Positions 1 to 64,000 of a stretch of DNA of 64,000 nucleotides are shown one piece after another. Positions within the stretch are counted from its first letter, which is position 1, and each line of letters starts with the position of its first letter. The position numbers and the translations under genes are program-made. Source of the DNA: a phage; the sequence record PZ295659.1. One strand, written 5' to 3'. Under the pieces are notes generated by a model that had not been told where the DNA came from, did no database searches, and saw only the letters and a list, made by a program, of their open reading frames with translations.

Positions 1-780
1 TTCTTTAAATGGTACCACATCTAAATCTATTGAGCCGCCTGTAATAGCGATTGCATTGGGTATGAATAAACTATCAATAGGGCCTTCCATTACCCAGACG
101 TCTCCTTCCTTAACACGTTCAACACCATAAATTTTTGTTGCAGACTCAAACGCTTTAATAGTGATATATTTCTGAGGAGCATCTTTACGAAGTGCACGTC
201 CTTGGAATGACTCGGCCTTCCCATCTTTATTAAAAATAGGAATCACTAAACGTGGTTCTGGAATCTCTTTCTTATACGTACCAGGTTGAATCTTGTTGAC
301 CAATTTGGGCCATTCTAATGTGAACCATAATCTGTTCCATGATTCTTTAGGAATGCATCGAGACTTAACATATTTCACAATAGGATGCTCTTCAGGCAGC
401 TTGTCCAGACGAGAACAAGACGGCAAAGAATTTATAGTCTTTTTCTCCGGTTCTGGTTTATGTTCAGGAACCTTTTCAATCTTTGGTTCCATTCTAGCTT
501 TTTCTTTACGAACTTCCATTAGATATTCGCGGTAAAGCTCTTCATCATACTCTTTTAAGTATCCGGAAATTGTATTGTGGTATTGACAATTATAGCAATG
601 TACATTACCAGGAGTACCGCCATAATACCATCCACGAGCTTTCATTACATCTGTCTGGGAGTCGCCACAAACTGGACAACGAAATGTTAATTTAAATGTG
701 CTTGAATTATTGATTTGTCTAAAACGAGGTAGGTGAGAAAACGCACGATAAGCAAATTCATTATCTATCCATTCAGCCAT
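1..780 (-). CDS. 61: DNA primase gp61, N-terminal ~260 aa (rest of gene lies beyond window start)
   Basis: Minus-strand translation from ATG 780-778 gives MAEWIDNEFAYRAF...RQINNSSTFKLTFRCPVCGDS, matching T4 gp61 zinc-ribbon N-terminus; absent from ORF track because it runs off the edge. Confidence 0.85.
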   Translation of the reverse strand, partial: MAEWIDNEFAYRAFSHLPRFRQINNSSTFKLTFRCPVCGDSQTDVMKARGWYYGGTPGNVHCYNCQYHNTISGYLKEYDEELYREYLMEVRKEKARMEPKIEKVPEHKPEPEKKTINSLPSCSRLDKLPEEHPIVKYVKSRCIPKESWNRLWFTLEWPKLVNKIQPGTYKKEIPEPRLVIPIFNKDGKAESFQGRALRKDAPQKYITIKAFESATKIYGVERVKEGDVWVMEGPIDSLFIPNAIAITGGSIDLDVVPFKE

Positions 781-819
781 AGTATTCTCCAGAGGCCTTA
801 AATTAATAAGGCCATCATA

Positions 820-1314
820 TCACAACTTATTAATATTTACTTTAATTCGCTTTCTTTTCTTGGAAGGAATTTGTTCTGGACCTTTATTTACGACTGCACC
901 TGTAGTTGTTCCTGATGCAATAGCTTGAGGACTACCGCCTGAATCACCAGCAACCATATCCTCAAATAAAGGGAGTTCTTTAAATATTTCTTTCTGTTGT
1001 TCTTCCGTAATGTTATAGCGTGAAGCTACAGCACTCCAGGCAGACATCATTGAGGCCATTCCATTAAGACCTGGAACAGTGCTCATCATTCGCTTCATTG
1101 AACGAACTGAAGCATGAAAAGGTGTATAAGCCGCTTTCTCTTCGGGAGTAGAAGGACGTTTAAGAACACTTCCACGTTCATCGATGATTTTGGCTTCGTA
1201 TGCTTTCCATTCGGTAAAAGGTTTTTGCATTAGTCGAATAAACTTATATGCATAAACAGAATCTATTGCAGTGTTAATAATACCCATAGGTACCTCCTGA
1301 GTATATTTAATCAA
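820..1314 (-). CDS. hypothetical protein (61.x region)
   Basis: 164-aa ORF in track, same strand as flanking genes; start may be an internal Met. Confidence 0.5.
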   Translation of the reverse strand: MIKYTQEVPMGIINTAIDSVYAYKFIRLMQKPFTEWKAYEAKIIDERGSVLKRPSTPEEKAAYTPFHASVRSMKRMMSTVPGLNGMASMMSAWSAVASRYNITEEQQKEIFKELPLFEDMVAGDSGGSPQAIASGTTTGAVVNKGPEQIPSKKRKRIKVNINKL

Positions 1315-1504
1315 TTACAAAGATTGCTTTGTCACCATTTATATCTGTGACTTCATATGTAGTGCCTTCATACTGTGGAATATTCCAAATTACACCATCA
1401 TTAGCTTTTACGCTAATATGGTATTGGTGTTTTGAAACAACTTCATAATCTTCAAAACTTGTAAAAACACTAATTTTAGAACCAGTGCAAATTGCAGTAG
1501 TCAT
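1307..1504 (-). CDS. hypothetical small protein
   Basis: 65-aa ORF packed between neighbours on the minus strand. Confidence 0.45.
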   Translation of the reverse strand: MTTAICTGSKISVFTSFEDYEVVSKHQYHISVKANDGVIWNIPQYEGTTYEVTDINGDKAIFVID

Positions 1505-1505
1505 T

Positions 1506-2165
1506 TTAACCTCGATTCATAAATGCATTAAATATTTGGTCATCAACAGAAATTTCTAATTCGACTTCAATTGTTTCAGCCTTTTCTTCAGGTGGTAATT
1601 CGTATCCACACACTACAATTTTTTCATCGATATCAAAATACACAGAAGCAATACGATTAATGTTATTTTCGGTTAAGTCTAAATCAACATCAACATCTTT
1701 TTGACCTACACTTAAAGGATAACTAATACGGGTTATTTTATTATCTTTAACAAAGAGACCACCAACATACTCTGTACTACGTTTGAAGTTTACACGTTTC
1801 CGAAATGAAAGATATGATGCATCTTTACCGTGAGCTCGGCTCATAGGACATAATGAATAGCTAGAATAAGAGATGTCAAATCCTACACCTTCAATATGAG
1901 CCAACGCGTCATGATTAAACCAATTATAATCATATGCCAAATCCATTATATTGTAATATGTGAAAGGCACCGGATTAACATCATACGTTGTACCTTTAAA
2001 ATCTGCCCAGGCAACGATTTCGTTATCTTTAACAATTACAAAAATTACACCAATATGATATCCGTTATTATTTTCATTCGGCGTTATATTATAACATTGT
2101 GCATTAGGAAATTTACCATATTTAAACGGCGCATTTTTGTGCATATAATAAATCATATTATTCAC
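1506..2165 (-). CDS. hypothetical protein
   Basis: 219-aa ORF, no recognisable motifs. Confidence 0.55.
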   Translation of the reverse strand: MNNMIYYMHKNAPFKYGKFPNAQCYNITPNENNNGYHIGVIFVIVKDNEIVAWADFKGTTYDVNPVPFTYYNIMDLAYDYNWFNHDALAHIEGVGFDISYSSYSLCPMSRAHGKDASYLSFRKRVNFKRSTEYVGGLFVKDNKITRISYPLSVGQKDVDVDLDLTENNINRIASVYFDIDEKIVVCGYELPPEEKAETIEVELEISVDDQIFNAFMNRG

Positions 2166-2451
2166 CTGTGATTTCGGTTACGATATCTTTGTTATCGAAA
2201 TTAGGGTCACAATACAAGACATAATTGTACTGCATGATACCACCGGACTTAAGTTGTTCAACAACTTTATTAACCATATTAGGACGGTCTCGTTTAGTGA
2301 TGTTCATGATATCAGAGAAAATTTGTTGTTCAACATCTTCTTGATTTGCAGTCATTGACCACTCACAGAGGTCTTTATCATAACCTGCCGTAACTGGAGC
2401 CGGTGCACATGATACTGCAAGTAAGATTGCTGCCAATGATAACTTTTTCAT
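2158..2451 (-). CDS. sp: Spackle, periplasmic inhibitor of tail lysozyme (superinfection exclusion)
   Basis: 97 aa, signal peptide MKKLSLAAILLAVSCA, then GYDKDLCEWSMTA...LKSGGIMQYNYVLYCD as in T4 Sp; AAGGAG SD upstream. Confidence 0.85.
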   Translation of the reverse strand: MKKLSLAAILLAVSCAPAPVTAGYDKDLCEWSMTANQEDVEQQIFSDIMNITKRDRPNMVNKVVEQLKSGGIMQYNYVLYCDPNFDNKDIVTEITGE

Positions 2452-2470
2452 TTTAACTCCTTAGTTGATT

Positions 2471-2510
2471 TGATAGGACTACTATACTATAGTCCATCTA
2501 TAATGTAAAC
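2471..2510 (-). promoter_or_regulatory. early promoter with stem-loop (PeSL type) upstream of sp
   Basis: Minus strand GTTTAC -35 (plus gtaaac 2505-2510), ~18-bp spacer, TATAGT -10 inside inverted repeat gataggact/agtcc. Confidence 0.5.
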
Positions 2511-2514
2511 AAGT

Positions 2515-2763
2515 TTATTCTTTTTCGCGAATAATAATTACTTGTTGAGGCTGCTGAGCAGATTTCTTTTCGGCAACGATAGACCAAATTAAAGTTCCAA
2601 TCCAACCAACCATCGTCCAGTTAAAGAGTAAAGATACAAAGAAGATTGCTGTTGTGCTTTTTGTGCCACGAATAAGTGCGATTACCCAAGGCAACATGTA
2701 AATGATGATTGAACCAATACCTGCGATTAAAACCGCTACTGAACTAGCTACGAATAATTCCAT
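2515..2763 (-). CDS. small membrane protein, superinfection-immunity (Imm)-like
   Basis: 82 aa, two hydrophobic helices; LPWVIALIRG...NWTMVGWIGTLIWSI resembles the Imm_superinfect family signature. Confidence 0.55.
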   Translation of the reverse strand: MELFVASSVAVLIAGIGSIIIYMLPWVIALIRGTKSTTAIFFVSLLFNWTMVGWIGTLIWSIVAEKKSAQQPQQVIIIREKE

Positions 2764-2824
2764 GTTAATTTCCTCTTGATTTGTTATGTTTATAATATCT
2801 TATTTTAACTTTGGCGTAAACCAA

Positions 2825-3193
2825 TTAATTAAATTTGTTTAAACGTTCAATACACTGGACGTAGTTATTTGCGATTTGTTTCTGGGTAGGCTCTTTACCA
2901 GTTGTTTCAATATAGCGAATGAATGCGATTTCAGTAGCCTGTAAGCAATGTTCTTTAACGCGCTGTTCTTTTGACATAGCTACGGTATCAGAATCACGAT
3001 AACGTTGAGCATGAGCATCAGCTTGAATCATTCGATTACCTACAGTAACCGGGTCTTCCACTTCAACTTTAGGTTGGTCATACTGTTTAACATTCGGATT
3101 GTAAATCAGTTGGCCAACGTTATTAGGGATAAAGCCGTGGGCACCACATCCGGTTAATCCAAATACCATTGCTAAAGCGATTAATTTTTTCAT
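2825..3193 (-). CDS. putative lipoprotein
   Basis: 122 aa; MKKLIALAMVFGLTGC signal peptide with lipobox LTGC. Confidence 0.55.
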   Translation of the reverse strand: MKKLIALAMVFGLTGCGAHGFIPNNVGQLIYNPNVKQYDQPKVEVEDPVTVGNRMIQADAHAQRYRDSDTVAMSKEQRVKEHCLQATEIAFIRYIETTGKEPTQKQIANNYVQCIERLNKFN

Positions 3194-3210
3194 TTCAATT
3201 TCCTCTGTAG

Positions 3211-3251
3211 TTGATAGAAAGATAGTAACACAGTATGCGATGCTTGTAAAC
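3211..3251 (-). promoter_or_regulatory. early promoter (GTTTAC -35 type) for lipoprotein gene
   Basis: plus gtaaac at 3246-3251, stem-loop-like gatagaaagatagtaacac, GAGGA SD and ATG at 3193. Confidence 0.45.
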
Positions 3252-3253
3252 AG

Positions 3254-3466
3254 CTATTTTAAACTTTTGCGAAATTTGCGTTTTTCTTGACGAATCTGTC
3301 GTTTAGTCGGACGTACAGCAAATTTAACGAAGTCCACTTTACCGTGTGGAAACTTTTCAGATGCTTCACAGTCCATCATTAGTTCCCATCCTTCCAGAAT
3401 AAGAGCTTTCCATTGTGTAGTTGATGCAAATTCGTATGTTGATGGTTTAAACACAGTTGAATACAT
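3254..3466 (-). CDS. hypothetical small basic protein (VRPTKRQ motif family)
   Basis: ORF 3254..3511 in track; start placed at internal ATG 3466 with GAGGA SD; C-terminus FAVRPTKRQIRQEKRKFRKSLK; paralog at 31249..31446. Confidence 0.5.
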   Translation of the reverse strand: MYSTVFKPSTYEFASTTQWKALILEGWELMMDCEASEKFPHGKVDFVKFAVRPTKRQIRQEKRKFRKSLK

Positions 3467-3467
3467 A

Positions 3468-3659
3468 TTATCCTCTGAAATCAGCTTCGAAAACTTTCTC
3501 GTCATTAACAAACGCTTTAACTAATGCGTTGTTCACTTCAGCAAGTTGTACCGCAACCCACTCGATTTCTTCGCTATCACCTGATAACATGATATCTTTA
3601 GTGAACATCTCGCCGCTTTTAAACCAACCGATAAAAGTAACTTTAGTTAATTTGCTCAT
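3468..3659 (-). CDS. dmd: Dmd, antitoxin against host RnlA/LsoA RNases
   Basis: MSKLTKVTFIGWFKSGEMFTKD...YAEVNNALVKAFVNDEKV matches T4 Dmd (gene 61.5); ATG overlaps upstream stop (ATGA). Confidence 0.8.
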   Translation of the reverse strand: MSKLTKVTFIGWFKSGEMFTKDIMLSGDSEEIEWVAVQLAEVNNALVKAFVNDEKVFEADFRG

Positions 3660-3973
3660 ATTTCCTCGCAAAATGCCCATTCAGCGTGATAAACTGTAGC
3701 ACCTTTAGTATTATTCATTTGAACTACGTCTACCGGAGAAATTACTCGATAGAGACGTGGTTCACCTCCATAAGAGCGTGCTGCTCGTCCTGCATAAATC
3801 TTTGCTAAACCGATATCTTCAGTAAAGAATACACGATCCAAGTTTTTCTTACGTCCAGTTTCAGACAGAACTCCTGTTTCTTCAGGAGGACAAAGTATAT
3901 TTTCGATGTTAGCTGAACTACTTGAACCGTGATAAAAAATCTTAAATTCTGCTTTACAATCGATGGTTTTCAT
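3656..3973 (-). CDS. hypothetical protein with HGS...Y...E motif
   Basis: 105-aa ORF between 41 and dmd; FYHGSSSS, YAGRAARSY, YHAEW motifs noted. Confidence 0.5.
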   Translation of the reverse strand: MKTIDCKAEFKIFYHGSSSSANIENILCPPEETGVLSETGRKKNLDRVFFTEDIGLAKIYAGRAARSYGGEPRLYRVISPVDVVQMNNTKGATVYHAEWAFCEEI

Positions 3974-4039
3974 TTTGTTCTCCTCTTGGTTGGTGTAAGT
4001 ACATCATATCATGCCTAGAGGAAGATGTAAACCCCGAAA

Positions 4040-4061
4040 GGAGACCGAAGTCTCCTTTTTA
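4040..4061. terminator. GC hairpin immediately 3' of gene 41 stop (orientation ambiguous)
   Basis: ggagac-cgaa-gtctcc at 4040-4055; T-run follows on plus strand, weaker U-tract on minus strand. Confidence 0.35.
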
Positions 4062-5504
4062 TTAAAATTTTAACTCATTGGCTAAGCTATCTAGGTCAGC
4101 ACGTGTTGTTTTGGCTTTACCTACGCGTTCCGTACGATTCATCTCTGCCTGACGCATCTGAGCACCTGCGTTTTCATTTACTGTGTTAGGTGTGTTCATG
4201 CCTTCTTGCTCAATCTCAACCCATTTCTGGTTGCCTTTACGTACACCCATCAGGAATTTATTCCACTTATTCTTATCACCGTATCGTGATTTGATTTGTT
4301 TGATAAGTTGTTGTTCAGCTTGTGCAAGTTCTTCGGTTTCAATTACGGCCAACATGAAATCTGCCGTTGCTGGTAAACCTGCTGATTCTGCAATATCGCT
4401 CATGTTCATATCCGAAGCATCCCATGCTGCACGTCCTACTTGAGCTGCAGTCCATAGAACTGTTTCAGATTCTACTGCTAATGCACGAAGTTCTTCTGCG
4501 ATAGCTTTAACTAATGTGTAGCTATTTTCAGTGTAAACTCTGATACGACAAGACCCACAAATACCTAAGTAATCAACCATGATTACAGATGGCACAAAGT
4601 TCTTCTTGAGTTTCAATTCATTAAGCAATGCACGGAATGTATTAGCATTAGCTCCACCAGTAGGATACTGTTTAACTACTAAACGTCCTAATGTGGATTT
4701 TGAACGCCATTTTTCCATCTTGGCTTTATATTCAGCATAAGATACGTTACCATCATCGATATCATCAAGTGATACGTCAAGCATGTTTGCATCTATACGC
4801 TTAGCACAAACTTCTTCAGCCATTTCCATGGAAATATAAAGAACATTATGACCTGTTTGAAGATAATCTGCAGCAAGTGAACAAAGGCCTAAAGATTTAC
4901 CAACGTTAACACCGGCCATTAAAACATTCAGTGTACCGGTTTCAGCACCACCTTTAGTGATTTTATTCAGAATGTTTAATTTGAACGGGACCTTACGTGC
5001 TTTGTTCAGATAAGAAAGCCAGCGGGCTTCATAGTCTTCCATCCAGTCGTGTCCAACATAACTATCAAACGAAATTGAAAGTGCTTGACGCATAATATCA
5101 GGAATAGCTCCTACGTCAGGCATTTTCTTGTTACGTTGTTCTGGAGGTAGTTCAGCATTAGACTGAATCTCAATGATTTTGGATGTAGCATTATACATCG
5201 CTTTTTGCTGGACATATTTCTCAGTTTCTTTAACCAACCATTCGTGGTCTTCAGGAGTATCAGCCAATTTTTCAATTAGGTCTGAAGTTCCTTTATATTC
5301 GGCTTCAGTTAAAGAACTGTTATCTAAAGCCACCTTTAATGCGTTGATAGACGGCATTGCATTATATTCGTTAACGTGGCTCTTTATAATTTTAAAGACG
5401 TTTTTTGCCGGTCCACGCTCAAAATACTCAGAATCCATATAAGGCCAAACCTTAGAAAAATAAGCCTGGTCATATACTAGATGAGACAAAATAATTTCTA
5501 CCAC
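4062..5504 (-). CDS. 41: replicative DNA helicase gp41 (DnaB-like)
   Basis: 480 aa, near-colinear with T4 gp41 (MVEIILSHL...Walker A GVNVGKS...). Confidence 0.95.
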   Translation of the reverse strand: MVEIILSHLVYDQAYFSKVWPYMDSEYFERGPAKNVFKIIKSHVNEYNAMPSINALKVALDNSSLTEAEYKGTSDLIEKLADTPEDHEWLVKETEKYVQQKAMYNATSKIIEIQSNAELPPEQRNKKMPDVGAIPDIMRQALSISFDSYVGHDWMEDYEARWLSYLNKARKVPFKLNILNKITKGGAETGTLNVLMAGVNVGKSLGLCSLAADYLQTGHNVLYISMEMAEEVCAKRIDANMLDVSLDDIDDGNVSYAEYKAKMEKWRSKSTLGRLVVKQYPTGGANANTFRALLNELKLKKNFVPSVIMVDYLGICGSCRIRVYTENSYTLVKAIAEELRALAVESETVLWTAAQVGRAAWDASDMNMSDIAESAGLPATADFMLAVIETEELAQAEQQLIKQIKSRYGDKNKWNKFLMGVRKGNQKWVEIEQEGMNTPNTVNENAGAQMRQAEMNRTERVGKAKTTRADLDSLANELKF

Positions 5505-5513
5505 GATAACTCC

Positions 5514-5855
5514 TTAAAAGAATTTAAATTTTTTCTTGGTCCGTTCATTAAAAGCTTGTTGTACTTGCATTGTAACACATTTTTCAACATGTGGTGCAAG
5601 TTCTGCTTTTCTGTCCTGGTCAAGAACTGCAAAGTCCATTACGATTTTACCATCAACCCAGTCTAGTTTTGTAATATAGACTATATGATGAGAACCATCT
5701 TCAAGCGTAATCAGAATCTCTTGAATGACATTTTCCATTGCTGAACGGATAATTTTAAGAGATTCATTAAACACTCGTTCTTTGCGAATGTCTTCCCCTT
5801 CCGAAGAAGGGGATTCATCAACGATTTCTAGATTTAAATCATCGAGATTATTCAT
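5514..5855 (-). CDS. 40: gp40 head vertex assembly chaperone
   Basis: Syntenic small ORF between uvsX and 41; track ORF starts at a TTG, ATG at 5855 preferred. Confidence 0.6.
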   Translation of the reverse strand: MNNLDDLNLEIVDESPSSEGEDIRKERVFNESLKIIRSAMENVIQEILITLEDGSHHIVYITKLDWVDGKIVMDFAVLDQDRKAELAPHVEKCVTMQVQQAFNERTKKKFKFF

Positions 5856-7020
5856 CGAAATCTTCCATTTCGTCAAGGTCGTTTTCTATATCTGCTGCAG
5901 ACGGAGCATCAGAAGTTTTAACCGGAACTTTAGTTGTTGCTTTGCAATTAATAAGGTCGTTAACAGCGTCATCAACTTCTTTAATAGAAGAGATAGCACC
6001 TAGTTTATATTTAGTTTCAATTGCATCTCGGAAAGGTTTGTGTTTAAACAACGGTCCCCAGAATTCTACACAATCAGTAGCTTTAGCACGCCATGATTTT
6101 TCTTCACGAATCATTTCACCTGTTTCTTCGTCAAGGAATTCACGAGCATACCAACCAGCTTTAGGCTTAACTACAAAACCAATTTCAGTTGCCATTTCTA
6201 ACAAGCCACTGAATGGGTCAATACCACCATCAAAATTAACTGTGATCGGAAAAGTAGATTTCTCTTTAACCGTACGAGATTTTTCTGCTTTCAACGTGAA
6301 GTCATAACCGGTCAATTCTGTACCTTCTTTAACCTGACGTTTAGAGATAAAGAATACAGTGTTAGCAGAGTAAAGAATACCTGTACCACCACCCATAATC
6401 TCTTTAGGATACAATCCGCCAATTTCCATTGCGGTATGGTTAATTGCAACACACGGAATATCTTTAATAGTCAGATACGGGGTCACAATGCGGAACAGAG
6501 ATTTAAGTGCCTTAGCACGAGACATATCACCTACAACTTTCTCGTTCAATGCATCTTCGGTTTCTTTCTTAGATGCAGTATTACCGATTGAATCGATAAA
6601 GATAATAACTTTATCACCGCGTTCAATCGCGTCAAGCTGATTAGTCATATCAACTTTAAGTTGTTCGACAGATTGAATCGGAGTATGAACTACACGGTCT
6701 AAATCAACACCCATTGAACGAAAATAAGATTCTGAAGCACCAAATTCTGAATCATAGAACAAACAAATTGCATCTTTATATTTCTTCATATATGCTGCAA
6801 CCATGGTCAGACCAAACAACGTTTTAAAGTGTTTAGAAGGAGCAGCAAAAATAGTTAAGCCTGATTGCAACCCGGCATTCAGTGCACCACCTAATGCAAT
6901 ATTCAACATCGGAATACGAGTAGGGACTTCATCACGATTATTAAACAGCTTAGACTTAGTCAAGTCTGCAGTCATTTTAGAAGTAGAAGCTTTAATCAGA
7001 CGAGATTTTAAATCAGACAT
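5848..7020 (-). CDS. uvsX: UvsX RecA-like recombinase
   Basis: 390 aa, MSDLKSRLIKASTSK... RecA fold motifs, colinear with T4 UvsX. Confidence 0.95.
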   Translation of the reverse strand: MSDLKSRLIKASTSKMTADLTKSKLFNNRDEVPTRIPMLNIALGGALNAGLQSGLTIFAAPSKHFKTLFGLTMVAAYMKKYKDAICLFYDSEFGASESYFRSMGVDLDRVVHTPIQSVEQLKVDMTNQLDAIERGDKVIIFIDSIGNTASKKETEDALNEKVVGDMSRAKALKSLFRIVTPYLTIKDIPCVAINHTAMEIGGLYPKEIMGGGTGILYSANTVFFISKRQVKEGTELTGYDFTLKAEKSRTVKEKSTFPITVNFDGGIDPFSGLLEMATEIGFVVKPKAGWYAREFLDEETGEMIREEKSWRAKATDCVEFWGPLFKHKPFRDAIETKYKLGAISSIKEVDDAVNDLINCKATTKVPVKTSDAPSAADIENDLDEMEDFDE

Positions 7021-7120
7021 TGTATTTTTTCCATAGGCATCATTATATTTTACTCATGTTTAAAAGATAAGACGATTATATACTAAGGGTTATACAGCAT
7101 TTAAAACTTTAAACAGGCTC

Positions 7121-7669
7121 TTAACGAGCCCATTTGATAATTTCTGTAATCAAATTATTACGTTCGCTTGCATTAAATCCTATAACTTTGTTAGCACCAT
7201 CATGATTAAGTAATTGATACGTTTGGATTTCGTTATGAATTGCAAACTCTTCAAAATATGAAATGACTGTATTAAAACCGAACGAAGACAAAGTAATAAG
7301 GTCGTCTTCAAAACTTTCAGTCATTTCGTTACGTGTTAAAATAATTGTGAACACATCATGGTTTTGGCAAAGACGAACATAATCCTGTTCATAAACGTCA
7401 AGAACCGAGTCCGCATCTTGTCGAATACGTCCATAAACCCAGTTACTAATATATCCACGGTCTAACAGATAAATCTTAGTAGGGTCTAAATAATTCAACA
7501 TCGTTTCGAAACAGCCAACTTCATTTCGAGACTTAACATCGAAACGTCCATCAACTGTTCGTTTAGGGAAATCAATCTTTACATATCTTTCGCTAATTTC
7601 CATTATGTCATTAATGAAAGTTGTTTTACCAGCATTATCCGGGCCATCTACTAAAATAATTTTAGCCAT
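7121..7669 (-). CDS. P-loop nucleoside-monophosphate-kinase-like protein (Tmk-like)
   Basis: 182 aa; Walker A ILVDGPDNAGKTT and LLDRGYIS (DRY-like) motif of thymidylate-kinase-type kinases. Confidence 0.6.
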   Translation of the reverse strand: MAKIILVDGPDNAGKTTFINDIMEISERYVKIDFPKRTVDGRFDVKSRNEVGCFETMLNYLDPTKIYLLDRGYISNWVYGRIRQDADSVLDVYEQDYVRLCQNHDVFTIILTRNEMTESFEDDLITLSSFGFNTVISYFEEFAIHNEIQTYQLLNHDGANKVIGFNASERNNLITEIIKWAR

Positions 7670-7670
7670 T

Positions 7671-8570
7671 TTATTCCTCGATTACGACATCTTCATATTT
7701 AGGTATATTATACGGCGAAGAAATTAAAGCATTAAAGTAGATGAACTCACCAAGACCTGGATGGAATACTTCTTCAGGATTTTCGAAATATTGAATCTTC
7801 GGTCGTCCTTTAAGAATTTGATAGTACTCAGTTTTAGTTGGGTTAAAAATTCGAATCAGCGCTTCTTCAGGATACTTATTTCTGTCGAAGCTATTATTTG
7901 GATCGGTTATATAAAGCGGTTGGCCTAATTGAATTGCACATTCAACCACTTGTTCAAAACGATAACACGGGTCACTAATTCGAAATGGATGAAAAATACC
8001 ATCTAGATGAATAGGAGCCAAATCACCTACAAGACGCTGCATGATGGAAGGACGTATAACTTTCTGCGTTACGATAATCTTATTACCATCTGCACCTGCG
8101 TTAACCAGCACTTCTTTTTGACGTTCATTCAACACAGTAGTTTGAAGTGAACGATTAACCGACAACATGTCGGTTTTTAAGAATTCGTCAATATAAAAAC
8201 GTGGTTTATTAGGGTCCGCAGTGATATTGAAATTGAATTCCACATCAAAAGCGCCGTCATATCCAGTGATATCTGTGATTAGAAAATCACAATCATAATA
8301 AGCAATTAATGAATCAACCACAAATTCATTTTCAGACCAGAAATATTTACGAGTGTTATATGCGTTATCTTTATACCATAATGGAACAAACTTAAATTCT
8401 GGGAAAAGACGTTCACATTCTTTAATATCAGATGCATTACGTGGATATGTAATCACATCACCCGGATTAGCACGGTGCAAATGAAGTTGGAAGTTGCCAT
8501 CCTTAAGGATAGCATACTGTCCAGTTTCATAAGACCGCATACTCAAGATAGGTACGCGGAAAATAGCCAT
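7671..8570 (-). CDS. hypothetical protein; candidate DNA glycosyl(arabinosyl)transferase
   Basis: 299-aa ORF at the position T4 uses for beta-gt, no clear T4 bgt similarity; HPGLGEF region faintly GT-B-like. Confidence 0.5.
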   Translation of the reverse strand: MAIFRVPILSMRSYETGQYAILKDGNFQLHLHRANPGDVITYPRNASDIKECERLFPEFKFVPLWYKDNAYNTRKYFWSENEFVVDSLIAYYDCDFLITDITGYDGAFDVEFNFNITADPNKPRFYIDEFLKTDMLSVNRSLQTTVLNERQKEVLVNAGADGNKIIVTQKVIRPSIMQRLVGDLAPIHLDGIFHPFRISDPCYRFEQVVECAIQLGQPLYITDPNNSFDRNKYPEEALIRIFNPTKTEYYQILKGRPKIQYFENPEEVFHPGLGEFIYFNALISSPYNIPKYEDVVIEE

Positions 8571-9286
8571 TAGTCAAGGAATCCTTTAACATAATCAAAA
8601 TCACGTTCAAACACATGGGCACTTACCATGGTATGAGTATAATCACCAACTTCTACACCACATTCGTTAGCGATATAATGAAGTAATTTTCCTTGGAGAT
8701 AAAAATCCAACTGCATAACAACAGCACAGTTCTGAGAACGCATATGACAGTGGGTATAAAGCTTACCATCACGAATATAATAAGTCACTGAGTCAGTACA
8801 TGGATATTCAAGTGTTTCGTCCGAATCAAGCAAAGCCTGATCTGAACTTTCTAGAATTTGGAACACAACTCTTCGGGAGTTAGGCTTCTCTTTAAGTTCT
8901 TTTAGAAGAGCTGGTAATTGAGCCGCAATGCGAGGACCGTAGAAAGTGTTGAAGTTTGCAGGCAAAGCGTCTGATTTAGGTTTAGAAATAAATTTAGCGA
9001 CATTAGGATATGCCTTAAATGCTTCTTCTGCATCAGTACCACCAGAAATCATAAACTTCCAGAAGTCTTCGGCATATTCATAAGAGATGCGATTAATACG
9101 TGGATCGGTCATTTTGAATGATGAAGGGGTATCAACAACTACTGTCATAGACCCAATTTCATTACAACGTCCAATACGAGAATCAGTAACGAACTGTGGA
9201 TTTTCTAAAATTTCACGATTAACAGCTTTAAATGCGGATTGAAAATCTGCGGCTTTAATATATTTCATTGTGTTATGTTTTCCCAT
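8570..9286 (-). CDS. 42: deoxypyrimidine (dCMP) hydroxymethylase, thymidylate-synthase family
   Basis: NSRRVV, catalytic YPCTDSVTYYIRDGKL, MRSQNCAVVMQLDFY, ECGVEVGDYTHTMVSAHVFERDF align with TS/gp42 core; Asp rather than TS Asn in the pyrimidine-recognition position. Confidence 0.75.
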   Translation of the reverse strand: MGKHNTMKYIKAADFQSAFKAVNREILENPQFVTDSRIGRCNEIGSMTVVVDTPSSFKMTDPRINRISYEYAEDFWKFMISGGTDAEEAFKAYPNVAKFISKPKSDALPANFNTFYGPRIAAQLPALLKELKEKPNSRRVVFQILESSDQALLDSDETLEYPCTDSVTYYIRDGKLYTHCHMRSQNCAVVMQLDFYLQGKLLHYIANECGVEVGDYTHTMVSAHVFERDFDYVKGFLD

Positions 9287-9302
9287 GTTTACCTCAATAC
9301 AG

Positions 9303-9330
9303 TTATTATATACTCAATTCATAAAGCTTA
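9303..9330 (-). promoter_or_regulatory. possible MotA-dependent middle promoter upstream of gene 42
   Basis: Minus strand AAGCTTTA (MotA-box-like) followed ~12 bp later by TATAAT. Confidence 0.35.
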
Positions 9331-9406
9331 TTTGAATTTCTTAGCAATGTTGATATAACGTAAAGCTTCAGCATCGATACTTCCAAGAACACTATGAAGA
9401 AATGCA

Positions 9407-9568
9407 TCAGCGTAGTATTCTAGTTGAACAGGTTTCTTTAATCACTTTAGCCGCTTTAGTTTCAAACAGGCCCATAAGGGCCTTTTTAAGAATTTGTTCG
9501 TTGCTGTTAATTTTCGTAGTCAAAATCTCTTCATTAAGTTGGTGGTTAAAAGTTTTTCTAGAAATCAT
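9407..9568 (-). CDS. micro-ORF (53 aa) translationally coupled to upstream gene
   Basis: ATG overlaps stop of 386-aa gene (ATGA), GAGGT SD; MISRKTFNHQLNEEILTTKINSNEQILKKALMGLFETKAAKVIKETCSTRILR. Confidence 0.35.
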   Translation of the reverse strand: MISRKTFNHQLNEEILTTKINSNEQILKKALMGLFETKAAKVIKETCSTRILR

Positions 9569-10725
9569 TCCGGGTACCTCAAAGCGTCGTCAGAGTTAGT
9601 TATATCAATAATAGATATAGAGTTTTCTGCTAACCCATTTTTAGATAACTGACGTTTATAATATCTTTCACAATATGTACACGTCGTCCCGCAGATTTCA
9701 TTAGCACAATCGAAATCTGGATGTCTGAACCACCTTTTTTCTAAAAAGCCATCTAACAAAGAGGTTTCAATATTTACCGTATGTGAAAACTCGGTCTCAT
9801 TTTCAAGAGTGAAAATAGTCTCTAAAGGCTTCCACAATTCCAACAAATTACCTTCAAATTTTTCAGAAGCATAAGCTTCAAGAACTTTCAAAATGTAGTC
9901 TGTGCTACCTGTACGTCCTGAAACTTTGAATTGAGTGATACCAATATCATTATAAAGTTTCAAATCTTGAGGACGAACAAAACGAGTTCTCAACCAGTTA
10001 AATGGGTCTGTATCACGAGCTTTAATACAGTGTTGCATTGGATAGCCATTTAAGGATTTGGCATCATCTACTGTAACGTCGGTGCTATGGAAAATATAGC
10101 AAGAGTCACGATAGCTACAATGTGTTGTATACCCTTTACCAGCATTAGAACAGAACTCATTTACAAGAACTTCAAATATTATATTGTTCTTATTGCAAAA
10201 CTCTGCTGCACGCTTCAGGAAAGAAACTGAACGGTTCTTATGAATTCCACAGCAGACCTTTTTGATATTATATTGGTCATGCAAGTATTTGATTTGAGTT
10301 ACAGCATCGACATGTAGAATTGTTGAAACTTCAATCTCAATGTCTTTATTAACTTCACGAACAATTTCCATAACAACAGGGTTAGCGATAGTAATACGCC
10401 ATACGCCTATTGACCAAAGATACTGAACATAATCCTGAATAGCTTTCTTCTTCCACTCAACTAGTTCTCTTTTTGAACCAGGATTTATCGTGTTGAGTGT
10501 ATAGTTAAAGCAAATACCTAATTCGTTACAACGTTTAACATAATCTTCTAACATCTTTTTGTCAACGTCAGGAAGCCTAAAATCAGGTCTGGCTGCTACA
10601 AAAGCCATTTCTCTTGTAGAGCCGTATACTTCATTTATCAAGCTATTAGGATAAGTTTTATTGAGCTCTACGATTTTATCAAGAAGAGCTAAATCAAAAT
10701 TCGTTCCGATTTTAAAAGTATTCAT
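9565..10725 (-). CDS. Cys-rich enzyme of unknown function (U32-like layout, C-terminal CX4CX3CX2C cluster)
   Basis: 386 aa; N-terminal region resembles peptidase-U32-type TIM-barrel proteins; C-terminal CANEICGTTCTYC; several central Cys. Confidence 0.5.
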   Translation of the reverse strand: MNTFKIGTNFDLALLDKIVELNKTYPNSLINEVYGSTREMAFVAARPDFRLPDVDKKMLEDYVKRCNELGICFNYTLNTINPGSKRELVEWKKKAIQDYVQYLWSIGVWRITIANPVVMEIVREVNKDIEIEVSTILHVDAVTQIKYLHDQYNIKKVCCGIHKNRSVSFLKRAAEFCNKNNIIFEVLVNEFCSNAGKGYTTHCSYRDSCYIFHSTDVTVDDAKSLNGYPMQHCIKARDTDPFNWLRTRFVRPQDLKLYNDIGITQFKVSGRTGSTDYILKVLEAYASEKFEGNLLELWKPLETIFTLENETEFSHTVNIETSLLDGFLEKRWFRHPDFDCANEICGTTCTYCERYYKRQLSKNGLAENSISIIDITNSDDALRYPE

Positions 10726-10779
10726 TTTTACATCTCGCGTTAATTGATGCGATGGTTTTTGCAGGTCTTACTTAAATTA

Positions 10780-11181
10780 TTATAGATTCGGTTTATATGA
10801 TTTAAATGTTTCGAATTCGCCTTTATTCATAAGAGCTTTGAATTCGTCAGGACGCATAGCTTTGTCGTCGATAATCCAATCATATACTGGTTTATGTGTT
10901 AGCAAATTATGGTACTTCAAGCCAATGTTTGCCAAGTTCTGAATCAGACTTGGGAGAATGTCAATTGCTATACGACCAGGACCTACTGACTTCATACCGC
11001 GAGCAGTGTAAAGCGTTATTGTATGCCCTGCATCATACAGGGCATTAATGGCAGACACCATTTCGACGTCTGGTTTGAAGTTCACGTAATCACGATTGTT
11101 ATTCCACTCGGTTATACAATCATCGACATCAAAACAAAGATTAAGCATGTTTTCTACACGGTGCATTAGATTCGTTCCCAT
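10780..11181 (-). CDS. HAD-superfamily phosphatase-like protein
   Basis: 133 aa; motif I FDVDDCIT, motif II LYTAR, motif IV IIDDK. Confidence 0.6.
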   Translation of the reverse strand: MGTNLMHRVENMLNLCFDVDDCITEWNNNRDYVNFKPDVEMVSAINALYDAGHTITLYTARGMKSVGPGRIAIDILPSLIQNLANIGLKYHNLLTHKPVYDWIIDDKAMRPDEFKALMNKGEFETFKSYKPNL

Positions 11182-12851
11182 TGATGAGTGATATCGCCAC
11201 CGATTGGACGATAGGAAACACCAGTTTCTTTATCAGTTAGTACCCATTTACCAGGATTTTTTGTAATCAGAGTAGCCGTTACAGGTTCTGCTACGTCATA
11301 ACTAATAGAGCCGTCTTGAAGTACACGGCCCATGTTACGTAATTGCTTAGTCAGAAGTTCCATACCTTTATAATATGCGGCTACCGCTTTAAGTGGATTA
11401 TTCTTGAAATAACCACCTAATGCAATCCAGATAATTGCTACAGCCAAATGATGATACTCGTTAAACGAACTCATCTTTCCATATTTGTAAACTAATGGAT
11501 TGATGTTAATAGTCACATTACAAGTTGTTTCATCAATAGTAAACTGACCCCAGGTCGGATTAGCGTTGAATTCATCATAACCTGAAACAGCGTAAAGCAC
11601 TTTAGCTTCATCATACAATTTTGGCCCGTAAATCTTGGTTTCACCAAAATATCCACGAGGGTCGATAAACTTGACTTCACCATTATCAGTAATCATAGTA
11701 TTACTGAAGTTCGGGTCACCATGAATAACAGAGTACTGTCCCTGAGAACGGTTATGATAACGAATAAGGTGTTCTAAAGCTTGTTTCAACATTGGCTTCA
11801 GACGTCCAATCTTAGTGTAGTTCACATGTGTGATTTTACCAAATGAATCAATCAATGGTTGAATACTTTCACAACGATCAATAACTTTCGTATAGAATTC
11901 TTTAGTGAAATCACGACGAACAGTTTCAGGACTTACAAAATAAGTGTCTGTGCTGAATTTCAGTGCATCTAAAATTGCATCAACAATTTGTGGACGAGCA
12001 AGACTCGATTTGGATTTAATATATTCAAATGCCGGCTTACCTTTAATGCGTTCCATTTCAAAGTTATTTTCATTAACAGAAACTAACTGAGGAACTGAAT
12101 CTGATTTCACTTTAAGATACCATGAAATCTCATCTTTCTGAAGAGCTCGACCCTGTTCGGTTAATGCGAATTTAGTTACAGTTTCTTCACCAATTTCAAC
12201 TGCATTAAAACTACGATTAAGTTCACGAACTTCATGAGCTTTTTCAAGTTTAGGCATATCACCTAAATCAATTAGATTCATAAGCTCTGATTTATTGAAT
12301 GCGCTGCCGTAAAGGAATTCTACGAAATCACGCCCTTTGCAGTATTCATGAATTTCCTCATCAGTAGAACCCATATAGAATTCCCAGTCTTTGAACTGAT
12401 AAATTCCTACAACATTACCACCTGTTGAACCTACGTTAGTGATATTTTCACCGTCGAAATTATATCGACATTCGTCACCCTTAACATAGATTGCGTTAAC
12501 ATTCCAAGACCATGAACCAAAATCAGGAATAATATCGCACCAGTTAACAATTACATTATGGCTGTCTAAATCTTTGTGTAATTTAGCAAGAGCATAAGCA
12601 GAACCATACGCTTCATCAACTGTACGAATAGTCACATTGAACCCTTCTTGCTCACAATAAGCTCGAACAGTTTCAGCAAATTTTGAATGAACTACTACAA
12701 TAATTTCATCTGCGCCAAGGTCAGAATAAATTGTATACAAATTGCTCAGAATAGTGTCTTGTTTATAGTTAACAAGCACCTTAGGAATATGATGCGTTAT
12801 TGGATACAAACGAGTTGCCAGTCCAGCACCAAGAATAACAGCTTTTTTCAT
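11166..12851 (-). CDS. bifunctional sugar-1-phosphate nucleotidyltransferase / APH-family anomeric sugar kinase
   Basis: 561 aa; N-terminal VILGAGLATRLYPIT (G-x-G-T-R-L NTase motif); C-terminal VIHGDPNFSN...KFIDPRG (Brenner motif and DxG of choline/aminoglycoside kinase fold). Confidence 0.8.
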   Translation of the reverse strand: MKKAVILGAGLATRLYPITHHIPKVLVNYKQDTILSNLYTIYSDLGADEIIVVVHSKFAETVRAYCEQEGFNVTIRTVDEAYGSAYALAKLHKDLDSHNVIVNWCDIIPDFGSWSWNVNAIYVKGDECRYNFDGENITNVGSTGGNVVGIYQFKDWEFYMGSTDEEIHEYCKGRDFVEFLYGSAFNKSELMNLIDLGDMPKLEKAHEVRELNRSFNAVEIGEETVTKFALTEQGRALQKDEISWYLKVKSDSVPQLVSVNENNFEMERIKGKPAFEYIKSKSSLARPQIVDAILDALKFSTDTYFVSPETVRRDFTKEFYTKVIDRCESIQPLIDSFGKITHVNYTKIGRLKPMLKQALEHLIRYHNRSQGQYSVIHGDPNFSNTMITDNGEVKFIDPRGYFGETKIYGPKLYDEAKVLYAVSGYDEFNANPTWGQFTIDETTCNVTININPLVYKYGKMSSFNEYHHLAVAIIWIALGGYFKNNPLKAVAAYYKGMELLTKQLRNMGRVLQDGSISYDVAEPVTATLITKNPGKWVLTDKETGVSYRPIGGDITHQWERI

Positions 12852-12892
12852 GTTGTGGTCCTCATTGGTAAGTAGGAGTATTGTACACTATT

Positions 12893-13036
12893 CTAGTTAA
12901 AGCATTCATACTTTGCTTGTAGTCCAATCATAATCCATCCGATTACAAGTGTTGGAATCATTACTGGAGCCGTTAAGCTCCAGTAGATAGTCATGACAAG
13001 CATCAATAGTAAAAGTCCTATTGTTATTGCTTTCAT
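12893..13036 (-). CDS. micro-ORF encoding 47-aa hydrophobic peptide
   Basis: ATG overlaps stop of SIS gene (ATGA); MKAITIGLLLLMLVMTIYWSLTAPVMIPTLVIGWIMIGLQAKYECFN; followed by GAGGA SD of NTase/kinase gene. Confidence 0.4.
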   Translation of the reverse strand: MKAITIGLLLLMLVMTIYWSLTAPVMIPTLVIGWIMIGLQAKYECFN

Positions 13037-13668
13037 TGTTCGCCTCGTAACATGGCACCTAGTGCACCGCCAGGGTGGAACTTAAGGAAGTCATTAGAGG
13101 TAAATCCACGTTCAGACGAAAGGTTGATAGCAAACGTATCGATAAGCGCTAACAACAATGTAGTGGACATGGTCGGAGCCAGAGAATTCTCATCAACCTC
13201 TACTGCGATGCCTGTACAGAACGTATAATCAAAAAGAGCTTCATATTCTTGTGGAATGTCTGGGTTACAATGCAACAGAATCTGTTTGACGTTCGGACGA
13301 ATCATTTTAAGATGCTTAGCCACGCCTATCATTTCTTCAGTTTTACCAGAACGACTAATATGAATCAACACATCATTAGGCGCAATGAATCCTGCATCAC
13401 CGTGAGAATAATGCCCGGTGTTCAAGTACATACTAGGGATACCGAGTGAAGCAAATGTTTCAGAAGCTTTAGTTGCAATATTAGCATTCTTACCAACACC
13501 TGTAATAATTACTCGGCTTTCATAATTACTAAGCCCTGGGCGTCGAAGAGTTTCTAGAATAGCATTATAACGAGCAGGGTTTTGACTAATTACTTTGGCC
13601 ATAGCGGCCAAAGAAGAAGCTTGTTTTATGATTGCGTCAATAGCGATAGTAATAGGAGTAGTTTTCAT
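13033..13668 (-). CDS. D-arabinose-5-phosphate isomerase (KdsD/GutQ-like, SIS domain only)
   Basis: 211 aa; IITGVGKNANIATKASETFASLGIPSMYLNTGHYSHGDAG parallels KdsD GMGKSGHIG.K.AATFASTGTPSFF.HPGEASHGDLG. Confidence 0.8.
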   Translation of the reverse strand: MKTTPITIAIDAIIKQASSLAAMAKVISQNPARYNAILETLRRPGLSNYESRVIITGVGKNANIATKASETFASLGIPSMYLNTGHYSHGDAGFIAPNDVLIHISRSGKTEEMIGVAKHLKMIRPNVKQILLHCNPDIPQEYEALFDYTFCTGIAVEVDENSLAPTMSTTLLLALIDTFAINLSSERGFTSNDFLKFHPGGALGAMLRGEQ

Positions 13669-13708
13669 ATTTCTCTCATTTAATTAGTTTACCGTCCATG
13701 ACATTATA

Positions 13709-16420
13709 TCAAAAATCGAACATATCGAAAAGAGATGCTTTCTTCTCGTAATCGAGTTTCGCTGCTGATGTGAATCCTTCAAGTGGTTTAATAAATGTCT
13801 TCTCAAGGAGAACAGTGTAGTCCATCCAATGAAGTACGTCGTCTTTAATTAAATCTGTGATTTCAGTACCAGAAGGCCATGCGATACATTTATCACCGAA
13901 TGGGTTTCCTTCACGTAAAGGCAGAACATATACTTTTTCACCTTCTACAACTTGCGGTGCATCGATATTACCTTTGATGGCCCGGTTATATGTCAGAATT
14001 CCACGAATATGGAACGGACATTTAGGACCAGGGAATCCACCTACGTCATATTTAGCGATGTTATTCGCAGAAGATACCGACGCGATGCTAATATAATTCA
14101 ATTGACGGAATTCTTTTTCAAACTCTTTAAAATATTCTTGTAATGATTCTTCACCTTCTTGAAGCATACGACGAATACATTCTTTAAGAGCTTTCTGTAC
14201 GGCTTTAGGAGTCGAAGATTTCTGCGTCTCTAGACCCATGATTTTGAGTTTAGGCTCAGCGTAACGAGTACCTTCCATATCCCACACGTTTAATGCATAA
14301 CGTTTCTTACCAGTCCAGAATCCACCAATACCTTTAGAACCAAGTGGAGGCCCAGCGATAGCTTCTCGGTCCATGAACATTAAGTGTTGTTTATTGTTCA
14401 TGTATTCACACATTTCACGGAAACCTCTATCAATAGCTGGTTCCATACGTTCACGTGCAAACTTATCTAAGAAGTCTACCCAGTGGTTGGTATCACGGAA
14501 TTTAGATTCACCAACCTTATCGATAATTTTATCAGCAGATACGTAAATAGAGTCTGTATCACCATAAAGAACGAAAGCTTCACCTTCTGTACCACAAACT
14601 TCGTTCAGATATTCATTAACTTTACGTTCAATCCACTGTAAAGCCATTTGCCCAAATGTTGTGATTGCAGTAGCATTACGCAAATCATAATAACGGAACC
14701 AAACGTTGCCAAGTGCACCATAAAGTGAGTTGATAAGCAATTTACGGTTAATTTGAGCAGTCATACCTGCAACTTCGGTACGTTGAGCTCTAAACAACAT
14801 TTCATTAAGAGATTTAGCAGACAACTTTTTAATCTTTTCTTTAATCTCATCACTGAAGTCGAAACGATAATCAACATCTAATGGTTCGTCAACAGAAAGA
14901 TTAGGATTATGCAATGCCTCTTTAATTATTTCACCGTTACGTTGAGCTGCAAGCATGTAACCTTTATGTTCTTTACGTTGATTAAAGACCTTAGTGATTT
15001 CAGTTGGAACTACACCATCACGGTCTTTATAATACATCATGCCGTTAGGAGAGCAACTGTACACATCTGAAGGACGTTCAGCAACAGCGTTAATATAATC
15101 ATGCAATGGAGCTACTTTAAACGTTCCTGCTATTGTTTCCGGGCTAATATTCACTTGGCGAATAATACTTGGATACAGAGATGTAAGGTCGAAACTCATT
15201 ACATATTTGTATCGATTTGGAATAGGTTCCTTAACAAAAGCACCAGGATAAGGTTGAACCGGGTGAGAACGACCTTGTGGAATCACCTTGTTCTGCTCTT
15301 TAAGGCTATTAAAAATAATAGCATCCCATGTTTTAATTGGGCTAAACACAGATTGAATCTGTATCTTAGCATAATAACCCATGTCCAAACTCAAGTTGAT
15401 GAACTGACGCTTAGCATCAATTTGCAATACACGATACACGTCGATAATGTTATAAGAAATATATCGTTGGTGATTGCTTTCACGAAGCTTAGAAATAGGG
15501 CCGTCATATTTCAGTTTACCAACGTTCAATTCAAATTCTGAAATGTAATCCAGAGAATATGACGGCTGATTGGTAAAAGAGAATTTTTTGTAAAGGTCAA
15601 TGTAATCAAGAACAGAGATACCGAACAATGTAATGATTTCACGAGAACCATACATGTTTTCGATAACTTTAACACGAGTTTTACGATGTGGTGATAAACG
15701 TTTCGCAGTAGATTCGCCAAAAATATTCTTGATTCGGTTATACACATATGGAATATCAAATGACTCAACGTTCCATCCAGTCAAAATGACAGGAGTTTTC
15801 TGTTGCCAGAAGTTGAGATATTCCATCAACAATTCTTTTTCGTTATCGAACGGCATATAAATGATTTTATCGATAATTTCGGATGGAACTTCATCACCGC
15901 CTTGTTCTTGAAGCTTGGCCGCAATTTCGATAGACCATTCTTCTACATTACCATATGGAGAATTCAATAGATCAAATACGTAGAACCTGTCGTCAATTGA
16001 GTCATAATGGGTGATAGCATCAATCGGATGTTTTGCTTGTGACGGCTCAGGGAACCCATCCGGGGATGTTACTTCGATGTCGAAGTTAGCCACACGAATT
16101 TTTGTATGGTCGTATTTGATTTCATAGTTATAAGTGTCAGACAAATACGCCAATTTGAAATCGTCCATGCCAAGTGCTTCAAGTCCGATATCTTCCATGC
16201 GTTTAATCCATTGGGAGGCATCACGCATATTGGCGAACAACTTACGAGTACACGGCTTACCATAGATATCAAAATATTTCGTGGCCTGACTTTCAGGACA
16301 ATGTGCAAACAATGATGGTTTATACTCTACTTCACGAGTACGTTCACGGCCGTTAGAATCGATGTAACGTTCAAAAATTGAATCACCAATCTGTTCAACC
16401 GTTAAGTAAAATTCTTTCAT
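13709..16420 (-). CDS. 43: DNA polymerase gp43 (family B)
   Basis: 903 aa; exo motifs FDIE, YNIIDV; pol motifs SLYPSII, YGDTDS; matches RB69 gp43 as I recall it. Confidence 0.97.
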   Translation of the reverse strand: MKEFYLTVEQIGDSIFERYIDSNGRERTREVEYKPSLFAHCPESQATKYFDIYGKPCTRKLFANMRDASQWIKRMEDIGLEALGMDDFKLAYLSDTYNYEIKYDHTKIRVANFDIEVTSPDGFPEPSQAKHPIDAITHYDSIDDRFYVFDLLNSPYGNVEEWSIEIAAKLQEQGGDEVPSEIIDKIIYMPFDNEKELLMEYLNFWQQKTPVILTGWNVESFDIPYVYNRIKNIFGESTAKRLSPHRKTRVKVIENMYGSREIITLFGISVLDYIDLYKKFSFTNQPSYSLDYISEFELNVGKLKYDGPISKLRESNHQRYISYNIIDVYRVLQIDAKRQFINLSLDMGYYAKIQIQSVFSPIKTWDAIIFNSLKEQNKVIPQGRSHPVQPYPGAFVKEPIPNRYKYVMSFDLTSLYPSIIRQVNISPETIAGTFKVAPLHDYINAVAERPSDVYSCSPNGMMYYKDRDGVVPTEITKVFNQRKEHKGYMLAAQRNGEIIKEALHNPNLSVDEPLDVDYRFDFSDEIKEKIKKLSAKSLNEMLFRAQRTEVAGMTAQINRKLLINSLYGALGNVWFRYYDLRNATAITTFGQMALQWIERKVNEYLNEVCGTEGEAFVLYGDTDSIYVSADKIIDKVGESKFRDTNHWVDFLDKFARERMEPAIDRGFREMCEYMNNKQHLMFMDREAIAGPPLGSKGIGGFWTGKKRYALNVWDMEGTRYAEPKLKIMGLETQKSSTPKAVQKALKECIRRMLQEGEESLQEYFKEFEKEFRQLNYISIASVSSANNIAKYDVGGFPGPKCPFHIRGILTYNRAIKGNIDAPQVVEGEKVYVLPLREGNPFGDKCIAWPSGTEITDLIKDDVLHWMDYTVLLEKTFIKPLEGFTSAAKLDYEKKASLFDMFDF

Positions 16421-16447
16421 TTAATTTCCTTTAGACGAGTTATTGTC
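16421..16447 (-). promoter_or_regulatory. gene 43 translational operator-like hairpin plus SD
   Basis: Minus strand GAC-AAUAACUC-GUC hairpin followed by UAAAGGAAAUUAA AUG; loop resembles the T4/RB69 gp43 autoregulatory operator. Confidence 0.5.
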
Positions 16448-16501
16448 TTTTGTTTGTTGATGAACTTATTATACTCCAAATGGGACCGAAGTCCCATTGC
16501 T

Positions 16502-16870
16502 TTAATTACCAATTGTATATTTTGCTTTCAAAGTCCAGTCATCTTTCTGTTTAAAAGAGATAACTCGGAAGTTATTAGTCAGGCTAAATAGATCTTCACG
16601 AGCAGAGTCTTCAATAATAATCAATCCCCAGTCTTCAAGCAACTGAGCAATCGAATCACGTCGCTGATAGTCTTCACCATCAATATCAACCTGACGTCCG
16701 TCCATACGCAGCATTTCTTTAAAGTGGACGATATAGTACTTACCTTGCTTTTGGAGGATATGACAAGACTGGTAAAGGACTTTATCCTTGTTATTAGCGA
16801 TGCCCATACGGGTCAAAGTCTCTTTGACTTTCAGAAAATCTTCAGGGTTCTTCAATTTAATTTCAATCAT
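16502..16870 (-). CDS. regA: RegA translational repressor
   Basis: MIEIKLKNPEDFLKVKETLTRMGIANNKDKVLYQSCHILQK... matches T4 RegA; start at ATG 16870. Confidence 0.9.
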   Translation of the reverse strand: MIEIKLKNPEDFLKVKETLTRMGIANNKDKVLYQSCHILQKQGKYYIVHFKEMLRMDGRQVDIDGEDYQRRDSIAQLLEDWGLIIIEDSAREDLFSLTNNFRVISFKQKDDWTLKAKYTIGN

Positions 16871-16872
16871 TT

Positions 16873-17436
16873 TTACCATTCCAATGCTAATTTTTTAAAT
16901 TGTTTTTGTTCTTTCACATTTTTTGTAACTTCTTTGAGAAACTCATCGGTGACCATGGCCTTCAGTTCTTTAAGGACTATTGGCAACTTGTTATTTTTTT
17001 CAAGGAGCCGCTTATACTCAGTAGCATCATTCATGTTGATTGTGTAATGTTTCATCAACAGTTTGATAACTAGTAACTCTGAAGTGTCTTCGACTAGTTT
17101 AGCCCATTTAGAGAATCGACGACCACGTGGAATTGCCGCCATCATATAGTTGAAGTGCGCTTCATCACTTAATTCAGAACCGACTAAGTTCATCATGTAA
17201 ACAGCTGGCATACATTCTGGGAACTGGGATAATGAGTTCTCAACCATAAATTTTGAGTAGTCGACCTGAGCAATTGACATAGATTTCTTTTCATTAATAG
17301 CATTAATGATTTTAAAGAATTCATTCTCAGGTTTTTCTTTAAACATATCAGCACATTTTTGAATCGCATCAGCGTCATTAGACTTCCATGCAATTTGGTG
17401 CTCGTTAAGCCGGACGTCATCATCGAATAAGTTCAT
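16873..17436 (-). CDS. 62: clamp loader small subunit gp62
   Basis: 187 aa, syntenic and colinear with T4 gp62. Confidence 0.9.
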
Positions 17437-17437
17437 A

Positions 17438-18400
17438 TTATTTCCAAGTCAGTTCGCAGGTCAGTTGAAGAAGCATATACATAACATGTAATTCAATATT
17501 ACTTGCTAATCCATGAAACTTATTGTTTTCGCCTGCAATTTCATAAAGCGAAATAATACTTTTACCAGGTGCAACTTGGTCATAACATTCTGAAACTAAT
17601 TTATCGATGAACCATGAATAATCTGCGGCATATTTTGGAGCTAATGCACGAAGCTGTTTGATATCTTTGTTCTTCATTGCTTCGATAACATCAGAGACTG
17701 TGCCACGGTCATTAGTTACGATAGACAAAATACCCGCATCAAGAACACCTTTAGACGAGTACTGGTCTAATTGACCAATTGTACGACGAAAGTCCGGGAA
17801 GTTCTTTTTAACCAGAGCTGCAACAACTTTCATATCAGCGATTTCGATATTTTCGTTCTTACAGATTTCAACCATACGATGAATCATTTTCTTCATCATC
17901 GAGATTTTATCTTCTTCGGTTGGACGTCCGAATTCGATAACTCGACAACGACTACGTAACGGTTCGATAATTCCATCGATGTTGTTGGCAGTAATAATAA
18001 TAGAACAGTTACTAGAGAATTCTTCCATGAATGTACGAAGGTGTCGTTGTGATTCGGCAAGGCCACTACGGTCAAATTCATCAATAACAATAACTTTCGG
18101 CTTGCCTTCCATTGAGACTGAACGAGCAAATGCAGTTAACGGTCCACGTACAAAATCAATCTTACAATCAGAACCGTTGACGAACATCATTTCGGCATTG
18201 ATATCATTACATAATGCTTTTGCTACGGTTGTTTTACCTGTACCAGGAGAAGGAGAGTGCAAAATAATATGAGGAAGTTTTCCTTTAGATACTAAAGACT
18301 TGAATGTTTCATGGTCATACGCAGGCAGAATACATTCGTCAATGGAAGAAGGACGATATTTCTGTTCTAGAATGTGTTCTTTGGAATTGATAGTAATCAT
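17438..18400 (-). CDS. 44: clamp loader AAA+ subunit gp44
   Basis: 320 aa, Walker [11 protein letters not shown], colinear with T4 gp44. Confidence 0.95.
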
Positions 18401-18475
18401 GTAATTTTCCTCATTATCATTAAACTGGAGGATTTCTCCTCCATAATCGTATCACAATAAACGTAAAGCTTTGAC

Positions 18476-19162
18476 TTAGAAGTCGTGAGTAGAATCAGCT
18501 TCCATCGCAATAACATAACTTACTTGAGAGCTTTCAAACTTAGCTGCAACTTTATCACCAGCTCCCCACAACATTACTTTATAGTTACCTGGCTGGATTT
18601 TCATATTAGCCATATTGATTACGAAGTTAAAGTTATTAGAACCATCATAATCGGTAAGAGTCAAAGAATACTTAGGACGGGTTAGTCTAGAATCTTCAAC
18701 TTTATTATAGCCATTGATAACAATTTTACCATCTTTATTTGTAATAGCAATTGTATCAATCTGAAGACCACGTGAAACTCGAAGCAATTGTTGAAGGTCT
18801 TCAGCTTTAATTTCAGTAATCACAGAAGCCACTGGGAATTGAATTGGCTTATTAGGAAAAACAATGGTGCTCTTGTCAGCGGCAGGCCAATAAACCGTGG
18901 AACGTGTATCTGCAATTTTAATATTGCCATCAGTGTGCATTGAAATTTCAGCATCATCAGACACTAGACTCAAAATGCTTAAGAAGCTATTCAAATCATA
19001 AAGTGCTACGTCAAAATCAATTTCATCAGAGATATTTGCTTCTGCATAAGTGGTGCCATTAACTGCACGAGTCATAATAAATTTACCTTGACTCAGCAGA
19101 ATGCCGGAGTTAATAGAGGCAAAGTTTTTCAGAATAGCGATAGTATCTTTAGACAGTTTCAT
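18476..19162 (-). CDS. 45: sliding clamp gp45
   Basis: MKLSKDTIAILKNFASINSGI... matches T4 gp45; start at second Met of track ORF. Confidence 0.9.
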   Translation of the reverse strand: MKLSKDTIAILKNFASINSGILLSQGKFIMTRAVNGTTYAEANISDEIDFDVALYDLNSFLSILSLVSDDAEISMHTDGNIKIADTRSTVYWPAADKSTIVFPNKPIQFPVASVITEIKAEDLQQLLRVSRGLQIDTIAITNKDGKIVINGYNKVEDSRLTRPKYSLTLTDYDGSNNFNFVINMANMKIQPGNYKVMLWGAGDKVAAKFESSQVSYVIAMEADSTHDF

Positions 19163-19202
19163 TTTATTTCCTTTCAAGACAATTCAAAGTTTAACAAATT
19201 TA

Positions 19203-19619
19203 TTATGCAGCAGCCATTTGCTTTTTAATAGCTTCAGGCAGTGATTCAATATATTCTGGAATTTTAGAAGCAACAATTTCGCCAGCTGCAATTAGTTGTT
19301 CGTCGGCATCAACACAGTAGAAATCTTCCAGACGCTCAGAACCATCTTTATCAAGAACGATTTTTCCGCCGGCTTCAATAGAATCTTTATAGTGCTTACG
19401 CATCAGATGAATCCACATATCAGATACATCGTTATCAATAAAACCATAAATCATAAAACGAGTTTCTTGTGGCAAAGATTGGAGTTTTTTAGCACTTGCG
19501 TCATCACAATGCAGGACCCATGCTTTACGAACACGATTATGGTTATGTGGGTTAGCGTCAGTACGGATAGAAGTAACTTTCAGATCAGCAGCAGTGAAAC
19601 CTTTAGCAGTAGTAAACAT
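19203..19619 (-). CDS. rpbA: RNA polymerase binding protein RpbA
   Basis: 138-aa ORF at the T4 rpbA position between 45 and 46. Confidence 0.7.
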   Translation of the reverse strand: MFTTAKGFTAADLKVTSIRTDANPHNHNRVRKAWVLHCDDASAKKLQSLPQETRFMIYGFIDNDVSDMWIHLMRKHYKDSIEAGGKIVLDKDGSERLEDFYCVDADEQLIAAGEIVASKIPEYIESLPEAIKKQMAAA

Positions 19620-19631
19620 ATTATTTCTCTC

Positions 19632-19832
19632 TTATTCGTAGAAGTCGGTAACTGTCCATGCGGAATTGCGATTAGACATTATTTTATTATACTCATCTTT
19701 AAAAGCAGATTTGAGCATTTGTTCAGTAACAATATGTTCTTCACCTGAAAACGTATTGGTCAAAACATATTTTTTAATTTCAGGGACAACGAGAAGATGT
19801 TGGCCAGTTGAATACTCCATGTTGTTCTCCAT
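19632..19832 (-). CDS. hypothetical protein (45.2 position)
   Basis: 66-aa ORF. Confidence 0.5.
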   Translation of the reverse strand: MENNMEYSTGQHLLVVPEIKKYVLTNTFSGEEHIVTEQMLKSAFKDEYNKIMSNRNSAWTVTDFYE

Positions 19833-19874
19833 TTAATTTGATGTGGTCATTATAACCACATCGTGTTAAAGCAT

Positions 19875-21563
19875 TTATGAAACAGTCATTACAGTAAATC
19901 GTCCAACTTTGCTCATCTGAAGATGTTGTCCATAACGTTGAGGGTCATGGTCTCGATGAGAGATAATGAACACGTTAGTATTTTGTAAACTTCCAAGAAT
20001 GGTATCTATAGCCTTAACAGCCTCAGAATCGACAGCACCATCAAAAACCTCATCAAGAATCAGAGTGTTGATTTTAACACCAGAGACCTTTTCAGCAATA
20101 TCTCGCCATGTAAACAACAATGCGATATCGATACGTGCCTTTTCACCTTGACTAAATGAAGCATAACTGAAATCTTCACGGCCACGTGATTTTATAGATT
20201 CATTGAATTCTTCGTCAATAGAAAACACGTAATCAGCTTCCATGATTTTAAGATAATAGTTAATCTGCTTGTTGAACAGAGGCACATATTTTTTAATGAT
20301 AGCACCTTTAATACCAGAATCTTTTAACATATCTGTGATAATACCACGATGGTATTTTTCAAGAACGATATCCGATTTTGTTTTAATGATTTTATCAAGT
20401 TCTTTTTGAAGCAAAGCTATCTCATCGGCATGGTCGATAAATTCCGCCGAGGCTTGTTCTATTGCAGCTTTAACTTTCTTAGCTTTATCAATAGTGGCAA
20501 TCATTGCTTGTTTCTTGGTACGAATATCAGATGCAAGGTCCTGTTTAGTCTTAACATTAGCTCTATATTCGTCCACTAGGACACTCAGATTATCTCTGTG
20601 ACATGTAAGTTGCTCGAATGAGTGATTACATTCATGAAGCTTATCGGTAATCTTAGAGACAATAGGGTCACCCTGGTGCAACTGTGACGCACAAGTAGGA
20701 CATGTGCCACCGTCATGATACATCTTAATAACTTTGTTATATGAGTCGATTTTAGATTTAATCAAGAATGCTTCTTGTCCGATCTTGTTGAATGCCTCAG
20801 TAGGGTCTTCATCAAGAACGATATTAAGTAGTCGCTCATTAGCTTCTTCGATTTCTGCTTTTAATGAACGAGCTTCTTTGGCTAGGTCGTCATACATATT
20901 CTGTAGACGCGCTACATTATCACCAGATAATTTCTTTTGACGTTCGATATTCTCGTTATAAATCTTAATTTGTTGGATAATACCATCTTTCTTGGCATCG
21001 AGAACTTGTCCCTGGGAATTAAGTTCTCGAACTTGAGACTTATTGATTTTATCCATTTCAGCGAGTGTGCCGACTTCTAAAAGGTCTTCGACAAGTTTTC
21101 TACGAGCAGGGGTGCTAAGAGCCATGAAAGGGGTATACCCTGCCGTCCCAAGCACAACGATTTGTTTAAAAGACGCGTATGACATTCCGATGCTACGTTC
21201 AAATTCTTCTTGGAAGTCACGACTGCTGGCAGATTCATCAAGACGAACACCGTCAACGGAGATTTCGAAAATATTGGGCTTTTGGCCACGTTTAATGAAG
21301 TATTTTTTACCATCGAATTCCATCCAAAGCTCAACTAAGAGCTCTTTCTTGTTCGTGCTATTAATGATTTGCCCTTTCTTAACATCACGAAATGGTTTAC
21401 CGAAAAGTCCGAAAGTAATGGCTTCTAACATCGTAGATTTACCACCGCCGTTTTTACCAGTGATTAATGTCTTTTGGACTTTATCTAATTGGATGTCAAT
21501 AGGATTCCCACCTACCGACATGATGTTTTGATAACGAACACGATTTAATTTAAATGATTTCAT
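19875..21563 (-). CDS. 46: recombination endonuclease subunit gp46 (Rad50/SbcC-like)
   Basis: 562 aa, Walker A GKNGGGKST, coiled-coil middle, signature and D-loop; colinear with T4 gp46. Confidence 0.95.
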   Translation of the reverse strand: MKSFKLNRVRYQNIMSVGGNPIDIQLDKVQKTLITGKNGGGKSTMLEAITFGLFGKPFRDVKKGQIINSTNKKELLVELWMEFDGKKYFIKRGQKPNIFEISVDGVRLDESASSRDFQEEFERSIGMSYASFKQIVVLGTAGYTPFMALSTPARRKLVEDLLEVGTLAEMDKINKSQVRELNSQGQVLDAKKDGIIQQIKIYNENIERQKKLSGDNVARLQNMYDDLAKEARSLKAEIEEANERLLNIVLDEDPTEAFNKIGQEAFLIKSKIDSYNKVIKMYHDGGTCPTCASQLHQGDPIVSKITDKLHECNHSFEQLTCHRDNLSVLVDEYRANVKTKQDLASDIRTKKQAMIATIDKAKKVKAAIEQASAEFIDHADEIALLQKELDKIIKTKSDIVLEKYHRGIITDMLKDSGIKGAIIKKYVPLFNKQINYYLKIMEADYVFSIDEEFNESIKSRGREDFSYASFSQGEKARIDIALLFTWRDIAEKVSGVKINTLILDEVFDGAVDSEAVKAIDTILGSLQNTNVFIISHRDHDPQRYGQHLQMSKVGRFTVMTVS

Positions 21564-21814
21564 ATGTATTCTCTTCGAATGAAGTCCTCTACATATTTTA
21601 ACATGTTATCTCTATCAGCAAAATATTCATCTAGTTCTGCATACATAACAACACCTGGTGCGTACTCACAGGTAACATACATTGTTCCAAAGAAACGAGG
21701 AGTTGATTCCTCGTAATTCTCGGTCCATTCAACGATACCAATATAACCGTCACCAATACTAAATTCATGACGATGGATTTCATAATCAGTCTTCGTCATT
21801 ATACGCGTCCTCAA
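21560..21814 (-). CDS. hypothetical protein (46.1 position)
   Basis: 84-aa ORF overlapping stops/starts with neighbours. Confidence 0.5.
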   Translation of the reverse strand: MRTRIMTKTDYEIHRHEFSIGDGYIGIVEWTENYEESTPRFFGTMYVTCEYAPGVVMYAELDEYFADRDNMLKYVEDFIRREYI

Positions 21815-22043
21815 TACACGCTTCAGCCATTTTAAGAATAGAGCCAGGAGTATCGTTGTCCATTATATTAAAGCTAAATTCAATAGCCCAGTCTGTGCAG
21901 ACATGAACTGCTTTAACTTCATTGCCTTCAACGCGTAATGGCTCAATCCAATACTTGATAGTGTTCTCGAATCCATCATCATCTTTAACGTCCATTTCAA
22001 CTTCAAGCCCAAGCCCAGCATTGTTAAATTCATCTAAAGTCAT
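21786..22043 (-). CDS. hypothetical protein (46.2 position)
   Basis: 85-aa ORF. Confidence 0.5.
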   Translation of the reverse strand: MTLDEFNNAGLGLEVEMDVKDDDGFENTIKYWIEPLRVEGNEVKAVHVCTDWAIEFSFNIMDNDTPGSILKMAEACIEDAYNDED

Positions 22044-23059
22044 TGTGTTGCCTCAATATAAAGTTCATTGGAATATTTGACCAGCGCTTCTCTTTCTTCG
22101 TCTGAGATATCTGGAATCGCGTCAATATATTCTTTAATGATATCTTGAAGTGATTTAATCTCGATTTCCTGGTCATCATCAGATTCAACACTGTTATCAA
22201 CTTTAGAAACCATACGAAGAGAGTGAACTACTTTTTCAAGTTCAGATTCAAACTTAGTCAACTCTGAATCAATTTCTGATACTATAACACGTACGGCTAG
22301 ATTAGTATAATCAGAATAATTGATTTTGCCTTTAAACGGATAAGTGATTCGTCGATGCCATGTTGTTTCATTAGGAATAAATTCCATACGTTCAACATCA
22401 GTGTCAAATACCCAGAATCCGCGCGGGTCGTTCTCATCGCCTGCAGTAAGGGTCCATGGTGTCCCAATATATTTAACGTTAGCAGCTTCAGAGATTGTGT
22501 GGAAGTGGCCAGACCAGACTTGTTTATAGGTCTTTAAGAAATCAGGTTCAAGCCCATGAGACTTCATTCCTTTATAGAAATAAAAGCCATTCAGTTCCCA
22601 GTGACCAACACAATACGCCGCAGAAGAAGTCTTGATGTGCTCTAAGATTTCACCTGTATTTTCTTCACACATCCATGGAACGATATCAATAAGACATCCG
22701 TCAAAATCTACAGTAGTTGGATGTTCGTAAATAGTAAAGTTTTCAAATTGAGTTAACAATTCAGAAACAGTGTTAGGTGTTATTGTATTCTTAAACGCCA
22801 TGTCATGATTTCCTATCGTGACATGAACGTGAATGCCTGCTTTAGAAATCATATCAACGATTTCACGATTGAATTCCATTGTACGATGTGTTATTGCTTT
22901 ACGGACGTCAAACCAATCACCGTACTGAATCCAAGTTTTAATCCCGTGTTTCTTAGAGTATTCAATTGCTTGACGAATACCATCACGTTGAATATCTTGA
23001 ACCCATGGGTCGTCTTGTTTGACTCCGATATGGAAGTCGCCTAAGTGCAAAATTTTCAT
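22040..23059 (-). CDS. 47: recombination endonuclease subunit gp47 (Mre11/SbcD-like)
   Basis: 339 aa, phosphoesterase motifs GDFH, GNHD, GHFH; colinear with T4 gp47. Confidence 0.95.
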   Translation of the reverse strand: MKILHLGDFHIGVKQDDPWVQDIQRDGIRQAIEYSKKHGIKTWIQYGDWFDVRKAITHRTMEFNREIVDMISKAGIHVHVTIGNHDMAFKNTITPNTVSELLTQFENFTIYEHPTTVDFDGCLIDIVPWMCEENTGEILEHIKTSSAAYCVGHWELNGFYFYKGMKSHGLEPDFLKTYKQVWSGHFHTISEAANVKYIGTPWTLTAGDENDPRGFWVFDTDVERMEFIPNETTWHRRITYPFKGKINYSDYTNLAVRVIVSEIDSELTKFESELEKVVHSLRMVSKVDNSVESDDDQEIEIKSLQDIIKEYIDAIPDISDEEREALVKYSNELYIEATQ

Positions 23060-23100
23060 ATTATTTCCTCATTAGTTAATTCATTCTATCATCCGTTTAT

Positions 23101-23132
23101 AAAGCAAAAAAAAAGGAACTCCGAAGAGTTCC
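23101..23132 (-). terminator. rho-independent terminator
   Basis: Minus strand GGAACUC-UUCG-GAGUUCC followed by U9. Confidence 0.6.
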
Positions 23133-23290
23133 TATCCACATAGTACACCGTACAGAGGCTCACGGTTCGATTTGAACTTGATCGGCCTACGGGTAATAGT
23201 ACCTTCTGCTTTAGCTTTTTCATATGATGCGTTAAAACGCTTAATCATATTAGTTTTGCTTTCTCTAATCTTGTTGAAATCGATGTCCAT
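23132..23290 (-). CDS. small ORF (52 aa) ending in the terminator
   Basis: AAGGA SD, MDIDFNKIRESKTNMIKRFNASYEKAKAEGTITRRPIKFKSNREPLYGVLCG; below track length cutoff. Confidence 0.35.
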   Translation of the reverse strand: MDIDFNKIRESKTNMIKRFNASYEKAKAEGTITRRPIKFKSNREPLYGVLCG

Positions 23291-23344
23291 AGGAGTCCTT
23301 AGAAATCTGGATGTTCGTCATTCATTAACCAGCGGTCCATGTTA

Positions 23345-23560
23345 TCACCGTTGCCACCATTTTTTAAGTTGATGTGAATCTACCCACACCTTCGCTACAG
23401 GTTCAATCTGAAAAATACCATCAGACGTACGTCCAATCATTTTGTATTCGGTCTCAGATTGTTTGACACAAATATCACCGTAAGAGCGAAGTCTAAAAGC
23501 GGCTCCTACTAGAAGCCGTTTAAATGGTTTATTTACTAGCGCCATTAATGATGTCCTCAA
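23345..23560 (-). CDS. hypothetical protein
   Basis: 71-aa ORF. Confidence 0.45.
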   Translation of the reverse strand: MRTSLMALVNKPFKRLLVGAAFRLRSYGDICVKQSETEYKMIGRTSDGIFQIEPVAKVWVDSHQLKKWWQR

Positions 23561-23852
23561 TAGCCTGACGAGTAGTAACCCACTGAATTTTAATCAATTC
23601 GTCAGTGTAGGGTTGACGCAGAATATCACGAGATTTTTTAATAGCGTATTCGTAAGCTTCGAAGTTATTTTGAATTGCAGCTTCTTGCGCGTGAGCATAA
23701 AGACGATTAAGTTCGCTACGATTCTTTTTAAGAATCTTTTCGGCTTTCTTAACCGCTTCTGCTTCATTTTTCTTTTGAATTTCTTGTAGCATTTTAGCTA
23801 CTTTATCTTCGGCTTCTTTGTTTTCAGCTCTTTCAATAATCTCAGTATTCAT
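23529..23852 (-). CDS. hypothetical helical protein
   Basis: 107-aa ORF, Lys/Glu/Ala rich. Confidence 0.45.
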   Translation of the reverse strand: MNTEIIERAENKEAEDKVAKMLQEIQKKNEAEAVKKAEKILKKNRSELNRLYAHAQEAAIQNNFEAYEYAIKKSRDILRQPYTDELIKIQWVTTRQAIEDIINGASK

Positions 23853-23853
23853 A

Positions 23854-24147
23854 TTATCTCATTAAATTAAAATAAAAACGTCCGTCCTCTTCAATACAGA
23901 ACTCATACTCAACCGGAGTCCCATTTATCGAAAATGACACGTCATGTGGGTTCAAAGGGTCGATGTCAAAATTAATTTTAAATTCTCGACCCAACAGTTT
24001 TACCAAATAAGGGATTGCTTCGTCAAAAGGTTCTTCTAAGTAGTTAGAGATGTCAATTGTCATCCTCATATAAAAAATCCAAACTAGGCGAATCGCTAAC
24101 AACTTCCTTCTTTTCAGCCCCAGGAGCTTTATAAGCGGATTCTTCAT
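23854..24147 (-). CDS. hypothetical protein (start uncertain, overlaps 3' end of gene 55 in track)
   Basis: 97-aa track ORF; internal Met (MRMTIDIS) more likely start. Confidence 0.4.
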
Positions 24148-24610
24148 AATGCGTCATTTTATCGTAGATGTCTTGAATAAACGTTTCATCTACCAACGCT
24201 ACCATATCATCGTCATGACTGTCGTAGACATTATGAACGAAGTAACTATATTTCTTTGCAACTTCCTTACGTTCTTTTTTGATACGTTGGACAAAAGCAT
24301 TAAAACAAGCTCGAGTTATGTATGCATGTGGGTTATTGTACTTAGTTTCGTCGAAATTATGAAGTCCCTTAATAGAGGCTTCAATCCCATCTGCAATCAT
24401 CTCCTGCTTCCAAGACTGGGTATATCCTGAAAAGTTGAAACGTTTGGACAGGCCTTCGGCGATAAGCATAATTGCTAAACCGATGGTATCATTCTGACGA
24501 ATAATTTTGTTTGGGTCTTTATTATTTAAGAGCTCCTTTTTCCACTCGATTATAGCGGCGAGAAGCTCTTTATTATTCACATAGTTATTTTTAGGTTTTT
24601 GTTCAGTCAT
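24053..24610 (-). CDS. 55: late-transcription sigma factor gp55
   Basis: 185 aa; ...[27 protein letters not shown]...[31 protein letters not shown] colinear with T4 gp55. Confidence 0.95.
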
Positions 24611-24682
24611 AAGTACCTCTTAGCTCAATTCATAGGTCTATTATATCATAATATTTAGAGACCTATCTTAAAGCACGAGATA

Positions 24683-24952
24683 CTATCGGAGCAAACAATA
24701 AGCCTGAAACACTTTTTCCATTAAACGTTTGAACTCATGGATATCGATATAAAGCTCAGTAAGACCGGCATTATAAAGAAAATCTAAAAAGTTCTCATGT
24801 GTTTCATTATAGTCGCCTTCGTTTAATTGAGATACATGAGTTTCCCAAAAACCAACACCTTTAACAAATGGAAAATACGTGACTTTCATGTATTCGTCAA
24901 CATAAAATTCGCCCAGCTTTTCTTCAGTTATACTGATTCGAGTTAATTTCAT
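24683..24952 (-). CDS. hypothetical protein
   Basis: 89-aa ORF. Confidence 0.45.
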   Translation of the reverse strand: MKLTRISITEEKLGEFYVDEYMKVTYFPFVKGVGFWETHVSQLNEGDYNETHENFLDFLYNAGLTELYIDIHEFKRLMEKVFQAYCLLR

Positions 24953-25176
24953 TCTAGTTCCTTTGCTGCTTCAAGAGCAGCATCCAGCGAATCAAATTGG
25001 TCAACGAAATCAATATTCAACGCATCGTCAACCGTAGCATATAACCACCATTGTTTGAATTCATATTCTAGGATAAATCCAGGACCTTCAATCTGAGGAA
25101 GACCTAGGCTATTTGTACCAACTTCGTAACCAGCTAGACGCAGGTCGTTAATCAAAGTTTCTGTTAATACGCTCAT
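24949..25176 (-). CDS. hypothetical acidic protein
   Basis: 75-aa ORF. Confidence 0.45.
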   Translation of the reverse strand: MSVLTETLINDLRLAGYEVGTNSLGLPQIEGPGFILEYEFKQWWLYATVDDALNIDFVDQFDSLDAALEAAKELE

Positions 25177-25505
25177 TTTACCGCCTTAACAATTTTCAGG
25201 TCAACGAATTTTTTCTTACGTTGATTTTTCATACGACGGATAGTCTTTTCAGAGATTTCATGTTTCTGATAAGCTTTAGATTCAACACCAAATGCAGCAA
25301 CGTCAAATTCAGAAAGAATATATTGTACTAGAATTTCACGAATAGAATTACGTCCAATTTTCTGGTCGTGTTTTTGCATGATTTCATAAAGACGGAATTC
25401 CCACGCGTCAAGAACTTGAGGAGTAACAATATTGCCGGATTCCAGAAGAGCAACAACTTTATCGAAAGCGAAAGAATTAACTACGTTTTTGATTTTAGTA
25501 GACAT
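25173..25505 (-). CDS. hypothetical protein
   Basis: 110-aa ORF; preceded by promoter repeat 25536-25570. Confidence 0.5.
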   Translation of the reverse strand: MSTKIKNVVNSFAFDKVVALLESGNIVTPQVLDAWEFRLYEIMQKHDQKIGRNSIREILVQYILSEFDVAAFGVESKAYQKHEISEKTIRRMKNQRKKKFVDLKIVKAVK

Positions 25506-25535
25506 ATTATTTTCCTAGGTTATTTTATTATCCAA

Positions 25536-25570
25536 TGAGAGAATTATACTTTGCTCTCAAGAGTTTGTAT
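25536..25570 (-). promoter_or_regulatory. early promoter stem-loop (TTTACA-17-TATAAT), copy A
   Basis: ~45 nt about 90 percent identical to 55700-55748; inverted repeat gagagaa.../...ttgctctc brackets the -10. Confidence 0.45.
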
Positions 25571-25571
25571 A

Positions 25572-25811
25572 CTATTTTTTAAGCATGAAAAGTAAGTAAT
25601 TTGTATCACGTGGAGTAATATCAACACCCATATCAAAGATGCCTTTATAGATTGGGTATTTGTTTTCGGTTGTATCGAAGCTGAAACTATTTCCATCGCA
25701 TCTAACAGTAATAGCATCTGTTAAAATGTCATACTCAATCCTAACAATTGAATCCCCAATTTTAACGTCGAGGTGTTTTTTGAATTTGATAAAATCTAAT
25801 TCTTGGGCCAT
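25572..25811 (-). CDS. hypothetical protein
   Basis: 79-aa ORF. Confidence 0.45.
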   Translation of the reverse strand: MAQELDFIKFKKHLDVKIGDSIVRIEYDILTDAITVRCDGNSFSFDTTENKYPIYKGIFDMGVDITPRDTNYLLFMLKK

Positions 25812-25874
25812 GATATTTTCCTCGTTTTAAGACGATAGGAAGACATGTTATTATCTTCCTATCGTTGTACATTA

Positions 25875-26087
25875 TTAACCGAACTTTTTAGCGCCTTTCC
25901 AGCCTTCGTACATAACTGCACAAGTCAGTAGTACAGCGTGCTGGCATTCTTTGTATTTGTAAATCCAGAACCAGCGTAAGAAGTCTTCGTCCTCAACGCC
26001 GTTGAGTTTCATATTGGCAAAGAATTCGGCACGTTCTTCACGAAGTTGCCATGACACAATATTTTCAGGATTCATTTTGTGTTCCAC
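25875..26087 (-). CDS. hypothetical protein
   Basis: 70-aa ORF. Confidence 0.4.
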   Translation of the reverse strand: MEHKMNPENIVSWQLREERAEFFANMKLNGVEDEDFLRWFWIYKYKECQHAVLLTCAVMYEGWKGAKKFG

Positions 26088-26299
26088 GCCCCGTTTTCGT
26101 CGATGAACTTAATCCAGTCATTTACAGACCATTTAGTTGTATCATCCTTTGGATTAACATTTAAAGTATATAATCCCTGCTTAAAAAGCATTCGTTTGAT
26201 ATTCATAATTTCCTCAACTGTAACGATAACATTCGTTAGCTTTACGTTTGGCTTCAGTATGAGAAGTATTATAATCATAATCTTCTTTACTGTAAACAT
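26072..26299 (-). CDS. hypothetical protein
   Basis: 75-aa ORF. Confidence 0.4.
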   Translation of the reverse strand: MFTVKKIMIIILLILKPNVKLTNVIVTVEEIMNIKRMLFKQGLYTLNVNPKDDTTKWSVNDWIKFIDENGAWNTK

Positions 26300-26534
26300 C
26301 TTTTTTCAACTTACGAACTTCTTTGCGAAGTTGTCGATTCATTTCGTTCTTGACTTCAGAATCAACCCCGCTCATACGCTTCCATTTATCTGAGCGGAAT
26401 ATGTTTTCAACCATGTCTTTGTGGCTAACACCGTCAGGAGCTTTACGTTTACCAAAATAGTCGTAATCACGAACTTTCAAATCTTTACGACGATACGTTT
26501 TACCCATAAGTACCTCAGAGGTTGATTGATACAA
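26214..26534 (-). CDS. hypothetical basic protein
   Basis: 106-aa ORF, Lys/Arg rich. Confidence 0.4.
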   Translation of the reverse strand: MYQSTSEVLMGKTYRRKDLKVRDYDYFGKRKAPDGVSHKDMVENIFRSDKWKRMSGVDSEVKNEMNRQLRKEVRKLKKDVYSKEDYDYNTSHTEAKRKANECYRYS

Positions 26535-26763
26535 TGCGTTTGATAAAATTCACTTCACTTACTGAAAGGTCTTTGAGACCGATTGATTCTAAACGTTGAG
26601 TAAGCGTCAACATTGGGATATAGTCCCATTGTGTTTTAGACGTTTGATAAGTACGGACGCCATTAGCAATTTCAACATGCAAATCGGAAATGGTAACGAA
26701 TACTGGACGCTCATCATTAACTTTAAGGGTTAGAACAACTTTCTTTGAATCTAAACTAATCAT
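26515..26763 (-). CDS. hypothetical protein
   Basis: 82-aa ORF. Confidence 0.45.
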   Translation of the reverse strand: MISLDSKKVVLTLKVNDERPVFVTISDLHVEIANGVRTYQTSKTQWDYIPMLTLTQRLESIGLKDLSVSEVNFIKRIVSINL

Positions 26764-26942
26764 GGCTTAATTTCCTTTGCAATTGAACAGAAGATACCAC
26801 GGTCACAAAGCATTTCACCAATTTCTGGATATTTGATTGAACGGTACCAAACATCCAGGCTTGAAACTCTGGTTATCTGTACTGCATTACCGTTGACAGA
26901 ATAGTACTGGTCGACCTTAATTTCTTTATCTTCAATTGTCAT
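26760..26942 (-). CDS. hypothetical protein
   Basis: Track ORF 26760..27062 trimmed to ATG 26942 (GAGG SD) downstream of promoter. Confidence 0.45.
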   Translation of the reverse strand: MTIEDKEIKVDQYYSVNGNAVQITRVSSLDVWYRSIKYPEIGEMLCDRGIFCSIAKEIKP

Positions 26943-26955
26943 TTTATTTTCCTCT

Positions 26956-26999
26956 ATAGTAGATGGCTTAATCTTAACACATCTATTGAGGATGTAAAC
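26956..26999 (-). promoter_or_regulatory. early promoter (GTTTAC -35)
   Basis: plus gtaaac 26994-26999; -10-like TAAGAT; sits between terminator and next gene. Confidence 0.45.
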
Positions 27000-27070
27000 T
27001 GTTTTATGAAAATATTTTCGATTTGAGAGGGGCACAAGGAGATAGTGAAGTGAAGATTCCAATGGATTAT

Positions 27071-27109
27071 ATTAGAAATGAGATAAAGAAGACCAGGCGG
27101 CACCTGGTC
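27071..27109 (-). terminator. rho-independent terminator after nrdH
   Basis: Perfect hairpin gaccagg-cggca-cctggtc (27091-27109), then U-rich tract on minus strand. Confidence 0.6.
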
Positions 27110-27431
27110 AATCTTCTATAATATCAGAGTCATATCCTAATGAAATCAAGGACTTTTTAAACTCTGCAATATTCTTTTGTTTCTTATCATTTAAAAATAT
27201 GACAGGATAACGAATATTAAGTGAAGTGAATCCTGCACGTTTAGCAAGAGATACGATTAAAGGACGGTCATATTCAATCTTACCATTATTAGTGAGGACT
27301 TTATAAAATGTATAAGGAGCATTGAGCTCCTTTAAAAGTTTTGTAACAGTATAACATCCCGGACAACGTCCTACTTCTTCAGGGATGCCGTAAATTTCAA
27401 TCTTATTCTTTAAGTTCGAGTTTTGTTCCAC
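27108..27431 (-). CDS. nrdH: glutaredoxin-like protein NrdH
   Basis: ...IEIYGIPEEVGRCPGCYTVTKLL... CPGC redox motif; start set at GTG 27431 with AAGGAA SD (track ORF extends to 27560). Confidence 0.6.
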   Translation of the reverse strand: MEQNSNLKNKIEIYGIPEEVGRCPGCYTVTKLLKELNAPYTFYKVLTNNGKIEYDRPLIVSLAKRAGFTSLNIRYPVIFLNDKKQKNIAEFKKSLISLGYDSDIIED

Positions 27432-27714
27432 GAGAAATAATTCCTTGGTAAGCCCAATAAGGAGGATTAACAGAATCCTCGCCAGAGTTTTCTTCAGGAA
27501 AATAAACCTGGATAACAAATCCAGATTCATCAAAGGTAAAATAAACTGTAGGCAGTTCACCTAACAATTCGGCACGAGCATTAATTTCTTCGAGATCTCG
27601 TTCACGTCCAGCCCAAAAACTAGGATTTAGATTACATTCGTAAAAATAATAGTCATTACCGAACATATCAAAACCTTTCCAACTCTCTACCACATACCGC
27701 TCAAAACTAATCAT
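27403..27714 (-). CDS. hypothetical protein
   Basis: 103-aa ORF. Confidence 0.5.
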   Translation of the reverse strand: MISFERYVVESWKGFDMFGNDYYFYECNLNPSFWAGRERDLEEINARAELLGELPTVYFTFDESGFVIQVYFPEENSGEDSVNPPYWAYQGIISRGTKLELKE

Positions 27715-27716
27715 AA

Positions 27717-27932
27717 TTAAGCCTTTTTATCAAGAACAGAATTCAGTTTATTAGTAATTTTGTCCAAACGTTCATTGAATTCGCTGGAGGATAATCCCTT
27801 TTCCGGAGAAATTAAACTAATCACGAAAAATACACCAGTAAAAGGAATAAGAAAAATAGCTCCAACTGCCATAAACAAAAAGAATGTTACGGTTGTAAGA
27901 AAATCAGCTAAACCTTTACGAAATTTATACAT
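27717..27932 (-). CDS. small membrane protein
   Basis: Hydrophobic stretch FLTTVTFFLFMAVGAIFLIPFTGVFFVISLI; ATG 27932 with AAGGG SD. Confidence 0.5.
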   Translation of the reverse strand: MYKFRKGLADFLTTVTFFLFMAVGAIFLIPFTGVFFVISLISPEKGLSSSEFNERLDKITNKLNSVLDKKA

Positions 27933-28046
27933 ATTTACCCTTAATTGATTAACCAAGCATTGATAAGCACTAAACTATATTGCGAATAAAATTCTGGACC
28001 AAAATGAAAAATCATATCATTTATAGTATCCATAATATAATTCAAT

Positions 28047-28517
28047 TTAATCATGTTTCCACACCCCATCGGTATTTGACCAAAGTCGCTGATTATCTGA
28101 TCCTCGCCACAGTTTTTTGGTCGGAAGATTTTTCTCATACTTCCCATCAATAATAACATCAACATATTTAAGCATTTCTAGTTGTTTAATATCTTCAAAC
28201 TTATATCCTGTCCACAACCAAATGCTTTTATTGGGATAAAGATTTTTTACTGTTTGAACAATGCAATGAACAACATCTCGGTTATCAGGATAGAGAGGGT
28301 CTCCTCCAGTTATAGTTAATCCTTCTATATAATCATTATTCAAACATTCAATTAATTGTTCTAGCGTTTCACCAGTGAATGGAACGCCATTTCTAGCATT
28401 CCATGTTGATTTATTATAACACCCTTCGCATTTATGCAAACAACCGGTAACGAAAAGAACGACCCTGCAACCAGGGCCATTCACAAAATCACAGGGATAA
28501 AATCTATCATAATTCAT
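28047..28517 (-). CDS. nrdG: anaerobic ribonucleotide reductase activating protein NrdG (radical SAM)
   Basis: 156 aa; CX3CX2C-like GCRVVLFVTGCLHKCEGC; syntenic with nrdD. Confidence 0.9.
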   Translation of the reverse strand: MNYDRFYPCDFVNGPGCRVVLFVTGCLHKCEGCYNKSTWNARNGVPFTGETLEQLIECLNNDYIEGLTITGGDPLYPDNRDVVHCIVQTVKNLYPNKSIWLWTGYKFEDIKQLEMLKYVDVIIDGKYEKNLPTKKLWRGSDNQRLWSNTDGVWKHD

Positions 28518-30331
28518 TGGTGTTTAACCCTATGCATGATTTCTTTATTTTTGCCGAGATTAAATCCACGTTCGTTCGGATTTCCAAGATAACCGCATGT
28601 TCTTCTTATGGTGTTCATCTTTTTAGGATCAGTTTCTCCACAAATAGAACAAACAAATCCGTTTTCAGTAGGAGTCATTTCATGGGTACTTCCACACGTA
28701 AAACATTTATCTACTGGCATATTAACACCAAAATAATCTAAATGTTGCGCAGCATAATCCCATACAGCCTCAAGACCTTTTAGGTTATTTTTCATATCAG
28801 GAAGTTCAACATAAGAAATGTGACCGCCAGTCGCAATGAAATGATATGGGGCTTCGCGAGAAATCTTTTCAAACGGAGTAATATTTTCTTCTACTGAAAC
28901 ATGGAAACTATTAGTGTACCATCCTTTATCAGTAACATCTTTTACACTTCCATATTTTTCAGTATCGAGTTTACAGAAGCGATAGCACAGGTTTTCAGCA
29001 GGAGTAGAATACAAGCTAAAAGCAAAACCGGTTCTTTCAGTCCACTGCTTAAGACGAGCATTCATTTTAGTTAAAATTTCTTGTCCAATATCACGACCGA
29101 CAAGAATATTCAATTCGTGAATACCAATGTATCCTAGGGACACTGAACTTCTACCGTTTTTAAATAACTCAATTATGTCGTCGTCAGGTTTAAGACGAAC
29201 CCCGAATGCACCTTCTTGGTAAAGAATAGGAGCAACAGTCGCTTTAACTCCTTTTAAGGAACTAATTCTACACATCAAAGCTTCAAAACATAAATCCATT
29301 CGTTCATTGAACAATTCGGTAAATTTCTGTTCATTGAACTGTGTTCCAATATAAGAATCTAACGCAATACGAGGAAGATTCAGTGTTACAACACCAAGAT
29401 TATTACGTCCATCAAGAATTTCATTACCAGTCGAATCTTTCCATACACTCAAGAAACTACGACAACCCATTGGAGAAACAGGAATAGATGAACCGGTGAT
29501 AGCTTTATTATTCTTAACTGAAATAATATCAGGATACATTCTTTTGCTTGCACACTCTAGAGCAAGCTGCTTAATATCATAGTTCGGGTCGTCTTTATAA
29601 AGATTGACACCCTCTTCAACGAACATAACAAGTTTAGGGAAAATAGGAGTTATTCCATCACGACCAAGGCCTTTAATACGGTTTTTAAGAATTGCCTTCT
29701 GAATAATTCGTTCAGTCCAGTCAGTTCCAGTACCAAATGTAATTGTTACAAAAGGCGTTTGCCCGTTTGAACTAAAGAGAGTATTTACTTCGTATTCATA
29801 CGCTTGGAATGCATCGTATACGTCTTTTTCTGTTTTAGATTGGGCATAATTCAACGCATCAGCGATTTGCCATTTTTCTGCATCCTCAATATGTTTTGCA
29901 TAGGTGCGTTTAACATAAGGAGAAAGTACTTTATCTACATTCGCAAAAGTCGTTCCGCCATATTGATGGGAAGCAACCTGTGCAGTAATTTGTGCCATAA
30001 TTGCAGTAGCAACGCCGATTGATTTAGGAGTTTCAATCTGTGCATTACCTAGCTTAAATCCGTTTTCAAGCATTCCTTTTAAATCTACTAAACAGCAATT
30101 AGTAAATGGAAGAGCAGGGGAATAATCAATATCATGGAAATGGATAATTCCGCTTTCATGTGCTTTCATAATAAAAGACGGGACCATATTTTTGGCAATG
30201 TGCTTAGACACAATACCAGCCATAAGGTCCCGTTGAGTTGGAAAAACACGAGAATCTTTATTAGCATTCTCGTTCAAAAGATCTTTATTAGTTTTATGAA
30301 TTAATCCTTCAATTTCTTTTTCAATTTTCAT
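28514..30331 (-). CDS. nrdD: anaerobic ribonucleoside-triphosphate reductase NrdD
   Basis: 605 aa; C-terminal glycyl-radical motif RRTCGYLGNP; colinear with T4 NrdD. Confidence 0.95.
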   Translation of the reverse strand: MKIEKEIEGLIHKTNKDLLNENANKDSRVFPTQRDLMAGIVSKHIAKNMVPSFIMKAHESGIIHFHDIDYSPALPFTNCCLVDLKGMLENGFKLGNAQIETPKSIGVATAIMAQITAQVASHQYGGTTFANVDKVLSPYVKRTYAKHIEDAEKWQIADALNYAQSKTEKDVYDAFQAYEYEVNTLFSSNGQTPFVTITFGTGTDWTERIIQKAILKNRIKGLGRDGITPIFPKLVMFVEEGVNLYKDDPNYDIKQLALECASKRMYPDIISVKNNKAITGSSIPVSPMGCRSFLSVWKDSTGNEILDGRNNLGVVTLNLPRIALDSYIGTQFNEQKFTELFNERMDLCFEALMCRISSLKGVKATVAPILYQEGAFGVRLKPDDDIIELFKNGRSSVSLGYIGIHELNILVGRDIGQEILTKMNARLKQWTERTGFAFSLYSTPAENLCYRFCKLDTEKYGSVKDVTDKGWYTNSFHVSVEENITPFEKISREAPYHFIATGGHISYVELPDMKNNLKGLEAVWDYAAQHLDYFGVNMPVDKCFTCGSTHEMTPTENGFVCSICGETDPKKMNTIRRTCGYLGNPNERGFNLGKNKEIMHRVKHQ

Positions 30332-30801
30332 TTTAAACTCTTTCTAAGCTGCTTTTTGAATGAAGCTATTAATTGTGTTTTGGTATCAGATTCATTATAT
30401 TCAAATCCTCTTTGAAGCATCTCAGCCATCATTTCCTCTTTACCTAGTCTTGAGAACTCTTTAGTTTTGTCTGGAACAAAATTAGGATGGATATTATTAT
30501 CAGAATAATCTTGTTTCAAATAAGCAAGAAGAGCTTCAAGCCATTCGAGGTAGTCGACATCACGTCCTTTAAGACCGGAACGGTTGAACTTATGCTTCAT
30601 TTGACCTTCTGCTGCGTTGCACAGATTACAGAGTAACCCACGAACTCTACCTGCTTTTGGCCCGTTTAATTCGTGGTCGTGGTCAAGATGGTTACCTTGA
30701 ACATCAGGGTCTAATTCACGGTGGCAAATAGGACACTTACCATTCTGTGCATCATAAAATTTTTGTTTTTCTTCTTTATATTTTGTGCCTGATAATAACA
30801 T
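30328..30801 (-). CDS. 49: endonuclease VII (Holliday junction resolvase) gp49
   Basis: 157 aa; CPICHRELDPDVQGNHLDHDHELNGPKAGRVRGLLCNLCN as in T4 endo VII. Confidence 0.95.
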   Translation of the reverse strand: MLLSGTKYKEEKQKFYDAQNGKCPICHRELDPDVQGNHLDHDHELNGPKAGRVRGLLCNLCNAAEGQMKHKFNRSGLKGRDVDYLEWLEALLAYLKQDYSDNNIHPNFVPDKTKEFSRLGKEEMMAEMLQRGFEYNESDTKTQLIASFKKQLRKSLK

Positions 30802-30836
30802 GATAAACCCTTACCTTAAATAGATAAGGGTATTTA

Positions 30837-31247
30837 TTAACTTAAACGTCTTTCTAAATATTCAATGTATTCTGCGGCTGCTTGCATCAGGTTACCTTCA
30901 TAGCCGTCGTTATTTTCTTGTCCGGCTAATTTAGCTAATGCATAAGAAATTCGTTCACCTTCGAATTCACCAAGTTTACTGCCACAAACTACTTGATCAA
31001 TTTCTTCGAGTTCATCTATTGAATTGGATTCCCAGAAACACCAAAAACCAATATCACGGTCGTGAATGCAAAGTTTCTCGCCGGTAGACAACATCACTTC
31101 AACGATGCCGCCGTCAAGGTCAGCCGTTGTTGAAATACCAATTACCTTGATTATTGTTCCTTTCTTTAATTCAGGAAACTTGACTTGTAGTTCTTCATCT
31201 TCTTTAACAATCTTGAACCATTTACCGCGAGTTTCAGAAATATTCAT
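30837..31247 (-). CDS. hypothetical protein (syntenic with T4 pin region)
   Basis: Track ORF trimmed to ATG 31247 (MNISETRGKW...). Confidence 0.45.
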   Translation of the reverse strand: MNISETRGKWFKIVKEDEELQVKFPELKKGTIIKVIGISTTADLDGGIVEVMLSTGEKLCIHDRDIGFWCFWESNSIDELEEIDQVVCGSKLGEFEGERISYALAKLAGQENNDGYEGNLMQAAAEYIEYLERRLS

Positions 31248-31248
31248 A

Positions 31249-31446
31249 TCAATATTCTCTATAAAAGTTACGATGAGAACGTTTAGCTTTGCGAAGCTGA
31301 CGTTTAGTAGGACGAACTGTAAACGGTTGTCCAGAGAAAAAATTCGGATCGGTTTTAATAAGCAAATACCAATCATGCTTGCCATTTTTTAATAAACGGT
31401 ACAATAATTTAACTTGCATAATAATCTCTTCCCATTTCCATATCAA
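31249..31446 (-). CDS. hypothetical small basic protein (VRPTKRQ motif family)
   Basis: C-terminus FTVRPTKRQLRKAKRSHRNFYREY, paralogous to 3254..3466. Confidence 0.45.
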   Translation of the reverse strand: MIWKWEEIIMQVKLLYRLLKNGKHDWYLLIKTDPNFFSGQPFTVRPTKRQLRKAKRSHRNFYREY

Positions 31447-31547
31447 TTAATTCATTTATTGAAGGTTCATCATAACATGGTTCTTCGTAGTTGTAAACCG
31501 TTTCGACGTCTGGCTCGACAGTTTCCCATCGAGCCGAATACCATGGT

Positions 31548-31904
31548 TTAACCCCGGAGTTTATTGAGCTCTTCATAATCAATCCAGGATTCTAGCCCTG
31601 ATGGCAAATCAGATTCAACATCCCACAGAAGCTCTTCAATGGCTTGCAGGCGATTATATTCTTCAACGGTAATGGTAACCATTGGTGCAACCGGTTCCGC
31701 CTTTTTAACCATCATATCGTTCATCAGGACGTAAAGGTCATCACGAACGACAGTGTCGTTCCAACCCCATGATTTGGCTTCGTAAGCTAACGATGAAGGG
31801 AGCACATTTAAAACTTCAATAATAGTTGGAGCATCAGGACCAAGTTCATTGGCACAAACTTCGTATACATCTTGGAAATCTTTAAGATTTAATGAATATG
31901 TCAT
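31548..31904 (-). CDS. hypothetical protein
   Basis: 118-aa ORF. Confidence 0.5.
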   Translation of the reverse strand: MTYSLNLKDFQDVYEVCANELGPDAPTIIEVLNVLPSSLAYEAKSWGWNDTVVRDDLYVLMNDMMVKKAEPVAPMVTITVEEYNRLQAIEELLWDVESDLPSGLESWIDYEELNKLRG

Positions 31905-32164
31905 TTAAAATATTCTCGTAGTTGGTCAAATCCACCAATGTGACTTCCGTCAGGAGCAAACACTTGAGGCATAGTCAATCCGACTTGTGATTCACGTCCA
32001 AGCTTAACCAGAAGCTCAGCAATTTTCTCATCATCGAACACACCTTTTTCTGGCATAACATTAATGAATTCGAATGGCTGTTTCTTAACAGTCAGCAATC
32101 GTTTCGCATTATCGCAATAAATGCATTTATGAATAGTAGAGTCATACCCGTACACTTTAAACAT
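31901..32164 (-). CDS. nrdC: thioredoxin/glutaredoxin NrdC
   Basis: MFKVYGYDSTIHKCIYCDNAKRLL... CIYC redox motif, matches T4 NrdC. Confidence 0.9.
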   Translation of the reverse strand: MFKVYGYDSTIHKCIYCDNAKRLLTVKKQPFEFINVMPEKGVFDDEKIAELLVKLGRESQVGLTMPQVFAPDGSHIGGFDQLREYFK

Positions 32165-32570
32165 TATTTTTCCTTTCATCAATTAAATATGCAACGCCAA
32201 ATACAATACATGTAATAAAACCTGTGATACAGATAGAAACCAACAACACTGTACCAAAGAACCAAATCAAGTTATCTTTAGTAGTTTGTTTGATATCCAT
32301 CTCACGAATTTCTATAGCTATCGTATCACCTTTATTCAGAAGCGTATAAAACGATGGCGATACACGCCTGTCAAAAACTCGTCCTTGTTCATCTTTATAA
32401 ACTGCAATAAATTCCAATTTAGAATATTTTCCTGTAGATTGACCTGAAATTAACTCCACTACCTCCACAGGAATTACTTTAGTTTCCATGTAAGTATTCT
32501 GGCTGTTCCAAATGAATGGAATGATGGCAAAAACTAAAGCTGCAATAAAACAACGAAGGCTATATCTCAT
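32157..32570 (-). CDS. membrane protein
   Basis: 137 aa with N- and C-terminal TM helices. Confidence 0.5.
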   Translation of the reverse strand: MRYSLRCFIAALVFAIIPFIWNSQNTYMETKVIPVEVVELISGQSTGKYSKLEFIAVYKDEQGRVFDRRVSPSFYTLLNKGDTIAIEIREMDIKQTTKDNLIWFFGTVLLVSICITGFITCIVFGVAYLIDERKNNV

Positions 32571-32875
32571 TATAATGTTCTCTCAAATTTGTGGAAGCAT
32601 TTACGGCATTTCAATTTCAAGTTATCAGTTGTCCAGTTAACCAGTTGGACTTGGATAGTTCCACATTCCGGGCATGGATGTTTTGCTGCCGATTTGGCAG
32701 CATTTTCACGTCGTTCAACCATTTTCATTATTTCGTTCCATGCCGGAGGAACGAACTCTTCTTCACCGTGGATTTTATCTCGCTGAACAAATTCAATCTT
32801 TGAACTATCGTCAATAAACTTAACCAAGCTGTGATTAGTGCTCATGTCAATATCCTCTAAAAGACGTAGTTTCAT
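32570..32875 (-). CDS. zinc-ribbon protein
   Basis: 101 aa; CPECG...CRKC. Confidence 0.5.
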   Translation of the reverse strand: MKLRLLEDIDMSTNHSLVKFIDDSSKIEFVQRDKIHGEEEFVPPAWNEIMKMVERRENAAKSAAKHPCPECGTIQVQLVNWTTDNLKLKCRKCFHKFERTL

Positions 32876-33825
32876 TATAAAACCTCAATTGCATTTCGTA
32901 AACCATCCGCTTTTGCATTCAGAGCTTTTAACGATTTAGTTTGTTCTGCAATCTGGGCTTCGACTTCTTTCAGACGAGATTTGAGATATTCGCGTTCTTC
33001 TCTTAAGTTATCAACTTTTTCTGCTTTAGGCTCTTTAATAGGCTTAGGCTTATACTCGTTAGGGTTCTTCAACTTAATTTGAATGCGAGAACTGTATAAC
33101 ATTGAACCATTATCTTCGGTTTCATCATACATTTCTACCACGTCCATGATTCTTAACATCATGCGAAGTTTATAAGACAGCGAACGAATGGTTTTGTTGC
33201 GCTTATTAATTTCTTCGGCTTTCATGGTACCGAGATTACGTGAGTAGTAATAAGGAACCTGGATATCAATTGACAATGATGCGTTACCATTACCAGTTGG
33301 TTTGAATACTGCAGTAACCCAATCTTTAACATGAACTTTATTTGTACGACCATCACCGCCTGTGAATAATTTACGTGAATGTTTAAAAAGCATATTCACT
33401 TGGTTATTGAATTCACAAGCAAATTTATCAGCGAATTTAGTTTCAGGAATGGTAGATAACCAATCAGCCAAATGAGTCTTTTTAACATCGTTAATAATAG
33501 TAAATTCAACCAAATCAGTTTTAGATGTCACAGATTTAATAAAGCTCGGCTTCATAAAGTTTTTAATGTTATCACGAGCTACAGTAGAAGATAATAAACG
33601 AGAACGTTTAAACCATTGAAGCAGCGTCCCTAATGAATGAGAATACGCATTCTGAGTATCTTTACAGATATGATTTTCTTGGCCTGTGTATGTACCAAAA
33701 TCGCGAAGAATACCACTTACTACAACTCGGTGTGGAACATCAAATCCTAGTGCACCAGTAGCGCGCTGAGCATGAACGTTAGCGATAAGACCTGCAAAAT
33801 AATCAATGTAATGTGAACGTGTCAT
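32875..33825 (-). CDS. hypothetical protein with C-terminal coiled coil
   Basis: 316-aa ORF; own promoter 33850-33883. Confidence 0.55.
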   Translation of the reverse strand: MTRSHYIDYFAGLIANVHAQRATGALGFDVPHRVVVSGILRDFGTYTGQENHICKDTQNAYSHSLGTLLQWFKRSRLLSSTVARDNIKNFMKPSFIKSVTSKTDLVEFTIINDVKKTHLADWLSTIPETKFADKFACEFNNQVNMLFKHSRKLFTGGDGRTNKVHVKDWVTAVFKPTGNGNASLSIDIQVPYYYSRNLGTMKAEEINKRNKTIRSLSYKLRMMLRIMDVVEMYDETEDNGSMLYSSRIQIKLKNPNEYKPKPIKEPKAEKVDNLREEREYLKSRLKEVEAQIAEQTKSLKALNAKADGLRNAIEVL

Positions 33826-33849
33826 AATATTTTCCTCTCGTTAAGATAG

Positions 33850-33883
33850 ATTCATTATACTCCAACCATCCTTGGTTGTAAAC
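33850..33883 (-). promoter_or_regulatory. early promoter GTTTAC-18-TATAAT with internal inverted repeat
   Basis: minus CAGTTTACAACCAAGGATGGTTGGAGTATAATGAATC; similar element at 34845-34876. Confidence 0.5.
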
Positions 33884-33887
33884 TGAT

Positions 33888-34820
33888 TTATGATTTTAAT
33901 GCATTCATTGCGTTAAAAAGTTTAGAGTACTGCAACTGGAGCTTGGTAACTACTTGTTGAGCATCATGAAGCTTAGCTTGTGCTTTGTCAAGTTCAACAG
34001 ACAGTTGGTCCACAGTGGCTTTGATTTGATTATAATAGTAATCTTCTGCAGGAAGAAGACCGTTAGAGATTTCCAGTTTAGACGACGGTGTACCGTTAAA
34101 CATAACAGGTTGTGCTGAAGCTGAATTAATCTTACCGATAGTCGGGGCGACAATAATTGACGCTTCAAACGTTGCATTTTCCTTTTTAAGATTTTTATAA
34201 TATTCAGAGTCTTTGTGCCACCATGGCGCAGGAACCTTTTTACCAATAGATACACGAGCCTGGATAGCGATATGGCCCTTATTCTTGATAGGGTCGATAA
34301 TATTAAGCTCACGAGAATAAATTGCTTTAATCTGGTGGATATTATCACCTAACACTTCCAACGCTTGGTGGAATACACGAGCAACGTTATCATTCTTAGG
34401 TTTATACGTAAGAGTGAACTCGTTCTCACTGATAACCATGATTTCTAACTTATCGTAAGTATATTTCAAATGTTTCATGTTAATTGCTTGAGGACGAATA
34501 CGAGAAGCAATGGCCATCAGATTGTTAAGGTTATTCCGGAACTGCTTAGCGAAATATTGTCCTTCACCACCAATACAAAAATTACGAAGTTTCTGTTTGG
34601 CTAATAAACGGCTGAACTCACCATTTTTAATGAACTCTTTAACGGGTGTGTTAGTAACGCATTCAAATTGAGTAAACTTACGAGAAGTAATCCCATAATA
34701 TGAACAGATTTCCTCAATCTCTTCAGGAGTCTTTACAGGCATACGGATAGGATTAGGACCTGGGGTATATGCGTTAGAGGTAAATTCTTTGATAAGTTCT
34801 CTACGTGTAATAGAAGCCAT
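33888..34820 (-). CDS. hypothetical protein with C-terminal coiled coil
   Basis: 310-aa ORF. Confidence 0.55.
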   Translation of the reverse strand: MASITRRELIKEFTSNAYTPGPNPIRMPVKTPEEIEEICSYYGITSRKFTQFECVTNTPVKEFIKNGEFSRLLAKQKLRNFCIGGEGQYFAKQFRNNLNNLMAIASRIRPQAINMKHLKYTYDKLEIMVISENEFTLTYKPKNDNVARVFHQALEVLGDNIHQIKAIYSRELNIIDPIKNKGHIAIQARVSIGKKVPAPWWHKDSEYYKNLKKENATFEASIIVAPTIGKINSASAQPVMFNGTPSSKLEISNGLLPAEDYYYNQIKATVDQLSVELDKAQAKLHDAQQVVTKLQLQYSKLFNAMNALKS

Positions 34821-34844
34821 TTTATATTCCTCATGTTGAAAAAT

Positions 34845-34876
34845 TTATTATACTCCAACCATCCTTGGTTGTACAT
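34845..34876 (-). promoter_or_regulatory. early promoter, second copy of CCAAGGATGGTTGG type
   Basis: ttatactccaaccatccttggttgtaca shared with 33850-33883. Confidence 0.45.
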
Positions 34877-35871
34877 CATTCCTTAAGAAGTTTTACTACT
34901 TGAATAAGATTAGCTCGTTCTGTTTTATTTTTACCATTTAAGCCTGCTAATCGTGAGATTTCATCGTCAGTTTGTTGAATAGTTACATTAAGTTCGTTAA
35001 TCAAAGCTTCAAAGTATTTGATTTGCTCAGCATGTTTTGATTCAAATTTCTGAACCGGAATAACGTCTTGGTTTAGTTCATCAATAAGGTCTTTAAGAGC
35101 ATCTTCTTGGTTGATGTCATATTCAACTTCTTTTATTTCTTCAACGAGCTCGTCTTTATATCTAACGTCTTTTAGTCCTGGTGCTGGTCCTGAAATCTCT
35201 TCTTTAAGAGTACAAACATATCCAATACGATATCCAATGCCGTCTCGCTTGATAACAACTTCGTCAATAAATCCACAATGTTTAAGACCAGAGCCGATTA
35301 AGTCAAAATATCCTTGACGTCGTCCTTCAAACGTTACACGAACTACTAAGACAGTTTTACCTGCAACCTTTTGAAGCTCACATTTATAAAAGTCTGTTGA
35401 ACCTGAATAACGTGGATGAGTTTTAAAGTTCATCTGACGATCTAGGCCCATTTGTAAGCGTGCTGATACGGCCATAAAACGTGTTTGGTTCTCGTTAAGA
35501 TGAGCAACAATCCATTTCAAAGGCATTTTACCTTGTTCACGACCGAACAAATCAGTATATCCTAGATTACGCAGGATGTTGTTAGAGTTAATCATCGACA
35601 GAACGTTAAGTTTATTCAGCGCGCTGAAGATTCCATCAGCCATTGATTTTCCGTAACCTTTACACGCTTTAATAAGCGCTCGCGGTAGATTAGTATAGAT
35701 TTCAGACGGCATATGAAAATCAAATTTACTAGTCAGTAATTGATGGACTTGGATAGCAATTTGCTCATAATTAAGTGCTCTGCGATCATTATGGTCTTTA
35801 AACCACACTTTAATCTGTGAAGCACATAAACCGTTAATTTCATGTTTTACCGCATCAGATGTAATGCTCAT
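34876..35871 (-). CDS. hypothetical protein with C-terminal coiled coil
   Basis: 331-aa ORF. Confidence 0.55.
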   Translation of the reverse strand: MSITSDAVKHEINGLCASQIKVWFKDHNDRRALNYEQIAIQVHQLLTSKFDFHMPSEIYTNLPRALIKACKGYGKSMADGIFSALNKLNVLSMINSNNILRNLGYTDLFGREQGKMPLKWIVAHLNENQTRFMAVSARLQMGLDRQMNFKTHPRYSGSTDFYKCELQKVAGKTVLVVRVTFEGRRQGYFDLIGSGLKHCGFIDEVVIKRDGIGYRIGYVCTLKEEISGPAPGLKDVRYKDELVEEIKEVEYDINQEDALKDLIDELNQDVIPVQKFESKHAEQIKYFEALINELNVTIQQTDDEISRLAGLNGKNKTERANLIQVVKLLKE

Positions 35872-35933
35872 AACTATTTCCTCAGATTGAATTGGAACTC
35901 AAAACCATTATAACCCGTCCTTGGGTAAAGCGT

Positions 35934-36461
35934 TTATGCGTGAACCGTCTTTAAACGTTCTTCAAATTTCCGAAGAGTACTAATACGTTCTGCTTTCTGT
36001 TTTGTATAGTTTGCAATACGTTCTGAAGTGAGAGCGTATCGTTCGTTTACTGTTTCTTTCATGAAGTCAGGGATTTCACGAGAAGCTTTAATTTCATCAA
36101 ACTTATCGAGTACTGCCTGGTCTTCAGCGATTAAATTTTCATACATCTCGATATCTTTCTTGATAAACTCGATATCTTCCTGGGTTACTTTGGATAAACG
36201 AGATGCTTTATCCTTTTTGTACTGCTCGTTAGTTTCACGAGACCAGAATAATGTACGTTTTTTGTTAGTGTTTTTGTAGACTTCCACAATTCCAACTGAA
36301 TCGATGATAGCAATCCAATTCCAGCGAGATTTGAAAATCTGACCTCCGTCCACGGTAATCTCGTTACCATAAGCAATGTCATTAAAGAACTTGCTTTGTG
36401 CTTCAGATTTAAATTTACCGTCGTTATAATTTACCAGGTTGAAAATATCTTTAGCGTTCAT
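35934..36461 (-). CDS. hypothetical protein
   Basis: 175-aa ORF. Confidence 0.5.
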   Translation of the reverse strand: MNAKDIFNLVNYNDGKFKSEAQSKFFNDIAYGNEITVDGGQIFKSRWNWIAIIDSVGIVEVYKNTNKKRTLFWSRETNEQYKKDKASRLSKVTQEDIEFIKKDIEMYENLIAEDQAVLDKFDEIKASREIPDFMKETVNERYALTSERIANYTKQKAERISTLRKFEERLKTVHA

Positions 36462-36475
36462 GTTTTACCTCCAGT

Positions 36476-36517
36476 AGTTGATAGGTCTATAATAACATAA
36501 CCATAGACCTTGTAAAC
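36476..36517 (-). promoter_or_regulatory. early promoter stem-loop (PeSL)
   Basis: plus gtaaac 36512-36517; inverted repeat ataggtctat...atagacct around TATTAT -10; GGAGGT SD. Confidence 0.5.
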
Positions 36518-36519
36518 AA

Positions 36520-36807
36520 CTAAAAGAAACTTTTTTCGGTATTTTTTCCACTGAACCAAACCGATTTCGGAATTTTCTGTGATTTTTCAGATTTAAGTTT
36601 CTCTTCCTGTTCTTTCTTATATGCATCCTTGTCGTACTGGAACAACTCTAGGGCATTCTTTTGTAGACGGTCTAAGGTAATTAAGGCTTTAGTTTTTCCT
36701 TTCAAGGAAGAGTCCTGGCGAACCTCCTCGCTATATTGCATCGTAGAACTAACCATACGATGAGCATAGAGTTCTACTGCGGCTTTAATTTTTTGCATAA
36801 AATCCAT
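36520..36807 (-). CDS. hypothetical protein
   Basis: 95-aa ORF. Confidence 0.45.
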   Translation of the reverse strand: MDFMQKIKAAVELYAHRMVSSTMQYSEEVRQDSSLKGKTKALITLDRLQKNALELFQYDKDAYKKEQEEKLKSEKSQKIPKSVWFSGKNTEKSFF

Positions 36808-36945
36808 AACATATCCTCTTTGATTTGTACATCATTATTTTTAAATATTTCTATGCCCTCAGTAGGTTCCTGGTGTCCTTCTTTGAGGTAAGCCATATGA
36901 TTATTCATCTTTATGGCTTTTGTTACCTCAGAACTTCCTATAAGC

Positions 36946-37947
36946 TTATTTCAGTAAAGTAACTTCAGAGATTTCCTCCCAACCATCTTTATCAGTTGAA
37001 ATAAAATCTGCTACATAAAGAGCCGTACGTAATGATACATTGCGAAGACGAGATACGTTAGCCTTCATCCAGGACAATGCTTTATACGTTTCTGCATCTG
37101 TCAGACCACGTTTCTGCATCATGTCAGTAGATAATATTACATCTTCAACTCGAACCATAATCTCTTCATTAGAGTGTACTCCAAGGTCGAGATACACTGA
37201 ACGAGATACTAAAGCTTGAAGGTGTGGGGCAAGTTTCGAACCGCGTTCTAACTCTTTATCGATATCAACGTTTGTAATGAAAACGATAGTACCTTCAAAC
37301 TCAAATTCTTTATCAATACCCTTATCATCGAGATAAGATGACGCAGTGCTCCAGCAAACTTTGCGTTTATCTCCGGTATCTAATGCTGCTTTAAGAAGGT
37401 TCAAGATGTCCATATCTGAGAATACGTCAACGTCGTCGATTAAGAGAACGCTGTCTGCATCACGGTTGAGCCAAAGTTGTTCGTAAAGACCAATACCAGA
37501 GATTTTACCATTAATGCTTTTGTATTTGATGAAACCGTTATCATTAGCATTATTAAGCGCTTTATCCAGAGAATACGTCTTACCAATACCTGCTGCACCT
37601 GAAATAATGAGTGAACGAATTTTGCCATCGATAATGCCATTCGTCATCATGTTCATTACTTTAAAGCGTTTGTTGATACGAGTTTTCATATCTTCAGTGC
37701 TTTCAACAACTGCAACTGGTGATGTCTCAGCTCCTTCCATTATGATGTCTGATTTGAAGACCCATACTCCACGTTCAGAACCATCGATCATAACGAAAAT
37801 TTTACCGTCACCTAAGTGGGAACATTCAGGATTAAGCTTTGCCGGGAACCATGTCTTTGTGGCAACATAAGAACCAGAGATTTCGTTATTACGATAGATA
37901 CCTTTTTTGATTTGAACGTTGAACATTTTATTCTCCAATTTACTCAT
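36946..37947 (-). CDS. P-loop ATPase (AAA-like)
   Basis: 333 aa; Walker A ISGAAGIGKT, Walker B-like VLLIDDVD. Confidence 0.55.
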   Translation of the reverse strand: MSKLENKMFNVQIKKGIYRNNEISGSYVATKTWFPAKLNPECSHLGDGKIFVMIDGSERGVWVFKSDIIMEGAETSPVAVVESTEDMKTRINKRFKVMNMMTNGIIDGKIRSLIISGAAGIGKTYSLDKALNNANDNGFIKYKSINGKISGIGLYEQLWLNRDADSVLLIDDVDVFSDMDILNLLKAALDTGDKRKVCWSTASSYLDDKGIDKEFEFEGTIVFITNVDIDKELERGSKLAPHLQALVSRSVYLDLGVHSNEEIMVRVEDVILSTDMMQKRGLTDAETYKALSWMKANVSRLRNVSLRTALYVADFISTDKDGWEEISEVTLLK

Positions 37948-37954
37948 TTCGTTT

Positions 37955-37993
37955 CGATAGGTCTATAATAACATGTTTAAAGCAAAAGTAAAC
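37955..37993 (-). promoter_or_regulatory. early promoter stem-loop (PeSL)
   Basis: cgataggtctataataacat...gtaaac (37988-37993). Confidence 0.5.
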
Positions 37994-37995
37994 AA

Positions 37996-38214
37996 TTATT
38001 TGCGACGAGATTTTTTGGTAAGAGGTTGAAAGAACACTGCTTTACCTGCAGGAGTCAAAGTAACTCGTAATGCATTACCGATTCCCAAGGATGCTTTAAC
38101 AAGACCTTTAGATTTCAGTTCACCGAATGCTTGACGTTGGTCTGCATCACGAGTGTTAACCATAAGACCTTTATCACCAGCTTCACGAATCATTTCTAAC
38201 ATTTTGGTTTTCAT
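37996..38214 (-). CDS. hypothetical small protein
   Basis: Track ORF trimmed to ATG 38214 (GAGGAG SD) so it no longer overlaps its promoter. Confidence 0.45.
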   Translation of the reverse strand: MKTKMLEMIREAGDKGLMVNTRDADQRQAFGELKSKGLVKASLGIGNALRVTLTPAGKAVFFQPLTKKSRRK

Positions 38215-38230
38215 TTTGTTCTCCTCTTGT

Positions 38231-38271
38231 TTTGATAGGTCTATAATAACATATCCTAAAAGCATGTACAC
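38231..38271 (-). promoter_or_regulatory. early promoter stem-loop (PeSL)
   Basis: ttgataggtctataataacat with GTGTAC -35-like box. Confidence 0.45.
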
Positions 38272-38301
38272 TACTTTTTAAAAATATTTTGACCCCCTAA
38301 A

Positions 38302-38315
38302 GGGCCCGAAGGCCC
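38302..38315 (-). terminator. GC hairpin 3' of NTase-like gene (weak terminator)
   Basis: gggcc-cgaa-ggccc directly after stop codon; short U-tract only. Confidence 0.35.
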
Positions 38316-38318
38316 TTA

Positions 38319-39308
38319 TCATTTATAGTATGAATTGTGGTTTTCTAAGTAGACTTGCTCAAGGAAGTCATCCCAGAAACTCATATCTACTTTTTGCTGC
38401 ATACCATTCTTGGCAGCTTGTTCTGATGCTTGTTCAACTTGGTCAACGATATCTTCTAGGAATTCTTGTACAGTTTTAAATGTATGTTTACCAAGCTTAA
38501 CATCGAGAATAAATGGAGCATCCTGAAGTGGGTAAACCAGGTCGCCTGTTTTGTAAATTTCCAATAATTGAAGTCCACCACGACATGCATGACTCAATGC
38601 TTTCCAGTCAATACCTTCGTTAGCTTCTGCCTTACGAGCACGTTCACCATAGTTCTCTTCCAGTTTAACTAGGATGGCATTGAACTCTTTATTGGTTAAC
38701 GTGTCTTGGAATTTACGGTCTAACAGATTATAGAATGTTTGCTTACCTGTTTTCTCGTTTTCAGTTTCAACCCACGAAGCAAATTCACCTACAGGCAGAA
38801 CATTCTTCATATGTGATAAACGAATTACTGCACCATTATCAAAGTATTGTCCCCATTCGTTAGAACGTTTAAGGGCTTGACGAAGAACAGCCAGTCGAGA
38901 ACCCTTGACACCGTATTTAGAAGCTTGCTTACGGACATACCCTAAATAAGATTTCATGTTAGTAGTATAGAAACGAGACCTGTTATCTTGAATATACTTC
39001 CATACATCAGGCAAATCAGATTTAACTACTAAACTTGGTGGAGTGTGAAGCATATCTAATGCGACGGTTTCACCATCCGCAGCTAGTTTAAAGAAATATT
39101 TGAGACTATACAACTCATGGTCAACGTCGTCTTTTGTGTTCTTAGAAGATGTGTTATTCGTGTTCTTGCTCATGTGTTCTTTAACGTTACCGGTCAAGAT
39201 GTCACGAGCATGAGGGACATAAATTTCTTTAAAATCAACGTCAGATTCAGGAGTAGACGTTCCATAAAGGTGGCTACCAAAGTAGCCTTTCATAATTGTT
39301 TTCATCAT
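38319..39308 (-). CDS. Pol-beta-superfamily nucleotidyltransferase-fold protein
   Basis: 329 aa; N-terminal YFGSHLYGTSTPESDVDF (GS...DxD NTase motif). Confidence 0.55.
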   Translation of the reverse strand: MMKTIMKGYFGSHLYGTSTPESDVDFKEIYVPHARDILTGNVKEHMSKNTNNTSSKNTKDDVDHELYSLKYFFKLAADGETVALDMLHTPPSLVVKSDLPDVWKYIQDNRSRFYTTNMKSYLGYVRKQASKYGVKGSRLAVLRQALKRSNEWGQYFDNGAVIRLSHMKNVLPVGEFASWVETENEKTGKQTFYNLLDRKFQDTLTNKEFNAILVKLEENYGERARKAEANEGIDWKALSHACRGGLQLLEIYKTGDLVYPLQDAPFILDVKLGKHTFKTVQEFLEDIVDQVEQASEQAAKNGMQQKVDMSFWDDFLEQVYLENHNSYYK

Positions 39309-39778
39309 TTAGCCTTATATTCAAGAGTAGGACAGACTTTTTCTTTACGAGCTTTAAGGTATTCGCCTATTAATGATTTCTTACGTTCAATAGGCTCAAG
39401 TCCATTTTTAATTCGTTCTTGGTTTTGCGCAATGAGCTCAATTTCTTTATAATATTTTCTGTCGTTATATTTGTCTAACAACCAAGACGGACCAATTATC
39501 AACCCGGCAGAAATAAAAGCCATGACTGATACCATTAAAATGCCTACGCCAATTGAGGCTGGAACTAATGTCCATAGACTGCTAAAAACAAAGAATCTAG
39601 TTAAAATTTCCTGGCCAATGATTACGACTGCTGCTAAAATAGCAAATCCGATAATTGAAACAGACAATACCGGGATTAACGTTTTCCAAAAATAAGCACA
39701 CAACGTTTTAGGGCGATTCCATGTACTATTGAACGCGGCATAAATTTTAAAGTGCCAAGAGTTTTCATTGATAATCAT
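39305..39778 (-). CDS. polytopic membrane protein
   Basis: 157 aa, 3-4 predicted TM helices; stop overlaps NTase-like gene start. Confidence 0.55.
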   Translation of the reverse strand: MIINENSWHFKIYAAFNSTWNRPKTLCAYFWKTLIPVLSVSIIGFAILAAVVIIGQEILTRFFVFSSLWTLVPASIGVGILMVSVMAFISAGLIIGPSWLLDKYNDRKYYKEIELIAQNQERIKNGLEPIERKKSLIGEYLKARKEKVCPTLEYKAK

Positions 39779-39787
39779 AATAATTCC

Positions 39788-40330
39788 TTATTTCAAAGTC
39801 GGGATAATGGAATCAAGATAAGCTTTAAGAGCAACTGCTTCATCTTTGTCTAATGTAACGATATGTTGACGAAGGTCATCAATTTGACGAATAACTACGA
39901 CATCACCATCTTCATAAGAAGGATTAACGCCTAGGACTGTTGTATAGTCAGGGCGGTCCTGATTTGTAATAAAAGCATTACGGCATTTAGCCCATTGAAG
40001 TTTGGCCTTTTTGGCTGTTTCAGATTCCACGAATTCTTTCACCTTAGTGACGAATGTTTTCCAATTATTAATAGAAAAACATTCGTCTTCAGTTTCGATA
40101 TTAACCCCACTATAAAGTCCACGATAAAAACGAACTTGAAGGTCTTCGTCAATGTTAATTACAGATGCATGGCCCGGTGGATTGAGTTTCAAAATCTTGT
40201 CCAGTTCCATAGGAAGAATAGTAACCGCATCATCTTCTTGCGTCAGAACGTAAGCACAACCACGTTTTTCTATACATAAATCACCAAACAACTCAGTCGT
40301 TTCAATTACAGTTTTCATATTATTCACCAA
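39788..40330 (-). CDS. hypothetical protein
   Basis: 180-aa ORF. Confidence 0.5.
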   Translation of the reverse strand: MVNNMKTVIETTELFGDLCIEKRGCAYVLTQEDDAVTILPMELDKILKLNPPGHASVINIDEDLQVRFYRGLYSGVNIETEDECFSINNWKTFVTKVKEFVESETAKKAKLQWAKCRNAFITNQDRPDYTTVLGVNPSYEDGDVVVIRQIDDLRQHIVTLDKDEAVALKAYLDSIIPTLK

Positions 40331-40499
40331 TTAAAGTTTCAACAAAATTCACCAAAGCATTCTGGCAAGCATCAACCTGATTTTCATAAAAGTCTCCGTT
40401 ATCATTTACCGCATGATAAGCTACATCATTCAAATCTGAATCGGCTTCACGTAAGTCACGGATAAGGTCCATCAATTTATTAGCTTGTTCACGGGTCAT
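40320..40499 (-). CDS. small ORF (59 aa)
   Basis: MTREQANKLMDLIRDLREADSDLNDVAYHAVNDNGDFYENQVDACQNALVNFVETLIGE; just below track cutoff. Confidence 0.35.
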   Translation of the reverse strand: MTREQANKLMDLIRDLREADSDLNDVAYHAVNDNGDFYENQVDACQNALVNFVETLIGE

Positions 40500-40623
40500 T
40501 TTACCATACTCGTTTCAATAAGATTCACTATGCCGTTTACCATGTTATAAGTAAACATCGGATAATTGTATTGTACTACAACATAAGCGATAAGCAAAAG
40601 TTTCATTTTGTTCTCCATTTGTT

Positions 40624-40664
40624 TTGGTAGGATTACTATATCATAGTCCTACCAAGACGTAAAC
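40624..40664 (-). promoter_or_regulatory. early promoter stem-loop (PeSL)
   Basis: gtaggattactatatcatagtcctac inverted repeat with GTTTAC -35. Confidence 0.5.
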
Positions 40665-40879
40665 TACCGATTGTGTTTTAAAATACTATAAAGAGCTTCT
40701 ACTTGGCTTGCATCCAGGTAAATAACAACATCATCTTGCTCAATGGAAATTCCGCCAGTATTACCTTCAACGAAATTACATTCGCATACTTCAACGGTGC
40801 GATATACATCACCAACTGGATGCTCAGGCTCCAGAACAATCACACCATCTTCAGAACAACCGCTTGGGTCATATAACAT
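40664..40879 (-). CDS. small Cys-containing protein (MLYD family)
   Basis: MLYDPSGCSEDGVIVLEPEHP...; tandem paralog of 40971..41135. Confidence 0.45.
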   Translation of the reverse strand: MLYDPSGCSEDGVIVLEPEHPVGDVYRTVEVCECNFVEGNTGGISIEQDDVVIYLDASQVEALYSILKHNR

Positions 40880-40970
40880 TACAGTTTCCTCGCTAACCAT
40901 GAAAAGAATAAACCAATTAAAACAGGTCCTACAGCCATTGTTAACCAAGCCCAAGGTTCAAGATAATAAA

Positions 40971-41135
40971 TCATCTCATGCTCCTGTGCCAACAGTTTCT
41001 TGGTTCACGTTTAAAAATTTCATCATGCATTGATTGACAACCAACACAATATATCATCACCATATCATCTTCAGCGCTTTCAGGTAAAAGTTCAAGTACG
41101 CCGTCTTCAGATTTTCCAGTATAATCGTAAAGCAT
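40971..41135 (-). CDS. small Cys-containing protein (MLYD family)
   Basis: MLYDYTGKSEDGVLELLPESAEDD...CVGC. Confidence 0.45.
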   Translation of the reverse strand: MLYDYTGKSEDGVLELLPESAEDDMVMIYCVGCQSMHDEIFKREPRNCWHRSMR

Positions 41136-41142
41136 AATATCC

Positions 41143-41322
41143 TCACATAATCTCGTTAACATACATTTGCAATTCGGTGTGGGCTTCGGCCATCTTTTTC
41201 ATAGCTCTGTTAATGTCGATGTCTCCATCTTCGCAACCATGAGCATTTTCCCAATCAGACACCGCATTAGCATACTCTTCAATCAAAAACATTAACTTAG
41301 AAATTTTTTCTTTACGTGTCAT
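41143..41322 (-). CDS. small acidic helical protein
   Basis: MTRKEKISKLMFLIEEYANAV...; GAGGAG SD. Confidence 0.45.
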   Translation of the reverse strand: MTRKEKISKLMFLIEEYANAVSDWENAHGCEDGDIDINRAMKKMAEAHTELQMYVNEIM

Positions 41323-41337
41323 AACGTTCTCCTCTAG

Positions 41338-41378
41338 TAAGTAAAGACTACTATAACACAACCTGAGGAGAAGTAAAC
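41338..41378 (-). promoter_or_regulatory. early promoter stem-loop (PeSL)
   Basis: gtaaac 41373-41378; inverted repeat tcctc...gaggag around TATAGT. Confidence 0.5.
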
Positions 41379-41386
41379 TGCTAAAT

Positions 41387-41416
41387 GCAAAAAAGCCCCA
41401 ACCTTTCGGAAGGGGC
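41387..41416 (-). terminator. rho-independent terminator (copy 1 of a repeated hairpin)
   Basis: Minus strand GCCCCUUCCGAAAGGUUGGGGC then U6; same hairpin recurs at 57493-57521. Confidence 0.55.
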
Positions 41417-41423
41417 AGGTAAA

Positions 41424-41726
41424 TTAGATAGATTTAGGCTCTAATTTTATTTTCATGAACTCGGCAAATTGTCTGGCAGTTTTTATGCCTTGTTCATGAC
41501 ATTCAAATGCATCATCACAGGGGCTATTTTTGTAATGCTTTGCCATATACTTATAAAATTTTTCAGAATTCTCAACATTTTGAATTTCGAACAAAGTATA
41601 TACGTTTTTAATCCCTGATTCCATAAAGTTGTCAAAGTACGGGTCAACATATGCAGTGCCAACGATAGGAGTTGTTGCTGCAAAAAACCCCAGCATCGCC
41701 ACAATGGCTATCGCTCTTAAGGCCAT
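41424..41726 (-). CDS. secreted/periplasmic protein
   Basis: 100 aa with N-terminal signal-peptide-like hydrophobic segment. Confidence 0.5.
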   Translation of the reverse strand: MALRAIAIVAMLGFFAATTPIVGTAYVDPYFDNFMESGIKNVYTLFEIQNVENSEKFYKYMAKHYKNSPCDDAFECHEQGIKTARQFAEFMKIKLEPKSI

Positions 41727-41738
41727 ATAGGCCTCCTG

Positions 41739-41951
41739 TTAATTTTGGCCAGTATTTATTTTTCGCCTTTGGACGGCCTTAACATCTGCGAGGTATTTTT
41801 CCAGCTTGCGCTTGCGTGTATAATCTGCTTTAGAACCAGTTTGACGGATATCCTCGTTTAAATGAGAAATAGAATGTCCTAATTCTCTTCGGATTTCATC
41901 CAATTGGGTTACAGTAAGATTACGAAGTTGTTTTTCGTTTAATTGCTGCAT
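41739..41951 (-). CDS. hypothetical protein
   Basis: 70-aa ORF. Confidence 0.45.
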
Positions 41952-41978
41952 ATATACCTCTTGGTTAGATATTAGTAT

Positions 41979-42560
41979 TTATAACAACCCTGTCAAATCA
42001 TTCCAATGCTTCCGGCATAATGACACATATCTATCGGTGTCACCAATTTCAATTTGACTGCCATCTGTAATTGGAAGTCCGTCTTCCGTGACTCTAGCTA
42101 CCATTGTGGCCTTTTTACCACAATGACAGACACCTTTAAGTTCAACAAGCTTATCGGCAATAGCCATTAATGCTTGAGAACCTTCAAATAGATTACCTTT
42201 AAAATCTGTTCGTAGTCCATATGCCATTACCGGCACATTGTATACGTCAACAATACGACTAAGTTGATACACCTTTTCAGTAGTTAAGAATTGAGCTTCA
42301 TCAACAAATACACAATGAATATCCTTTTGTGCTGCAGCCCATTTATAGAATTCAAAGATATCCATGTCTTTTGTAATTATATTGGCGTCCTGACGAATAC
42401 CAATACGAGAGACTATTTCACCTTTTGAATCGCGAGTATCAATAGCCGGTTTAAGAACTAATACACTCATGCCACGTTCTTTATAGTTATGAGCGGCAGT
42501 AAGTAATGAAGCAGACTTACCAGCGTTCATAGCGGCATATGTAAAAATTAAACTAGCCAT
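41979..42560 (-). CDS. tk: thymidine kinase
   Basis: 193 aa; P-loop YAAMNAGKS, zinc-ligand Cys pairs CHCGKK...SLCRKH; colinear with T4 Tk. Confidence 0.95.
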   Translation of the reverse strand: MASLIFTYAAMNAGKSASLLTAAHNYKERGMSVLVLKPAIDTRDSKGEIVSRIGIRQDANIITKDMDIFEFYKWAAAQKDIHCVFVDEAQFLTTEKVYQLSRIVDVYNVPVMAYGLRTDFKGNLFEGSQALMAIADKLVELKGVCHCGKKATMVARVTEDGLPITDGSQIEIGDTDRYVSLCRKHWNDLTGLL

Positions 42561-42750
42561 AAGAGTCCTTAGTTAAATTTTCTAAATATGTTTCTAAATC
42601 ATTTTCAGCTTTATCGATAGATTTTACTAATTCGTAGTATGTTTCAGCATCTCCATAATCCGAAGCCAATTCAAAAGATAAATCTCGTTCTAAACTAATA
42701 ATTTCGCTGATTAAAAATCGTATTTCATTCTTTTGTTCGCGAGTAATCAT
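42553..42750 (-). CDS. hypothetical small acidic protein
   Basis: 65-aa ORF. Confidence 0.45.
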   Translation of the reverse strand: MITREQKNEIRFLISEIISLERDLSFELASDYGDAETYYELVKSIDKAENDLETYLENLTKDSYG

Positions 42751-42953
42751 AAGGAATTTATATAATCAATAAGTTCTTGTTCTTTATCGTCGAAATCTTT
42801 ACACAGTTCTTCGTATTCGTCGGTATTAAAAGGACCGCATTCATCGTAAACTTTTTCCAATTCACTATTTTTATCCATAACTTCGTGAATAAGAGAAAAT
42901 AGTCTGTCTTTTTGTTCTTTACTTAAACTCATAACCATGTAACCTTTAAGCAA
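42747..42953 (-). CDS. hypothetical small acidic protein
   Basis: 68-aa ORF. Confidence 0.45.
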   Translation of the reverse strand: MLKGYMVMSLSKEQKDRLFSLIHEVMDKNSELEKVYDECGPFNTDEYEELCKDFDDKEQELIDYINSL

Positions 42954-43141
42954 TATTCTTCTACATGTTGTTTACGACCTTTCTTATCAATAAAGGTATA
43001 TTCAACGAATGTTCCGATGTAGTCTTTATCTACGTCATGTGGACTATTAATTGGGCATTTAGTACGGCAAATGCGTTCCCATTGACGAATAATTACTGCC
43101 TTATTCTTTGGGTCATATGGATGTGGATAATGTATATTCAT
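42929..43141 (-). CDS. hypothetical protein
   Basis: Track ORF trimmed to ATG 43141 (MNIHYPHPY...). Confidence 0.45.
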   Translation of the reverse strand: MNIHYPHPYDPKNKAVIIRQWERICRTKCPINSPHDVDKDYIGTFVEYTFIDKKGRKQHVEEYCLKVTWL

Positions 43142-43635
43142 AATAATGGTTCCCAATCAACAATCACAATTTCTAGTTTAGTGGAATACGTATCTAAAAT
43201 CTCTTCGATGATATCCCAGTTTCCGCCACCGATACCTGCACCAATTCTTGGCATATAAATTACAGGCTTTGTTATCTTATTCTTTCCGAATTCATTTAAT
43301 TCTATTATACAATTCATTAAAGCAGAGTACTCAAAATTAGGTCCTGGCTCAAACTGTGTATAAAGATTAAAGCAATAAGCTTTATGTGTCTTAAAATATT
43401 TTTCATAAACCGAATAAGTCCCGAGTTTAGACTCGTCTCCGAATTCGGTTTGAAGTTTATCGGCTTCTAGAATTTTTGGATAAGCCTTTGCTAATTGTCC
43501 TGCCACACCAGCGCCCATTGTATGAAAACAATTACACCCATGAGCGATATTATTACCTTTAGAAAACAGGGCGACAATATCGCCCTTGATATAGTTTTTA
43601 ATCACTTGCTGCAAGTCCTCTAGTATAAGAGTCAA
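43138..43635 (-). CDS. macrodomain protein (ADP-ribose binding/hydrolase fold)
   Basis: 165 aa; IAHGCNCFHTMGAGVAGQL and MPRIGAGIGGGNWD glycine-rich macrodomain motifs. Confidence 0.75.
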   Translation of the reverse strand: MTLILEDLQQVIKNYIKGDIVALFSKGNNIAHGCNCFHTMGAGVAGQLAKAYPKILEADKLQTEFGDESKLGTYSVYEKYFKTHKAYCFNLYTQFEPGPNFEYSALMNCIIELNEFGKNKITKPVIYMPRIGAGIGGGNWDIIEEILDTYSTKLEIVIVDWEPLL

Positions 43636-43945
43636 CTAGACGGTCCACCATAGAATTGCATGCTGCCTTATCTTTAGGTTCCGCCACCGAGCATTCTAAT
43701 ATTTGCCATTTTTTATGATATCGTTTAATTAAGGTAGACGCCTTGAACCTACTAGACGCCCCATCTTTTTCTCCGTCTTTATACGCATATAACAATTTTT
43801 GTGAAAAATCTACTTTACACTCTTGACTTTTACCACAATAATCAGACGCCGTTCTGTTTGTATACTCCGTTACATCAGTATATGTAGTATTAGCAAGAGC
43901 GTTAAATGAAACCAAGCCAACTATTAAAGCCAACATTTTGGTCAT
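43598..43945 (-). CDS. secreted Cys-containing protein
   Basis: 115 aa; signal peptide MTKMLALIVGLVSFNALA. Confidence 0.5.
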   Translation of the reverse strand: MTKMLALIVGLVSFNALANTTYTDVTEYTNRTASDYCGKSQECKVDFSQKLLYAYKDGEKDGASSRFKASTLIKRYHKKWQILECSVAEPKDKAACNSMVDRLVDSYTRGLAASD

Positions 43946-44484
43946 TCTTTTATTTCCAGTAGTTTGTTTGATTTAAGGTAATTAGCCTTTTCTAGGACTT
44001 CAGAAGCATATTTACTTCCAGCACTTGTCTTCCATCCCGCATTATATGAGGATATAGCTTTTCTTATATCCCCGTTATGTATATTTAACCAATAAGAAAA
44101 TTCGATATAAGCCCATCTGGCTGAATTAGACCGCTTAGATAGCATTTTCTTAATTTGGGCATCAGACATATTATAACCAAGCTGGTTAATTCTTGCCCTC
44201 ATTGTTGGTAGATAATTTTGGAACATTCCATACGCATGGTGACCTTTCTTATCTTTAAGATTAATACCAGCAGATGATTCCTGCCATAGTATTGCGGCCA
44301 TTATGTATCCAAGTCCTTTCTTATGCATATTTTCATGCGTTTTAAATTTTCCATCCTTAGAAAACTGTTCCCCAAACTGATAAGCATAATTCAAGTTATC
44401 GAGTTGGACATTACTAAAAGTATGCTCGGAGCTATGTGCTGATAAAGAAAGAGCAAATAGACCAGCGAGTAGTGCTTTTCTCAT
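43942..44484 (-). CDS. secreted lytic-transglycosylase-like protein (SLT domain)
   Basis: 180 aa; signal peptide; WQESSAG...AYGMFQ resembles SLT catalytic Glu and AYGLMQ motif. Confidence 0.55.
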   Translation of the reverse strand: MRKALLAGLFALSLSAHSSEHTFSNVQLDNLNYAYQFGEQFSKDGKFKTHENMHKKGLGYIMAAILWQESSAGINLKDKKGHHAYGMFQNYLPTMRARINQLGYNMSDAQIKKMLSKRSNSARWAYIEFSYWLNIHNGDIRKAISSYNAGWKTSAGSKYASEVLEKANYLKSNKLLEIKE

Positions 44485-44492
44485 GTTTACCT

Positions 44493-44951
44493 CTAGATTT
44501 TAATCACTGCTTTAGAAGCTTTTCCTGGTAGTCGTTTACTGTTAATAATAGCCATTCTGCATTGAAGAGTCTTCATTTTGAATGCTGGATTTTCGCGACA
44601 AACTGTAAGTCCTAACCAAAGATTTCCATCAGTTATTTCTAAACGGCCTGGGCGATATTCGACGCCTTCGACAAAATCTTCATCAACATCTGGACGTGCC
44701 GGCATTGATAAAAATTCTGCAACTTCTTTAACATGATTTTTTACTTTACGAAATAATTCAAAAACGTAGTTCTCATCTATTTCCCTCTGGATGGCACGAT
44801 CTAAGAGATGTTGAGAATACTTGATATGAAAGCCTGGTAGTCCAAGAGACTTTGCAGCATCTTTTATACCGGCATTTATTTTGCGGAACTCCGTTTCAAA
44901 GATTCGACGGAGTTTATTACGGCGGATAAAAACGTCTGAATTGATAGTCAT
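44493..44951 (-). CDS. regB: RegB endoribonuclease
   Basis: MTINSDVFIRRNKLRR...KYSQHLLDRAIQREIDENYVFELF...GVEYRPGRLEITDGNLWLG colinear with T4 RegB. Confidence 0.9.
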   Translation of the reverse strand: MTINSDVFIRRNKLRRIFETEFRKINAGIKDAAKSLGLPGFHIKYSQHLLDRAIQREIDENYVFELFRKVKNHVKEVAEFLSMPARPDVDEDFVEGVEYRPGRLEITDGNLWLGLTVCRENPAFKMKTLQCRMAIINSKRLPGKASKAVIKI

Positions 44952-44960
44952 TTTGATTTC

Positions 44961-45008
44961 TCCTCTAGTTGACAGGTCTATAGTAACACAACTAGAGGAG
45001 AAGTAAAC
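44961..45008 (-). promoter_or_regulatory. early promoter stem-loop (PeSL) upstream of regB
   Basis: 12-bp inverted repeat ctcctctagttg/caactagaggag around TATAGT, gtaaac at 45003-45008. Confidence 0.5.
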
Positions 45009-45012
45009 TACT

Positions 45013-45228
45013 TTATTGATAAAATGGAGTTAAAGCCCAAGATTCTTTAGATACCATATCGGCGAAATGCCTCATCTCTTCGATTTGGCGACGACGCTGG
45101 TCAGCGTAGTCTTCTTCGCCTTCTTCCTTACAATCTTCAAGGTCTTCTTCAAGATACTTTAAGTATTCACTACAAATTTTGTTGACCTTTTCTTGAAAGT
45201 CTAATAACCCTGTAATAGTAGAAGCCAT
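45013..45228 (-). CDS. hypothetical acidic protein
   Basis: 71-aa ORF. Confidence 0.45.
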   Translation of the reverse strand: MASTITGLLDFQEKVNKICSEYLKYLEEDLEDCKEEGEEDYADQRRRQIEEMRHFADMVSKESWALTPFYQ

Positions 45229-45662
45229 TAGTATTTTTCCTCAGGTCGAAATACTGCACGACACGCCCACATGCTGGCTTCTTTTAGATGTTGCTTAGCA
45301 TACTTAAGAGCCTGCACTGCATCCATATCTTCTTTGGTTTGTTGCTCTGTTTCGTTTTCTTTCAAGATATATGCTTCTTCAATCAGAGCATCAAACATCA
45401 ATCCAAGACGGACTTCTGCATCTTTAATAGCATTCACTTTACTGATTTTATCGTCGGTATGCGGCTTGTAGCCTTTGATGTCTTCAATCGACATAAGGAA
45501 TTTCCTCATCGGTGGCAAGGTCATATTCGACCAATTGGATAGGCTCATTAATACCATATCCACGTACAGTGATATCGGTTGACGGATATTTTCCAGTAAT
45601 ATCACCCGTTCTAAATGATTCAATGAATGATTGCTCGCCTGAGCAACTAAACCAGGCGGCAA
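45228..45662 (-). CDS. hypothetical protein (start uncertain)
   Basis: 144-aa track ORF; an internal Met (MSIEDIKG) may be the true start. Confidence 0.4.
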   Translation of the reverse strand: MPPGLVAQASNHSLNHLERVILLENIRQPISLYVDMVLMSLSNWSNMTLPPMRKFLMSIEDIKGYKPHTDDKISKVNAIKDAEVRLGLMFDALIEEAYILKENETEQQTKEDMDAVQALKYAKQHLKEASMWACRAVFRPEEKY

Positions 45663-45708
45663 AACATTTTAAAACATCTTCAGACCCTTCTATAATCAAT
45701 TTAGCCAT
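45484..45708 (-). CDS. hypothetical protein
   Basis: 74-aa ORF. Confidence 0.4.
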   Translation of the reverse strand: MAKLIIEGSEDVLKCFAAWFSCSGEQSFIESFRTGDITGKYPSTDITVRGYGINEPIQLVEYDLATDEEIPYVD

Positions 45709-46070
45709 TATAGACTCTCAGTAAAGGTACGAGCGATAACGTCACGCTGCTGTTCCGGAGTCAGAGAGTTAAAGCGAACTGCATAACCGGATACACGGAT
45801 GGTCAGCTGCGGATATTTTTCAGGATGCTTAACTGCATCTTCCAGAGTTTCGCGACGCAGAACGTTAACGTTCAGGTGTTGACCACCTTCAATTTTAACT
45901 TTAGGTTGATGTTCAATTTCAATTTCACGAGCATTAAAACCGTAGAAAATTTCCGGGTCTACAATAGCGTCTTCTTTAAAAGTCTTAGAGACAATAATCC
46001 GGGCTTGAGTATCGTCTTCAAAATAAATAGTGCCTTTATGTGCACCTTCAAGAATTTGATATGCTTTCAT
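45708..46070 (-). CDS. grcA: autonomous glycyl-radical cofactor (GrcA/YfiD-like)
   Basis: C-terminal [59 protein letters not shown] carries the glycyl-radical motif RVSGYAV; 3' half visibly more GC-rich than phage average. Confidence 0.8.
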
Positions 46071-46076
46071 ATAACC

Positions 46077-46385
46077 TCAATTAGAAAATAAATTTATCCA
46101 AGATTTTTCTTTAATCAAAAATGGGTCGGAATTATACGCCATTAAACTTTGAGTGATTAATCCCTTAAATGGTCCATCAATAAATTCCATTTTGAAATGT
46201 GGAATACTAGTCATCAACCGTGCATTAGGAGCAGTACAAAGAACCTGCTGCCCTGCGAACGGACCTTTAGTCAAACGATATCGTTTAGGTTTAAAATGGT
46301 AAATCTCGTAATTTTCTACAAGAGCCCTTTTATTGCATACTGGGCTGTTATAACAATACTCAAAAACTTCAATAGTGGTCATCAT
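46077..46385 (-). CDS. hypothetical protein
   Basis: Track ORF trimmed to ATG 46385, which overlaps upstream stop. Confidence 0.45.
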   Translation of the reverse strand: MMTTIEVFEYCYNSPVCNKRALVENYEIYHFKPKRYRLTKGPFAGQQVLCTAPNARLMTSIPHFKMEFIDGPFKGLITQSLMAYNSDPFLIKEKSWINLFSN

Positions 46386-46921
46386 TGCATTCCAATCACA
46401 AAAAATTGAGGACGAGCAATACCGCCGATGCAATATTTGCTTTTGCAGCAGTGCTGTACTGATTTAATATGGACATTGTAAATCTTATCCATATCAGGAG
46501 CTTTAATAGGCTCGTCAATTATATACAGAATACGAGAAAGCATTAATCCACGGAATTTAGAACCTTCATTGCCAATAAAACTACGGACAGAATCAGTAAA
46601 TAAACGGAATCGAATATCATCGCTAGAATAACGAGAAAATTCTTTTTTAATGTTGCCAACAGAAATTTTAGCATAAGCTGAAGTATTAGAAAGAACAATA
46701 ACTGTTCCACCGTCGTACAGCCAATTAACCGCAAAATTAGTTACTGCGGTCGATTTACCTGATTGTCTGCCACCATCTAAACGAAGTGTACAGTACTGCT
46801 TGAGTACGTCTTCAAATGGCGGGGCATAACCGTTCTTACAAATTTCTTCTACTCTAGCATCAGAATGGTGTGTAAAAGCATTCATCAGGGATAGATAAGG
46901 TCCAGTTAAAAATGTTCTCAT
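46382..46921 (-). CDS. P-loop NTPase-like protein
   Basis: 179 aa; Walker A-like GGRQSGKST. Confidence 0.5.
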   Translation of the reverse strand: MRTFLTGPYLSLMNAFTHHSDARVEEICKNGYAPPFEDVLKQYCTLRLDGGRQSGKSTAVTNFAVNWLYDGGTVIVLSNTSAYAKISVGNIKKEFSRYSSDDIRFRLFTDSVRSFIGNEGSKFRGLMLSRILYIIDEPIKAPDMDKIYNVHIKSVQHCCKSKYCIGGIARPQFFVIGMQ

Positions 46922-47094
46922 TTAGTTTCTCTTAAGGTTGGGGGCCATTCCGTGGCACATGTTAGGTCCTTCGACTCGCTATGTAAACCCATTACCGCAT
47001 TGCGCTCGACCTTATTACAGGTTGGAAAAGGTACATCACTCAGAGGACTCGACGTTCATAAGGAGAGGTTGCGTTTCCCTTTATTAGGCAAGAA

Positions 47095-47424
47095 TTATAC
47101 TCTAGGCTTTTGAGCTTGTTTGGTATTGGATTCCCATGCGGCTTTGGTAATTTTGTTAGCGGCATAACCAAAGGCACTAGATAGAACACCTTTAGAGTTG
47201 AATACATCCAATCCAATAAGTACACCGGCTGTGTTAAATTTAGGAGCAAAGTACGCATTAGTTTTAGAAAGAGCTTTTTTCAATTCAGGGTCTTGAACCA
47301 AGCCATCAAAAACGCCTTTACTATTTACTTTATATGTTACTTTGGGATTTTTAGCTTCTTCGATAGCAGCTTTCTGTTCCGCAGATAATGTAACTTCAGT
47401 GATAAACTCTTGATATGTTTTCAT
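47095..47424 (-). CDS. internal-protein-like (Ip) with capsid targeting sequence
   Basis: N-terminus MKTYQEFITE matches T4 internal protein CTS (MKTYQEFIAEA) with LxE-type gp21 cleavage context. Confidence 0.65.
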   Translation of the reverse strand: MKTYQEFITEVTLSAEQKAAIEEAKNPKVTYKVNSKGVFDGLVQDPELKKALSKTNAYFAPKFNTAGVLIGLDVFNSKGVLSSAFGYAANKITKAAWESNTKQAQKPRV

Positions 47425-47465
47425 ATGTTTCCTTTAAATGTAAATAGGCCTAAGTATAGGCCTTA

Positions 47466-48044
47466 TTAATTACCACGGGCTGCATTAGCAACGGCATAAG
47501 CGTACTGAACATTAGCGTCTTTAAACGTACCTTTAGAGGTATCTATTTCTGCCTTAAAGCCGCCTTTAGCCATAACATCGGCAAATTCTTTACGGAAAGC
47601 CATTGCATCAAGACCTTTCCATGATGATTTGTGCTTGGCGAATTCAAGACCAGCGTAGTTGACAGCCTTAGCTAATTTATTATCAATAACCCATTTACCG
47701 GCTTTAGGCACAAACTTCGGGCCTTTTTGTTTAGAGAACAGTTTTAAATTCCAGCGACGAAGATCACTGTCGGCTTTAACAAAAGCTGCGTCTAAGTTAC
47801 TAGCAACAACATCTTCAATATGAGCAAATTTAAGTCCGTCAACTTCAATATTTAGATCGTTACGCCAGCGAAGTCCTTCCCAAGCGAAGGCTTTAAAATC
47901 AGAAGCTTTTGTGGCTAGATATCGTTCAATTGGAGCAGTTTTAGGGTCAAAGCCGTTTCCACCACGATAAGTCCACTCGTCCTTATTAATGCCTTGAGCT
48001 TTTCCTGCAAAGGCCTCGGCGATAAATTCTTTATACGTTTTCAT
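47466..48044 (-). CDS. internal-protein-like (Ip) with capsid targeting sequence
   Basis: N-terminus MKTYKEFIAEA; 192 aa. Confidence 0.65.
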   Translation of the reverse strand: MKTYKEFIAEAFAGKAQGINKDEWTYRGGNGFDPKTAPIERYLATKASDFKAFAWEGLRWRNDLNIEVDGLKFAHIEDVVASNLDAAFVKADSDLRRWNLKLFSKQKGPKFVPKAGKWVIDNKLAKAVNYAGLEFAKHKSSWKGLDAMAFRKEFADVMAKGGFKAEIDTSKGTFKDANVQYAYAVANAARGN

Positions 48045-48169
48045 TTTTGTTTCCTTGTTTGTTTTGATAGAGTAATTATACCATATTAATACTTAAGCGT
48101 AAACTGTTTAAGCTTTACCGCCGGAAATAATTCCGAAGTTGTTAAAATCGTATCCAATATCGTCAACAT

Positions 48170-48367
48170 CTACTTTAGGCTTGCTACAACATAAGCAATT
48201 TCACTACGTTTTGCATAGGTGTTGATTTCTTTACCATCGCCACCTAAGAAAAAATACCCATTACGTTTTAATGAGCCAAAGTCTTCCGCATCACCAATGA
48301 AAGCTTTAACTTTAAATTTAGGACCTTTGGCATCTGCTTCAGCGATAAATTCTTGATACATTTTCAT
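48170..48367 (-). CDS. internal-protein-like (Ip) with capsid targeting sequence
   Basis: N-terminus MKMYQEFIAEA; 65 aa. Confidence 0.55.
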   Translation of the reverse strand: MKMYQEFIAEADAKGPKFKVKAFIGDAEDFGSLKRNGYFFLGGDGKEINTYAKRSEIAYVVASLK

Positions 48368-48373
48368 TTTTCC

Positions 48374-48787
48374 TTAGTAAATTGATTTACCATAGTATTT
48401 GTACCAAGTAGGACGTTGAGCAATTTTTTCATCTAAGCGTGCTTGACTTATCGCAATGGACGCTTCTGACGGGACATAATTATTACGAAATTCGGCAGGG
48501 ATGTCAGAAATATCCTGAACAGTCGTGTCCTTGATTTTGAAACCACGTTTCAAGCATTCAGCGATTAGCTCGATTTGTCGTAAACGTAAAAATTCGAGTT
48601 TGTCGTAAAAGAATGTTACGTGACCTGTGCCTAAGATAAATGTTGGAGAGATTTTAAAATCCTTTACACGTTTACCGTTTTGAACATGTTTACGGACCGC
48701 ACCAAATACGCGTGGTAATTCACGATACTCAGCCATAAGATGTTGGTCGGTCAGTTCAGAAACAAGTGTTAAATTGATACGAGTCAT
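48374..48787 (-). CDS. denV: endonuclease V (pyrimidine dimer DNA glycosylase) DenV
   Basis: [35 protein letters not shown]... colinear with T4 DenV; start at ATG 48787. Confidence 0.9.
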
Positions 48788-48794
48788 AATTTCC

Positions 48795-48844
48795 TCCAAG
48801 TAGTTGATGAATGTATAGTATCAAAGTCCTTGGAGGAAGTAAAC
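48795..48844 (-). promoter_or_regulatory. early promoter stem-loop (PeSL) upstream of denV
   Basis: inverted repeat cctccaag.../...cttggagg, gtaaac at 48839-48844. Confidence 0.45.
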
Positions 48845-48845
48845 A

Positions 48846-49127
48846 CTATTTTTCTGAAGCGCCCGAAATATATTTTTCAAGACGTTGTTTCATCAGCGAA
48901 CCGTTCTTGGCGATTTCTTCCGGTTTATCACACATACGCAACAAGGCTTCAAGCTTAACGATATCACTGGTACGTTCAAATTTGCGAGTATCTATCTTAC
49001 TAGCAAGTTCAGAAATACGTGCTAATAGACTTTCAGCTTCAACCAAAGCTGCACCTAGCTTAGTTGCAAATGTGTCAGTAGCTTCGTTAAGAATAGATTC
49101 TGATAAAAATTCACTATATGTTTTCAT
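48846..49127 (-). CDS. internal-protein-like (Ip) with capsid targeting sequence
   Basis: [11 protein letters not shown]-terminus; ATG overlaps stop of lysozyme gene. Confidence 0.6.
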
Positions 49128-49612
49128 ATATACGCTTTCCAAGTTCCTGTTTTAAATGTTGAGATTACGCGTTTCGCACGATTAGGTGTCTGACGATACC
49201 ATTTAGATTGGGCTAGATTTACTGCCGCTTCGTCCCAACGTTTCTGTTGAAGCATACGAAGAGAATTAGTAAAACCAGCGACGCCTGCTACACCCATTTG
49301 GAAGACCATATTAACCAATGCACATCGACGAACTGCATCTAAAGAATCATATACCGGTTTAAGTTTAGCATTACCCAAGATTCCGCGAACGGCTTTATCA
49401 ACGTCTTCATTAAATAGCTTTTCGGCCTCATCAAGGGTAATTGTACCGTTGCATTTACGTCCGATCATTCTGTCAAGTTCAGCTTTAGCTACGGCTAAAG
49501 ACGGGTTCTTTGTTACTAAATGACCTATGCCAATCGTCCAAAAGCCTTCAGTGTCTTTGTATAAAGTCAGTCTAAGACCTTCGTCATTACGAAGCATTTC
49601 AAATATATTCAT
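49124..49612 (-). CDS. e: lysozyme (endolysin) E
   Basis: [32 protein letters not shown]... catalytic E11/D20/T26 context as T4 lysozyme. Confidence 0.95.
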
Positions 49613-49646
49613 AATACCTCCCACGTTTATAGGAGGTATTTATTAC

Positions 49647-50120
49647 TTATAGGATGGTAGTGAGCACCTTATATAATGATTTGCCCATTACATATTCCCA
49701 TTGAGAAGGTTTAATTAAAGCGAATGCATCAAATTCAGGAATCTGTCGTCCGTCTGGGAATGTATGATAGGAATTACAAACACTGTTTCTGAATTGCTCG
49801 TGCTCTACAGGGATGGTATATAGGAACAGATGAATATTCTTATTGTCTGAGTAATGATGTTCACCTAGGTCTTTCAGGAAGGCAGGGTCATATTGTGTAA
49901 ACCCAGTTTCTTCTTCGCATTCACGAATAGCGGCTTCGATAGGAGATTCACCGGGCTCGACACGACCTTTAGGAATATCCCACCGATGAGCTAAAGAACC
50001 TTTAGGACGAGAACCAGTTACACGCCCCATGAATAATTCTTTATCTTCGGTAAGGAAAATAATACCAGCTGATAGTTCTTTCACTTTATTTTTCTTACTC
50101 ATCATCTCAAATTCCTGCAT
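49647..50120 (-). CDS. nudE: Nudix hydrolase NudE
   Basis: Nudix box GRVEPGESPIEAAIRECEEETGF. Confidence 0.8.
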   Translation of the reverse strand: MQEFEMMSKKNKVKELSAGIIFLTEDKELFMGRVTGSRPKGSLAHRWDIPKGRVEPGESPIEAAIRECEEETGFTQYDPAFLKDLGEHHYSDNKNIHLFLYTIPVEHEQFRNSVCNSYHTFPDGRQIPEFDAFALIKPSQWEYVMGKSLYKVLTTIL

Positions 50121-50593
50121 TCGGTAATAAAACGTTCAACTTCATTATTCTTGGCCTTTATCTTGTCTTTATGTTCTTGTAAACTACTTTTAATAAGATT
50201 AATAATGATGGCGGCGGTACCGCCGCCAATGATGCCACCAACAACACTTATGATAATAGATACTAATAAGATAGCAATAATATCAACAAAACCGAAAGAA
50301 CTCACCTTAGTACTGAAAAACCATATAGATGGTACAAATATAATCCATCCTGTTATCCATTGGCACTTATTGAAAAACTTTTCAAGCTCAGCTTGAGTTG
50401 TTCGTATTACTTCATCAATAGGTTGATATCCATTAATGTATCTGTTCACGATAATACCTGCTGGCTGGTCGATTTTAAATTCTTGGCAAATACGTTTCAC
50501 TAAGTAGGATGGACAGGATGTCCAATCTACTGAATAGTATGAAATACCTTCATTGCCGTCGTCTATATTAGACCAATATGTTTTGTTAATCAT
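50102..50593 (-). CDS. membrane protein with C-terminal FITECR motif
   Basis: 163 aa, two TM helices, C-terminus ...ERFITECRNLR. Confidence 0.5.
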   Translation of the reverse strand: MINKTYWSNIDDGNEGISYYSVDWTSCPSYLVKRICQEFKIDQPAGIIVNRYINGYQPIDEVIRTTQAELEKFFNKCQWITGWIIFVPSIWFFSTKVSSFGFVDIIAILLVSIIISVVGGIIGGGTAAIIINLIKSSLQEHKDKIKAKNNEVERFITECRNLR

Positions 50594-51279
50594 TACCAGC
50601 CTTCCATAGGGAATTCCAGATAAACTTGAGCATTGACACGAATTTCATTGGTAATCTTTTTAACTCGGTCTGTATTACGAGATACACGTCCGAACCAACG
50701 CCATCCATTACTAATTGCACGAGAACCAGTGTGCCATGTTTGCCAATCAAACTGAAGAAGAGTACGATCTGGAGCTTCCCATTTCTCTAGTTCACCTTTT
50801 TCAATTTTTTCGAGGACTTCTTTGTGCCACTGACGATAGATAAGTTCGCCATCAGGAATCTGACTGAACTCTGCAGTTCCTGTTGCAAAATGAGTAGGAC
50901 ACACATCAGCGTTAACAAGACCAAGAATATGTTCAGACAAATAGCGAGGATTGTCATAATCAGGTTGTCCTGCAGTAATAAAGTGCTGACCAACTGGAAT
51001 ATCTGGGCGTGGTACGTCATCATGGTGATATCCAGGAATAGCAGGATACCAACCAGGCATCAGCATGTGGACTCGTGAATCAAATACTACATCCGAGTCT
51101 TTCCAATTATCAGGAAGATTTTGGATAAAGCTACGAGTAATTGGGCCGCCATTATCAAAAGCAAAATTCAAATCACAGTTAAAGAACATAGGCTCGTTTT
51201 TAATCTGGTCGTTTTTAATCGCATGAGCAAAACCACCTACTGCACGAGCTTGGCTATTAAACACTTTAGAACTATTCAT
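50593..51279 (-). CDS. hypothetical protein
   Basis: 228-aa ORF. Confidence 0.5.
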   Translation of the reverse strand: MNSSKVFNSQARAVGGFAHAIKNDQIKNEPMFFNCDLNFAFDNGGPITRSFIQNLPDNWKDSDVVFDSRVHMLMPGWYPAIPGYHHDDVPRPDIPVGQHFITAGQPDYDNPRYLSEHILGLVNADVCPTHFATGTAEFSQIPDGELIYRQWHKEVLEKIEKGELEKWEAPDRTLLQFDWQTWHTGSRAISNGWRWFGRVSRNTDRVKKITNEIRVNAQVYLEFPMEGW

Positions 51280-51280
51280 A

Positions 51281-51586
51281 TTATTTTCCTCGACATTCTT
51301 TAATGAAATTTTCTAGATTGGTAGATTCAATAGCTTTTTTACGAGCTTCTGCGTGTTCTTCTTCAGACAATTTACATTTATAATTGACCCAGACATTATG
51401 GTCGAAACTAGTCGTGGCATATAATAACAATGCTCCGACGAATAATAAAAACGGTGATAAGAATACAAAACCGGGAACACCATCCATATCGTAAGCCTTT
51501 TGTAATACTGCAACAGAAAGGGCTGCGTAAAAAGGTGATGCAAATATTGTTAAAAGACCAATTCGGTTGGTTTCGCCTAATTTCAT
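51281..51586 (-). CDS. membrane protein with C-terminal FIKECR motif
   Basis: 101 aa, two TM helices, C-terminus ...ENFIKECRGK whose codons contain the SD of the next gene. Confidence 0.5.
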   Translation of the reverse strand: MKLGETNRIGLLTIFASPFYAALSVAVLQKAYDMDGVPGFVFLSPFLLFVGALLLYATTSFDHNVWVNYKCKLSEEEHAEARKKAIESTNLENFIKECRGK

Positions 51587-51605
51587 AATATTCTCCTCAT
51601 GTTTT

Positions 51606-51644
51606 AATAGGACTACTATAACATAATCCTATAATTGTGTAAAC
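51606..51644 (-). promoter_or_regulatory. early promoter stem-loop (PeSL)
   Basis: ataggactactataacataatcctat with gtaaac at 51639-51644. Confidence 0.5.
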
Positions 51645-51656
51645 AGTTTTGTGAAG

Positions 51657-52613
51657 TTATTTGAAAGGTTTCACCATATGAAAATTTTCTTTAAACCGTT
51701 TGATGTAATCATCATGTCCTAAGCTTTGGTACATACTTACTACTTTGCTGTAGTTTTCCCAGGCGTATTCACGGAACCAACCGGAGGTGATGCTTGTACA
51801 GACTTTTTCCAATGCCATCATGAAACTGGCTTCAGGATTAATTTTAAAGTCATTAGGAATCTGAGAACGTTCTAATGCTAGTACACATGATTCTTCATAT
51901 ACACCGGCCAATTTGACCATTTCTGGTAAAGATTCGAACTTCTCGCGTGAGGTCATGACTTCAGAACCGTCTTTCATATAAAATGTATATGCTGGACGGT
52001 CTGTTAGTGCAATGGCTTCATGAATAGTATCATGGTCATATGTATAGATGTCATCTTTAAAGAACGCACTTTTAGAAGTGTCAAGAACTGGGTGAGCATA
52101 GTTCAAGGTTTCTTTCTGGCGTTTCAGCATAATTTCAGTAAGTTCATCGTTCAGTGTAACACCTTTACCACGAAGATACTGAATATGGTTCATAGTCTTT
52201 AAAAAGAATGGATTATTTTTCTTGAAACGATGAGACATCTTAATTGCAAGACATATCTCAGGAGTTGCCCAGTAAAACCCGTTCAAACGGTCTTTAGTCA
52301 AATTTTTCTTGGCGTATTTTAAAAGGTCATAAGAAGACGTGAAATCTTCAGGAGTGAGTTCACCGACTAATTCACGGACATTAGTGATTGCCGGAACAAT
52401 ATATGCTTCAAAATGAGTTTCGCGTCCATTATGGAAGCATTTGAAAACTTGGACATCAGGGTTATCTTGATGAACATATACACCCATCATTTGATTTTTG
52501 AACACATTCCAAGAACATTGGTCCGCAATAAAGTCCCAATCACTATTTTTGATAGCACTAGAATCAATAAGACCGTGATAGTGAAGTGCACGAGAACCAA
52601 TAACTAACATCAT
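51657..52613 (-). CDS. nucleotidyltransferase-fold-like protein
   Basis: 318 aa; N-terminal MMLVIGSRALHYHGLIDSSAIKNSDWDF resembles the GS...DxD start of 38319..39308. Confidence 0.45.
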   Translation of the reverse strand: MMLVIGSRALHYHGLIDSSAIKNSDWDFIADQCSWNVFKNQMMGVYVHQDNPDVQVFKCFHNGRETHFEAYIVPAITNVRELVGELTPEDFTSSYDLLKYAKKNLTKDRLNGFYWATPEICLAIKMSHRFKKNNPFFLKTMNHIQYLRGKGVTLNDELTEIMLKRQKETLNYAHPVLDTSKSAFFKDDIYTYDHDTIHEAIALTDRPAYTFYMKDGSEVMTSREKFESLPEMVKLAGVYEESCVLALERSQIPNDFKINPEASFMMALEKVCTSITSGWFREYAWENYSKVVSMYQSLGHDDYIKRFKENFHMVKPFK

Positions 52614-52641
52614 AATATTTTCCTCGGATTAATTCATTAAC

Positions 52642-52893
52642 TTAAATTTCACGACATGCGGTATCATATTCATCCCAGAGGTCATCGTGTGAAGCCTCTA
52701 CCAATGGAACGATTGTACCATTTATATCTTCATTATAAGGACAAATTGTACAATGTGCATCTTCGAATCGGATGCCTTTGTGTTCAGATTTTTTATAACG
52801 CATATCGAATATCTTTGCAAACTTTTCACGAGTAATGGTTTTAGCAACCACTTCGGTTCTAATACTTTCGTAATAAATCATTGTGGGCTCCAT
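52642..52893 (-). CDS. hypothetical protein
   Basis: 83-aa ORF. Confidence 0.45.
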   Translation of the reverse strand: MEPTMIYYESIRTEVVAKTITREKFAKIFDMRYKKSEHKGIRFEDAHCTICPYNEDINGTIVPLVEASHDDLWDEYDTACREI

Positions 52894-52898
52894 TTAAT

Positions 52899-52939
52899 TT
52901 GATAGGACTACTATAACATAGCCCTATCTTGTTGTAAAC
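52899..52939 (-). promoter_or_regulatory. early promoter stem-loop (PeSL)
   Basis: gataggactactataacatagccctatc with gtaaac at 52934-52939. Confidence 0.5.
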
Positions 52940-52944
52940 TGTTT

Positions 52945-53142
52945 TTAGCAAGAATAACTAGATGATACCCAGCCTTGAACAGTAATACTATTATTTGATA
53001 CCGAGATTGCGTTCTGGAGATTCAGACCTGCGTTATCTTCAATCCATAATGTAACTTCTTCGCGTTCTTCTGTTGCAATTTGGAACAGGTTTTCCAGGGC
53101 AGCTACTGCCGTACGTACAGCACAATCTAATTCACGAGACAT
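52945..53142 (-). CDS. small protein, C-terminal WxSSxxC family (member 1)
   Basis: 65 aa ending QGWVSSSYSC. Confidence 0.45.
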   Translation of the reverse strand: MSRELDCAVRTAVAALENLFQIATEEREEVTLWIEDNAGLNLQNAISVSNNSITVQGWVSSSYSC

Positions 53143-53151
53143 ATGATTTCC

Positions 53152-53424
53152 TTAACAAGTGTGAGAAGATGCAATCCAACCACCGGTTTCGAGGCTTAGG
53201 TTGTAGTCGTATTGGTAAACGTCAGCCCATTCAGCATAGCCGTTTTTTGTACAACGTTCAAGGTCGGCTTTAAGCTGTCCGGGTGAATGATAGGTTCCAC
53301 CCATACCATAAGCTGGATACAAGTCGAATGTTGTGTTTTGTTTATCAGCAATTTCTTTGGCGGCCTCAATAGCTGCATAGATTTTTGCTACAGCTTCAGC
53401 CAGTTCGGTTTGTTCTTTAGACAT
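53152..53424 (-). CDS. small protein, C-terminal WxSSxxC family (member 2)
   Basis: 90 aa ending GGWIASSHTC. Confidence 0.45.
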   Translation of the reverse strand: MSKEQTELAEAVAKIYAAIEAAKEIADKQNTTFDLYPAYGMGGTYHSPGQLKADLERCTKNGYAEWADVYQYDYNLSLETGGWIASSHTC

Positions 53425-53433
53425 AGTGATTCC

Positions 53434-53739
53434 TTAGCACAACGCAGAAGACGAAACCCAAGCACCTTCAGTAATAACGTAACCATTACCTTCACGCTTA
53501 ACATCGCCACCATTATTTTCAATTTCATTTTTCATCCACTGGGATACGATTTCACCCTTAGGATAATAAGTACGACCGCTACCATAATCACCTACAGAAA
53601 ATGATACGGCATATTGGTCTGCGATCTTTGTTGCTTCTTCTTCGATACGTTCAGCTTGATTCAGAAGTTTATAAATTGCATCTGAAGCGGATTTGGCATC
53701 ATTAAACTCTGGTACTTTAATTTCAATAATCTTACTCAT
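53434..53739 (-). CDS. small protein, C-terminal WxSSxxC family (member 3)
   Basis: 101 aa ending GAWVSSSALC; internal similarity to member 2. Confidence 0.45.
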   Translation of the reverse strand: MSKIIEIKVPEFNDAKSASDAIYKLLNQAERIEEEATKIADQYAVSFSVGDYGSGRTYYPKGEIVSQWMKNEIENNGGDVKREGNGYVITEGAWVSSSALC

Positions 53740-54095
53740 TTTCTACATTCCTTAATAAAGTTTTTGATTGTTTCATTTTCACGTCTAGATAAGAGTTCAT
53801 TATAACTAATCATTTGAGAAGCGTAAACCTTTTTATTTTTCTTGTTATGGTTTATAAAATCGTAGTAAAAATAGACTACAGTACAAAATGATGCGATGGA
53901 TGCAAAGGCTTGGGTATACCGTAAGTCCTGCCATTGGTCTGTGAATCCACCAGTGTTCCCTATAAATCCTAACACAACGCCGTCAATAAGAAATCCAACT
54001 AATCCAAAGGCAAATCCCATGCCAATACTCATAATAAAAATTAGAATGTTCTCACCAAGAGAAGGCCATACGGTTAAGAGTTCAGGCTTTTGCAT
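53736..54095 (-). CDS. membrane protein with C-terminal FIKECR motif
   Basis: 119 aa, TM helices, ends NFIKECRK. Confidence 0.5.
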   Translation of the reverse strand: MQKPELLTVWPSLGENILIFIMSIGMGFAFGLVGFLIDGVVLGFIGNTGGFTDQWQDLRYTQAFASIASFCTVVYFYYDFINHNKKNKKVYASQMISYNELLSRRENETIKNFIKECRK

Positions 54096-54469
54096 CTTAT
54101 CTCCTTAACGAATTCCATGGCTTCTTCATATTCATACTTTTTAACAGCTTCATCATACTGAGCTTGGGCTTTTGCGCACTGAACTTTCCATTCTCTTAAT
54201 CGGGCTCTGTGATGACGGCCTTGGTACCAATATCCCACCCAGTTAATAGGCATTAATAAAAACGGTACAATAAGTGGTGCGACGAACATTAATGAAAATG
54301 CTGCATCAGACGATATAACTTCACTAGAATCTAAAACAGCTCCTATAATCATAAAGATTAAAAATGCTAAAGCTAAAATAGGGCCAAATAGTACTTCGTT
54401 TGGGATTAATTTACGTTTGTATTCATACGCCCAGGGCTTAATTGGCATGTATAGGGTTGGCTTTGACAT
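54074..54469 (-). CDS. membrane protein with C-terminal FVKEIR motif
   Basis: Track ORF trimmed to ATG 54469 (MSKPTLYMP...); ends ...EFVKEIRCKSLNS. Confidence 0.5.
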   Translation of the reverse strand: MSKPTLYMPIKPWAYEYKRKLIPNEVLFGPILALAFLIFMIIGAVLDSSEVISSDAAFSLMFVAPLIVPFLLMPINWVGYWYQGRHHRARLREWKVQCAKAQAQYDEAVKKYEYEEAMEFVKEIRCKSLNS

Positions 54470-55034
54470 ATTCTCTACATTCCATAATAAATTGCTCAAG
54501 GATTAAATTGTTAGTGAAATTAGGACTAACAACCATGGTTTCATAAAGCGCATCAATAGCACTTAAAGCATCAACTCTTTTAAGCAAAGGCTTGCCTTCA
54601 TACATAGTTTCAGAATCGACGATTAACGTAAAGTAATATTTTTTATTATTGACCAGAACTTCTGTATCAATATAAAACATGTTAGATCTTAAAAGCTTGT
54701 CTCTAAAACCATAATAATCTTCAGAGCGTTCGCTGATATATTCCCATTCAGTGTTTAAACAACAAACAGACCACGTAGGAGCAACGAAATCAGTGAATCT
54801 AATATCATGGTCTGCAACTAGTTTAGCAATAGCTCCGATATCATGAATCATAATACCTGGGGCTAATAAAGATTTTCGGTTATTTGCATATTCAGTTGTC
54901 TCATAAGAAGACGACCAGTACCATTTACGTCCAGTTGCAACATATCGTAATGAATCAACTAAAGACGTAGGTGGATTTACCTTATTTCGGAACTCTTCGA
55001 ACATTGAGTCAATATCATTATTTTGGTTTCGCAT
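54438..55034 (-). CDS. hypothetical protein with C-terminal FIMECR motif
   Basis: Track ORF starts at TTG; ATG 55034 with AAGGA SD preferred. Confidence 0.5.
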   Translation of the reverse strand: MRNQNNDIDSMFEEFRNKVNPPTSLVDSLRYVATGRKWYWSSSYETTEYANNRKSLLAPGIMIHDIGAIAKLVADHDIRFTDFVAPTWSVCCLNTEWEYISERSEDYYGFRDKLLRSNMFYIDTEVLVNNKKYYFTLIVDSETMYEGKPLLKRVDALSAIDALYETMVVSPNFTNNLILEQFIMECREYVKANPIHAN

Positions 55035-55051
55035 GTTAACTCCTTTATTAT

Positions 55052-55075
55052 CCAAAAGGAGGACCGGAGTCCTCC
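55052..55075 (-). terminator. hairpin terminator
   Basis: ggaggac-cgga-gtcctcc; U4 follows on minus strand. Confidence 0.45.
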
Positions 55076-55083
55076 GTATTATT

Positions 55084-55677
55084 TTATTTCAAAGAGTTAA
55101 TATATTCTTGTACATCAGCAGAAGTGGTTTCGACACCAGCTGGAGTGCCATTGAACGTTTCAACACGAGTCAGAGTGTCTTCGATATCAACCTTAGTTAG
55201 TGCAGCGATTTCAATTACATCATCAGCCGTAGAGATACCAAGGGCATTGGCTGCTCGAGTTTCACGAATGTATTCGAGTTTGATTGCCAGATTCTGACGA
55301 GCATCGTCAAGTTCAACCACCTTACGAGCAATTTCAATTCGCATAGCGGCATACCCGTCAGCTTTTGTATTAAGTTGTTCGGCAGTTCGACGATACAGAA
55401 GACCAAGCTTAGCATGCATGGTAACATCTTGTCCTTCAGCCAGGAGCTTACGAATTTCACGTTCCTTAGAAGCGGCTTGCTTATTCTTTTCAATAACAAG
55501 TTCGCGAATACGTTTTTCTTCATTAATAGATTTAACAGAAGCCGTTTTTAGTTCTTTGATTTGGGTAATCAACTTATCTGCAGCTGCGTTATACTGTTCT
55601 TCAACAGTCAGATTTTTAGCCATAGCAGTACCCAGTTTAGTGCGGATGAATTCAACAAGTTTCTTCAGTGTGTTCAT
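55084..55677 (-). CDS. coiled-coil protein (possible PspA/IM30-like)
   Basis: ~197 aa, almost entirely helical heptad-like sequence; ATG 55677 with AAGG SD. Confidence 0.45.
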
Positions 55678-55711
55678 ATTATTACCTTTCAATTGGTGGT
55701 TTATTATCCAA

Positions 55712-55748
55712 TGAGAGCATTATACTCTGCTCTCAAGAGTTTGTAAAT
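55712..55748 (-). promoter_or_regulatory. early promoter stem-loop (TTTACA-17-TATAAT), copy B
   Basis: Near-identical to 25536-25570. Confidence 0.45.
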
Positions 55749-55975
55749 TATTTTTTAATCAAATTGACATAAAACTTGGCGTCTTCCGGATGCATGCCTT
55801 CACAGTATTCTTCAACCATGAACTTCTTAACGGCTTCATAAGGACCACTCAGATTAAGCTCAGTTGTCCAGAACTTGGAATCTTGGACTGAATCGATACG
55901 AACTTCAGGGTGACGGTTGCGAATAACTTCTTCAGTGTATTCATAATCAACGACATCAATACTAACTGTAGCCAT
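55748..55975 (-). CDS. hypothetical protein
   Basis: 75-aa ORF. Confidence 0.45.
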   Translation of the reverse strand: MATVSIDVVDYEYTEEVIRNRHPEVRIDSVQDSKFWTTELNLSGPYEAVKKFMVEEYCEGMHPEDAKFYVNLIKK

Positions 55976-55989
55976 TTTGTTTCTCCTCT

Positions 55990-56034
55990 GTAGTTGATAA
56001 GTCTATAGTATCACCATCCTTGGTGCTTGTACAT
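55990..56034 (-). promoter_or_regulatory. early promoter with CACCAAGGATGGTG inverted repeat
   Basis: Hybrid of PeSL and CCAAGGATGG promoter types. Confidence 0.4.
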
Positions 56035-56042
56035 CATTATTT

Positions 56043-56348
56043 TTAATTTTTCCAACTTAACAACTTGTAGTGCCCTTCATTCGTACGAGGTTTATCCCAA
56101 GAAATACTAATATATGATTCACTGTCAATAGAAGTCGCCGGGTTTTTCTCTACCGTAAGACCTTCACTTTCCAGCCATTCAATAGTATTTGCGCATAAAT
56201 CAGAAGAACACCTCATCGGAAACCTGCAAGATTTTTCACCTTTAGCTGCAGTGTTATACATCTTTTCTAAAATACGCTTTTGCACGTTTTTAAAAATAGT
56301 TTCAGCGGATTCTTCAGATTTTTTATTCAGTTCAGTATAAAGACTCAT
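56043..56348 (-). CDS. hypothetical protein
   Basis: Track ORF trimmed to ATG 56348. Confidence 0.45.
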   Translation of the reverse strand: MSLYTELNKKSEESAETIFKNVQKRILEKMYNTAAKGEKSCRFPMRCSSDLCANTIEWLESEGLTVEKNPATSIDSESYISISWDKPRTNEGHYKLLSWKN

Positions 56349-56405
56349 AACATTCTTCTCATTAATAGGGCTCATAATATCTCAATCATAAGCCCATGTA
56401 AACAA

Positions 56406-56669
56406 TTATTTCATATTATTGAAATAATCTTCCGCATCAAAATCGTTATCATGGTAAACTTTGGTAGACGATTTGGCGTAGCCTTCAGCCGAGAACATAT
56501 TAATCACAACTTTAATTGTATACCACTGTCCGTCTTCATTACCCATTACTGCATAGGTTTCATACACAGGGTGTTCAGGACCGATAACTTTAATATCATT
56601 CACCGTACGTCCGAAATCTTCTGGAACGCATTTCATAAAGAAGTTGAACAGTTCACCGTAATTATCCAT
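56406..56669 (-). CDS. hypothetical protein
   Basis: Track ORF trimmed to ATG 56669 (GGAG SD) so it no longer overlaps its promoter. Confidence 0.45.
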   Translation of the reverse strand: MDNYGELFNFFMKCVPEDFGRTVNDIKVIGPEHPVYETYAVMGNEDGQWYTIKVVINMFSAEGYAKSSTKVYHDNDFDAEDYFNNMK

Positions 56670-56699
56670 TTCATTCTCCAAGTTTTTCTGTATCGGTAG

Positions 56700-56740
56700 T
56701 TGATAGTTGTATAGTACCACAGAAGAACAGGGATGTAAAC
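56700..56740 (-). promoter_or_regulatory. early promoter stem-loop (PeSL)
   Basis: gtaaac at 56735-56740. Confidence 0.45.
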
Positions 56741-56840
56741 AGTTTTGTGAAAAAATTTTTAAAAAGTTTTGTGGAATTCTAGGACATGGAGAGGAAAGGC
56801 CTAGATACCAAAAAGCCCTATCTAAATGATAGGGCTAAAA

Positions 56841-57404
56841 TTATTTACCTAGTTTAGTTATTATAGCTTCGGCAGCAGCTTTTAGCTTAGATGCAGTGTT
56901 AATACGATTTTTAATTTCAGTATACGCATCGCCAAGAACATCAAGGCTATCAGAATAAACACTTACACTATTGCGTTCGCTATTTGAAATAGAACCTTTA
57001 GTTTTACGATCAAAATCAGTGTACACGTCTTGAAGATCACGGGCTGCCTTCTTTGCATCATCCAATGCATCAAGAGCTTTATTCAAAGCATTGACATATT
57101 TTTTAGTGTCAAACATATTCTTAGAAATTTTAACAGGTGCACGTTCAGGAGTAGCTAAGGCGGATTTAGGAACCTGCGTGCCAGATGCCAGTTTCTTAGA
57201 AATTTTGAAAAACGCTTTATTGAAACTATTTTCTTGACTCATCGTAAAAGAACTAGTATCGATGTTATACATTTCAATAGCTTTAGCTTTCCACTTAAGA
57301 AAATCGCCACGGTCTTTTGGATCCAAGTGGAAGAATACTTTAGTAAGATCTGCTTCAGATGGTAATTTTGCTGCTTCTGTTAAAAATTCGGCATAGGTTT
57401 TCAT
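56841..57404 (-). CDS. internal-protein-like (Ip) with capsid targeting sequence
   Basis: N-terminus MKTYAEFLTEA; 187 aa. Confidence 0.6.
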   Translation of the reverse strand: MKTYAEFLTEAAKLPSEADLTKVFFHLDPKDRGDFLKWKAKAIEMYNIDTSSFTMSQENSFNKAFFKISKKLASGTQVPKSALATPERAPVKISKNMFDTKKYVNALNKALDALDDAKKAARDLQDVYTDFDRKTKGSISNSERNSVSVYSDSLDVLGDAYTEIKNRINTASKLKAAAEAIITKLGK

Positions 57405-57492
57405 TTAAAATCCTTGAAATAATTTATCGGTTTGTTATTAATTATTTATTACTTTGGTATTATTAGTAACAGCATTCTCTGAGTGATTCAAA

Positions 57493-57521
57493 CTAAAAAG
57501 CCCCAACCTTTCGGAAGGGGC
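57493..57521 (-). terminator. rho-independent terminator (copy 2 of repeated hairpin)
   Basis: Same GCCCCUUCCGAAAGGUUGGGGC + U-tract as 41387-41416. Confidence 0.55.
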
Positions 57522-57833
57522 TAAGCCTTGCGGCAACCTTGTCGGGGTTCCACCTGCTAAGGCAAGTGTTTGTACGAAACGCCGGGATTCGAACCCGGTT
57601 ATTAAGCAGTTGACGCTACTCAATATTTTTAAAAGGCCATATCTCGACCATATCCGAACGTTCCGTCAAAAACGCTACTCGGCTTACGGCAAAGATATTT
57701 CCTCGAATCGATAATTCTGTGCGCCGTTTCTGCTGTGATGTAAGGGGATATTAACAAATCATAAAGATTTATTAAGACCAGTCCTTACGCAGGGAACATC
57801 AGTCCGACGACTTACCGGTAGCGACCCGGCTTC
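57522..57833 (-). ncRNA. possible small stable RNA / degenerate tRNA region
   Basis: ~310 nt without convincing ORF, relatively GC-rich, canonical T-arm CCGGG-TTCGAAT-CCCGG (plus 57582-57598) but no full cloverleaf found; ends at a terminator. Confidence 0.25.
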
Positions 57834-58178
57834 TTATTTTGGCATATCATCAATTTGCTCTCGACGCCGACGCCATAGATTAATCGCTTCATTAGCACAT
57901 TCGGCGTTTGGTATATGGCGGCAATAATATAATGATTCGCGTTTCTGGAACCGATGTTGCAACGGGATTTCGTTTAAAAGGTCTTTACGGTCAAAGTATT
58001 CAAAACTAGTTAACCCGGAACGATTTTTAAGGAACTTCCAATGGCCGAATTCATTTTGAACATAGATGTAATCTGCATGTTGGTATAACAAATTAATCAA
58101 TCGGTCTGAAATAACTGTATCATATTCGTTAAAATAAAACGTTAAATCATGAACTACCAGATAAATATTGCCTTTCAT
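57834..58178 (-). CDS. hypothetical protein
   Basis: Track ORF trimmed to ATG 58178 to avoid overlapping tRNA. Confidence 0.45.
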   Translation of the reverse strand: MKGNIYLVVHDLTFYFNEYDTVISDRLINLLYQHADYIYVQNEFGHWKFLKNRSGLTSFEYFDRKDLLNEIPLQHRFQKRESLYYCRHIPNAECANEAINLWRRRREQIDDMPK

Positions 58179-58196
58179 ATTTTCCTCACTTAAAGT

Positions 58197-58273
<77 letters not shown>

Positions 58274-58279
58274 AATATA

Positions 58280-58353
58280 TGACCCAGACCAGATTCGAAC
58301 TGGTAACCTTTCCCTTATGAGGGGACTGCTGCTAACCGTTGAGCTACAGGGCC
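58280..58353 (-). tRNA. tRNA with anticodon CAU (Ile2 or Met)
   Basis: Acceptor GGCCCTG/CTGGGTC (one U-U mismatch), T-arm ACCAG-TTCGAAT-CTGGT, anticodon loop CTCATAA; D-stem weak. Confidence 0.5.
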
Positions 58354-58432
58354 TAAATAACTTTCTATTATTAAAGGCACTTTAGAGCACCTTTGGTAAT
58401 AGAGGGTATGAATTAATAATAACACATAATTC

Positions 58433-58948
58433 TTAAAGCAAATCAATCATTTTAACGGTTGGCAAAACGATTTCTTCTTCAATATAAGCAAATTCGACAC
58501 GTTCAACTACACGCAAGAAATCATAATCATAATATTCAGAAGCATAGCCAAGAATATCAGTGAGACCTTCTGATACCAAATATCCATTCTCACGGAACAG
58601 GTCAAATACACGTGATTCGTCTTCTTCAGATTTATTACCGAGGTCGACTTCAATATCAAAGACCTTTTTAATGAATTCTGGATAAAGCTGGTCTGAGAAC
58701 AGTCCTTCAACCAAGTATTCATAGATTAAAAGCGAGCAATCACTGAATAGTGTATTACCACAGTAACGTTCAACTTTAGTACTAGAATGACGACTCTTAA
58801 ATTTCTTCAAGAGATATTTAAACTGTTGGAGCTCATGCTCTTCTACACCAAATAATGTTTTGGTTTTATAGTTGTCGCCGTCATTTTCCCAAGTAGTGAC
58901 ATCAATTACATAACCTTTAGGAATTGTACTGCCTAAACAAATATTCAT
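58433..58948 (-). CDS. hypothetical protein
   Basis: 171-aa ORF. Confidence 0.5.
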   Translation of the reverse strand: MNICLGSTIPKGYVIDVTTWENDGDNYKTKTLFGVEEHELQQFKYLLKKFKSRHSSTKVERYCGNTLFSDCSLLIYEYLVEGLFSDQLYPEFIKKVFDIEVDLGNKSEEDESRVFDLFRENGYLVSEGLTDILGYASEYYDYDFLRVVERVEFAYIEEEIVLPTVKMIDLL

Positions 58949-58952
58949 TTAA

Positions 58953-59243
58953 TCACCGTACCATATTAATGTAGTTATATTCAATGCAACGTAATTTCAA
59001 AGGGTTCTTGAAAATATCATATTCAAGAGGGCCTGATTCAGTTTCAATAAAGAAATCAAAGTTAACTGTGTTAAATTTATCATCTTCACAGAGTAATTTA
59101 ACCTGTGAAGACGAACGGTCGATGTAAACCTTTTCAACTTCAAAACATGTTAAAATGCCATAATCATCAATCAAGGCTTTAGCTGCTTCTTGATCATATT
59201 TATATCCATTTTCAATGGATGATACTTTCGCATAAAGAATCAT
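58953..59243 (-). CDS. hypothetical protein
   Basis: 96-aa ORF. Confidence 0.45.
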   Translation of the reverse strand: MILYAKVSSIENGYKYDQEAAKALIDDYGILTCFEVEKVYIDRSSSQVKLLCEDDKFNTVNFDFFIETESGPLEYDIFKNPLKLRCIEYNYINMVR

Positions 59244-59245
59244 TA

Positions 59246-59620
59246 TTAACCTTTATCAACAATAGTATGTGTATGGGCATTTACGATTTGCCACCAGTCA
59301 AAACTATCGCCAAATCGTTTTGATTTATTGTCTTCAATAATTTGGCGTAATTCATCTTCAGTAGCGGCTTTCGCGATTAAATCAGCATATCCACCACGAG
59401 GATAATAATTATCACCTGCAAAAAGTAAAAAGTTTGGTTTAATATTATTAAACTCTTCAAGAGTAATAACTGTTCCACCAGGTTGAACAATATCTACATA
59501 ACTATATCCTAATTTTTGAGCAGCATCTACTGCTTCAAGCAGGGTATCATGAGCCCATCCAATTTGGCAATCTGGCTTTTCAGATGGATTAGCCTGATAA
59601 TCCGCGTACACTTTATACAT
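59246..59620 (-). CDS. hypothetical protein
   Basis: Track ORF trimmed to ATG 59620. Confidence 0.45.
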   Translation of the reverse strand: MYKVYADYQANPSEKPDCQIGWAHDTLLEAVDAAQKLGYSYVDIVQPGGTVITLEEFNNIKPNFLLFAGDNYYPRGGYADLIAKAATEDELRQIIEDNKSKRFGDSFDWWQIVNAHTHTIVDKG

Positions 59621-59621
59621 T

Positions 59622-59828
59622 CTATTCACCTTTTGCAATTTTATCCATAACGATAGCGATTAAGCCGATTAGAAATGCTACTACCAATGAGATAGAATTT
59701 TCTGTTGTTGTCAGTAGTCCGCAAATGAATCCTACAAACATCGAAAAACTAAAAGCCATTGAAGCAATTACTACAGCAACATTACGAATCAGTTCAGCGC
59801 GTTTCATTTTATTTCTCCATTTACTCAT
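59622..59828 (-). CDS. small membrane protein
   Basis: 68 aa, two hydrophobic helices. Confidence 0.5.
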   Translation of the reverse strand: MSKWRNKMKRAELIRNVAVVIASMAFSFSMFVGFICGLLTTTENSISLVVAFLIGLIAIVMDKIAKGE

Positions 59829-59834
59829 TTGATT

Positions 59835-59874
59835 TGATAGGACTACTATAACATAGTCCTATCAGCATGTAAAC
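59835..59874 (-). promoter_or_regulatory. early promoter stem-loop (PeSL)
   Basis: 10-bp inverted repeat gataggacta/tagtcctatc around TGTTATAG, gtaaac at 59869-59874. Confidence 0.55.
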
Positions 59875-59877
59875 TAC

Positions 59878-60165
59878 TTACAGAAGAGTTTTTGCAATAA
59901 TTTTAAGCTGAGCTACAGAAATATGCTTAGCTTTAAACAGTGCAGTCTCTTCAGCCGGAGAGATAACAATAGTAGCGCCATCTTTCTTAGCAGACCATCC
60001 ATCCCCTAAGTAAACAGTACCTTTTACTTCTTCGCCGTCAACCAGACTAATCATTGGTTTACCCTCGCGTCCTTTATTTGCTTTAATAACTTCAGAAGTA
60101 AGGGTTGCTTCGGTCAGAGTAGAAACGTTAGCAACAGGTGATATAAATTCTTTAAATGTTTTCAT
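59878..60165 (-). CDS. internal-protein-like (Ip) at the ipI locus next to 57B
   Basis: N-terminus MKTFKEFISP...LTEA; sits where T4 carries ipI. Confidence 0.55.
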   Translation of the reverse strand: MKTFKEFISPVANVSTLTEATLTSEVIKANKGREGKPMISLVDGEEVKGTVYLGDGWSAKKDGATIVISPAEETALFKAKHISVAQLKIIAKTLL

Positions 60166-60189
60166 TTTATTTCCTTGAGGTCGTTTATT

Positions 60190-60229
60190 TGATAGGATGA
60201 TAGTAACACACCATCATCCTTATGTAAAC
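60190..60229 (-). promoter_or_regulatory. early promoter stem-loop (PeSL)
   Basis: gataggatgatagtaacacaccatcatcc, gtaaac at 60224-60229. Confidence 0.5.
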
Positions 60230-60242
60230 TGTTTTGTGAAAA

Positions 60243-60928
<686 letters not shown>

Positions 60929-60932
60929 TTTA

Positions 60933-61667
60933 TTACCTTAAGATTTTTTCAATTTTAGAATAAAGCTCTTCTAAAGAGCCGTCGTTTGTAATAACTAAGT
61001 CGCCTTCTTCAATAGGCAACCCAGCTTCTGTAATATGTTTATCAGTGGATTCAGTACCAGAGCGAACCACATGAATAACTGTAGCACCCATCGCTCTAGC
61101 GGTTTCCATTTCATGGACTTGGCGTGTATCGGTCACAACGTAGTAATCGAAATCACTTCCAATATAATCCATATAGTTTAATGCAAAAAGCTTAACCCAA
61201 TACATACGGTCAAATAAATTAACGACAACATCCGTACCGAGGGCTTGCATAAGACGGCGGATTGACCACGTGTCGTTGATATTATTTATAGCTTCACGCA
61301 GGGCTTCATACGGTTTAATATCTAGATATGAATATCCACCTTCTAGTGATGATAATACGTTAACACCATTAATTGGCAGGTATTGTCGCTGTAAATAAAT
61401 TAGCGTTTCTTCCATTAATTCAATAACATCCAATTTATTGAGATTTAATGGTGTTTCACGGTCGTATCCAATGCCTTCAAAGTATTCATATTTCAACTCG
61501 GTGAATACATCAGGGTTTTCGGCATGTTTACGCTCCCAAGCTATTGCTAGAGCGTCTTTAATTGGATATGCTAATTGATATTTTATGGATTTAAAGTTTG
61601 AATTGATGTAATCAGCAGTAGTGTCTTTACCACTACGTTTGATGCCGCTTAAAAAGATTAGCTCCAT
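60933..61667 (-). CDS. 1: deoxynucleoside monophosphate kinase gp1
   Basis: MELIFLSGIKRSGKDTTADYINS...DRMYWVKLFALNY...AMGATVIHVVR colinear with T4 gp1. Confidence 0.95.
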   Translation of the reverse strand: MELIFLSGIKRSGKDTTADYINSNFKSIKYQLAYPIKDALAIAWERKHAENPDVFTELKYEYFEGIGYDRETPLNLNKLDVIELMEETLIYLQRQYLPINGVNVLSSLEGGYSYLDIKPYEALREAINNINDTWSIRRLMQALGTDVVVNLFDRMYWVKLFALNYMDYIGSDFDYYVVTDTRQVHEMETARAMGATVIHVVRSGTESTDKHITEAGLPIEEGDLVITNDGSLEELYSKIEKILR

Positions 61668-61721
61668 AGGTTTTTCCTCATATAATTTATGAACGATTAT
61701 AACATATGGAGCTAGAAGCGA

Positions 61722-62312
61722 TTAACGCAAGGAAGGGTGTCTAGAAATGGATTTAGATTCGACCGCTTGACGTGGCTGTTGAGATACAATGACTTCGCCA
61801 TCCTTTTCTATCGTCATATACGCGTAGTGAATAGTTGCTACGCACGTAACGGCAGGGTCAGAGTCTTCGGTGTAACTAAATTCAATTTCACTCAAATCAG
61901 AAATCCATGGTTTATAGAAATTTGCCGTCAAAACTACTTCGGTCTTATTGTTGTTTAAAATGTGCAAAGTAACAAACTCAGGACCATCTGAGTGGGCCGT
62001 ATTATGTCCGGTTATATAGTTATTAGTGCTGAGCATCCATTTATACATGTTCATCCAGGACGTCATGTCTTCATCAACTATAAATCGTACAACAAAAGGG
62101 TCATATTCAAATGTGGTGCCTGCACGCATTGCACGTCCTAACCCCATTGTGCCTGTCACAGTTTCAACAACAGGAATTCTCACACCTGGTAATGGAGCCG
62201 TTTGGGCATTGAGCACAAAACCTGAAGTTCGTGTACTATCTGGGATATCCACAACAAAGTTTGTTATATTTGTTTGGTTAAAAATCTGTCTCGTTGGACG
62301 AGTCATAAGCAC
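61722..62312 (-). CDS. 3: tail completion / sheath stabiliser gp3
   Basis: 196-aa ORF at the T4 gene 3 position between 1 and 2. Confidence 0.65.
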   Translation of the reverse strand: MLMTRPTRQIFNQTNITNFVVDIPDSTRTSGFVLNAQTAPLPGVRIPVVETVTGTMGLGRAMRAGTTFEYDPFVVRFIVDEDMTSWMNMYKWMLSTNNYITGHNTAHSDGPEFVTLHILNNNKTEVVLTANFYKPWISDLSEIEFSYTEDSDPAVTCVATIHYAYMTIEKDGEVIVSQQPRQAVESKSISRHPSLR

Positions 62313-62408
62313 CTCAAAAACGCTTTAATAAAAATGCAGTATAATGGTTTTAGGTCTCTTCCATTAATCTGGTTCAACAGAATATCAGAAGAACGGAAGA
62401 GAATAGAA

Positions 62409-63230
62409 TTAAGATTTCCAAACAGTATTCGCAGAGAAACGTTTTCCTTTTGACATAAACTGCTGAGTAGGTAACATGATTATGTTAGCCCAGTCTTTGG
62501 GAGCTATTTCTGTTATTGTTCCTCTAATGTGGCCTGGCAGGTATGCTTTAATCATTTTGTCAGCACCTTGAAATCCTTTCACCTTGCTCCAGTCTATCTT
62601 CAACTTTGTGTTATTAGTAATAGTAGTTGTGCTAGCATATTGCTTCAGCAATTCTTCAAGAAACTGTTGACGTGCTTTAGGTGGGATATAGTGCAAGTTT
62701 AGCCCATACATCAAATTATGTTTACCTAATCCTAAATAAATAATCAAAGGATATCGGTCCCAGTATGGCAGAGTATCTTTATGTTTAGCATCATACACGT
62801 AAGTATAAATTTTGCCTGGCGTAGGCTTGACTACTTTATGACCTTTTACACTTTTCTTAATTGTTTCAACGAACCACTTGGATGATTTGTTGTTTACTGC
62901 TGCGCCTTCATTTCTAATCTTTTCTCGTATTGAACTGCGAAACGAGTTTATCATCAGAAGCTGGCGTTCTTGCTTATTGAGTTTATTTTTAGGTTTAGAT
63001 TCAAGCGTTTCAATTTTCTGTGCAGTCTTAATAGATGATGCGTATCTAGACATTGCAGATGTAAACGACGAGTATTTTATTCCTTTTGATTCTGCAAATG
63101 CTTTTGCAGTGATTCCTTTCTCTTTAGCTTTCTTGTATTCTAATCCTATCTCAATCCATTTTCTTTCATTCATAGACTGAGTAATCTTAGGGGCTTGTAC
63201 GCCTTCAGATATAATTTGGAATATGCTCAT
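62409..63230 (-). CDS. 2: DNA end protector gp2
   Basis: 273-aa ORF at the T4 gene 2 position. Confidence 0.75.
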
Positions 63231-63232
63231 AA

Positions 63233-63682
63233 TTACCCCTTGTATCCGAGTTTCCTAAGCCCGTCTTCGGTTAGAACTCGAAATTTTATATTTCTCTTTT
63301 CTGCGACAGCAGAAGCAGCTTTCCATTTGTCACAGTTCACAGACCAGGTATATATTTCATTCATATAACGTTTCTTTGCTGCAGTCGTAAGATTTACAGG
63401 CTTAATAGGCGGCTGAGTTTCTTTCTTTGGTTTTATTTCTACAAAGAACTCTTGACCTGATGCATCTTTCATCCATATATCCATAAAGTATCGACGTTTT
63501 TTACCTTCTGCGTTACAGAAATATGGAATTACTGCTGTTTCGCTGCCCCACGCAATAATTTCTGGATTTTTATCTAACCATTCGAAAAAGAATTTTTCCC
63601 AGTTTGAACGATACGTTATTTTGGTATGGTCTCCACGGTATTTTTTTAAATTTTTCGGGACCCATTTACCAGAGTAGGCCAT
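63233..63682 (-). CDS. 4: head completion protein gp4
   Basis: [42 protein letters not shown]...; ATG 63682 downstream of late promoter. Confidence 0.8.
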
Positions 63683-63693
63683 GTTGTCCTCCT

Positions 63694-63701
63694 TATAAAT
63701 A
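63694..63701 (+). promoter_or_regulatory. late promoter TATAAATA for gene 53
   Basis: Exact T4 late-promoter octamer on plus strand ~40 nt upstream of gp53 start. Confidence 0.6.
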
Positions 63702-63708
63702 GTATTAT

Positions 63709-63716
63709 TATTTATA
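63709..63716 (-). promoter_or_regulatory. late promoter TATAAATA for gene 4
   Basis: plus tatttata = minus TATAAATA, ~27 nt upstream of gp4 ATG; divergent from the gene 53 promoter. Confidence 0.6.
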
Positions 63717-63742
63717 CCAATTTCATATTGGAAGGAGACTAT

Positions 63743-64000
63743 CTTGTTATTTACATTCTTCGACCCAATAGGATATAGTGCTAAAACAGTTAATAAGAAC
63801 GCACCTACTATTCCTATGACAGACATATTTCGTAACTATAAAGAGTACTTTAAGCGTGTTGCTGCCAATTATAGATTACGTTCTTATTATATTAAAGGCT
63901 CTCCACGTCCTGAAGAACTAGCAAACATAATTTATGGCAACCCTCAATTATACTGGGTCCTTTTGATGTGTAATGATAACTATGATCCGTATTATGGTTG
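63743..64000 (+). CDS. 53: baseplate wedge protein gp53, N-terminal part (continues beyond window end)
   Basis: Only plus-strand gene; AAGGAGA SD then TTG 63743 (or ATG 63815); ...MTDIFRNYKEYFKRVAANYRLRSYYIKGSPRPEELANIIYGNPQLYWVLLMCNDNYDPYYG. Confidence 0.6.

Follow-up and report, generated by a model that had tools for sequence, protein, structure and literature searches.

The closest described relatives of the two small ORFs considered here are gp42.1 of the T4-type phages and ORF049c of phage RB69 (RB69p049, NP_861739). The gp42.1 family, called 42.1 in RB32 (ORF043c, YP_802985) and VR7 (gp050, ADR32425), has matches in 772 T4-like records (tblastn), and its gene lies towards gene 43 relative to the base-modification genes. 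In T4, RB32, VR7 and Bp7 its immediate, ATGA-coupled 5′ neighbour is imm, which in T4 encodes an 83-aa superinfection-immunity membrane protein. Imm resembles gp42.1 in being small, hydrophobic and early/middle but shares no sequence similarity with it, and a functional link between the two is only a guess. T4 itself holds an unannotated 49-aa copy of gp42.1 that fills the gap between imm and gene 42. ORF049c family proteins are 74–79 aa long. Their genes trail a peptidase-U32-like gene in phages of Mosigvirus, Tegunavirus, the Pectobacterium PM2-like group and Serratia 92A1, and in several genera are ATGA-coupled to it.

The window, a 64,000-nucleotide stretch of phage DNA (PZ295659.1), is by its sequence an RB69-like (Mosigvirus) T4-type phage, with 98% nucleotide identity to PHB12 and F2 and 97.8% to RB69. 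The region around both ORFs is the arabosyl-5-hydroxycytosine DNA-modification cluster. On the minus strand, in the order of transcription, it holds an arabinose-5-phosphate isomerase gene (SIS; RB69 gp55 homolog; 13033..13668), a gene for a 561-aa bifunctional nucleotidyltransferase/kinase (RB69 gp52:53, AfhE-like; 11166..12851), the peptidase-U32-like gene (RB69 gp50 homolog; 9565..10725) and a ThyA-homolog gene (8570–9286). The two ORFs of fewer than 60 aa that a sequence-only reading placed among these genes are present on the same strand: one of 47 aa at 12893..13036, 3′ of the isomerase gene, and one of 53 aa at 9407..9568, between the U32-like and ThyA-homolog genes. The 47-aa peptide is hydrophobic, as that reading said, and strongly so (GRAVY 1.36). 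Annotations of close relatives include both ORFs (QBP05664 and QBP05668 in PHB12, the closest annotated relative; ORF049c and ORF054c in RB69), and 10 of the 94 genes annotated in PHB12 are no longer than 60 aa. Most probably the two are ordinary, catalogued T4-like small genes with T4-style expression, one a member of the gp42.1 family and the other a truncated ORF049c allele. That both are translated we infer from their evolution only.

By sequence, the 47-aa ORF is a gp42.1 family member. In the PHROG profile search its residues 1–47 match positions 1–47 of the 47 in phrog_3610 (E 6.8e-27), and its relatives carry the precomputed Pfam domain PF26865. It shares length, hydrophobicity, motifs and the ATGA with the RB32 and VR7 members; the motifs kept are IYW, P-x-M-(I/V)-P-T and Q-x-K-(Y/F)-x-C-(F/I)-(N/W), taken from an alignment of 13–19 members from several genera in which the C-terminal tail is conserved as QAKY-x-C-F/I-N. 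Its position is also that of the family, just downstream of gene 43 and imm or the isomerase gene, with its ATG over the upstream stop. The family is intact, at 45–50 aa and with the ATGA junction, in each of the 27 loci examined, from at least six genera, and all three Mosigvirus clusters in the protein collection stand at 47 aa, none being shortened. Across genera pS is 0.72 and pN 0.25, giving a dN/dS of about 0.12 in frame, while four of the other five frames lie at 0.87–2.4 and the codon-complement antisense frame at 0.36. The 47-aa frame is thus under purifying selection, its synonymous sites saturated and its amino acid sequence kept. From its hydropathy, the product is very probably a membrane protein. 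Its predicted topology is either two hydrophobic segments around the P-x-M-I-P-T turn or one long helix; the AlphaFold model, made from a shallow alignment, is a single continuous helix, so that a two-segment hairpin is only putative.

The locus differs from its counterparts on both sides. Upstream lies the isomerase gene, whereas in T4, RB32, VR7 and Bp7 it is imm; downstream is a 41-nt spacer with a MotA-type promoter motif, whereas in RB32 and VR7 the next gene is immediately adjacent. The window has its imm at 2515–2763 and imm.1 at 2825–3193, imm thus being about 10 kb from the 47-aa ORF and without an ATGA-coupled ORF behind it. The ancestral 5′ neighbour of gp42.1 would be imm, which would have moved in the RB69-like phages, the isomerase gene taking over the ATGA junction. 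The peptide would insert in the host inner membrane and act on the envelope, independently of the arabinose chemistry.

The 53-aa ORF matches phrog_8601 (E 2.9e-27) over profile positions 1–50 of 79 only and is, on sequence grounds, a broken copy of the 79-aa gene ORF049c of RB69. The two share the locus and the coupling to the 3′ end of the U32-like gene, and residues 1–45 are native, at 93–98% identity. After codon 45 the window carries one extra A in AAAGAAACC (9433..9436; GAAA, against GAA in RB69 and phiE142), and the resulting +1 frameshift leaves residues 46–53 out of frame and ends the product at 53 aa, short of the family's three-helix length and without its conserved helix 3. The extra A is the single one in the alignment with RB69, and a downstream TTG to CTA change is synonymous in the RB69 frame only. 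In the AlphaFold model of ORF049c (pLDDT 86.8) helices span residues 4–20, 23–39 and 46–77, so that the break would fall in the loop between helices 2 and 3. The invariant residues Y51, D54, A55, F56, H58, S59, G62, E67 and R70 all lie past it. Their motif, YY-x-DAF-x-HS-xx-G-xxxx-E-xx-R, is missing from the product but still encoded out of frame on the minus strand at 9328..9432 (PVQLEYYADAFLHSVLGSIDAEALRYINIAKKFK, then a stop); the window ORF is consequently a disrupted allele rather than an intact phrog_8601 member. A 33-aa ORF in the third frame of the same stretch (9306–9407) was judged spurious.

Read in the RB69 frame, ORF049c has a dN/dS of 0.14, against 0.9–1.0 in the other frames, and the out-of-frame remnant is undecayed, with a C-terminal dN/dS of 0.047 even among frameshifted alleles. 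This low value fits a truncation of recent date or exchange with intact alleles by recombination, and the C-terminal remnant may still be in use. Fold searches with ORF049c returned nothing beyond generic helical matches. The intact protein would be a soluble three-helix protein. Since the extra A removes helix 3 with nearly all of the invariant residues, the remnant is most likely non-functional or only partly functional. ORF049c is probably dispensable for making the modified base. As a separate observation, a phage chorismate mutase gene accompanies the U32-like gene in relatives. This pairing suggests a role for the one unexplained enzyme of the cluster and may turn out to be of greater value than the micro-ORFs themselves.

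Both ORFs start as had been proposed, with an ATG overlapping the stop of the preceding enzyme gene and with their own Shine-Dalgarno (SD) element. The 47-aa ORF shares the TGA of its ATGA (13033..13036) with the isomerase gene and has a GAGG within that gene at 13043..13046, 6 nt before the ATG. The 53-aa ORF shares its TGA with the U32-like gene, whose Leu-Arg codons make a GAGG at 9577..9580, 8 nt before the ATG (all on the minus strand). Purine-rich counterparts of the first GAGG occur in other genera, where the ATGA is kept in every locus with isomerase or imm upstream; the GAGG before the ORF049c start is weaker or missing in other genera. The layout is routine in these phages, since the same 4-nt overlap occurs at 17 of the 95 gene junctions of PHB12 (any overlap at 34 of 95). 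Both ORFs nevertheless exceed chance: ATGA-led frames of shuffled sequence run to 47 codons or more in only 3.6% of cases and to 53 or more in only 2.3%. The junctions are identical to those of ATGA coupling in T4-like polycistronic mRNAs, with the SD inside the upstream cistron, but differ in lacking a start-masking RNA structure: sequestration of start or SD was not found at either ORF, the start regions being less structured than their shuffled counterparts (z +1.30 and +1.21). Coupling would consequently be permitted at both ORFs but not enforced. With the ATG over the upstream stop and the SD in the upstream gene, ribosomes terminating on the upstream cistron could re-initiate, and free ribosomes could also start. 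The similar chain that the sequence-only reading saw near 40320 was found as well, and spans 40320–40618 on the minus strand. It consists of a 40-aa ORF (phrog_3515; 40496..40618), conserved in 854 T4-like phage records, and a 59-aa ORF (Pfam DUF7438, phrog_4859; 40320..40499) that overlaps it by ATGA and ends in TAAtATG, its TAA lying 1 nt before the ATG of the next gene at 40318.

The genes that follow the two ORFs have signals of their own. The 47-aa ORF ends 41 nt before the AfhE-like gene and the 53-aa ORF 120 nt before the ThyA-homolog gene; both downstream genes carry an SD, that of the AfhE-like gene being a GAGG. A MotA-type middle-promoter motif (TGCTTTA, 12 nt, TACAAT) at 12880..12904 on the minus strand is an exact match to the MotA box TGCTT(T/C)A, 11–13 bp, and the −10 element TAnnnT, and would drive the AfhE-like gene. 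Its MotA box is formed by the closing codons (E-C-F-N) of the 47-aa ORF, so that the end of gp42.1 would double as a promoter element of the enzyme gene behind it. The window has 11 matches to the pattern where 1.95 are expected, ten of these on the minus (coding) strand, and the motif is found in 12 of 14 arabinose-type loci carrying the 47-aa ORF but not in T4, RB32 or VR7. A second middle-promoter-like motif (GCTTTA, 11 nt, TATAAT) lies at 9305..9327 on the minus strand, right behind the ancestral stop of ORF049c, with 19 nt between the motif and the ThyA-homolog gene; this pattern occurs seven times in the window against 0.24 expected. Both motifs are putative promoters, predicted from their sequence.

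ORF049c is repeatedly truncated in nature, and the window's allele could be read differently in the light of this. At least eight distinct disruptive alleles are known, most of them at codons 45–52, the hinge between helices 2 and 3: +A, seen on three haplotypes, +AG, and premature stops at codons 48, 50 and 52. Natural alleles of the gene include +2, −1 and an in-frame −9. Truncated clusters comprise about 96 member sequences, against 133 at full length, and the N-terminal 45 codons are still constrained (dN/dS 0.25). The 53-aa form could be a short isoform that is functional and selected for, helices 1 and 2 keeping a function and the loss of helix 3 being favoured again and again, driven perhaps by a host defence that senses helix 3 or by the absence from Mosigvirus of the partner chorismate mutase. 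We regard this as unlikely, however: every invariant residue sits in the lost part, intact alleles are under strong C-terminal constraint (dN/dS 0.07–0.22), and the concentration at the hinge is subject to ascertainment bias, only stumps of about 42 to 62 aa showing up as separate clusters. Earlier breaks are in fact known, in HY126 (a 40-aa stump), ECCR664 (−1 at about codon 27), P0042 and P0025. It is extremely improbable that the extra A is instead a sequencing or assembly error and that the window truly codes for the 79-aa protein, although the original RB69 record had acknowledged frameshift errors in the neighbouring genes 46/47 and 52/53. The site is a run of merely two to three A; the identical 68-nt +A allele occurs in seven independently sequenced phages, with the same +1 length in at least four more, and is linked to specific flanking SNPs; and 53-aa clusters of 4–27 members occur in metagenomic assemblies.

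The sequence-only reading had suggested that the ORFs may be genuine small proteins, possibly membrane-associated partners of the pathway, or else coupling devices that tune the downstream enzymes. Conservation in related phages, the check it proposed, bears out part of this: both reading frames are conserved across genera under frame-specific purifying selection, so that both families are genuine and coding, but the 53-aa ORF is no native micro-protein. With these data and the PHROG matches of both ORFs, chance open frames in intergenic DNA can be practically dismissed as an explanation, short as the ORFs are and despite the spurious 33-aa frame nearby. The idea of dedicated, possibly membrane-associated partners of arabinose modification draws on the position of both ORFs within the cluster and their ATGA coupling to pathway genes, on the placement of ORF049c behind the U32-like gene in four groups of phages, and on a 2021 listing of RB69p049 among the proteins presumed to act in the modification. 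It is nevertheless improbable. The gp42.1 family occurs in T4 and RB32, whose DNA carries glucosyl-hmC, and beside imm in VR7 and Bp7, and it is missing from Serratia phage 92A1, which is an arabinosylating phage, and at five further loci that have the cluster; it is thus not specific to the arabinose pathway. ORF049c is non-hydrophobic; about half of the lineages with the cluster lack it, and it is truncated in many natural isolates as well as in HY126, the phage in which, according to PMC13326640, biochemistry of this pathway or its relatives was done. Quite improbable, too, is the proposal that the ORFs act as coupling devices or leader peptides, with translation rather than the product setting downstream expression. 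Both do overlap a stop at their upstream end, and like leader peptides and regulatory uORFs they are short and precede an enzyme gene. In T4, RB32, VR7 and Bp7, moreover, the 42.1 stop lies 7–9 nt from the next start, sometimes inside the next SD (TGAGG), which makes a translation relay from imm through 42.1 to 42 conceivable there. The window's ORFs, unlike leader peptides, encode conserved peptides and do not reach the downstream start, and no attenuator, terminator or stable hairpin was found around them. The proposal fails at the downstream enzyme genes, which have their own SD and promoter-like motif, and gp42.1 amino acids conserved at saturated synonymous sites would be unexpected in a pure spacer ORF.

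Taking both ORFs as ordinary T4-like small genes, the consequences are of modest weight for annotation: the window's gene track would lack two catalogued small genes, the T4 reference record leaves a conserved 49-aa membrane-peptide gene unannotated between imm and 42, and the 53-aa "micro-ORF" is a broken gene that should be flagged as such. A bolder picture, and a distinctly doubtful one, would make ORF049c a polymorphic accessory of a prephenate-dependent U32 hydroxylase module whose conserved helix is repeatedly selected away, and gp42.1 a universal T-even membrane protein. If true, the hydroxylase module of other genera would also include a phage chorismate mutase, the hinge truncations of ORF049c would be driven by a helix-sensing host defence or by loss of the partner, and gp42.1 would be made in fixed ratio with Imm. 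For the modification itself, both ORFs come off the candidate list of essential components of the arabosyl-5-hydroxycytosine pathway. They also raise two testable questions, namely the role of gp42.1 at the membrane and the cause of the repeated truncation of ORF049c in nature.

The interval between the UvsX gene (5848-7020) and the gp43 DNA polymerase gene (13709-16420) contains two minus-strand micro-ORFs, of 47 aa (12893-13036) and 53 aa (9407-9568). Both begin as described in the sequence-only reading, within an ATGA that also provides the TGA stop codon of the preceding gene (13033-13668 and 9565-10725, respectively), and both have their own Shine-Dalgarno (SD) sequence, a GAGG located 6 nt before the 47-aa ORF and 8 nt before the 53-aa ORF. 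The similar chain pointed out elsewhere in the window is likewise present: a 40-aa ORF (40496-40618) overlaps a 59-aa ORF (40320-40499) by ATGA, and the TAA of the 59-aa ORF lies one base from the next ATG. An ATGA-led frame remains open this long in only 2–4% of shuffled sequence. In the annotation of Escherichia phage PHB12, over the equivalent 50 kb, exact 4-nt overlaps are found at 17 of 95 junctions and overlaps of any length at 34 of 95, and 10 of 94 genes encode 60 aa or fewer; small genes at ATGA junctions are not special in such a genome. PHB12 carries annotations for all four small ORFs, and each has a match among the known PHROG families; the 59-aa ORF additionally matches Pfam DUF7438, and the 40-aa ORF is present in 854 T4-like records. 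Pfam and NCBIfam scans of the 47-aa and 53-aa ORFs gave no match, leaving these two recognised by PHROGs only. Because both are members of catalogued hypothetical-protein families, their novelty is low.

Between positions 7000 and 13800 the window shares 98.6% identity with PHB12 and 97.8% with RB69 (genus Mosigvirus). The genes lying between UvsX and gp43 form the cluster now credited with making the arabinosylated 5-hydroxycytosine of RB69-type DNA (PMC13326640). According to the same study and to domain matches in the window, gp55 is an arabinose-5-phosphate isomerase, gp52:53 a bifunctional kinase/nucleotidyltransferase (AfhE-like), gp51 a phosphatase (AfhF-like), gp50 a U32-like protein with no assigned role, gp48 a ThyA homolog that makes 5-hydroxy-dCMP, gp46:47 a glycosyltransferase, and gp45 a kinase (PMC13326640). 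Two ATG codons are candidate starts for the phosphatase gene (10780-11181 or 10780-11166), and both choices are found among the annotations of relatives; the overlap with the AfhE-like gene is 16 nt for the longer version and 1 nt for the shorter.

The 47-aa ORF belongs to the gp42.1 family; tblastn detects it across many T4-like genera, in a total of 772 phage records. It goes by 42.1 in the RB32 and VR7 records and by ORF054c in that of RB69, which labels it "similar to T4 42-imm intercistronic region". The gene was compared across 27 loci, comprising twelve from Mosigvirus together with T4, RB32, VR7, Bp7, ZX14, phiR1-RT, and IMG/VR contigs. In all 27, spanning several T4-like genera, it is intact at 45–50 aa, and its ATG overlaps the upstream stop codon as ATGA. 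The cross-genus comparison gives a pS of 0.72, at which synonymous sites are saturated, and a pN of 0.25, with a dN/dS of approximately 0.12 in frame, against 0.87–2.4 in four other frames and 0.36 in the codon-complement antisense frame. With a GRAVY of 1.36 the peptide is very hydrophobic; a conserved P-x-M-I-P-T motif lies between two hydrophobic stretches, and the tail is a conserved QAKY-x-C-F-N. AlphaFold models it as a single long helix from a shallow alignment of four sequences, a model that does not settle its topology. On this evidence the 47-aa ORF is a genuine, strongly conserved small gene, predicted to encode a membrane protein. An exhaustive HMMER search confined the family to the T4-like phage group, with three true representatives, and revealed no fusions to larger proteins. 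Its matches of 481–1084 aa break up into numerous short stretches and were set aside as hydrophobic low-complexity hits. No paper on gp42.1 or RB69ORF054c was found, nor did the literature search yield a T4 ribosome-profiling study of small proteins.

The gene has often been overlooked in annotation. The T4 record NC_000866 does not annotate the 49-aa gp42.1 ORF (positions 4228-4377, minus strand, of the extracted T4 locus; MKSKIIAALLLILMIIISIYYSVTVPLMIPTIILGWSLLLLQVKYECIN), which starts in an ATGA shared with the imm stop codon and ends in TGAGG, the SD sequence of gene 42; the 153-nt gap between imm and 42 is filled almost exactly by this ORF. It is also unannotated in ZX14, phiR1-RT, and many T2- and T4-like records. 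In RB69 (L001/L002, 6396-6539), ORF054c is annotated as 36 aa from an internal ATG; at the DNA level the full 47-aa protein is encoded there too, and its start overlaps ORF055c by ATGA.

The sequence-only reading considered the micro-ORFs as possible membrane-associated partners of the modification pathway, and for the 47-aa ORF the predicted small membrane protein is the part that survives. The gene is present in glucosyl-hmC phages and is missing from Serratia phage 92A1 and five other cluster-bearing loci; therefore, it is not specific to the arabinose pathway. A passage in PMC13326640 names phage 92A1 among those with arabinosylated 5hodC in their DNA. The gene upstream of gp42.1 is imm in T4, RB32, VR7, and Bp7, and the isomerase gene in Mosigvirus, Tegunavirus, ZX14, and others. 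In the window, imm (2515-2763) and imm.1 (2825-3193) are located 10 kb from the 47-aa ORF, and no coupled ORF follows imm. These two genes and the PHB12-annotated spackle (sp; 2158-2451), all on the minus strand, lie side by side downstream of gene 41; in T4, by contrast, imm lies between genes 43 and 42. The superinfection-exclusion genes appear to have been brought together at a single site in Mosigvirus, with gp42.1 remaining where it was.

The other role proposed for the micro-ORFs, that of a coupling device tuning expression of downstream enzymes, is not supported for the AfhE-like gene. T4 middle promoters that depend on MotA consist of a MotA box followed after 11–13 bp by a -10 element, TAnnnT. 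The last codons of the 47-aa ORF (GAA TGC TTT AAC TAG) contain TGCTTTA, with TACAAT 12 nt later, which is the layout of such a promoter and makes this a putative MotA-dependent middle promoter. This motif, together with the GAGG of the AfhE-like gene itself, which lies 41 nt downstream of the ORF, argues against the 47-aa ORF serving as a relay in this phage. The MotA-type pattern is found at the gp42.1 end in 12 of the 14 arabinose-type loci carrying the ORF and is absent there in T4, RB32, and VR7, in which the next gene follows 7–9 nt after the stop codon. Across the window the pattern occurs 11 times (1.95 expected), and the coding strand carries 10 of these. The minus-strand motifs are located at 7707-7731, 11574-11599, 12880-12904, 13430-13453, 19849-19873, 20389-20413, 23083-23106, 30394-30419, 43299-43324, and 58416-58440. 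This roughly five-fold enrichment, nearly all on the coding strand, includes several motifs just 5′ of gene starts and some within coding sequences. The start regions of the 47-aa and 53-aa ORFs show less structure than their shuffled controls do (z = +1.3 and +1.2), and RNA folding revealed no significant structure in the start regions or spacers; re-initiation is therefore possible, rather than enforced by a masking hairpin. A generic sigma-70 promoter and terminator scan of 9200-13100 returned nothing above shuffled expectation. An inverted repeat, GGTACA-ATGGA-TGTACC, overlaps the TACAAT element and is conserved in non-Mosigvirus relatives (extracted loci L006, L010, L011, L014, L015, L018, L021, and L037), at most 30 nt after the gp42.1 stop codon; the window version has diverged (GTGTACAATAC).

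The 53-aa ORF is a copy, frameshifted after codon 45, of a gene that elsewhere usually encodes 74–79 aa. Homologs are found only in Mosigvirus and a few cluster-carrying genera (Tegunavirus, Pectobacterium PM2-like phages, and Serratia phage 92A1). The RB69 counterpart, ORF049c, is 74–79 aa in RB69, phiE142, and the other genera (57 aa in the PM2-like phage), and its start is always in the ATGA ending the U32-like gene. A comparison of twelve Mosigvirus alleles gives a dN/dS of 0.14 for the RB69 frame and 0.9–1.0 for the other two, which marks ORF049c as a real gene. In the window and PHB12, one extra A follows codon 45 (AAAGAAACC versus AAAGAACC), leading into eight out-of-frame codons and a stop, and the remainder is kept in the +1 frame at 9328-9432, encoding PVQLEYYADAFLHSVLGSIDAEALRYINIAKKFK*. 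Seven other phage records contain the identical 68-nt stretch with the extra A, and at least four further ones have the same +1 length, so the extra A is not an isolated error. The lost part holds 9 of the 13 invariant positions (Y51, D54, A55, F56, H58, S59, G62, E67, and R70, with M1, L27, L31, and F35 lying outside it) and forms the long third helix of a confident AlphaFold model of ORF049c (pLDDT 86.8), the break falling in the preceding loop. Directly 3′ of the ancestral stop codon, at 9305-9327 and 19 nt before the ThyA-homolog gene, lies GCTTTA followed after 11 nt by TATAAT, a relaxed pattern found 7 times in the window with 0.24 expected. Given this position, the 120-nt "intergenic" gap consists mostly of the dead sequence for the ORF049c C-terminus, together with a promoter-like element. 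A 33-aa third-frame ORF (9306-9407, minus strand), whose start lies in a TGATG where the 53-aa ORF ends, is probably spurious; it lies within the conserved C-terminal coding region, has no coding signal, and is rejected because alternative frames there have a dN/dS of 0.9–1.0. Fold searches with ORF049c gave no functional lead, and no paper on RB69ORF049c was found beyond one table entry for RB69p049 in a 2021 comparative paper, which places it among proteins presumed involved and without known homologs (PMC8056088).

ORF049c truncation is frequent and recurrent. The protein collection contains 21 full-length clusters (133 member sequences) at 79 aa and 12 truncated clusters (about 96 members) at 42–58 aa. 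Disruptions confirmed in DNA include a +A found with several flanking haplotypes and a +AG in RPN187. HY126 has a further +T that leaves a 40-aa stump, ECCR664 carries a -1 change, and NHEP36 has lost 9 nt in frame between TAAAG repeats. Nonsense changes occur at codons 48 (CAA to TAA), 50 (GAA to TAA), and 52 (TAC to TAG), each leaving the codons 3′ of the stop untouched. Rescue of helix 3 by programmed +1 frameshifting or internal re-initiation was rejected: no slippery motif is present, separate mechanisms would be needed for the +2 and the nonsense alleles, and no in-frame ATG, GTG, or TTG lies 3′ of the break. Most disruptions fall at codons 45–52, the hinge, which could reflect selection for helix 3 removal; this is only suggestive, because the protein-cluster view reveals only stumps of roughly 42–62 aa. 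The NHEP36 deletion (L030, around 4630) is exactly at the frameshift hot spot and could have restored the frame of a +A ancestor; RPN187 (L029, around 4635), which carries +AG, is its sister haplotype. A passage in PMC13326640 describes HY126 as having a characterised ThyA homolog, AfhE, and AfhF, and arabinosylated 5hodC in its DNA; going by that passage, the modification therefore does not require full-length ORF049c. The 53-aa ORF is best read as a broken copy of the gene for a three-helix accessory protein that is dispensable and linked to the U32-like enzyme.

In most non-Mosigvirus relatives, the U32-like gene (window counterpart 9565-10725) or the ORF049c homolog is directly followed by a gene for a type II chorismate mutase (Pfam CM_2, 36–47 bits against a cut-off of 27), usually through an ATGA overlap. 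This gene is located at 6161-6400 in both L010 and L011, 6158-6397 in L014, 10232-10537 in L006 (phiR1-RT g048), 6382-6618 in L021, 6325-6567 in L009, 6158-6502 in L016 and L017, 6399-6785 in L019, 6530-6904 in L020, and 4740-4997 in L031; it is absent from Mosigvirus. The U32-family proteins RlhA and TrhP are factors in the prephenate- and iron-sulfur-cluster-dependent C5 hydroxylation of cytidine and uridine (PMC5727448; PMC6599085). The mutase neighbour, this chemistry, the 5-hydroxycytosine base, and the lack of an assigned role for gp50 together suggest, by analogy, that gp50-like proteins may provide a second, prephenate-dependent route to 5-hydroxycytosine, possibly without O2. In L016 and L017 the mutase is 114 aa, with an N-terminal extension beginning MRRINH.MNE that resembles the first residues of ORF049c homologs (M.RINHKLNE), which suggests that a deletion may have fused the two genes.

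Both micro-ORFs are best read as small cistrons of the ordinary kind, belonging to an early or middle T4-like transcription unit; they would be translated from their own SD sequences and by re-initiation at the ATGA junction. The product of gp42.1 is best read as a conserved, predicted membrane peptide with imm as its ancestral neighbour, and the likeliest role for it, which we put forward with considerable doubt, may be one directed at the envelope.

Follow-up and report, generated by a model that had tools for sequence, protein, structure and literature searches.

The closest known relatives of the DNA modification genes considered here are those of the phages RB69, DLP3 and HY126, whose chemistry and enzymology have been reported (PMC13326640 sections 23-27). 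The virion DNA of RB69 contains arabinosyl-5-hydroxy-deoxycytidine (PMC13326640 section 23). Experimentally, RB69 gp48 makes 5-hydroxy-dCMP (5hodCMP; PMC13326640), and this nucleotide is phosphorylated by RB69 gp159 (PMC13326640 section 24). Work by He et al. 2026 (doi 10.1038/s41589-026-02150-z) and Mahler et al. 2025 (doi 10.1016/j.chom.2025.06.005) is cited in the same source. The arabinosyl-5-hydroxycytosine system is already known and published (Thomas 2018; Mahler 2025; He 2026; Lee 2026).

We analyzed a window of 64,000 nucleotides of phage DNA (PZ295659.1). Its best genome matches were Mosigvirus genomes (97-98% identity), and its replication proteins were mostly 99-100% identical to those of RB69. 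Judged by these similarities, the source of the window is a Mosigvirus, an RB69-like T-even phage. The closest relative with a complete genome was S143_2 (168,769 bp, 98% identity). The window amounts to ~38% of the genome (roughly 169 kb), and our statements on absence outside the window are based on this 98%-identical relative and on published RB69 work. Gene order differs from that of T4 in places; imm and imm.1, for example, are relocated. The genes of the two slots and of the arabinose pathway, the dNMP kinase gene and the elements between gene 47 and a-gt.2 lie on the minus strand. Our reading, to which we assign a probability of about 0.9, is that the DNA of this Mosigvirus carries arabinosylated 5-hydroxycytosine and not glucosylated 5-hydroxymethylcytosine, and that T4 Agt and Bgt are neither needed nor present. 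The T4-type glucosyltransferases would be absent because the DNA is decorated with arabinose on 5-hydroxycytosine. The initial annotation had proposed that the glucose-based modification of T4 was replaced by a different sugar system, and this is borne out by a full arabinose gene set together with the lack of Agt, Bgt and ba-gt; the base has changed as well.

The identity of the base was approached through the gene at the gene-42 position (8570..9286), which encodes a thymidylate-synthase-family enzyme (Pfam Thymidylat_synt) with 99.2% identity to RB69 gp48. It had been called simply 42, and its position and family agree with that name, but identity to T4 gp42 reaches only 25%, and the protein bears the signature of a 5-hydroxy-dCMP synthase. 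It has RSQN where T4 has RSND, which is a D169N-type signature, and Cys163 and Asp194 are conserved. A D169N-type signature together with an Asp at the N177 position, as expected of a ThyA-family 5hodCMP synthase, was present. From these residues and the identity to RB69 gp48 we predict that the gene-42 homologue acts as a 5-hydroxy-dCMP synthase and, therefore, that the sugar would be carried on 5-hydroxycytosine and not on hydroxymethylcytosine. Several public records give the 5hodCMP synthase the plain name "thymidylate synthase". Arabinose on hydroxymethylcytosine (arabosyl-5-hydroxymethylcytosine), with the gene-42 homologue acting as a dCMP hydroxymethylase, was the original assignment for RB69 in 2018 (Thomas et al., PMC6024577), and a thymidylate-synthase-family protein at the gene-42 position would suit it. 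Nevertheless, the base was identified as 5-hydroxycytosine by an MS/MS base fragment of m/z 128.05, by NMR, by labelling with 18O2 and by expressing RB69 gp48 in vivo (PMC13326640 sections 23-24), and the protein in the window has the D169N-type signature and resembles RB69 gp48 far more than T4 gp42. We regard the hydroxymethylcytosine assignment as very improbable for this phage.

Genes for the synthesis of an arabinose nucleotide lie between the gene-42 homologue and gene 43 in an intact cluster whose domains were confirmed. They are accompanied by a gene for a Peptidase-U32-family protein, the homologue of RB69 gp50 (9565..10725; Pfam Peptidase_U32 E 6e-11; 99.2% identity). A HAD-like phosphatase (10780..11181) is homologous to HY126 AfhF and 99.2% identical to RB69 gp51; it has no Pfam match, and the function assigned to it follows PMC13326640 section 27. 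The bifunctional sugar-1-phosphate nucleotidyltransferase and kinase (11166..12851), homologous to RB69 gp52:53 and HY126 AfhE, showed an NTP_transferase domain at residues 3-100, weak kinase-family matches at 308-409 and 99% identity to RB69 gp52+gp53. The arabinose-5-phosphate isomerase (13033..13668; Pfam SIS domain E 2e-10) is 99% identical to RB69 gp55 and is annotated as API in HX01, S143_2 and RB69. The window thus holds the isomerase, the bifunctional kinase/nucleotidyltransferase and the HAD phosphatase that together mark a UDP-arabinofuranose pathway. At 60933..61667 lies the gene for the dNMP kinase gp1, homologous to RB69 gp159 and collinear with S143_2 77458-78192, which is annotated as deoxynucleotide monophosphate kinase.

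Based on these genes, the following pathway may be proposed. The gene-42 homologue would hydroxylate dCMP to 5-hydroxy-dCMP, a reaction demonstrated with the RB69 protein, which is 99% identical. Gp1 and host kinases would then convert this product to the triphosphate, which the polymerase would incorporate. The isomerase, the bifunctional enzyme and the HAD phosphatase would lead from ribulose-5-phosphate to UDP-arabinofuranose, steps that were shown for the HY126 homologues and that we infer here. The first arabinose would be added by a 299-aa GT-B enzyme encoded exactly at the T4 bgt position, and a second glycosyltransferase of the RB69 gp3 type would add the second arabinose. No gene for this second enzyme was found in the window; in relatives it lies ~12.7 kb upstream of the window start, and in S143_2 it is found at 2523-3620 with 99% identity.

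The bgt slot is bounded by uvsX (5848..7020), whose product is 100% identical to RB69 UvsX and 68% identical to T4 UvsX. Two genes were found between uvsX and the gene-42 homologue. One (7121..7669) encodes a thymidylate-kinase-like nucleotide kinase of 182 aa, homologous to RB69 gp45 (98.9% identity; phrog_761 thymidylate kinase E 5e-45; no Pfam match). The other (7671..8570) adjoins the synthase gene and encodes a GT-B-fold glycosyltransferase of 299 aa that equals RB69 gp46:47. The earlier statement that no bgt is present in this interval holds for Bgt-family genes, but the interval is not empty, being occupied by the kinase-like and GT-B genes. The 299-aa protein has two Rossmann-like domains and structural similarity to solved GT-B enzymes. 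It matched no Pfam family at E<=0.01, glycosyltransferase models such as Glycos_transf_1 included, and a profile search of PDB sequences gave nothing meaningful; all of its homologues (138/138) were unannotated and without Pfam domains. The possibility that it is a diverged Bgt or Agt was rejected, with hhalign probabilities of 0.1-2.6% in profile-sequence and profile-profile comparisons; its family scored 0.2% against the Bgt family. Even the Agt and Bgt families matched each other at only 6.6%, and therefore sequence profiles cannot link these GT-B enzymes; the fold alone does so. For this reason we call the 299-aa enzyme a positional and functional analogue and not a member of the Bgt or Agt family. 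The bgt locus is a positional replacement by a different GT-B glycosyltransferase, and not a gap. The enzyme is a candidate first arabinosyltransferase by analogy with RB69 gp46:47, for which this role has been proposed in print. Single purified glycosyltransferases of the related phage DLP3 were inactive on 5hoC DNA (PMC13326640 section 26), and the same study could not distinguish placement of the first sugar onto the mononucleotide from placement onto DNA (PMC13326640). Several public records carry a wrong label for this glycosyltransferase, either "RNA polymerase binding protein" or just "hypothetical".

Searches for glucosyltransferases were carried out at the level of sequence and of family profiles. 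The check suggested by the initial annotation, tblastn of T4 Agt and Bgt, was run on the window and on the complete S143_2 genome and recovered no homologue, in agreement with what had been expected. Against the window, the best values were E 0.53 for Agt and E 1.6 for Bgt. Searches with Agt, Bgt and the T2-type ba-gt (RB27 copy) gave nothing at E<=1 in the complete S143_2 genome, the window or RB69 1-45 kb. The positive controls, T4 for Agt and Bgt and RB27 for ba-gt, were recovered in the same searches, and the RB27 control was the sole ba-gt match. Family HMMs, based on 92 homologues of Agt and 42 of Bgt, were searched against 2,795 six-frame ORFs. The T4 controls scored E 8e-160 (Agt) and E 5e-155 (Bgt), and the best non-control values were E 2 and E 0.5, respectively. 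No member of the AGT family (PF11440) or the BGT family (PF09198) was found in the window by sequence match or profile. As for other candidate transferases, Pfam searches of three larger Mosigvirus-specific ORFs, at 33888-34820, 51657-52613 and 50593-51279, returned only DUF families or nothing. Relocation of agt or bgt to a site beyond the 64-kb window might be entertained, since the window is only about 38% of the genome and T4 gene order is not fully kept, as the moved imm and imm.1 illustrate. Against this, complete S143_2 (98% identity) yielded no tblastn match to Agt, Bgt or ba-gt at E<=1 and no HMM match better than E 0.7, and BlastP detected no glucosyltransferase gene (agt or bgt) in RB69 (PMC6024577 section 3.2), which also lacks both according to PMC13326640 section 21. 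A relocated gene is, in our judgment, extremely unlikely.

In the agt slot, the boundaries are gene 47 (22040..23059), encoding an Mre11/SbcD-like nuclease subunit of 339 aa (75.5% identity to T4 gp47, 99.7% to RB69 gp47; Pfam Metallophos), and gene 55 (24053..24610), encoding the late sigma factor (91% to T4 gp55, 99.5% to RB69 gp55). Every gene of this interval is on the minus strand, and only four small genes lie within it. The gene for the 52-aa a-gt.2 homologue (23132..23290) is followed by those for homologues of a-gt.3 (23345..23545; 66 aa from an ATG whose position was checked), a-gt.4 (23529..23852; 107 aa) and a-gt.5 (23854..24069; 71 aa), the last of which overlaps the end of gene 55. 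Identities to the T4 proteins were 65% for a-gt.2 (E 3e-20; Pfam DUF5486 E 3.5e-24; phrog_2140), 46% for a-gt.3 (E 4e-14; phrog_1648), 60% for a-gt.4 (E 3e-33; Pfam DUF2654 E 1e-28) and 47% for a-gt.5 (E 1e-14; Pfam DUF5491), and a-gt.5 was 100% identical to its RB69 counterpart. PHROGs placed all four in families of unknown function. In T4, a-gt.2 to a-gt.5 sit between mobB and gene 55, and these genes are common to glucosylating and arabinosylating phages. The initial annotation had described a 52-aa ORF with a terminator and three small hypotheticals here; the count is correct, but the 52-aa ORF is the a-gt.2 homologue and the hypotheticals are homologues of T4 a-gt.3, a-gt.4 and a-gt.5. 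The slot has received no replacement for a-gt, and a-gt.2 to a-gt.5 are conserved T4 genes.

Counterparts of T4 47.1, a-gt and mobB are absent from the 47-55 interval of the window. The spacer between gene 47 and a-gt.2 totals 72 nt and contains, in place of an a-gt gene, a terminator and a promoter-like element alone. A remnant of a-gt in this spacer was ruled out, as the terminator, the promoter-like element and a ribosome-binding site fill it. The terminator-like hairpin (23106..23133; AGGAACTCTTCGGAGTTCCT) has an 8-bp stem with 4 G-C pairs and a UUCG loop, followed by T8, and the a-gt.2 stop codon extends into it. RB69 carries the same hairpin and T-run, and shorter versions follow T4 a-gt.2 and T4 a-gt. 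The element at 23083..23108, as read directly from the sequence, consists of TTTGCTTTA, 11 nt and TAGAAT. Guided by the T4 middle-promoter consensus, we tentatively assign it as a MotA-type middle promoter serving gene 47. Both GCTTTATA and TAnAAT were kept in 4/4 aligned junctions. In T4 and Mineola, a-gt is present between a-gt.2 and gene 47, and the layout in another genus is a-gt.2, a-gt, terminator, 47. In the present phage the run from a-gt.5 to a-gt.2 ends in the terminator with gene 47 directly after it; a-gt, which other genera have between a-gt.2 and the terminator, is missing. Among the 40 relatives listed, alignments to window positions 21500-25500 spanned about 4.0 kb, which is the query length, so that all 40 are free of an insertion where 47 meets a-gt.2. 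That agt is missing from this genome alone, through a recent deletion or as an artefact of assembly, and that its absence is no lineage trait, is scarcely credible. In favour of this alternative, the two hairpin and GCTTTATA copies flanking the T4 mobB/a-gt cassette could mediate deletion, and the adjacent a-gt.2 to a-gt.4 patch is unusually divergent in this phage. Against it, the RB69 junction is almost base-for-base identical, the listed relatives share the same aligned span, and agt is unnecessary with an arabinose system.

The patch from a-gt.2 to a-gt.4 was only 58-88% identical to RB69 within flanks of 97-100%. No donor of the divergent a-gt.2/a-gt.3 allele was identified among 50,697 phage records, in which the best full-length match was 77%. 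T4 has two copies of the hairpin-terminator and MotA-box promoter element, one on either side of its mobB/a-gt cassette, and the present phage has one. We can speculate, with considerable doubt, that the agt slot is a recombination-prone module boundary at which sugar transferases are gained and lost and small genes exchanged through repeated regulatory elements, with a-gt.2 to a-gt.4 as fast-evolving accessory factors. If this were true, the proteins of a-gt.2 to a-gt.4 could be accessory, for example anti-defence, factors instead of housekeeping fillers.

Which restriction, CRISPR and type IV systems a phage evades, and which it triggers, depends on the hypermodification of its DNA. Knowing whether a therapeutic or environmental T-even-like phage carries arabosyl-5-hydroxycytosine or glucosyl-hmC predicts its sensitivity to defence, and arabosyl-5-hydroxycytosine status also predicts cloning and sequencing behaviour. 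For this window, such knowledge follows directly from what has been published on RB69 and related phages; its value is correct annotation, and no new question is opened.

Compared with T4 (gp42, Agt, Bgt), the window follows the same logic, in which a ThyA-family enzyme yields a C5-oxygenated dCMP and GT-B-fold enzymes then act with a UDP-sugar. The core backbone and the slots (uvsX to 42; 47 to 55) are the same and a-gt.2 to a-gt.5 are conserved, but the base and the sugar are both different. T2 and T6 have Agt and, at the bgt slot, a beta-alpha-glucosyltransferase, of which the window and S143_2 have no homologue; the uvsX-42 slot holds a lineage-variable transferase. The arabinosyl-5-hydroxycytosine system of RB69, HY126 (Afh genes) and Acinetobacter phage DLP3 shares with the window both its genes and their order from uvsX to gene 43: Tmk-like kinase, GT-B, ThyA-like 5hodCMP synthase, U32, HAD phosphatase, nucleotidyltransferase/kinase and arabinose-5-P isomerase. 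Relative to RB69, there are local differences in the a-gt.2 to a-gt.4 alleles, the second glycosyltransferase (RB69 gp3) falls outside the window, and the glycosyltransferase and the bifunctional enzyme are each encoded by one intact ORF, which is divided in two in the RB69 reference record. Both phages are without agt and bgt, their proteins are 99% identical, and there is no difference of substance between the two systems.

Our searches recovered no gene for the T4 DNA alpha- or beta-glucosyltransferase (Agt or Bgt) either at the syntenic gene 47-55 and uvsX-42 positions or elsewhere in the window, where T4 Agt and Bgt gave no tblastn match better than E 0.5. As a stand-in for the phage's own complete genome, the complete 168,769-bp genome of its closest relative, S143_2 (98% identity), was assembled. 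The check proposed in the initial annotation, a tblastn search for agt or bgt elsewhere in the genome, found neither in this relative: T4 Agt, T4 Bgt and the T2-type beta-alpha-glucosyltransferase (ba-gt) produced nothing at E<=1 against S143_2, the window or RB69 1-45 kb. The ba-gt query was the RB27 copy, and the RB27 control was recovered at 100%. Family HMMs representing 92 Agt and 42 Bgt homologues, down to ~27-30% identity, were also run on 2,795 six-frame ORFs from S143_2, the window, RB69 1-45 kb and a T4 control region. The T4 genes alone scored (E 8e-160 and 5e-155), and the remaining ORFs all had E values of at least 0.5. In the phage collection, Agt was present in 657 records and Bgt in 126; nearly all Agt matches from Escherichia and Shigella reached 90% identity or more, consistent with Tequatrovirus, and those of a Klebsiella-phage group were 60-80% identical. 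For RB69, Thomas et al. likewise reported that BlastP could identify neither a T4 a-gt or b-gt homologue nor one of T2 ba-gt (PMC6024577 section 3.2).

The genomic background was that of an RB69-like phage. Megablast of 21500-25500 and 1-25000 against 50,697 phage records returned ~150 matches that cover nearly the full query length and are 95-98% identical; every one is an RB69-like T-even phage of the genus Mosigvirus (e.g. S143_2, HX01, HY126 and APCEc01). UvsX, gp43, gp47, gp55 and the modification proteins share 99-100% identity with RB69. Every gene of the region lies on the minus strand, and GC content is 35-39% throughout. At 3969-3983, the window is missing ~416 bp present in S143_2, RB69 and HX01 that encode a 124-aa hypothetical protein (RB69 ORF041c). 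Segments without a megablast match to S143_2 (40705-41065, 56362-57486, 58273-58998 and 59818-60143) are variable among close Mosigvirus genomes. Outside the window, at 18582-19574 of the S143_2 locus L008, a gene adjoining cd carries the annotation phospho-2-dehydro-3-deoxyheptonate aldolase (DAHP-synthase-like).

Between gene 47 (22040-23059) and gene 55 (24053-24610), tblastn of T4 proteins identified only homologues of a-gt.2 (52 aa, 23132-23290, 65% identity), a-gt.3 (66 aa, 23345-23545, 46%), a-gt.4 (107 aa, 23529-23852, 60%) and a-gt.5 (71 aa, 23854-24069, 47%); their E values span 1e-14 to 3e-33. The 52-aa ORF with a terminator described initially is the a-gt.2 homologue, whose stop codon continues into the hairpin AGGAACTCTTCGGAGTTCCT and then eight further T. 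The "three small hypotheticals" were rightly counted but are identifiable, being the other three homologues. T4 places these four genes between mobB and gene 55, and RB69's own annotation already uses their names. Three of the four proteins are covered by Pfam DUF5486, DUF2654 and DUF5491, and PHROGs lists all four as of unknown function. These ORFs are conserved T4 genes with no relation to the sugar. The interval contains no counterpart of T4 47.1, a-gt or mobB, and a spacer of only 72 nt separates a-gt.2 from gene 47. Among the matches listed, 40 Mosigvirus relatives had aligned spans of ~4.0 kb to the 4.0-kb query, so none of these 40 carries an insertion at the 47/a-gt.2 junction.

Alignment of the junction in the window, RB69 and T4 revealed a single element common to the window (23083-23133) and RB69, consisting of a UUCG-loop hairpin, a T-run, GCTTTATA, ~11 nt, TAGAAT or TAAAAT, and the gene 47 ribosome-binding site. 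The pairing of GCTTTATA with TAnAAT resembles the consensus of T4 MotA-dependent middle promoters, and it is a putative promoter of this kind. T4 has an element of the same kind twice (16578-16636 and 18675-18742), one copy after a-gt.2 and before mobB and one after a-gt and before 47.1 and 47, so that the two copies flank the mobB/a-gt cassette. Such an element could possibly be a recombination substrate for a-gt gain or loss. The Klebsiella phage Mineola (Jiaodavirus) has a-gt immediately after a-gt.2 and the terminator after a-gt. Taken together, these layouts indicate that a-gt is a single-gene presence/absence polymorphism ending the 55 to a-gt.2 gene run, and the gene is cleanly absent, not decayed, in the window's lineage.

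The same run contains a divergent patch (23130-23900) spanning a-gt.2, a-gt.3 and most of a-gt.4, with 58-88% identity to RB69 per 100-nt bin and flanks of 97-100% on both sides. The megablast alignment to S143_2 is interrupted at 23240-23513, and for 23135-23560 the best full-length match in the 50,697 records, to VR5, Bp7 and similar phages, reached only 77% identity. The pattern suggests mosaic replacement by an allele absent from the collection.

The absence of bgt between uvsX (5848-7020) and the gene-42 homologue was borne out; however, the slot is occupied by two genes, the second encoding a different enzyme with a GT-B fold. The first encodes a 182-aa thymidylate-kinase-like protein (phrog_761, E 5e-45). 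The second (7671-8570) encodes a 299-aa protein that had no Pfam match and 138 database homologues, every one unannotated, from T4-like phages of Edwardsiella, Yersinia, Acinetobacter, Serratia, Providencia and Pseudomonas. A confident AlphaFold2 model (pLDDT 94.6, 46-sequence alignment) predicts a GT-B glycosyltransferase fold, and its top matches are those published for RB69 gp46:47 (PMC13326640 Table 1). Membership of the Agt or Bgt family was rejected at an hhalign probability of <3% to either, but the two families reach only 6.6% with each other, so the low score says little beyond non-membership. The protein is one intact ORF equivalent to RB69 gp46 plus gp47 (24597-25497, 99% identity), and the bifunctional nucleotidyltransferase/kinase (11166-12851) is likewise intact where the RB69 reference (28094-29780) splits it in two. 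The gp46/gp47 split has been stated to be a sequencing error, and the intact ORFs support this published view of the RB69 splits. The GT-B gene is annotated "RNA polymerase binding protein" in the HX01 RefSeq record (8100-8999) and "hypothetical" elsewhere (S143_2 locus L006, 7404-8303).

The gene initially called 42 (8570-9286) does belong to the thymidylate-synthase family, but it is not T4's 42. Its product has only 25% identity to T4 gp42 and 99.2% to RB69 gp48. Expression of RB69 gp48 in E. coli, together with flavin analysis and labelling with 18O2, showed that this protein makes 5-hydroxy-dCMP (5hodCMP) (PMC13326640 section 24). Alignment with T4 gp42 showed that the catalytic Cys and dCMP-selecting Asp are retained and that RSND is replaced by RSQN, which by this alignment corresponds to the "D169N" signature proposed as diagnostic of 5hodCMP synthases (PMC13326640 discussion). 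Public records label this synthase simply "thymidylate synthase".

Four genes lie between the gene-42 homologue and gene 43, encoding a U32-family protein, a HAD-like phosphatase, a 561-aa protein (N-terminal nucleotidyltransferase domain, kinase-like C-terminus) and a SIS-domain arabinose-5-phosphate isomerase, each 99% identical to RB69 gp50, gp51, gp52:53 and gp55, respectively. The T4 interval holds only imm and imm.1; in the window (2515-3193) and RB69, these lie between sp and 61.4, and the arabinose genes take the 42-43 interval. Public annotations of this cluster are misleading; the phosphatase is recorded as "phosphoheptose isomerase" (HX01, 11172-11573). The peptidase-U32-family gene (9565-10725) lies inside the modification cluster, and some U32-family proteins act in C5 hydroxylation of RNA pyrimidines. 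For this protein, PMC13326640 Table 1 suggests "sugar or heterocycle reductase" and nothing more on its role. The published pathway runs from ribulose-5-P through arabinose-5-P, arabinose-1,5-P2 and arabinose-1-P to UDP-arabinofuranose (UDP-Araf), and the 5-hydroxy-dC of RB69 DNA bears beta-D-Araf-(1-3)-alpha-D-Araf (PMC13326640 sections 23, 27). The proposed second transferase of RB69, gp3, has no homologue within the 64-kb window; one is found in S143_2 at 2523-3620 (99% identity), ~12.7 kb upstream of the window start.

Based on these observations, the interpretation that the glucose system has been replaced by a different sugar system is supported. Even in the literature, the 299-aa enzyme is a candidate for adding the first arabinose, at either the mononucleotide or the DNA stage. 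Papers on RB69 and related phages had already reached all of these conclusions (Thomas 2018; Lee et al. 2026, PMC13326640), with Mahler 2025 and He 2026 reporting likewise as cited in Lee et al., and the finding is therefore ordinary for Mosigvirus. In contrast to T4, both the base and the sugar are different in this phage.

Follow-up and report, generated by a model that had tools for sequence, protein, structure and literature searches.

The 64,000-nucleotide stretch of phage DNA analysed here (sequence record PZ295659.1; hereafter the window) contains 25 catalogued intergenic promoter cassettes, all on the minus strand, and genome comparison shows that they mark joints at which close relatives differ by the gain, loss or exchange of individual genes. 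The joint explanation, which I hold to be very probable, is that these are sigma70 early-promoter cassettes whose spacers are tuned to form hairpins in read-through RNA, and whose shared sequence blocks allow modules to be shuffled. The cassettes are of the promoter-early stem-loop (PeSL) type already described in other T4-type phages, and so represent a known kind of element in a new lineage.

Predicted early-promoter cassettes in the window

Its sequence assigns the window to Mosigvirus, a genus of RB69-like T4-type coliphages, with 96-98.5% identity to genomes of that genus including RB69. All genes in the window lie on the minus strand. Searching for GTTTAC-N17/18-TAnnnT returned 26 matches, of which all but one lie on the minus strand (25), compared with 2.1 +/- 1.5 in shuffled sequences, and an independent repeat search found the early-type cassettes to be the largest dispersed direct-repeat families in the window. 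A covariance-model search of the whole window with Rfam 15 reached gathering score for two tRNAs only, and no cassette matched an Rfam 15 family.

All 15 sites named in the sequence-only reading were found where it had placed them, each with a minus-strand GTTTAC-like hexamer, a 17-18 nt spacer, TAnnnT, and an SD followed by ATG. The repeated element is therefore real, while its estimate of "at least 16" sites was an undercount, given the catalogue of 25. The further statement that cassettes flank most accessory genes went too far: a cassette precedes 25 of ~126 genes, or about one gene in five, and 21 of ~89 in the accessory part. Nine single genes have a cassette on both sides. By region, 21 cassettes lie in 24-64 kb and four in 2.4-4.1 kb, and no early cassette was catalogued in the replication-gene block at 4.1-24 kb.

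The cassettes are roughly 55-70 nt long and share a fixed order of A-rich upstream region, -35, TGn/-10, well-conserved CTATCAA start region, leader, SD and ATG. The A-rich upstream element, in which blocks of the TTCACAAAAC type were seen (repeat family D8), extends into the 3' end of the preceding gene. It is followed by the -35, (G)TTTAC, a 17-nt spacer, TGn plus TAnnnT as the -10, and a C-rich discriminator. Transcription probably starts within CCTATCAA, which would leave an A-rich, unstructured leader of 18-35 nt (about 22), and the SD and start codon of the following gene form the 3' end of the cassette.

These elements are predicted to be sigma70-dependent early promoters of an RB69-group T4-type phage. 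This role is supported by the match to the T4 consensus, by the bias in strand and position, and by the agreement with RB69 predictions: all 21 cassettes that could be mapped onto RB69 coincide with predicted RB69 early promoters (Pe; Nolan et al., 2006, PMC1524935), and the cassettes fit the extended consensus with GTTTAC at -36 to -31, on the gene strand and upstream of a gene. The same promoter motif is present in the orthologous regions of T4, and the cassette consensus agrees with the published description of T4 early promoters as upstream element, -35, TGn and -10 (PMC2988021). Judging from the consensus and from T4, the timing of these promoters would be early.

Hairpins in and around the -10 element

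Two structural classes were distinguished. Class A (10-11 of the 25 cassettes) has a stem of 8-14 bp with the -10 in its loop, in which the spacer pairs with the discriminator and start region and which ends a few bases past the inferred start site. Class B comprises five cassettes (48844, 45008, 41378, 26999 and 4032; each is named here by its higher coordinate), in which an anti-SD directly after the -35 pairs with the SD of the gene. Below, P(SD unpaired) is given for the read-through RNA against the cassette's own transcript.

60166-60229, minus strand: early cassette, class A hairpin GGATGATGG/CTATCATCC around the -10; precedes an internal-protein-like gene; RB69 Pe:77187; MFE -15.4, z -5.0.
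59808-59874, minus strand: early cassette, class A hairpin TGATAGGACTAT/GTAGTCCTATCA with the dyad between -12 and -11; RB69 Pe:76459; MFE -17.7, z -6.7.
56670-56740, minus strand: early cassette, no hairpin at the -10, spacer pairing partly with the leader; terminator-like hairpin 100 nt upstream; RB69 Pe:73274.
56349-56403, minus strand: early cassette, class A hairpin GGGCTTATGAT/ATTATGAGCCC; RB69 Pe:72936; MFE -15.6, z -6.2.
55976-56034, minus strand: early cassette, -35 ATGTAC, 5-bp CACCA/TGGTG in-spacer hairpin only; RB69 Pe:72567.
55678-55748, minus strand: early cassette, -35 ATTTAC, class A hairpin TGAGAGCA/TGCTCTCA; RB69 Pe:72069; MFE -13.8, z -3.6.
52882-52939, minus strand: early cassette, class A hairpin GATAGGGCTAT/GTAGTCCTATC with two G.U pairs on the sense strand; RB69 Pe:69254; MFE -16.0, z -6.0.
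51587-51644, minus strand: early cassette, class A hairpin ATAGGATTAT/GTAGTCCTAT; RB69 Pe:67959; MFE -10.4, z -3.0.
48788-48844, minus strand: early cassette, class B, spacer TTCCTCCAAG pairing with SD-containing CTTGGAGGAA; RB69 Pe:64934; MFE -17.6; P(SD unpaired) 0.00 against 0.33.
48045-48104, minus strand: early cassette without hairpin; precedes an ipIII-like gene; RB69 Pe:64193.
44952-45008, minus strand: early cassette, class B, 14-bp stem TTCTCCTCTAGTTG/CAACTAGAGGAGAA that encloses the -10 and start site and pairs the spacer with the SD (SD masked); precedes regB; RB69 Pe:61376; MFE -21.4; P(SD unpaired) 0.00 against 0.60.
41323-41378, minus strand: early cassette, class B, TTCTCCTC pairing with GAGGAGAA; preceded by an intrinsic terminator; RB69 Pe:58138; MFE -13.0; P(SD unpaired) 0.01 against 0.69.
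40607-40664, minus strand: early cassette, class A hairpin TTGGTAGGA/TCCTACCAA, the stem lengthened to 12 bp in the TH58 counterpart and with one G.U pair in that of RB69; RB69 Pe:57689; MFE -15.9, z -5.2.
38215-38271, minus strand: early cassette, -35 GTGTAC, only a degenerate remnant of the AGGTCTAT/ATAGACCT repeat; 47 nt upstream, a GC-rich GGGCC-TTCG-GGCCC hairpin with a weak T-run, missed by the strict terminator scan; RB69 Pe:55296; z -0.3.
37927-37993, minus strand: early cassette without any hairpin (MFE 0); RB69 Pe:55018.
36462-36517, minus strand: early cassette, class A hairpin AGGTCTAT/ATAGACCT; RB69 Pe:53683; MFE -13.4, z -3.5.
34821-34876, minus strand: early cassette, -35 ATGTAC, small AACCA/TGGTT in-spacer hairpin; family D20; RB69 Pe:52042.
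33826-33883, minus strand: early cassette of the CCAAGGATGGTTGG subfamily, like cassette 34876; family D20; RB69 Pe:51019.
26943-26999, minus strand: early cassette, class B, TCCTC pairing with GAGGA, and an inner ATAGATG/CATCTA stem; RB69 Pe:43945; MFE -12.0; P(SD unpaired) 0.01 against 0.70.
25812-25872, minus strand: cassette, -35 ATGTAC, weak -10, class A 12-14 bp hairpin ACGATAGGAAGA/TCTTCCTATCGT; RB69 Pe:42816; MFE -20.1, z -7.9.
25506-25572, minus strand: early cassette, -35 GTATAC, weak class A GAGAG/CTCTC; family D10; RB69 Pe:42515; z -1.3.
3974-4032, minus strand: early cassette, class B, TTCCTCT pairing with AGAGGAG; upstream, a GC-rich GGAGAC-TTCG-GTCTCC hairpin with a weak T-run, missed by the strict terminator scan; P(SD unpaired) 0.00 against 0.66.
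3194-3251, minus strand: early cassette without hairpin.
2764-2821, minus strand: early cassette without hairpin (MFE 0).
2452-2510, minus strand: early cassette, class A hairpin GATGGACTAT/ATAGTAGTCCTATC; MFE -11.1, z -2.7.
24611-24682, minus strand: middle-type promoter, GCTT MotA-box-like motif plus TATAAT, inverted repeat ATAGGTCT/AGACCTAT around the -10.
19821-19874, minus strand: middle-type promoter, -10 in the loop of GATGTGGT-tataatg-ACCACATC as read from the sequence; RB69 Pm:36813 by coordinate offset.

The middle-type promoter at 24611-24682 reads as having the same architecture as the class A cassettes, and hairpins of the -10 type were seen at early, middle-type and late-type promoters in the window.

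A stable stem-loop is present in 15-16 of the 25 cassettes, about two thirds. It is absent at 37993, 38271, 48104, 3251 and 2821, and 33883, 34876 and 56034 have spacer hairpins of 5-6 bp only. The earlier description of the -10 as sitting in the loop of an 8-12 bp inverted repeat holds for seven of the 11 examples given for it (2471-2510, 36476-36517, 40624-40664, 51606-51644, 52899-52939, 59835-59874 and 60190-60229), with z-scores of -2.7 to -6.7 as RNA and -3.1 to -6.1 as DNA. It does not hold for 44961-45008, for 41338-41378, where spacer-SD pairing occurs and no -10 hairpin, or for 37955-37993 and 38231-38271, which are among the 8-9 of 25 cassettes in which no notable hairpin was found. 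As these 8-9 cassettes lack a meaningful hairpin, the hairpin is needed neither for promoter function nor for recombination.

Across the catalogue, 11 of the 25 cassettes have z <= -2.7, and the mean native MFE of -8.4 compares with -5.0 +/- 0.55 when 5' and 3' halves of different sites are swapped; none of 10,000 permutations attained the native mean. Across sites, changes in one stem arm are matched in the other: within one register, 10 of the 15 pairs have changed on both sides, and 46 covarying cells were counted against 15.6 +/- 2.8 in shuffles, with slid controls much lower. Beyond the genus, an Acinetobacter phage has kept the hairpin through a G-C to A-T exchange, phiR1-RT has kept the promoter without the hairpin, and a scan of T4 found six of 16 promoters at z <= -2.5, with the stem straddling the -10. 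Within class B, the predicted P(SD unpaired) is 0.00-0.01 in read-through RNA as against 0.33-0.70 in the own transcript. A class A hairpin was present only at cassettes with the -35 <=13 nt from the upstream stop codon (11 of the 19 of this kind), and at none of the six cassettes with a gap of 29-108 nt after the upstream stop (p = 0.017).

Cassettes at rearrangement boundaries

Two additional subfamilies that had been proposed from the sequence are confirmed by sequence comparison, each as a pair. Cassettes 33883 and 34876 (repeat family D20) have 26 identical nt in common, and their AACCA/TGGTT hairpin lies within the spacer, not around the -10; cassettes 25572 and 55748 (family D10), 30 kb apart, are 92% identical over 62 nt. 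Likewise, ATGTTATTATAGACCTATC is common to cassettes 37993, 38271 and 36517.

Comparing nine close relatives yielded 79 unique rearrangement boundaries. Cassette spans make up 5.1% of bases but hold 24 of the 79 breakpoints; a further 24 fall at cassette-free junctions and 31 inside genes. Counted by junction, 16 of 21 cassette junctions and 18 of 67 others have a rearrangement boundary (odds ratio 8.7, Fisher p = 8e-5), and the per-base enrichment over other intergenic junctions is ~2.4-fold among nine relatives that share ancestry. Shared ancestry and selection for intact expressed genes confound this enrichment, and part of the link between breakpoints and cassettes is expected from selection by itself. 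In at least eight cases a single gene was gained, lost or swapped through a crossover in sequence common to two cassettes, and junction alignments overlap by 22-30 nt of common cassette sequence. This comparison supports the role in modular gene shuffling that the sequence-only reading had suggested.

The individual cases are varied. Two independent events removed the 73-aa gene at 37996-38214, with the crossover in common blocks; cassette 38271 was one partner in these cassette-to-cassette deletions, and the hairpin-free cassette 37993 was also involved in a crossover. Both RB69ORF145c and ORF156c represent an extra "gene + cassette" unit, relatives have an extra gene and cassette inserted at the leader of cassette 56034, and JN02 has an extra cassette and gene at the upstream/-35 block of cassette 51644. 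PhAPEC2 is missing the gene after cassette 25872 through a -35 to -35 crossover. Internal-protein genes have been exchanged around one 43-nt cassette core, that of cassette 59874, which in phi25-307 stands upstream of another gene, and near cassette 48104 some relatives have an extra internal-protein-like gene joined in the common leader and targeting-sequence codons. Several rearrangements are independent of cassettes and involve terminators, gene overlaps or the common N-terminal codons of internal-protein genes.

Proposed mechanism and alternative explanations

Each cassette would also be transcribed through from upstream, because the genes are co-oriented and most junctions lack a terminator. 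The free spacer appears tuned in about two thirds of the cassettes to pair with sequence 3' of the -10. In either class the 5' arm is missing from the own transcript, so that the hairpin would form only in RNA begun upstream. With the class B anti-SD located in the spacer, only the read-through RNA would be masked, and the gene would be translated from its own transcript and not from read-through RNA. The class A hairpin may also act on read-through RNA, as a compact stand-in for an intergenic hairpin and possibly as a 3'-end barrier or attenuator. Any function of the hairpins, including any effect at the RNA level, is putative. The cassettes share blocks of 5-43 identical bases (upstream/-35, -10/start and SD/ATG) through which the highly active homologous and short-homology recombination of T4-type phages could join them, so that "cassette + gene" modules would be inserted, deleted or swapped and be already expressible on arrival. 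Recombination bias, as distinct from selection, may account for a share of the breakpoint pattern.

Whether the hairpin mainly terminates or attenuates upstream transcription, making the cassettes composite promoter-terminators, has to be weighed against the make-up of the stems. One RB49 PeSL stem-loop cut lacZ expression about as much as rrnB T1 did (Arbiol et al., 2010, PMC2839356), Comeau et al. (2014, PMC4122927) name PeSLs promoter-terminator motifs, and class A is limited to junctions without a separate intergenic hairpin before the promoter. However, no class A stem is followed by a U-run (the tails are ATCAAATCAAA or of the ATCAAA type), so these hairpins are not canonical terminators; the stems are AT-rich, unlike the G-tract/C-tract stems of RB49, none scored as terminator-like in 36-42 kb, and the strict scan placed terminators near cassettes only upstream of 56740 and 41378. 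An intrinsic (Rho-independent) terminator, with GC-rich stem and U-run, was consequently rejected for class A, and the broader promoter-terminator reading is unlikely. Action at the DNA level, with a hairpin or cruciform that is cut by endonuclease VII-type resolvases or that pre-melts the -10 to give hotspots or stronger promoters, is less likely still. Of 42 strong hairpins, 28 have their dyad at the step from -12 to -11, the point at which promoters start to melt; folding as DNA is significant, breakpoints are enriched at cassettes, and, with the loop-closing T.G pair excluded, the counts of G.U-type and A.C-type cells (15 vs 18) do not favour RNA, although the sense strand gave the better RNA fold in 32 of 41 comparisons with the antisense strand. 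Yet the crossovers are spread over all common blocks (upstream/-35, -10/start and SD/ATG) and not over stem or loop in particular, hairpin-free cassettes recombine too, the SD pairing of class B is meaningful in RNA only, and the position of the dyad ranges from 16.5 to 23. Because T4-type DNA is linear when injected, cruciform extrusion is not expected.

It is very improbable that a dimeric phage protein uses the inverted repeats as operators to shut off early promoters. A repressor would act where the repeats lie, over the -10 and start site, the shut-off of T4 early promoters is not understood according to reviews (PMC2988021, PMC3014915), and the commonest arm, ATAGGACTA/TAGTCCTAT, recurs 6-7 times per Mosigvirus genome and is also found in distant genera; but other arms are wholly different and yet complementary (AGGTCTAT, GGATGATGG, GAGAGCA, GATAGGAAGA, GGGCTTATGA), the register moves by up to 6 nt, and a third of early promoters have no repeat. 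It is also improbable, to about the degree of the promoter-terminator reading, that the cassettes are not recombinogenic at all, their likeness reflecting a strong-promoter consensus and the position of indels reflecting viability and the need for a promoter. Similarity across genera is largely promoter and leader consensus, as in phiR1-RT, and, as counted above, breakpoints also lie at cassette-free junctions and in genes. Short-homology recombination has been demonstrated experimentally in T4, where homologies of only 2-10 bp, anywhere, are used (PMC9391042). Against this stand the paralogues, identical at consensus-free spacer positions (the 26-nt match, the 92% match over 62 nt and the mobile 43-nt core), the 22-30 nt overlaps at junctions, and the odds ratio per junction.

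A bolder version of the preferred explanation, possible but doubtful, holds that the promoter-embedded hairpin is a selected, widely conserved device that marks read-through RNA and leaves the own transcript free. It is considered because the architecture spans early, middle-type and late-type promoters and T4, because of the compensatory change in the Acinetobacter phage, and because of the restriction to junctions that lack a separate intergenic hairpin. For read-through RNA the result would be a capped 3' end, attenuation or translational masking; expression of the small gene would depend on its own promoter, and the "cassette + gene" module would therefore be insulated and portable.

Comparison with known elements

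The resemblance to PeSLs noted in the sequence-only reading is correct, as the cassettes have the same anatomy as the elements that Arbiol et al. (PMC2839356) described in RB49 and phi1: AT-rich upstream sequence, sigma70-type -35 and -10, a stem-loop that lies between these two or overlaps the -10, SD and ATG. Both are intergenic and clustered in variable regions, around single small genes (of unknown function, in the case of the cassettes) and at the boundaries of indels and replacements, with crossovers inside the element found here. The -35 is (G)TTTAC of the T4 type in the cassettes and TTGACA in RB49/phi1, the stems are AT-rich, varied and without U-run as opposed to G-tract/C-tract, and the SD-masking subclass distinguishes the cassettes. 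For RB49/phi1, promoter, terminator and mini-circle activities come from measurements. The PeSLs of T4 and PST, described by Comeau et al. (2014, PMC4122927) along with those of KVP40/nt-1, share the consensus TTTACW-N17-TAYWAT and the association with swapped genes, including the internal-protein locus; the PST stem-loops lie just upstream of the promoter, whereas the stem straddles the -10 in the cassettes and in the T4 scan. As in the cassettes, many RB69 Pe sites lie upstream of novel ORFs and prefer C at -3 to -1, which is part of the cassette 3' arm (Nolan et al., 2006, PMC1524935); the text of that study has no match for hairpins, inverted repeats or recombination.

Class B resembles the masking hairpins of T4 e, soc, 49 and I-TevI, in which the promoter lies inside the hairpin, the 5' arm is an anti-SD, and translation from the own and not the read-through transcript was shown experimentally (PMC3014915). 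By prediction, the SD/AUG of class B genes is likewise paired in long transcripts, with the 5' arm before the start site. The T4 cases have a late (or middle) internal promoter and delayed expression, whereas class B has an early-consensus promoter; a device for delaying expression, with an internal promoter of a later class, was thus rejected for class B. Because its internal promoter is early, the device is predicted to separate transcripts by origin and not by time.

The locus at 59808-60242 carries different internal-protein genes in each relative and is an instance, in RB69-like phages, of the T-even internal-protein locus polymorphism (Repoila et al., 1994, as cited in PMC4122927). Its joints are conserved promoter cassettes and common N-terminal targeting codons.

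Implications for RB69-like phages

These findings extend the PeSL idea to Mosigvirus, a large genus of RB69-like phages widely isolated with phage therapy and biocontrol in view, and do not overturn current understanding. They refine the description of the element into two structural classes, one of which is predicted to silence read-through translation, and the -10-straddling hairpin is absent where the promoter follows a separate intergenic hairpin or a long spacer. T4 and Acinetobacter T4-like phages show this design as well. At the level of junctions, data from nine genomes indicate that accessory genes move singly, each as a "promoter cassette + gene" module that is ready to be expressed. 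In practical terms, the cassettes may predict the plastic positions of these genomes and could serve as natural insertion joints for engineering.

Cassette catalogue and promoter assignment

All genes of the window lie on the minus strand, in the order known from RB69 (gene 43 region, nrdC, tk, vs/regB, denV/e, tRNAs, ipI, 57/1/3/2/4). The cassettes described here thus belong to the early region of a T4-type genome, its classical hyperplastic part. About 150 Mosigvirus genomes, including NHEP36, phi25-307, S143_2, and RB69, matched 3-kb and 25-kb pieces of the window at 96-98.5% identity. The exact pattern GTTTAC-N17/18-TAnnnT occurred 26 times (25 on the minus strand), compared with 2.1 +/- 1.5 times in dinucleotide-preserving shuffles. 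When the -35 was permitted a single mismatch and the element had to lie between genes, followed by SD and ATG, I catalogued 25 cassettes, each named here by its high coordinate (cassette 38271 spans 38215..38271, minus strand); start codons were set by hand for the genes after cassettes 55748, 56403, 37993, and 38271. An unsupervised repeat search returned the cassettes as the largest dispersed direct-repeat families of the window (D1-D4, D7, D8, D10, D12, and D20).

All 15 sites named in the sequence-only reading had the layout described there on the minus strand. The conserved unit is longer than that reading had it, extending from an A-rich block upstream of the -35 (often TTCACAAAAC) through a TGn-extended -10, a C-rich discriminator, CTATCAA, and a ~22-nt leader to the SD. 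That the elements flank most accessory genes was an overstatement: roughly a fifth of the genes follow a cassette, and nine single genes are flanked by one on each side.

The order of upstream element, -35, TGn, and -10 fits the description of T4 early promoters (PMC2988021), and 21/21 cassettes mappable to RB69 coordinates fell on early promoters predicted by Nolan et al. (2006), at a constant offset of 8-19 nt that arises because their model begins in the upstream element. This coincidence and the T4 consensus support the proposed role in early transcription. Taking the -10 as -12 to -7, transcription would start at the A of CCTATCAA; Nolan et al. (2006) report that C is favoured at -3 to -1, and their text mentions neither hairpins nor inverted repeats. 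A literature search found no transcript mapping for T4 or RB69. Promoter function is well supported by sequence and comparative evidence.

Hairpins at the promoters

The spacer, the -10, and 18 nt were folded for all 25 cassettes and compared with shuffles. RNA folds reached z <= -2.7 in 11/25 cassettes, with DNA folds in agreement, and the cassettes could be sorted by hairpin type.

Hairpin types of the 25 cassettes (minus strand, named by high coordinate)
Class A, hairpin around the -10: 60229, 59874, 56403, 55748, 52939, 51644, 40664, 36517, 25872, 2510; 25572 (weak)
Class B, SD of the cassette's gene paired with an anti-SD just after the -35: 48844, 45008, 41378, 26999, 4032
Hairpin of 5-6 bp within the spacer only: 33883, 34876, 56034
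No notable hairpin: 37993, 38271, 48104, 3251, 2821, largely 56740

The earlier claim that the -10 is embedded in a hairpin was hence correct for the class A sites, while 37955-37993 and 38231-38271 did not fit it and 41338-41378 did so only as class B. Class A stems measure 9-14 bp, with the 5' arm within the spacer and the 3' arm running from the last -10 bases to about +3; anti-SDs of class B include TTCTCCTC and TTCCTCC.

Stem arms are wholly different among sites with complementarity kept (AGGTCTAT, GATAGGACTAT, GGATGATGG, GAGAGCA, GATAGGAAGA, and GGGCTTATGA). When the 5' half of each of the 25 promoters was joined to the 3' half of every other one, the mean MFE was -5.0 +/- 0.55 for the chimeras versus -8.4 for the native promoters, a value reached in 0/10,000 permutations; as several sites belong to one family, this test is conservative. 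Strong hairpins numbered 42 when the window was pooled with six relatives and T4; in their commonest register (28/42) the dyad fell between -12 and -11. In this register both sides had changed in 10/15 pairs, and 46 cells were counted against 15.6 +/- 2.8 in shuffles, a count biased upward by picking the set for folding in register, so that significance rests on the chimera permutation. Slid-register controls gave a far lower covariation score.

Several functions can be imagined for such hairpins. A common operator was rejected on the grounds that the arms vary from site to site, and the stems are too short to make RNase III sites likely. A terminator acting on antisense RNA was rejected as well, the T-rich complement of the upstream element lying at least 12 nt from the stem. 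Strand asymmetry was compared as a possible sign of RNA-level rather than DNA-level selection. The sense fold was better than the antisense fold in 32/41 cases, mostly owing to a T.G pair that closes the loop and consists of conserved bases of the TGn and the -10; leaving this pair aside, 15 G.U-type cells stood against 18 A.C-type cells, so that the counts do not favour RNA. No cassette matched an Rfam family.

Predicted effects in read-through RNA

No part of the 5' arm is present in RNA begun at a cassette's own promoter; hairpin formation would therefore be confined to read-through RNA begun further upstream. For class B, the predicted probability of an unpaired SD was 0.00-0.01 in read-through RNA versus 0.33-0.70 in the own transcript. 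This is the same logic as in T4 genes e, soc, 49, and I-TevI (PMC3014915), with the difference that here an early promoter lies within the hairpin. The lysozyme gene e of the window (49124-49612) is itself preceded by a hairpin, TACCTCC-tataaacgt-GGGAGGTA (49613-49646, minus), which masks the SD and carries a TATAAA late-promoter-like motif in its loop; in the RB69 group it corresponds to the classical translational hairpin of gene e in T4.

In class A the SD remains free, and the stems have no U-run and were not terminator-like in terminator scans. A scan with overly strict criteria called no terminator and a fold-based scan only two clear ones; with so few called, distance to the upstream stop codon was used in place of the presence of a terminator. 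The -35 lay -1 to 13 nt from the upstream stop codon in 11/11 class A cassettes, and class A was found in 0/6 cassettes that follow a gap of 29-108 nt (hypergeometric p = 0.017); most of these gaps contain a GC-rich hairpin. This position rule suggests that the embedded hairpin stands in for a separate intergenic one, and the class A hairpin may act as a 3'-end barrier or attenuator on upstream-derived RNA.

Gene shuffling at the cassettes

The 24-64 kb part of the window was aligned to nine relatives (RB69, S143_2, phi25-307, TH58, EP02SG, phiEC1, PhAPEC2, JN02, and phiC120), and rearrangement boundaries were clustered.

Location of unique rearrangement boundaries
Cassette spans: 5.1% of bases, 24/79 boundaries
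Other gene junctions: 12.1% of bases, 24/79 boundaries
Inside genes: 82.8% of bases, 31/79 boundaries

Cassette spans were enriched over other junctions (binomial p = 0.002), and a boundary was present at 16/21 cassette junctions versus 18/67 cassette-free ones (odds ratio 8.7, Fisher p = 8e-5). Individual joints could be placed within the cassettes. A 73-aa gene (37996-38214) between cassettes 38271 and 37993 was lost from TH58, EP02SG, and JN02 by a crossover within shared ATGTTATTATAGACCTATC, and independently from phiEC1 by one within shared GGAGAAnAAAATG. Two extra genes, RB69ORF145c and RB69ORF156c, each have an additional cassette behind them, with the joint in the leader/ATG block; an extra cassette plus 72-aa gene in JN02 is joined in the upstream/-35 block, and a crossover from -35 to -35 removed gene 25572-25811 from PhAPEC2. 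Gene content at the internal-protein locus (59808-60242) differs in every relative, and one 43-nt cassette that follows the gene in the window precedes a different gene in phi25-307.

Junction enrichment and crossovers within shared cassette sequence together back the suggested role in modular shuffling, and a role as recombination joints is well supported by sequence and comparison. Since T4 recombines at very short homologies (PMC9391042), no special enzyme would be needed at the cassettes. Part of the boundary pattern must also come from selection for genes that are intact and expressed, and many rearrangements occurred at other joints, such as terminators, gene overlaps, and shared N-terminal targeting codons of internal-protein genes. 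The latter correspond to repeat family D5 (47395-47435, 48015-48055, 48338-48378, 49098-49138, and 60136-60176), a ~30-nt start common to five or six genes that encodes MKT(Y/F)(K/Q)EFI, the N-terminal sequence that targets internal proteins to the capsid. An additional internal-protein-type gene of S143_2 is joined to its neighbour exactly in this block, which is a second kind of recombination joint beside the promoter cassettes.

Further rearrangement points were GC-rich hairpins just upstream of cassettes 38271 (38291-38318, minus; weak T-run) and 41378 (41390-41416, minus; a clear intrinsic terminator). At 38312-38321, relatives carry an insertion of 305-324 bp with a small ORF whose product looks secreted; at 41390-41416, TH58 carries one of 596 bp. 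The terminator stems vary among phages. A long imperfect inverted repeat (GGAAGTTCTGAGGTAACAAAAGCCATA ... TATGGCTTACCTCAAAGAAGG) in a 138-nt intergenic stretch (36808-36945, minus) coincides with a replacement boundary (36768-36948) in RB69 and phiC120. TH58 also has insertions of 883 bp and 1049 bp in nrdD (28514-30331 in the window, where they are absent), at 28517-28578 and ~29791-29796; by analogy with nrdD of T4, these could be an intron or a gene for a homing endonuclease.

The tRNA locus holds tRNA-Arg(UCU) (58197-58273, minus) and tRNA-Met(CAU) (58280-58353, minus), as in RB69; three tRNAs are annotated there in PhAPEC2. Beside it, non-coding 57517-57839 (minus) has 92.6% identity to the T4 rnaC/rnaD stable-RNA region, matches no Rfam family, and folds at z = -3.2 in its part 57624-57833; a mechanical ORF over rnaC (57438-57623) is probably not a gene. 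Relatives break nearby, at ~57495-57521.

Relation to known systems and spread

The supposed resemblance to the promoter-early stem-loops (PeSLs) of T4-type phages held in both anatomy and genomic behaviour as defined for RB49/phi1 (Arbiol et al., 2010, PMC2839356). The window's cassettes differ from those PeSLs in their T4-type -35, their AT-rich, varied stems without U-runs, and their SD-masking subclass. The PeSL concept has been extended to T4/PST and KVP40/nt-1 (PMC4122927). As a control, the orthologous T4 sequence (42 kb) was scanned: 6/16 early promoters, including ipI and mobD.2a, had -10-straddling hairpins at z <= -2.5, and SD-masking ones were also present. The hairpin feature is thus common to T-even phages in general.

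A cassette query of 51 nt matched 343 phage records in an annotated phage collection, which together hold about 1,200 cassette copies, with 6-7 copies per Mosigvirus genome, a single copy of 92% identity in several Tequatrovirus genomes, and further matches in JS98, Tegunavirus, Enterobacter phages, and Acinetobacter Lazarusvirus. This collection was far richer than IMG/VR, where the exact pattern of the commonest cassette was found at just 6 loci, too small a number to be useful. The hairpin is preserved in phage Lazarus across a G-C to A-T exchange, while in phiR1-RT the promoter is preserved and the hairpin gone. The cassette most frequent in the window has a 48-nt match of 85% identity at 1201-1248 of Acinetobacter phage Lazarus, covering the hairpin and the ATCAAATCAAA leader, and such cassettes occur in 2-3 copies per genome in Acinetobacter T4-like phages, which belong to a different subfamily (Twarogvirinae). 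A regulatory unit of 48 nt has here been either deeply conserved or transferred.

Overall, the original observation was real and its interpretation supported, but it was over-generalised with respect to hairpins and to accessory genes. The promoter and joint roles are better backed than any hairpin function. A literature search found no paper pairing PeSLs with RB69-like phages, RB69, or Mosigvirus. Judged by sequence and comparison, these early-promoter cassettes of T4 type belong to the PeSLs; what is new is their place as stem-loop shuffling joints in the RB69-like lineage, where they had earlier been predicted promoters only.
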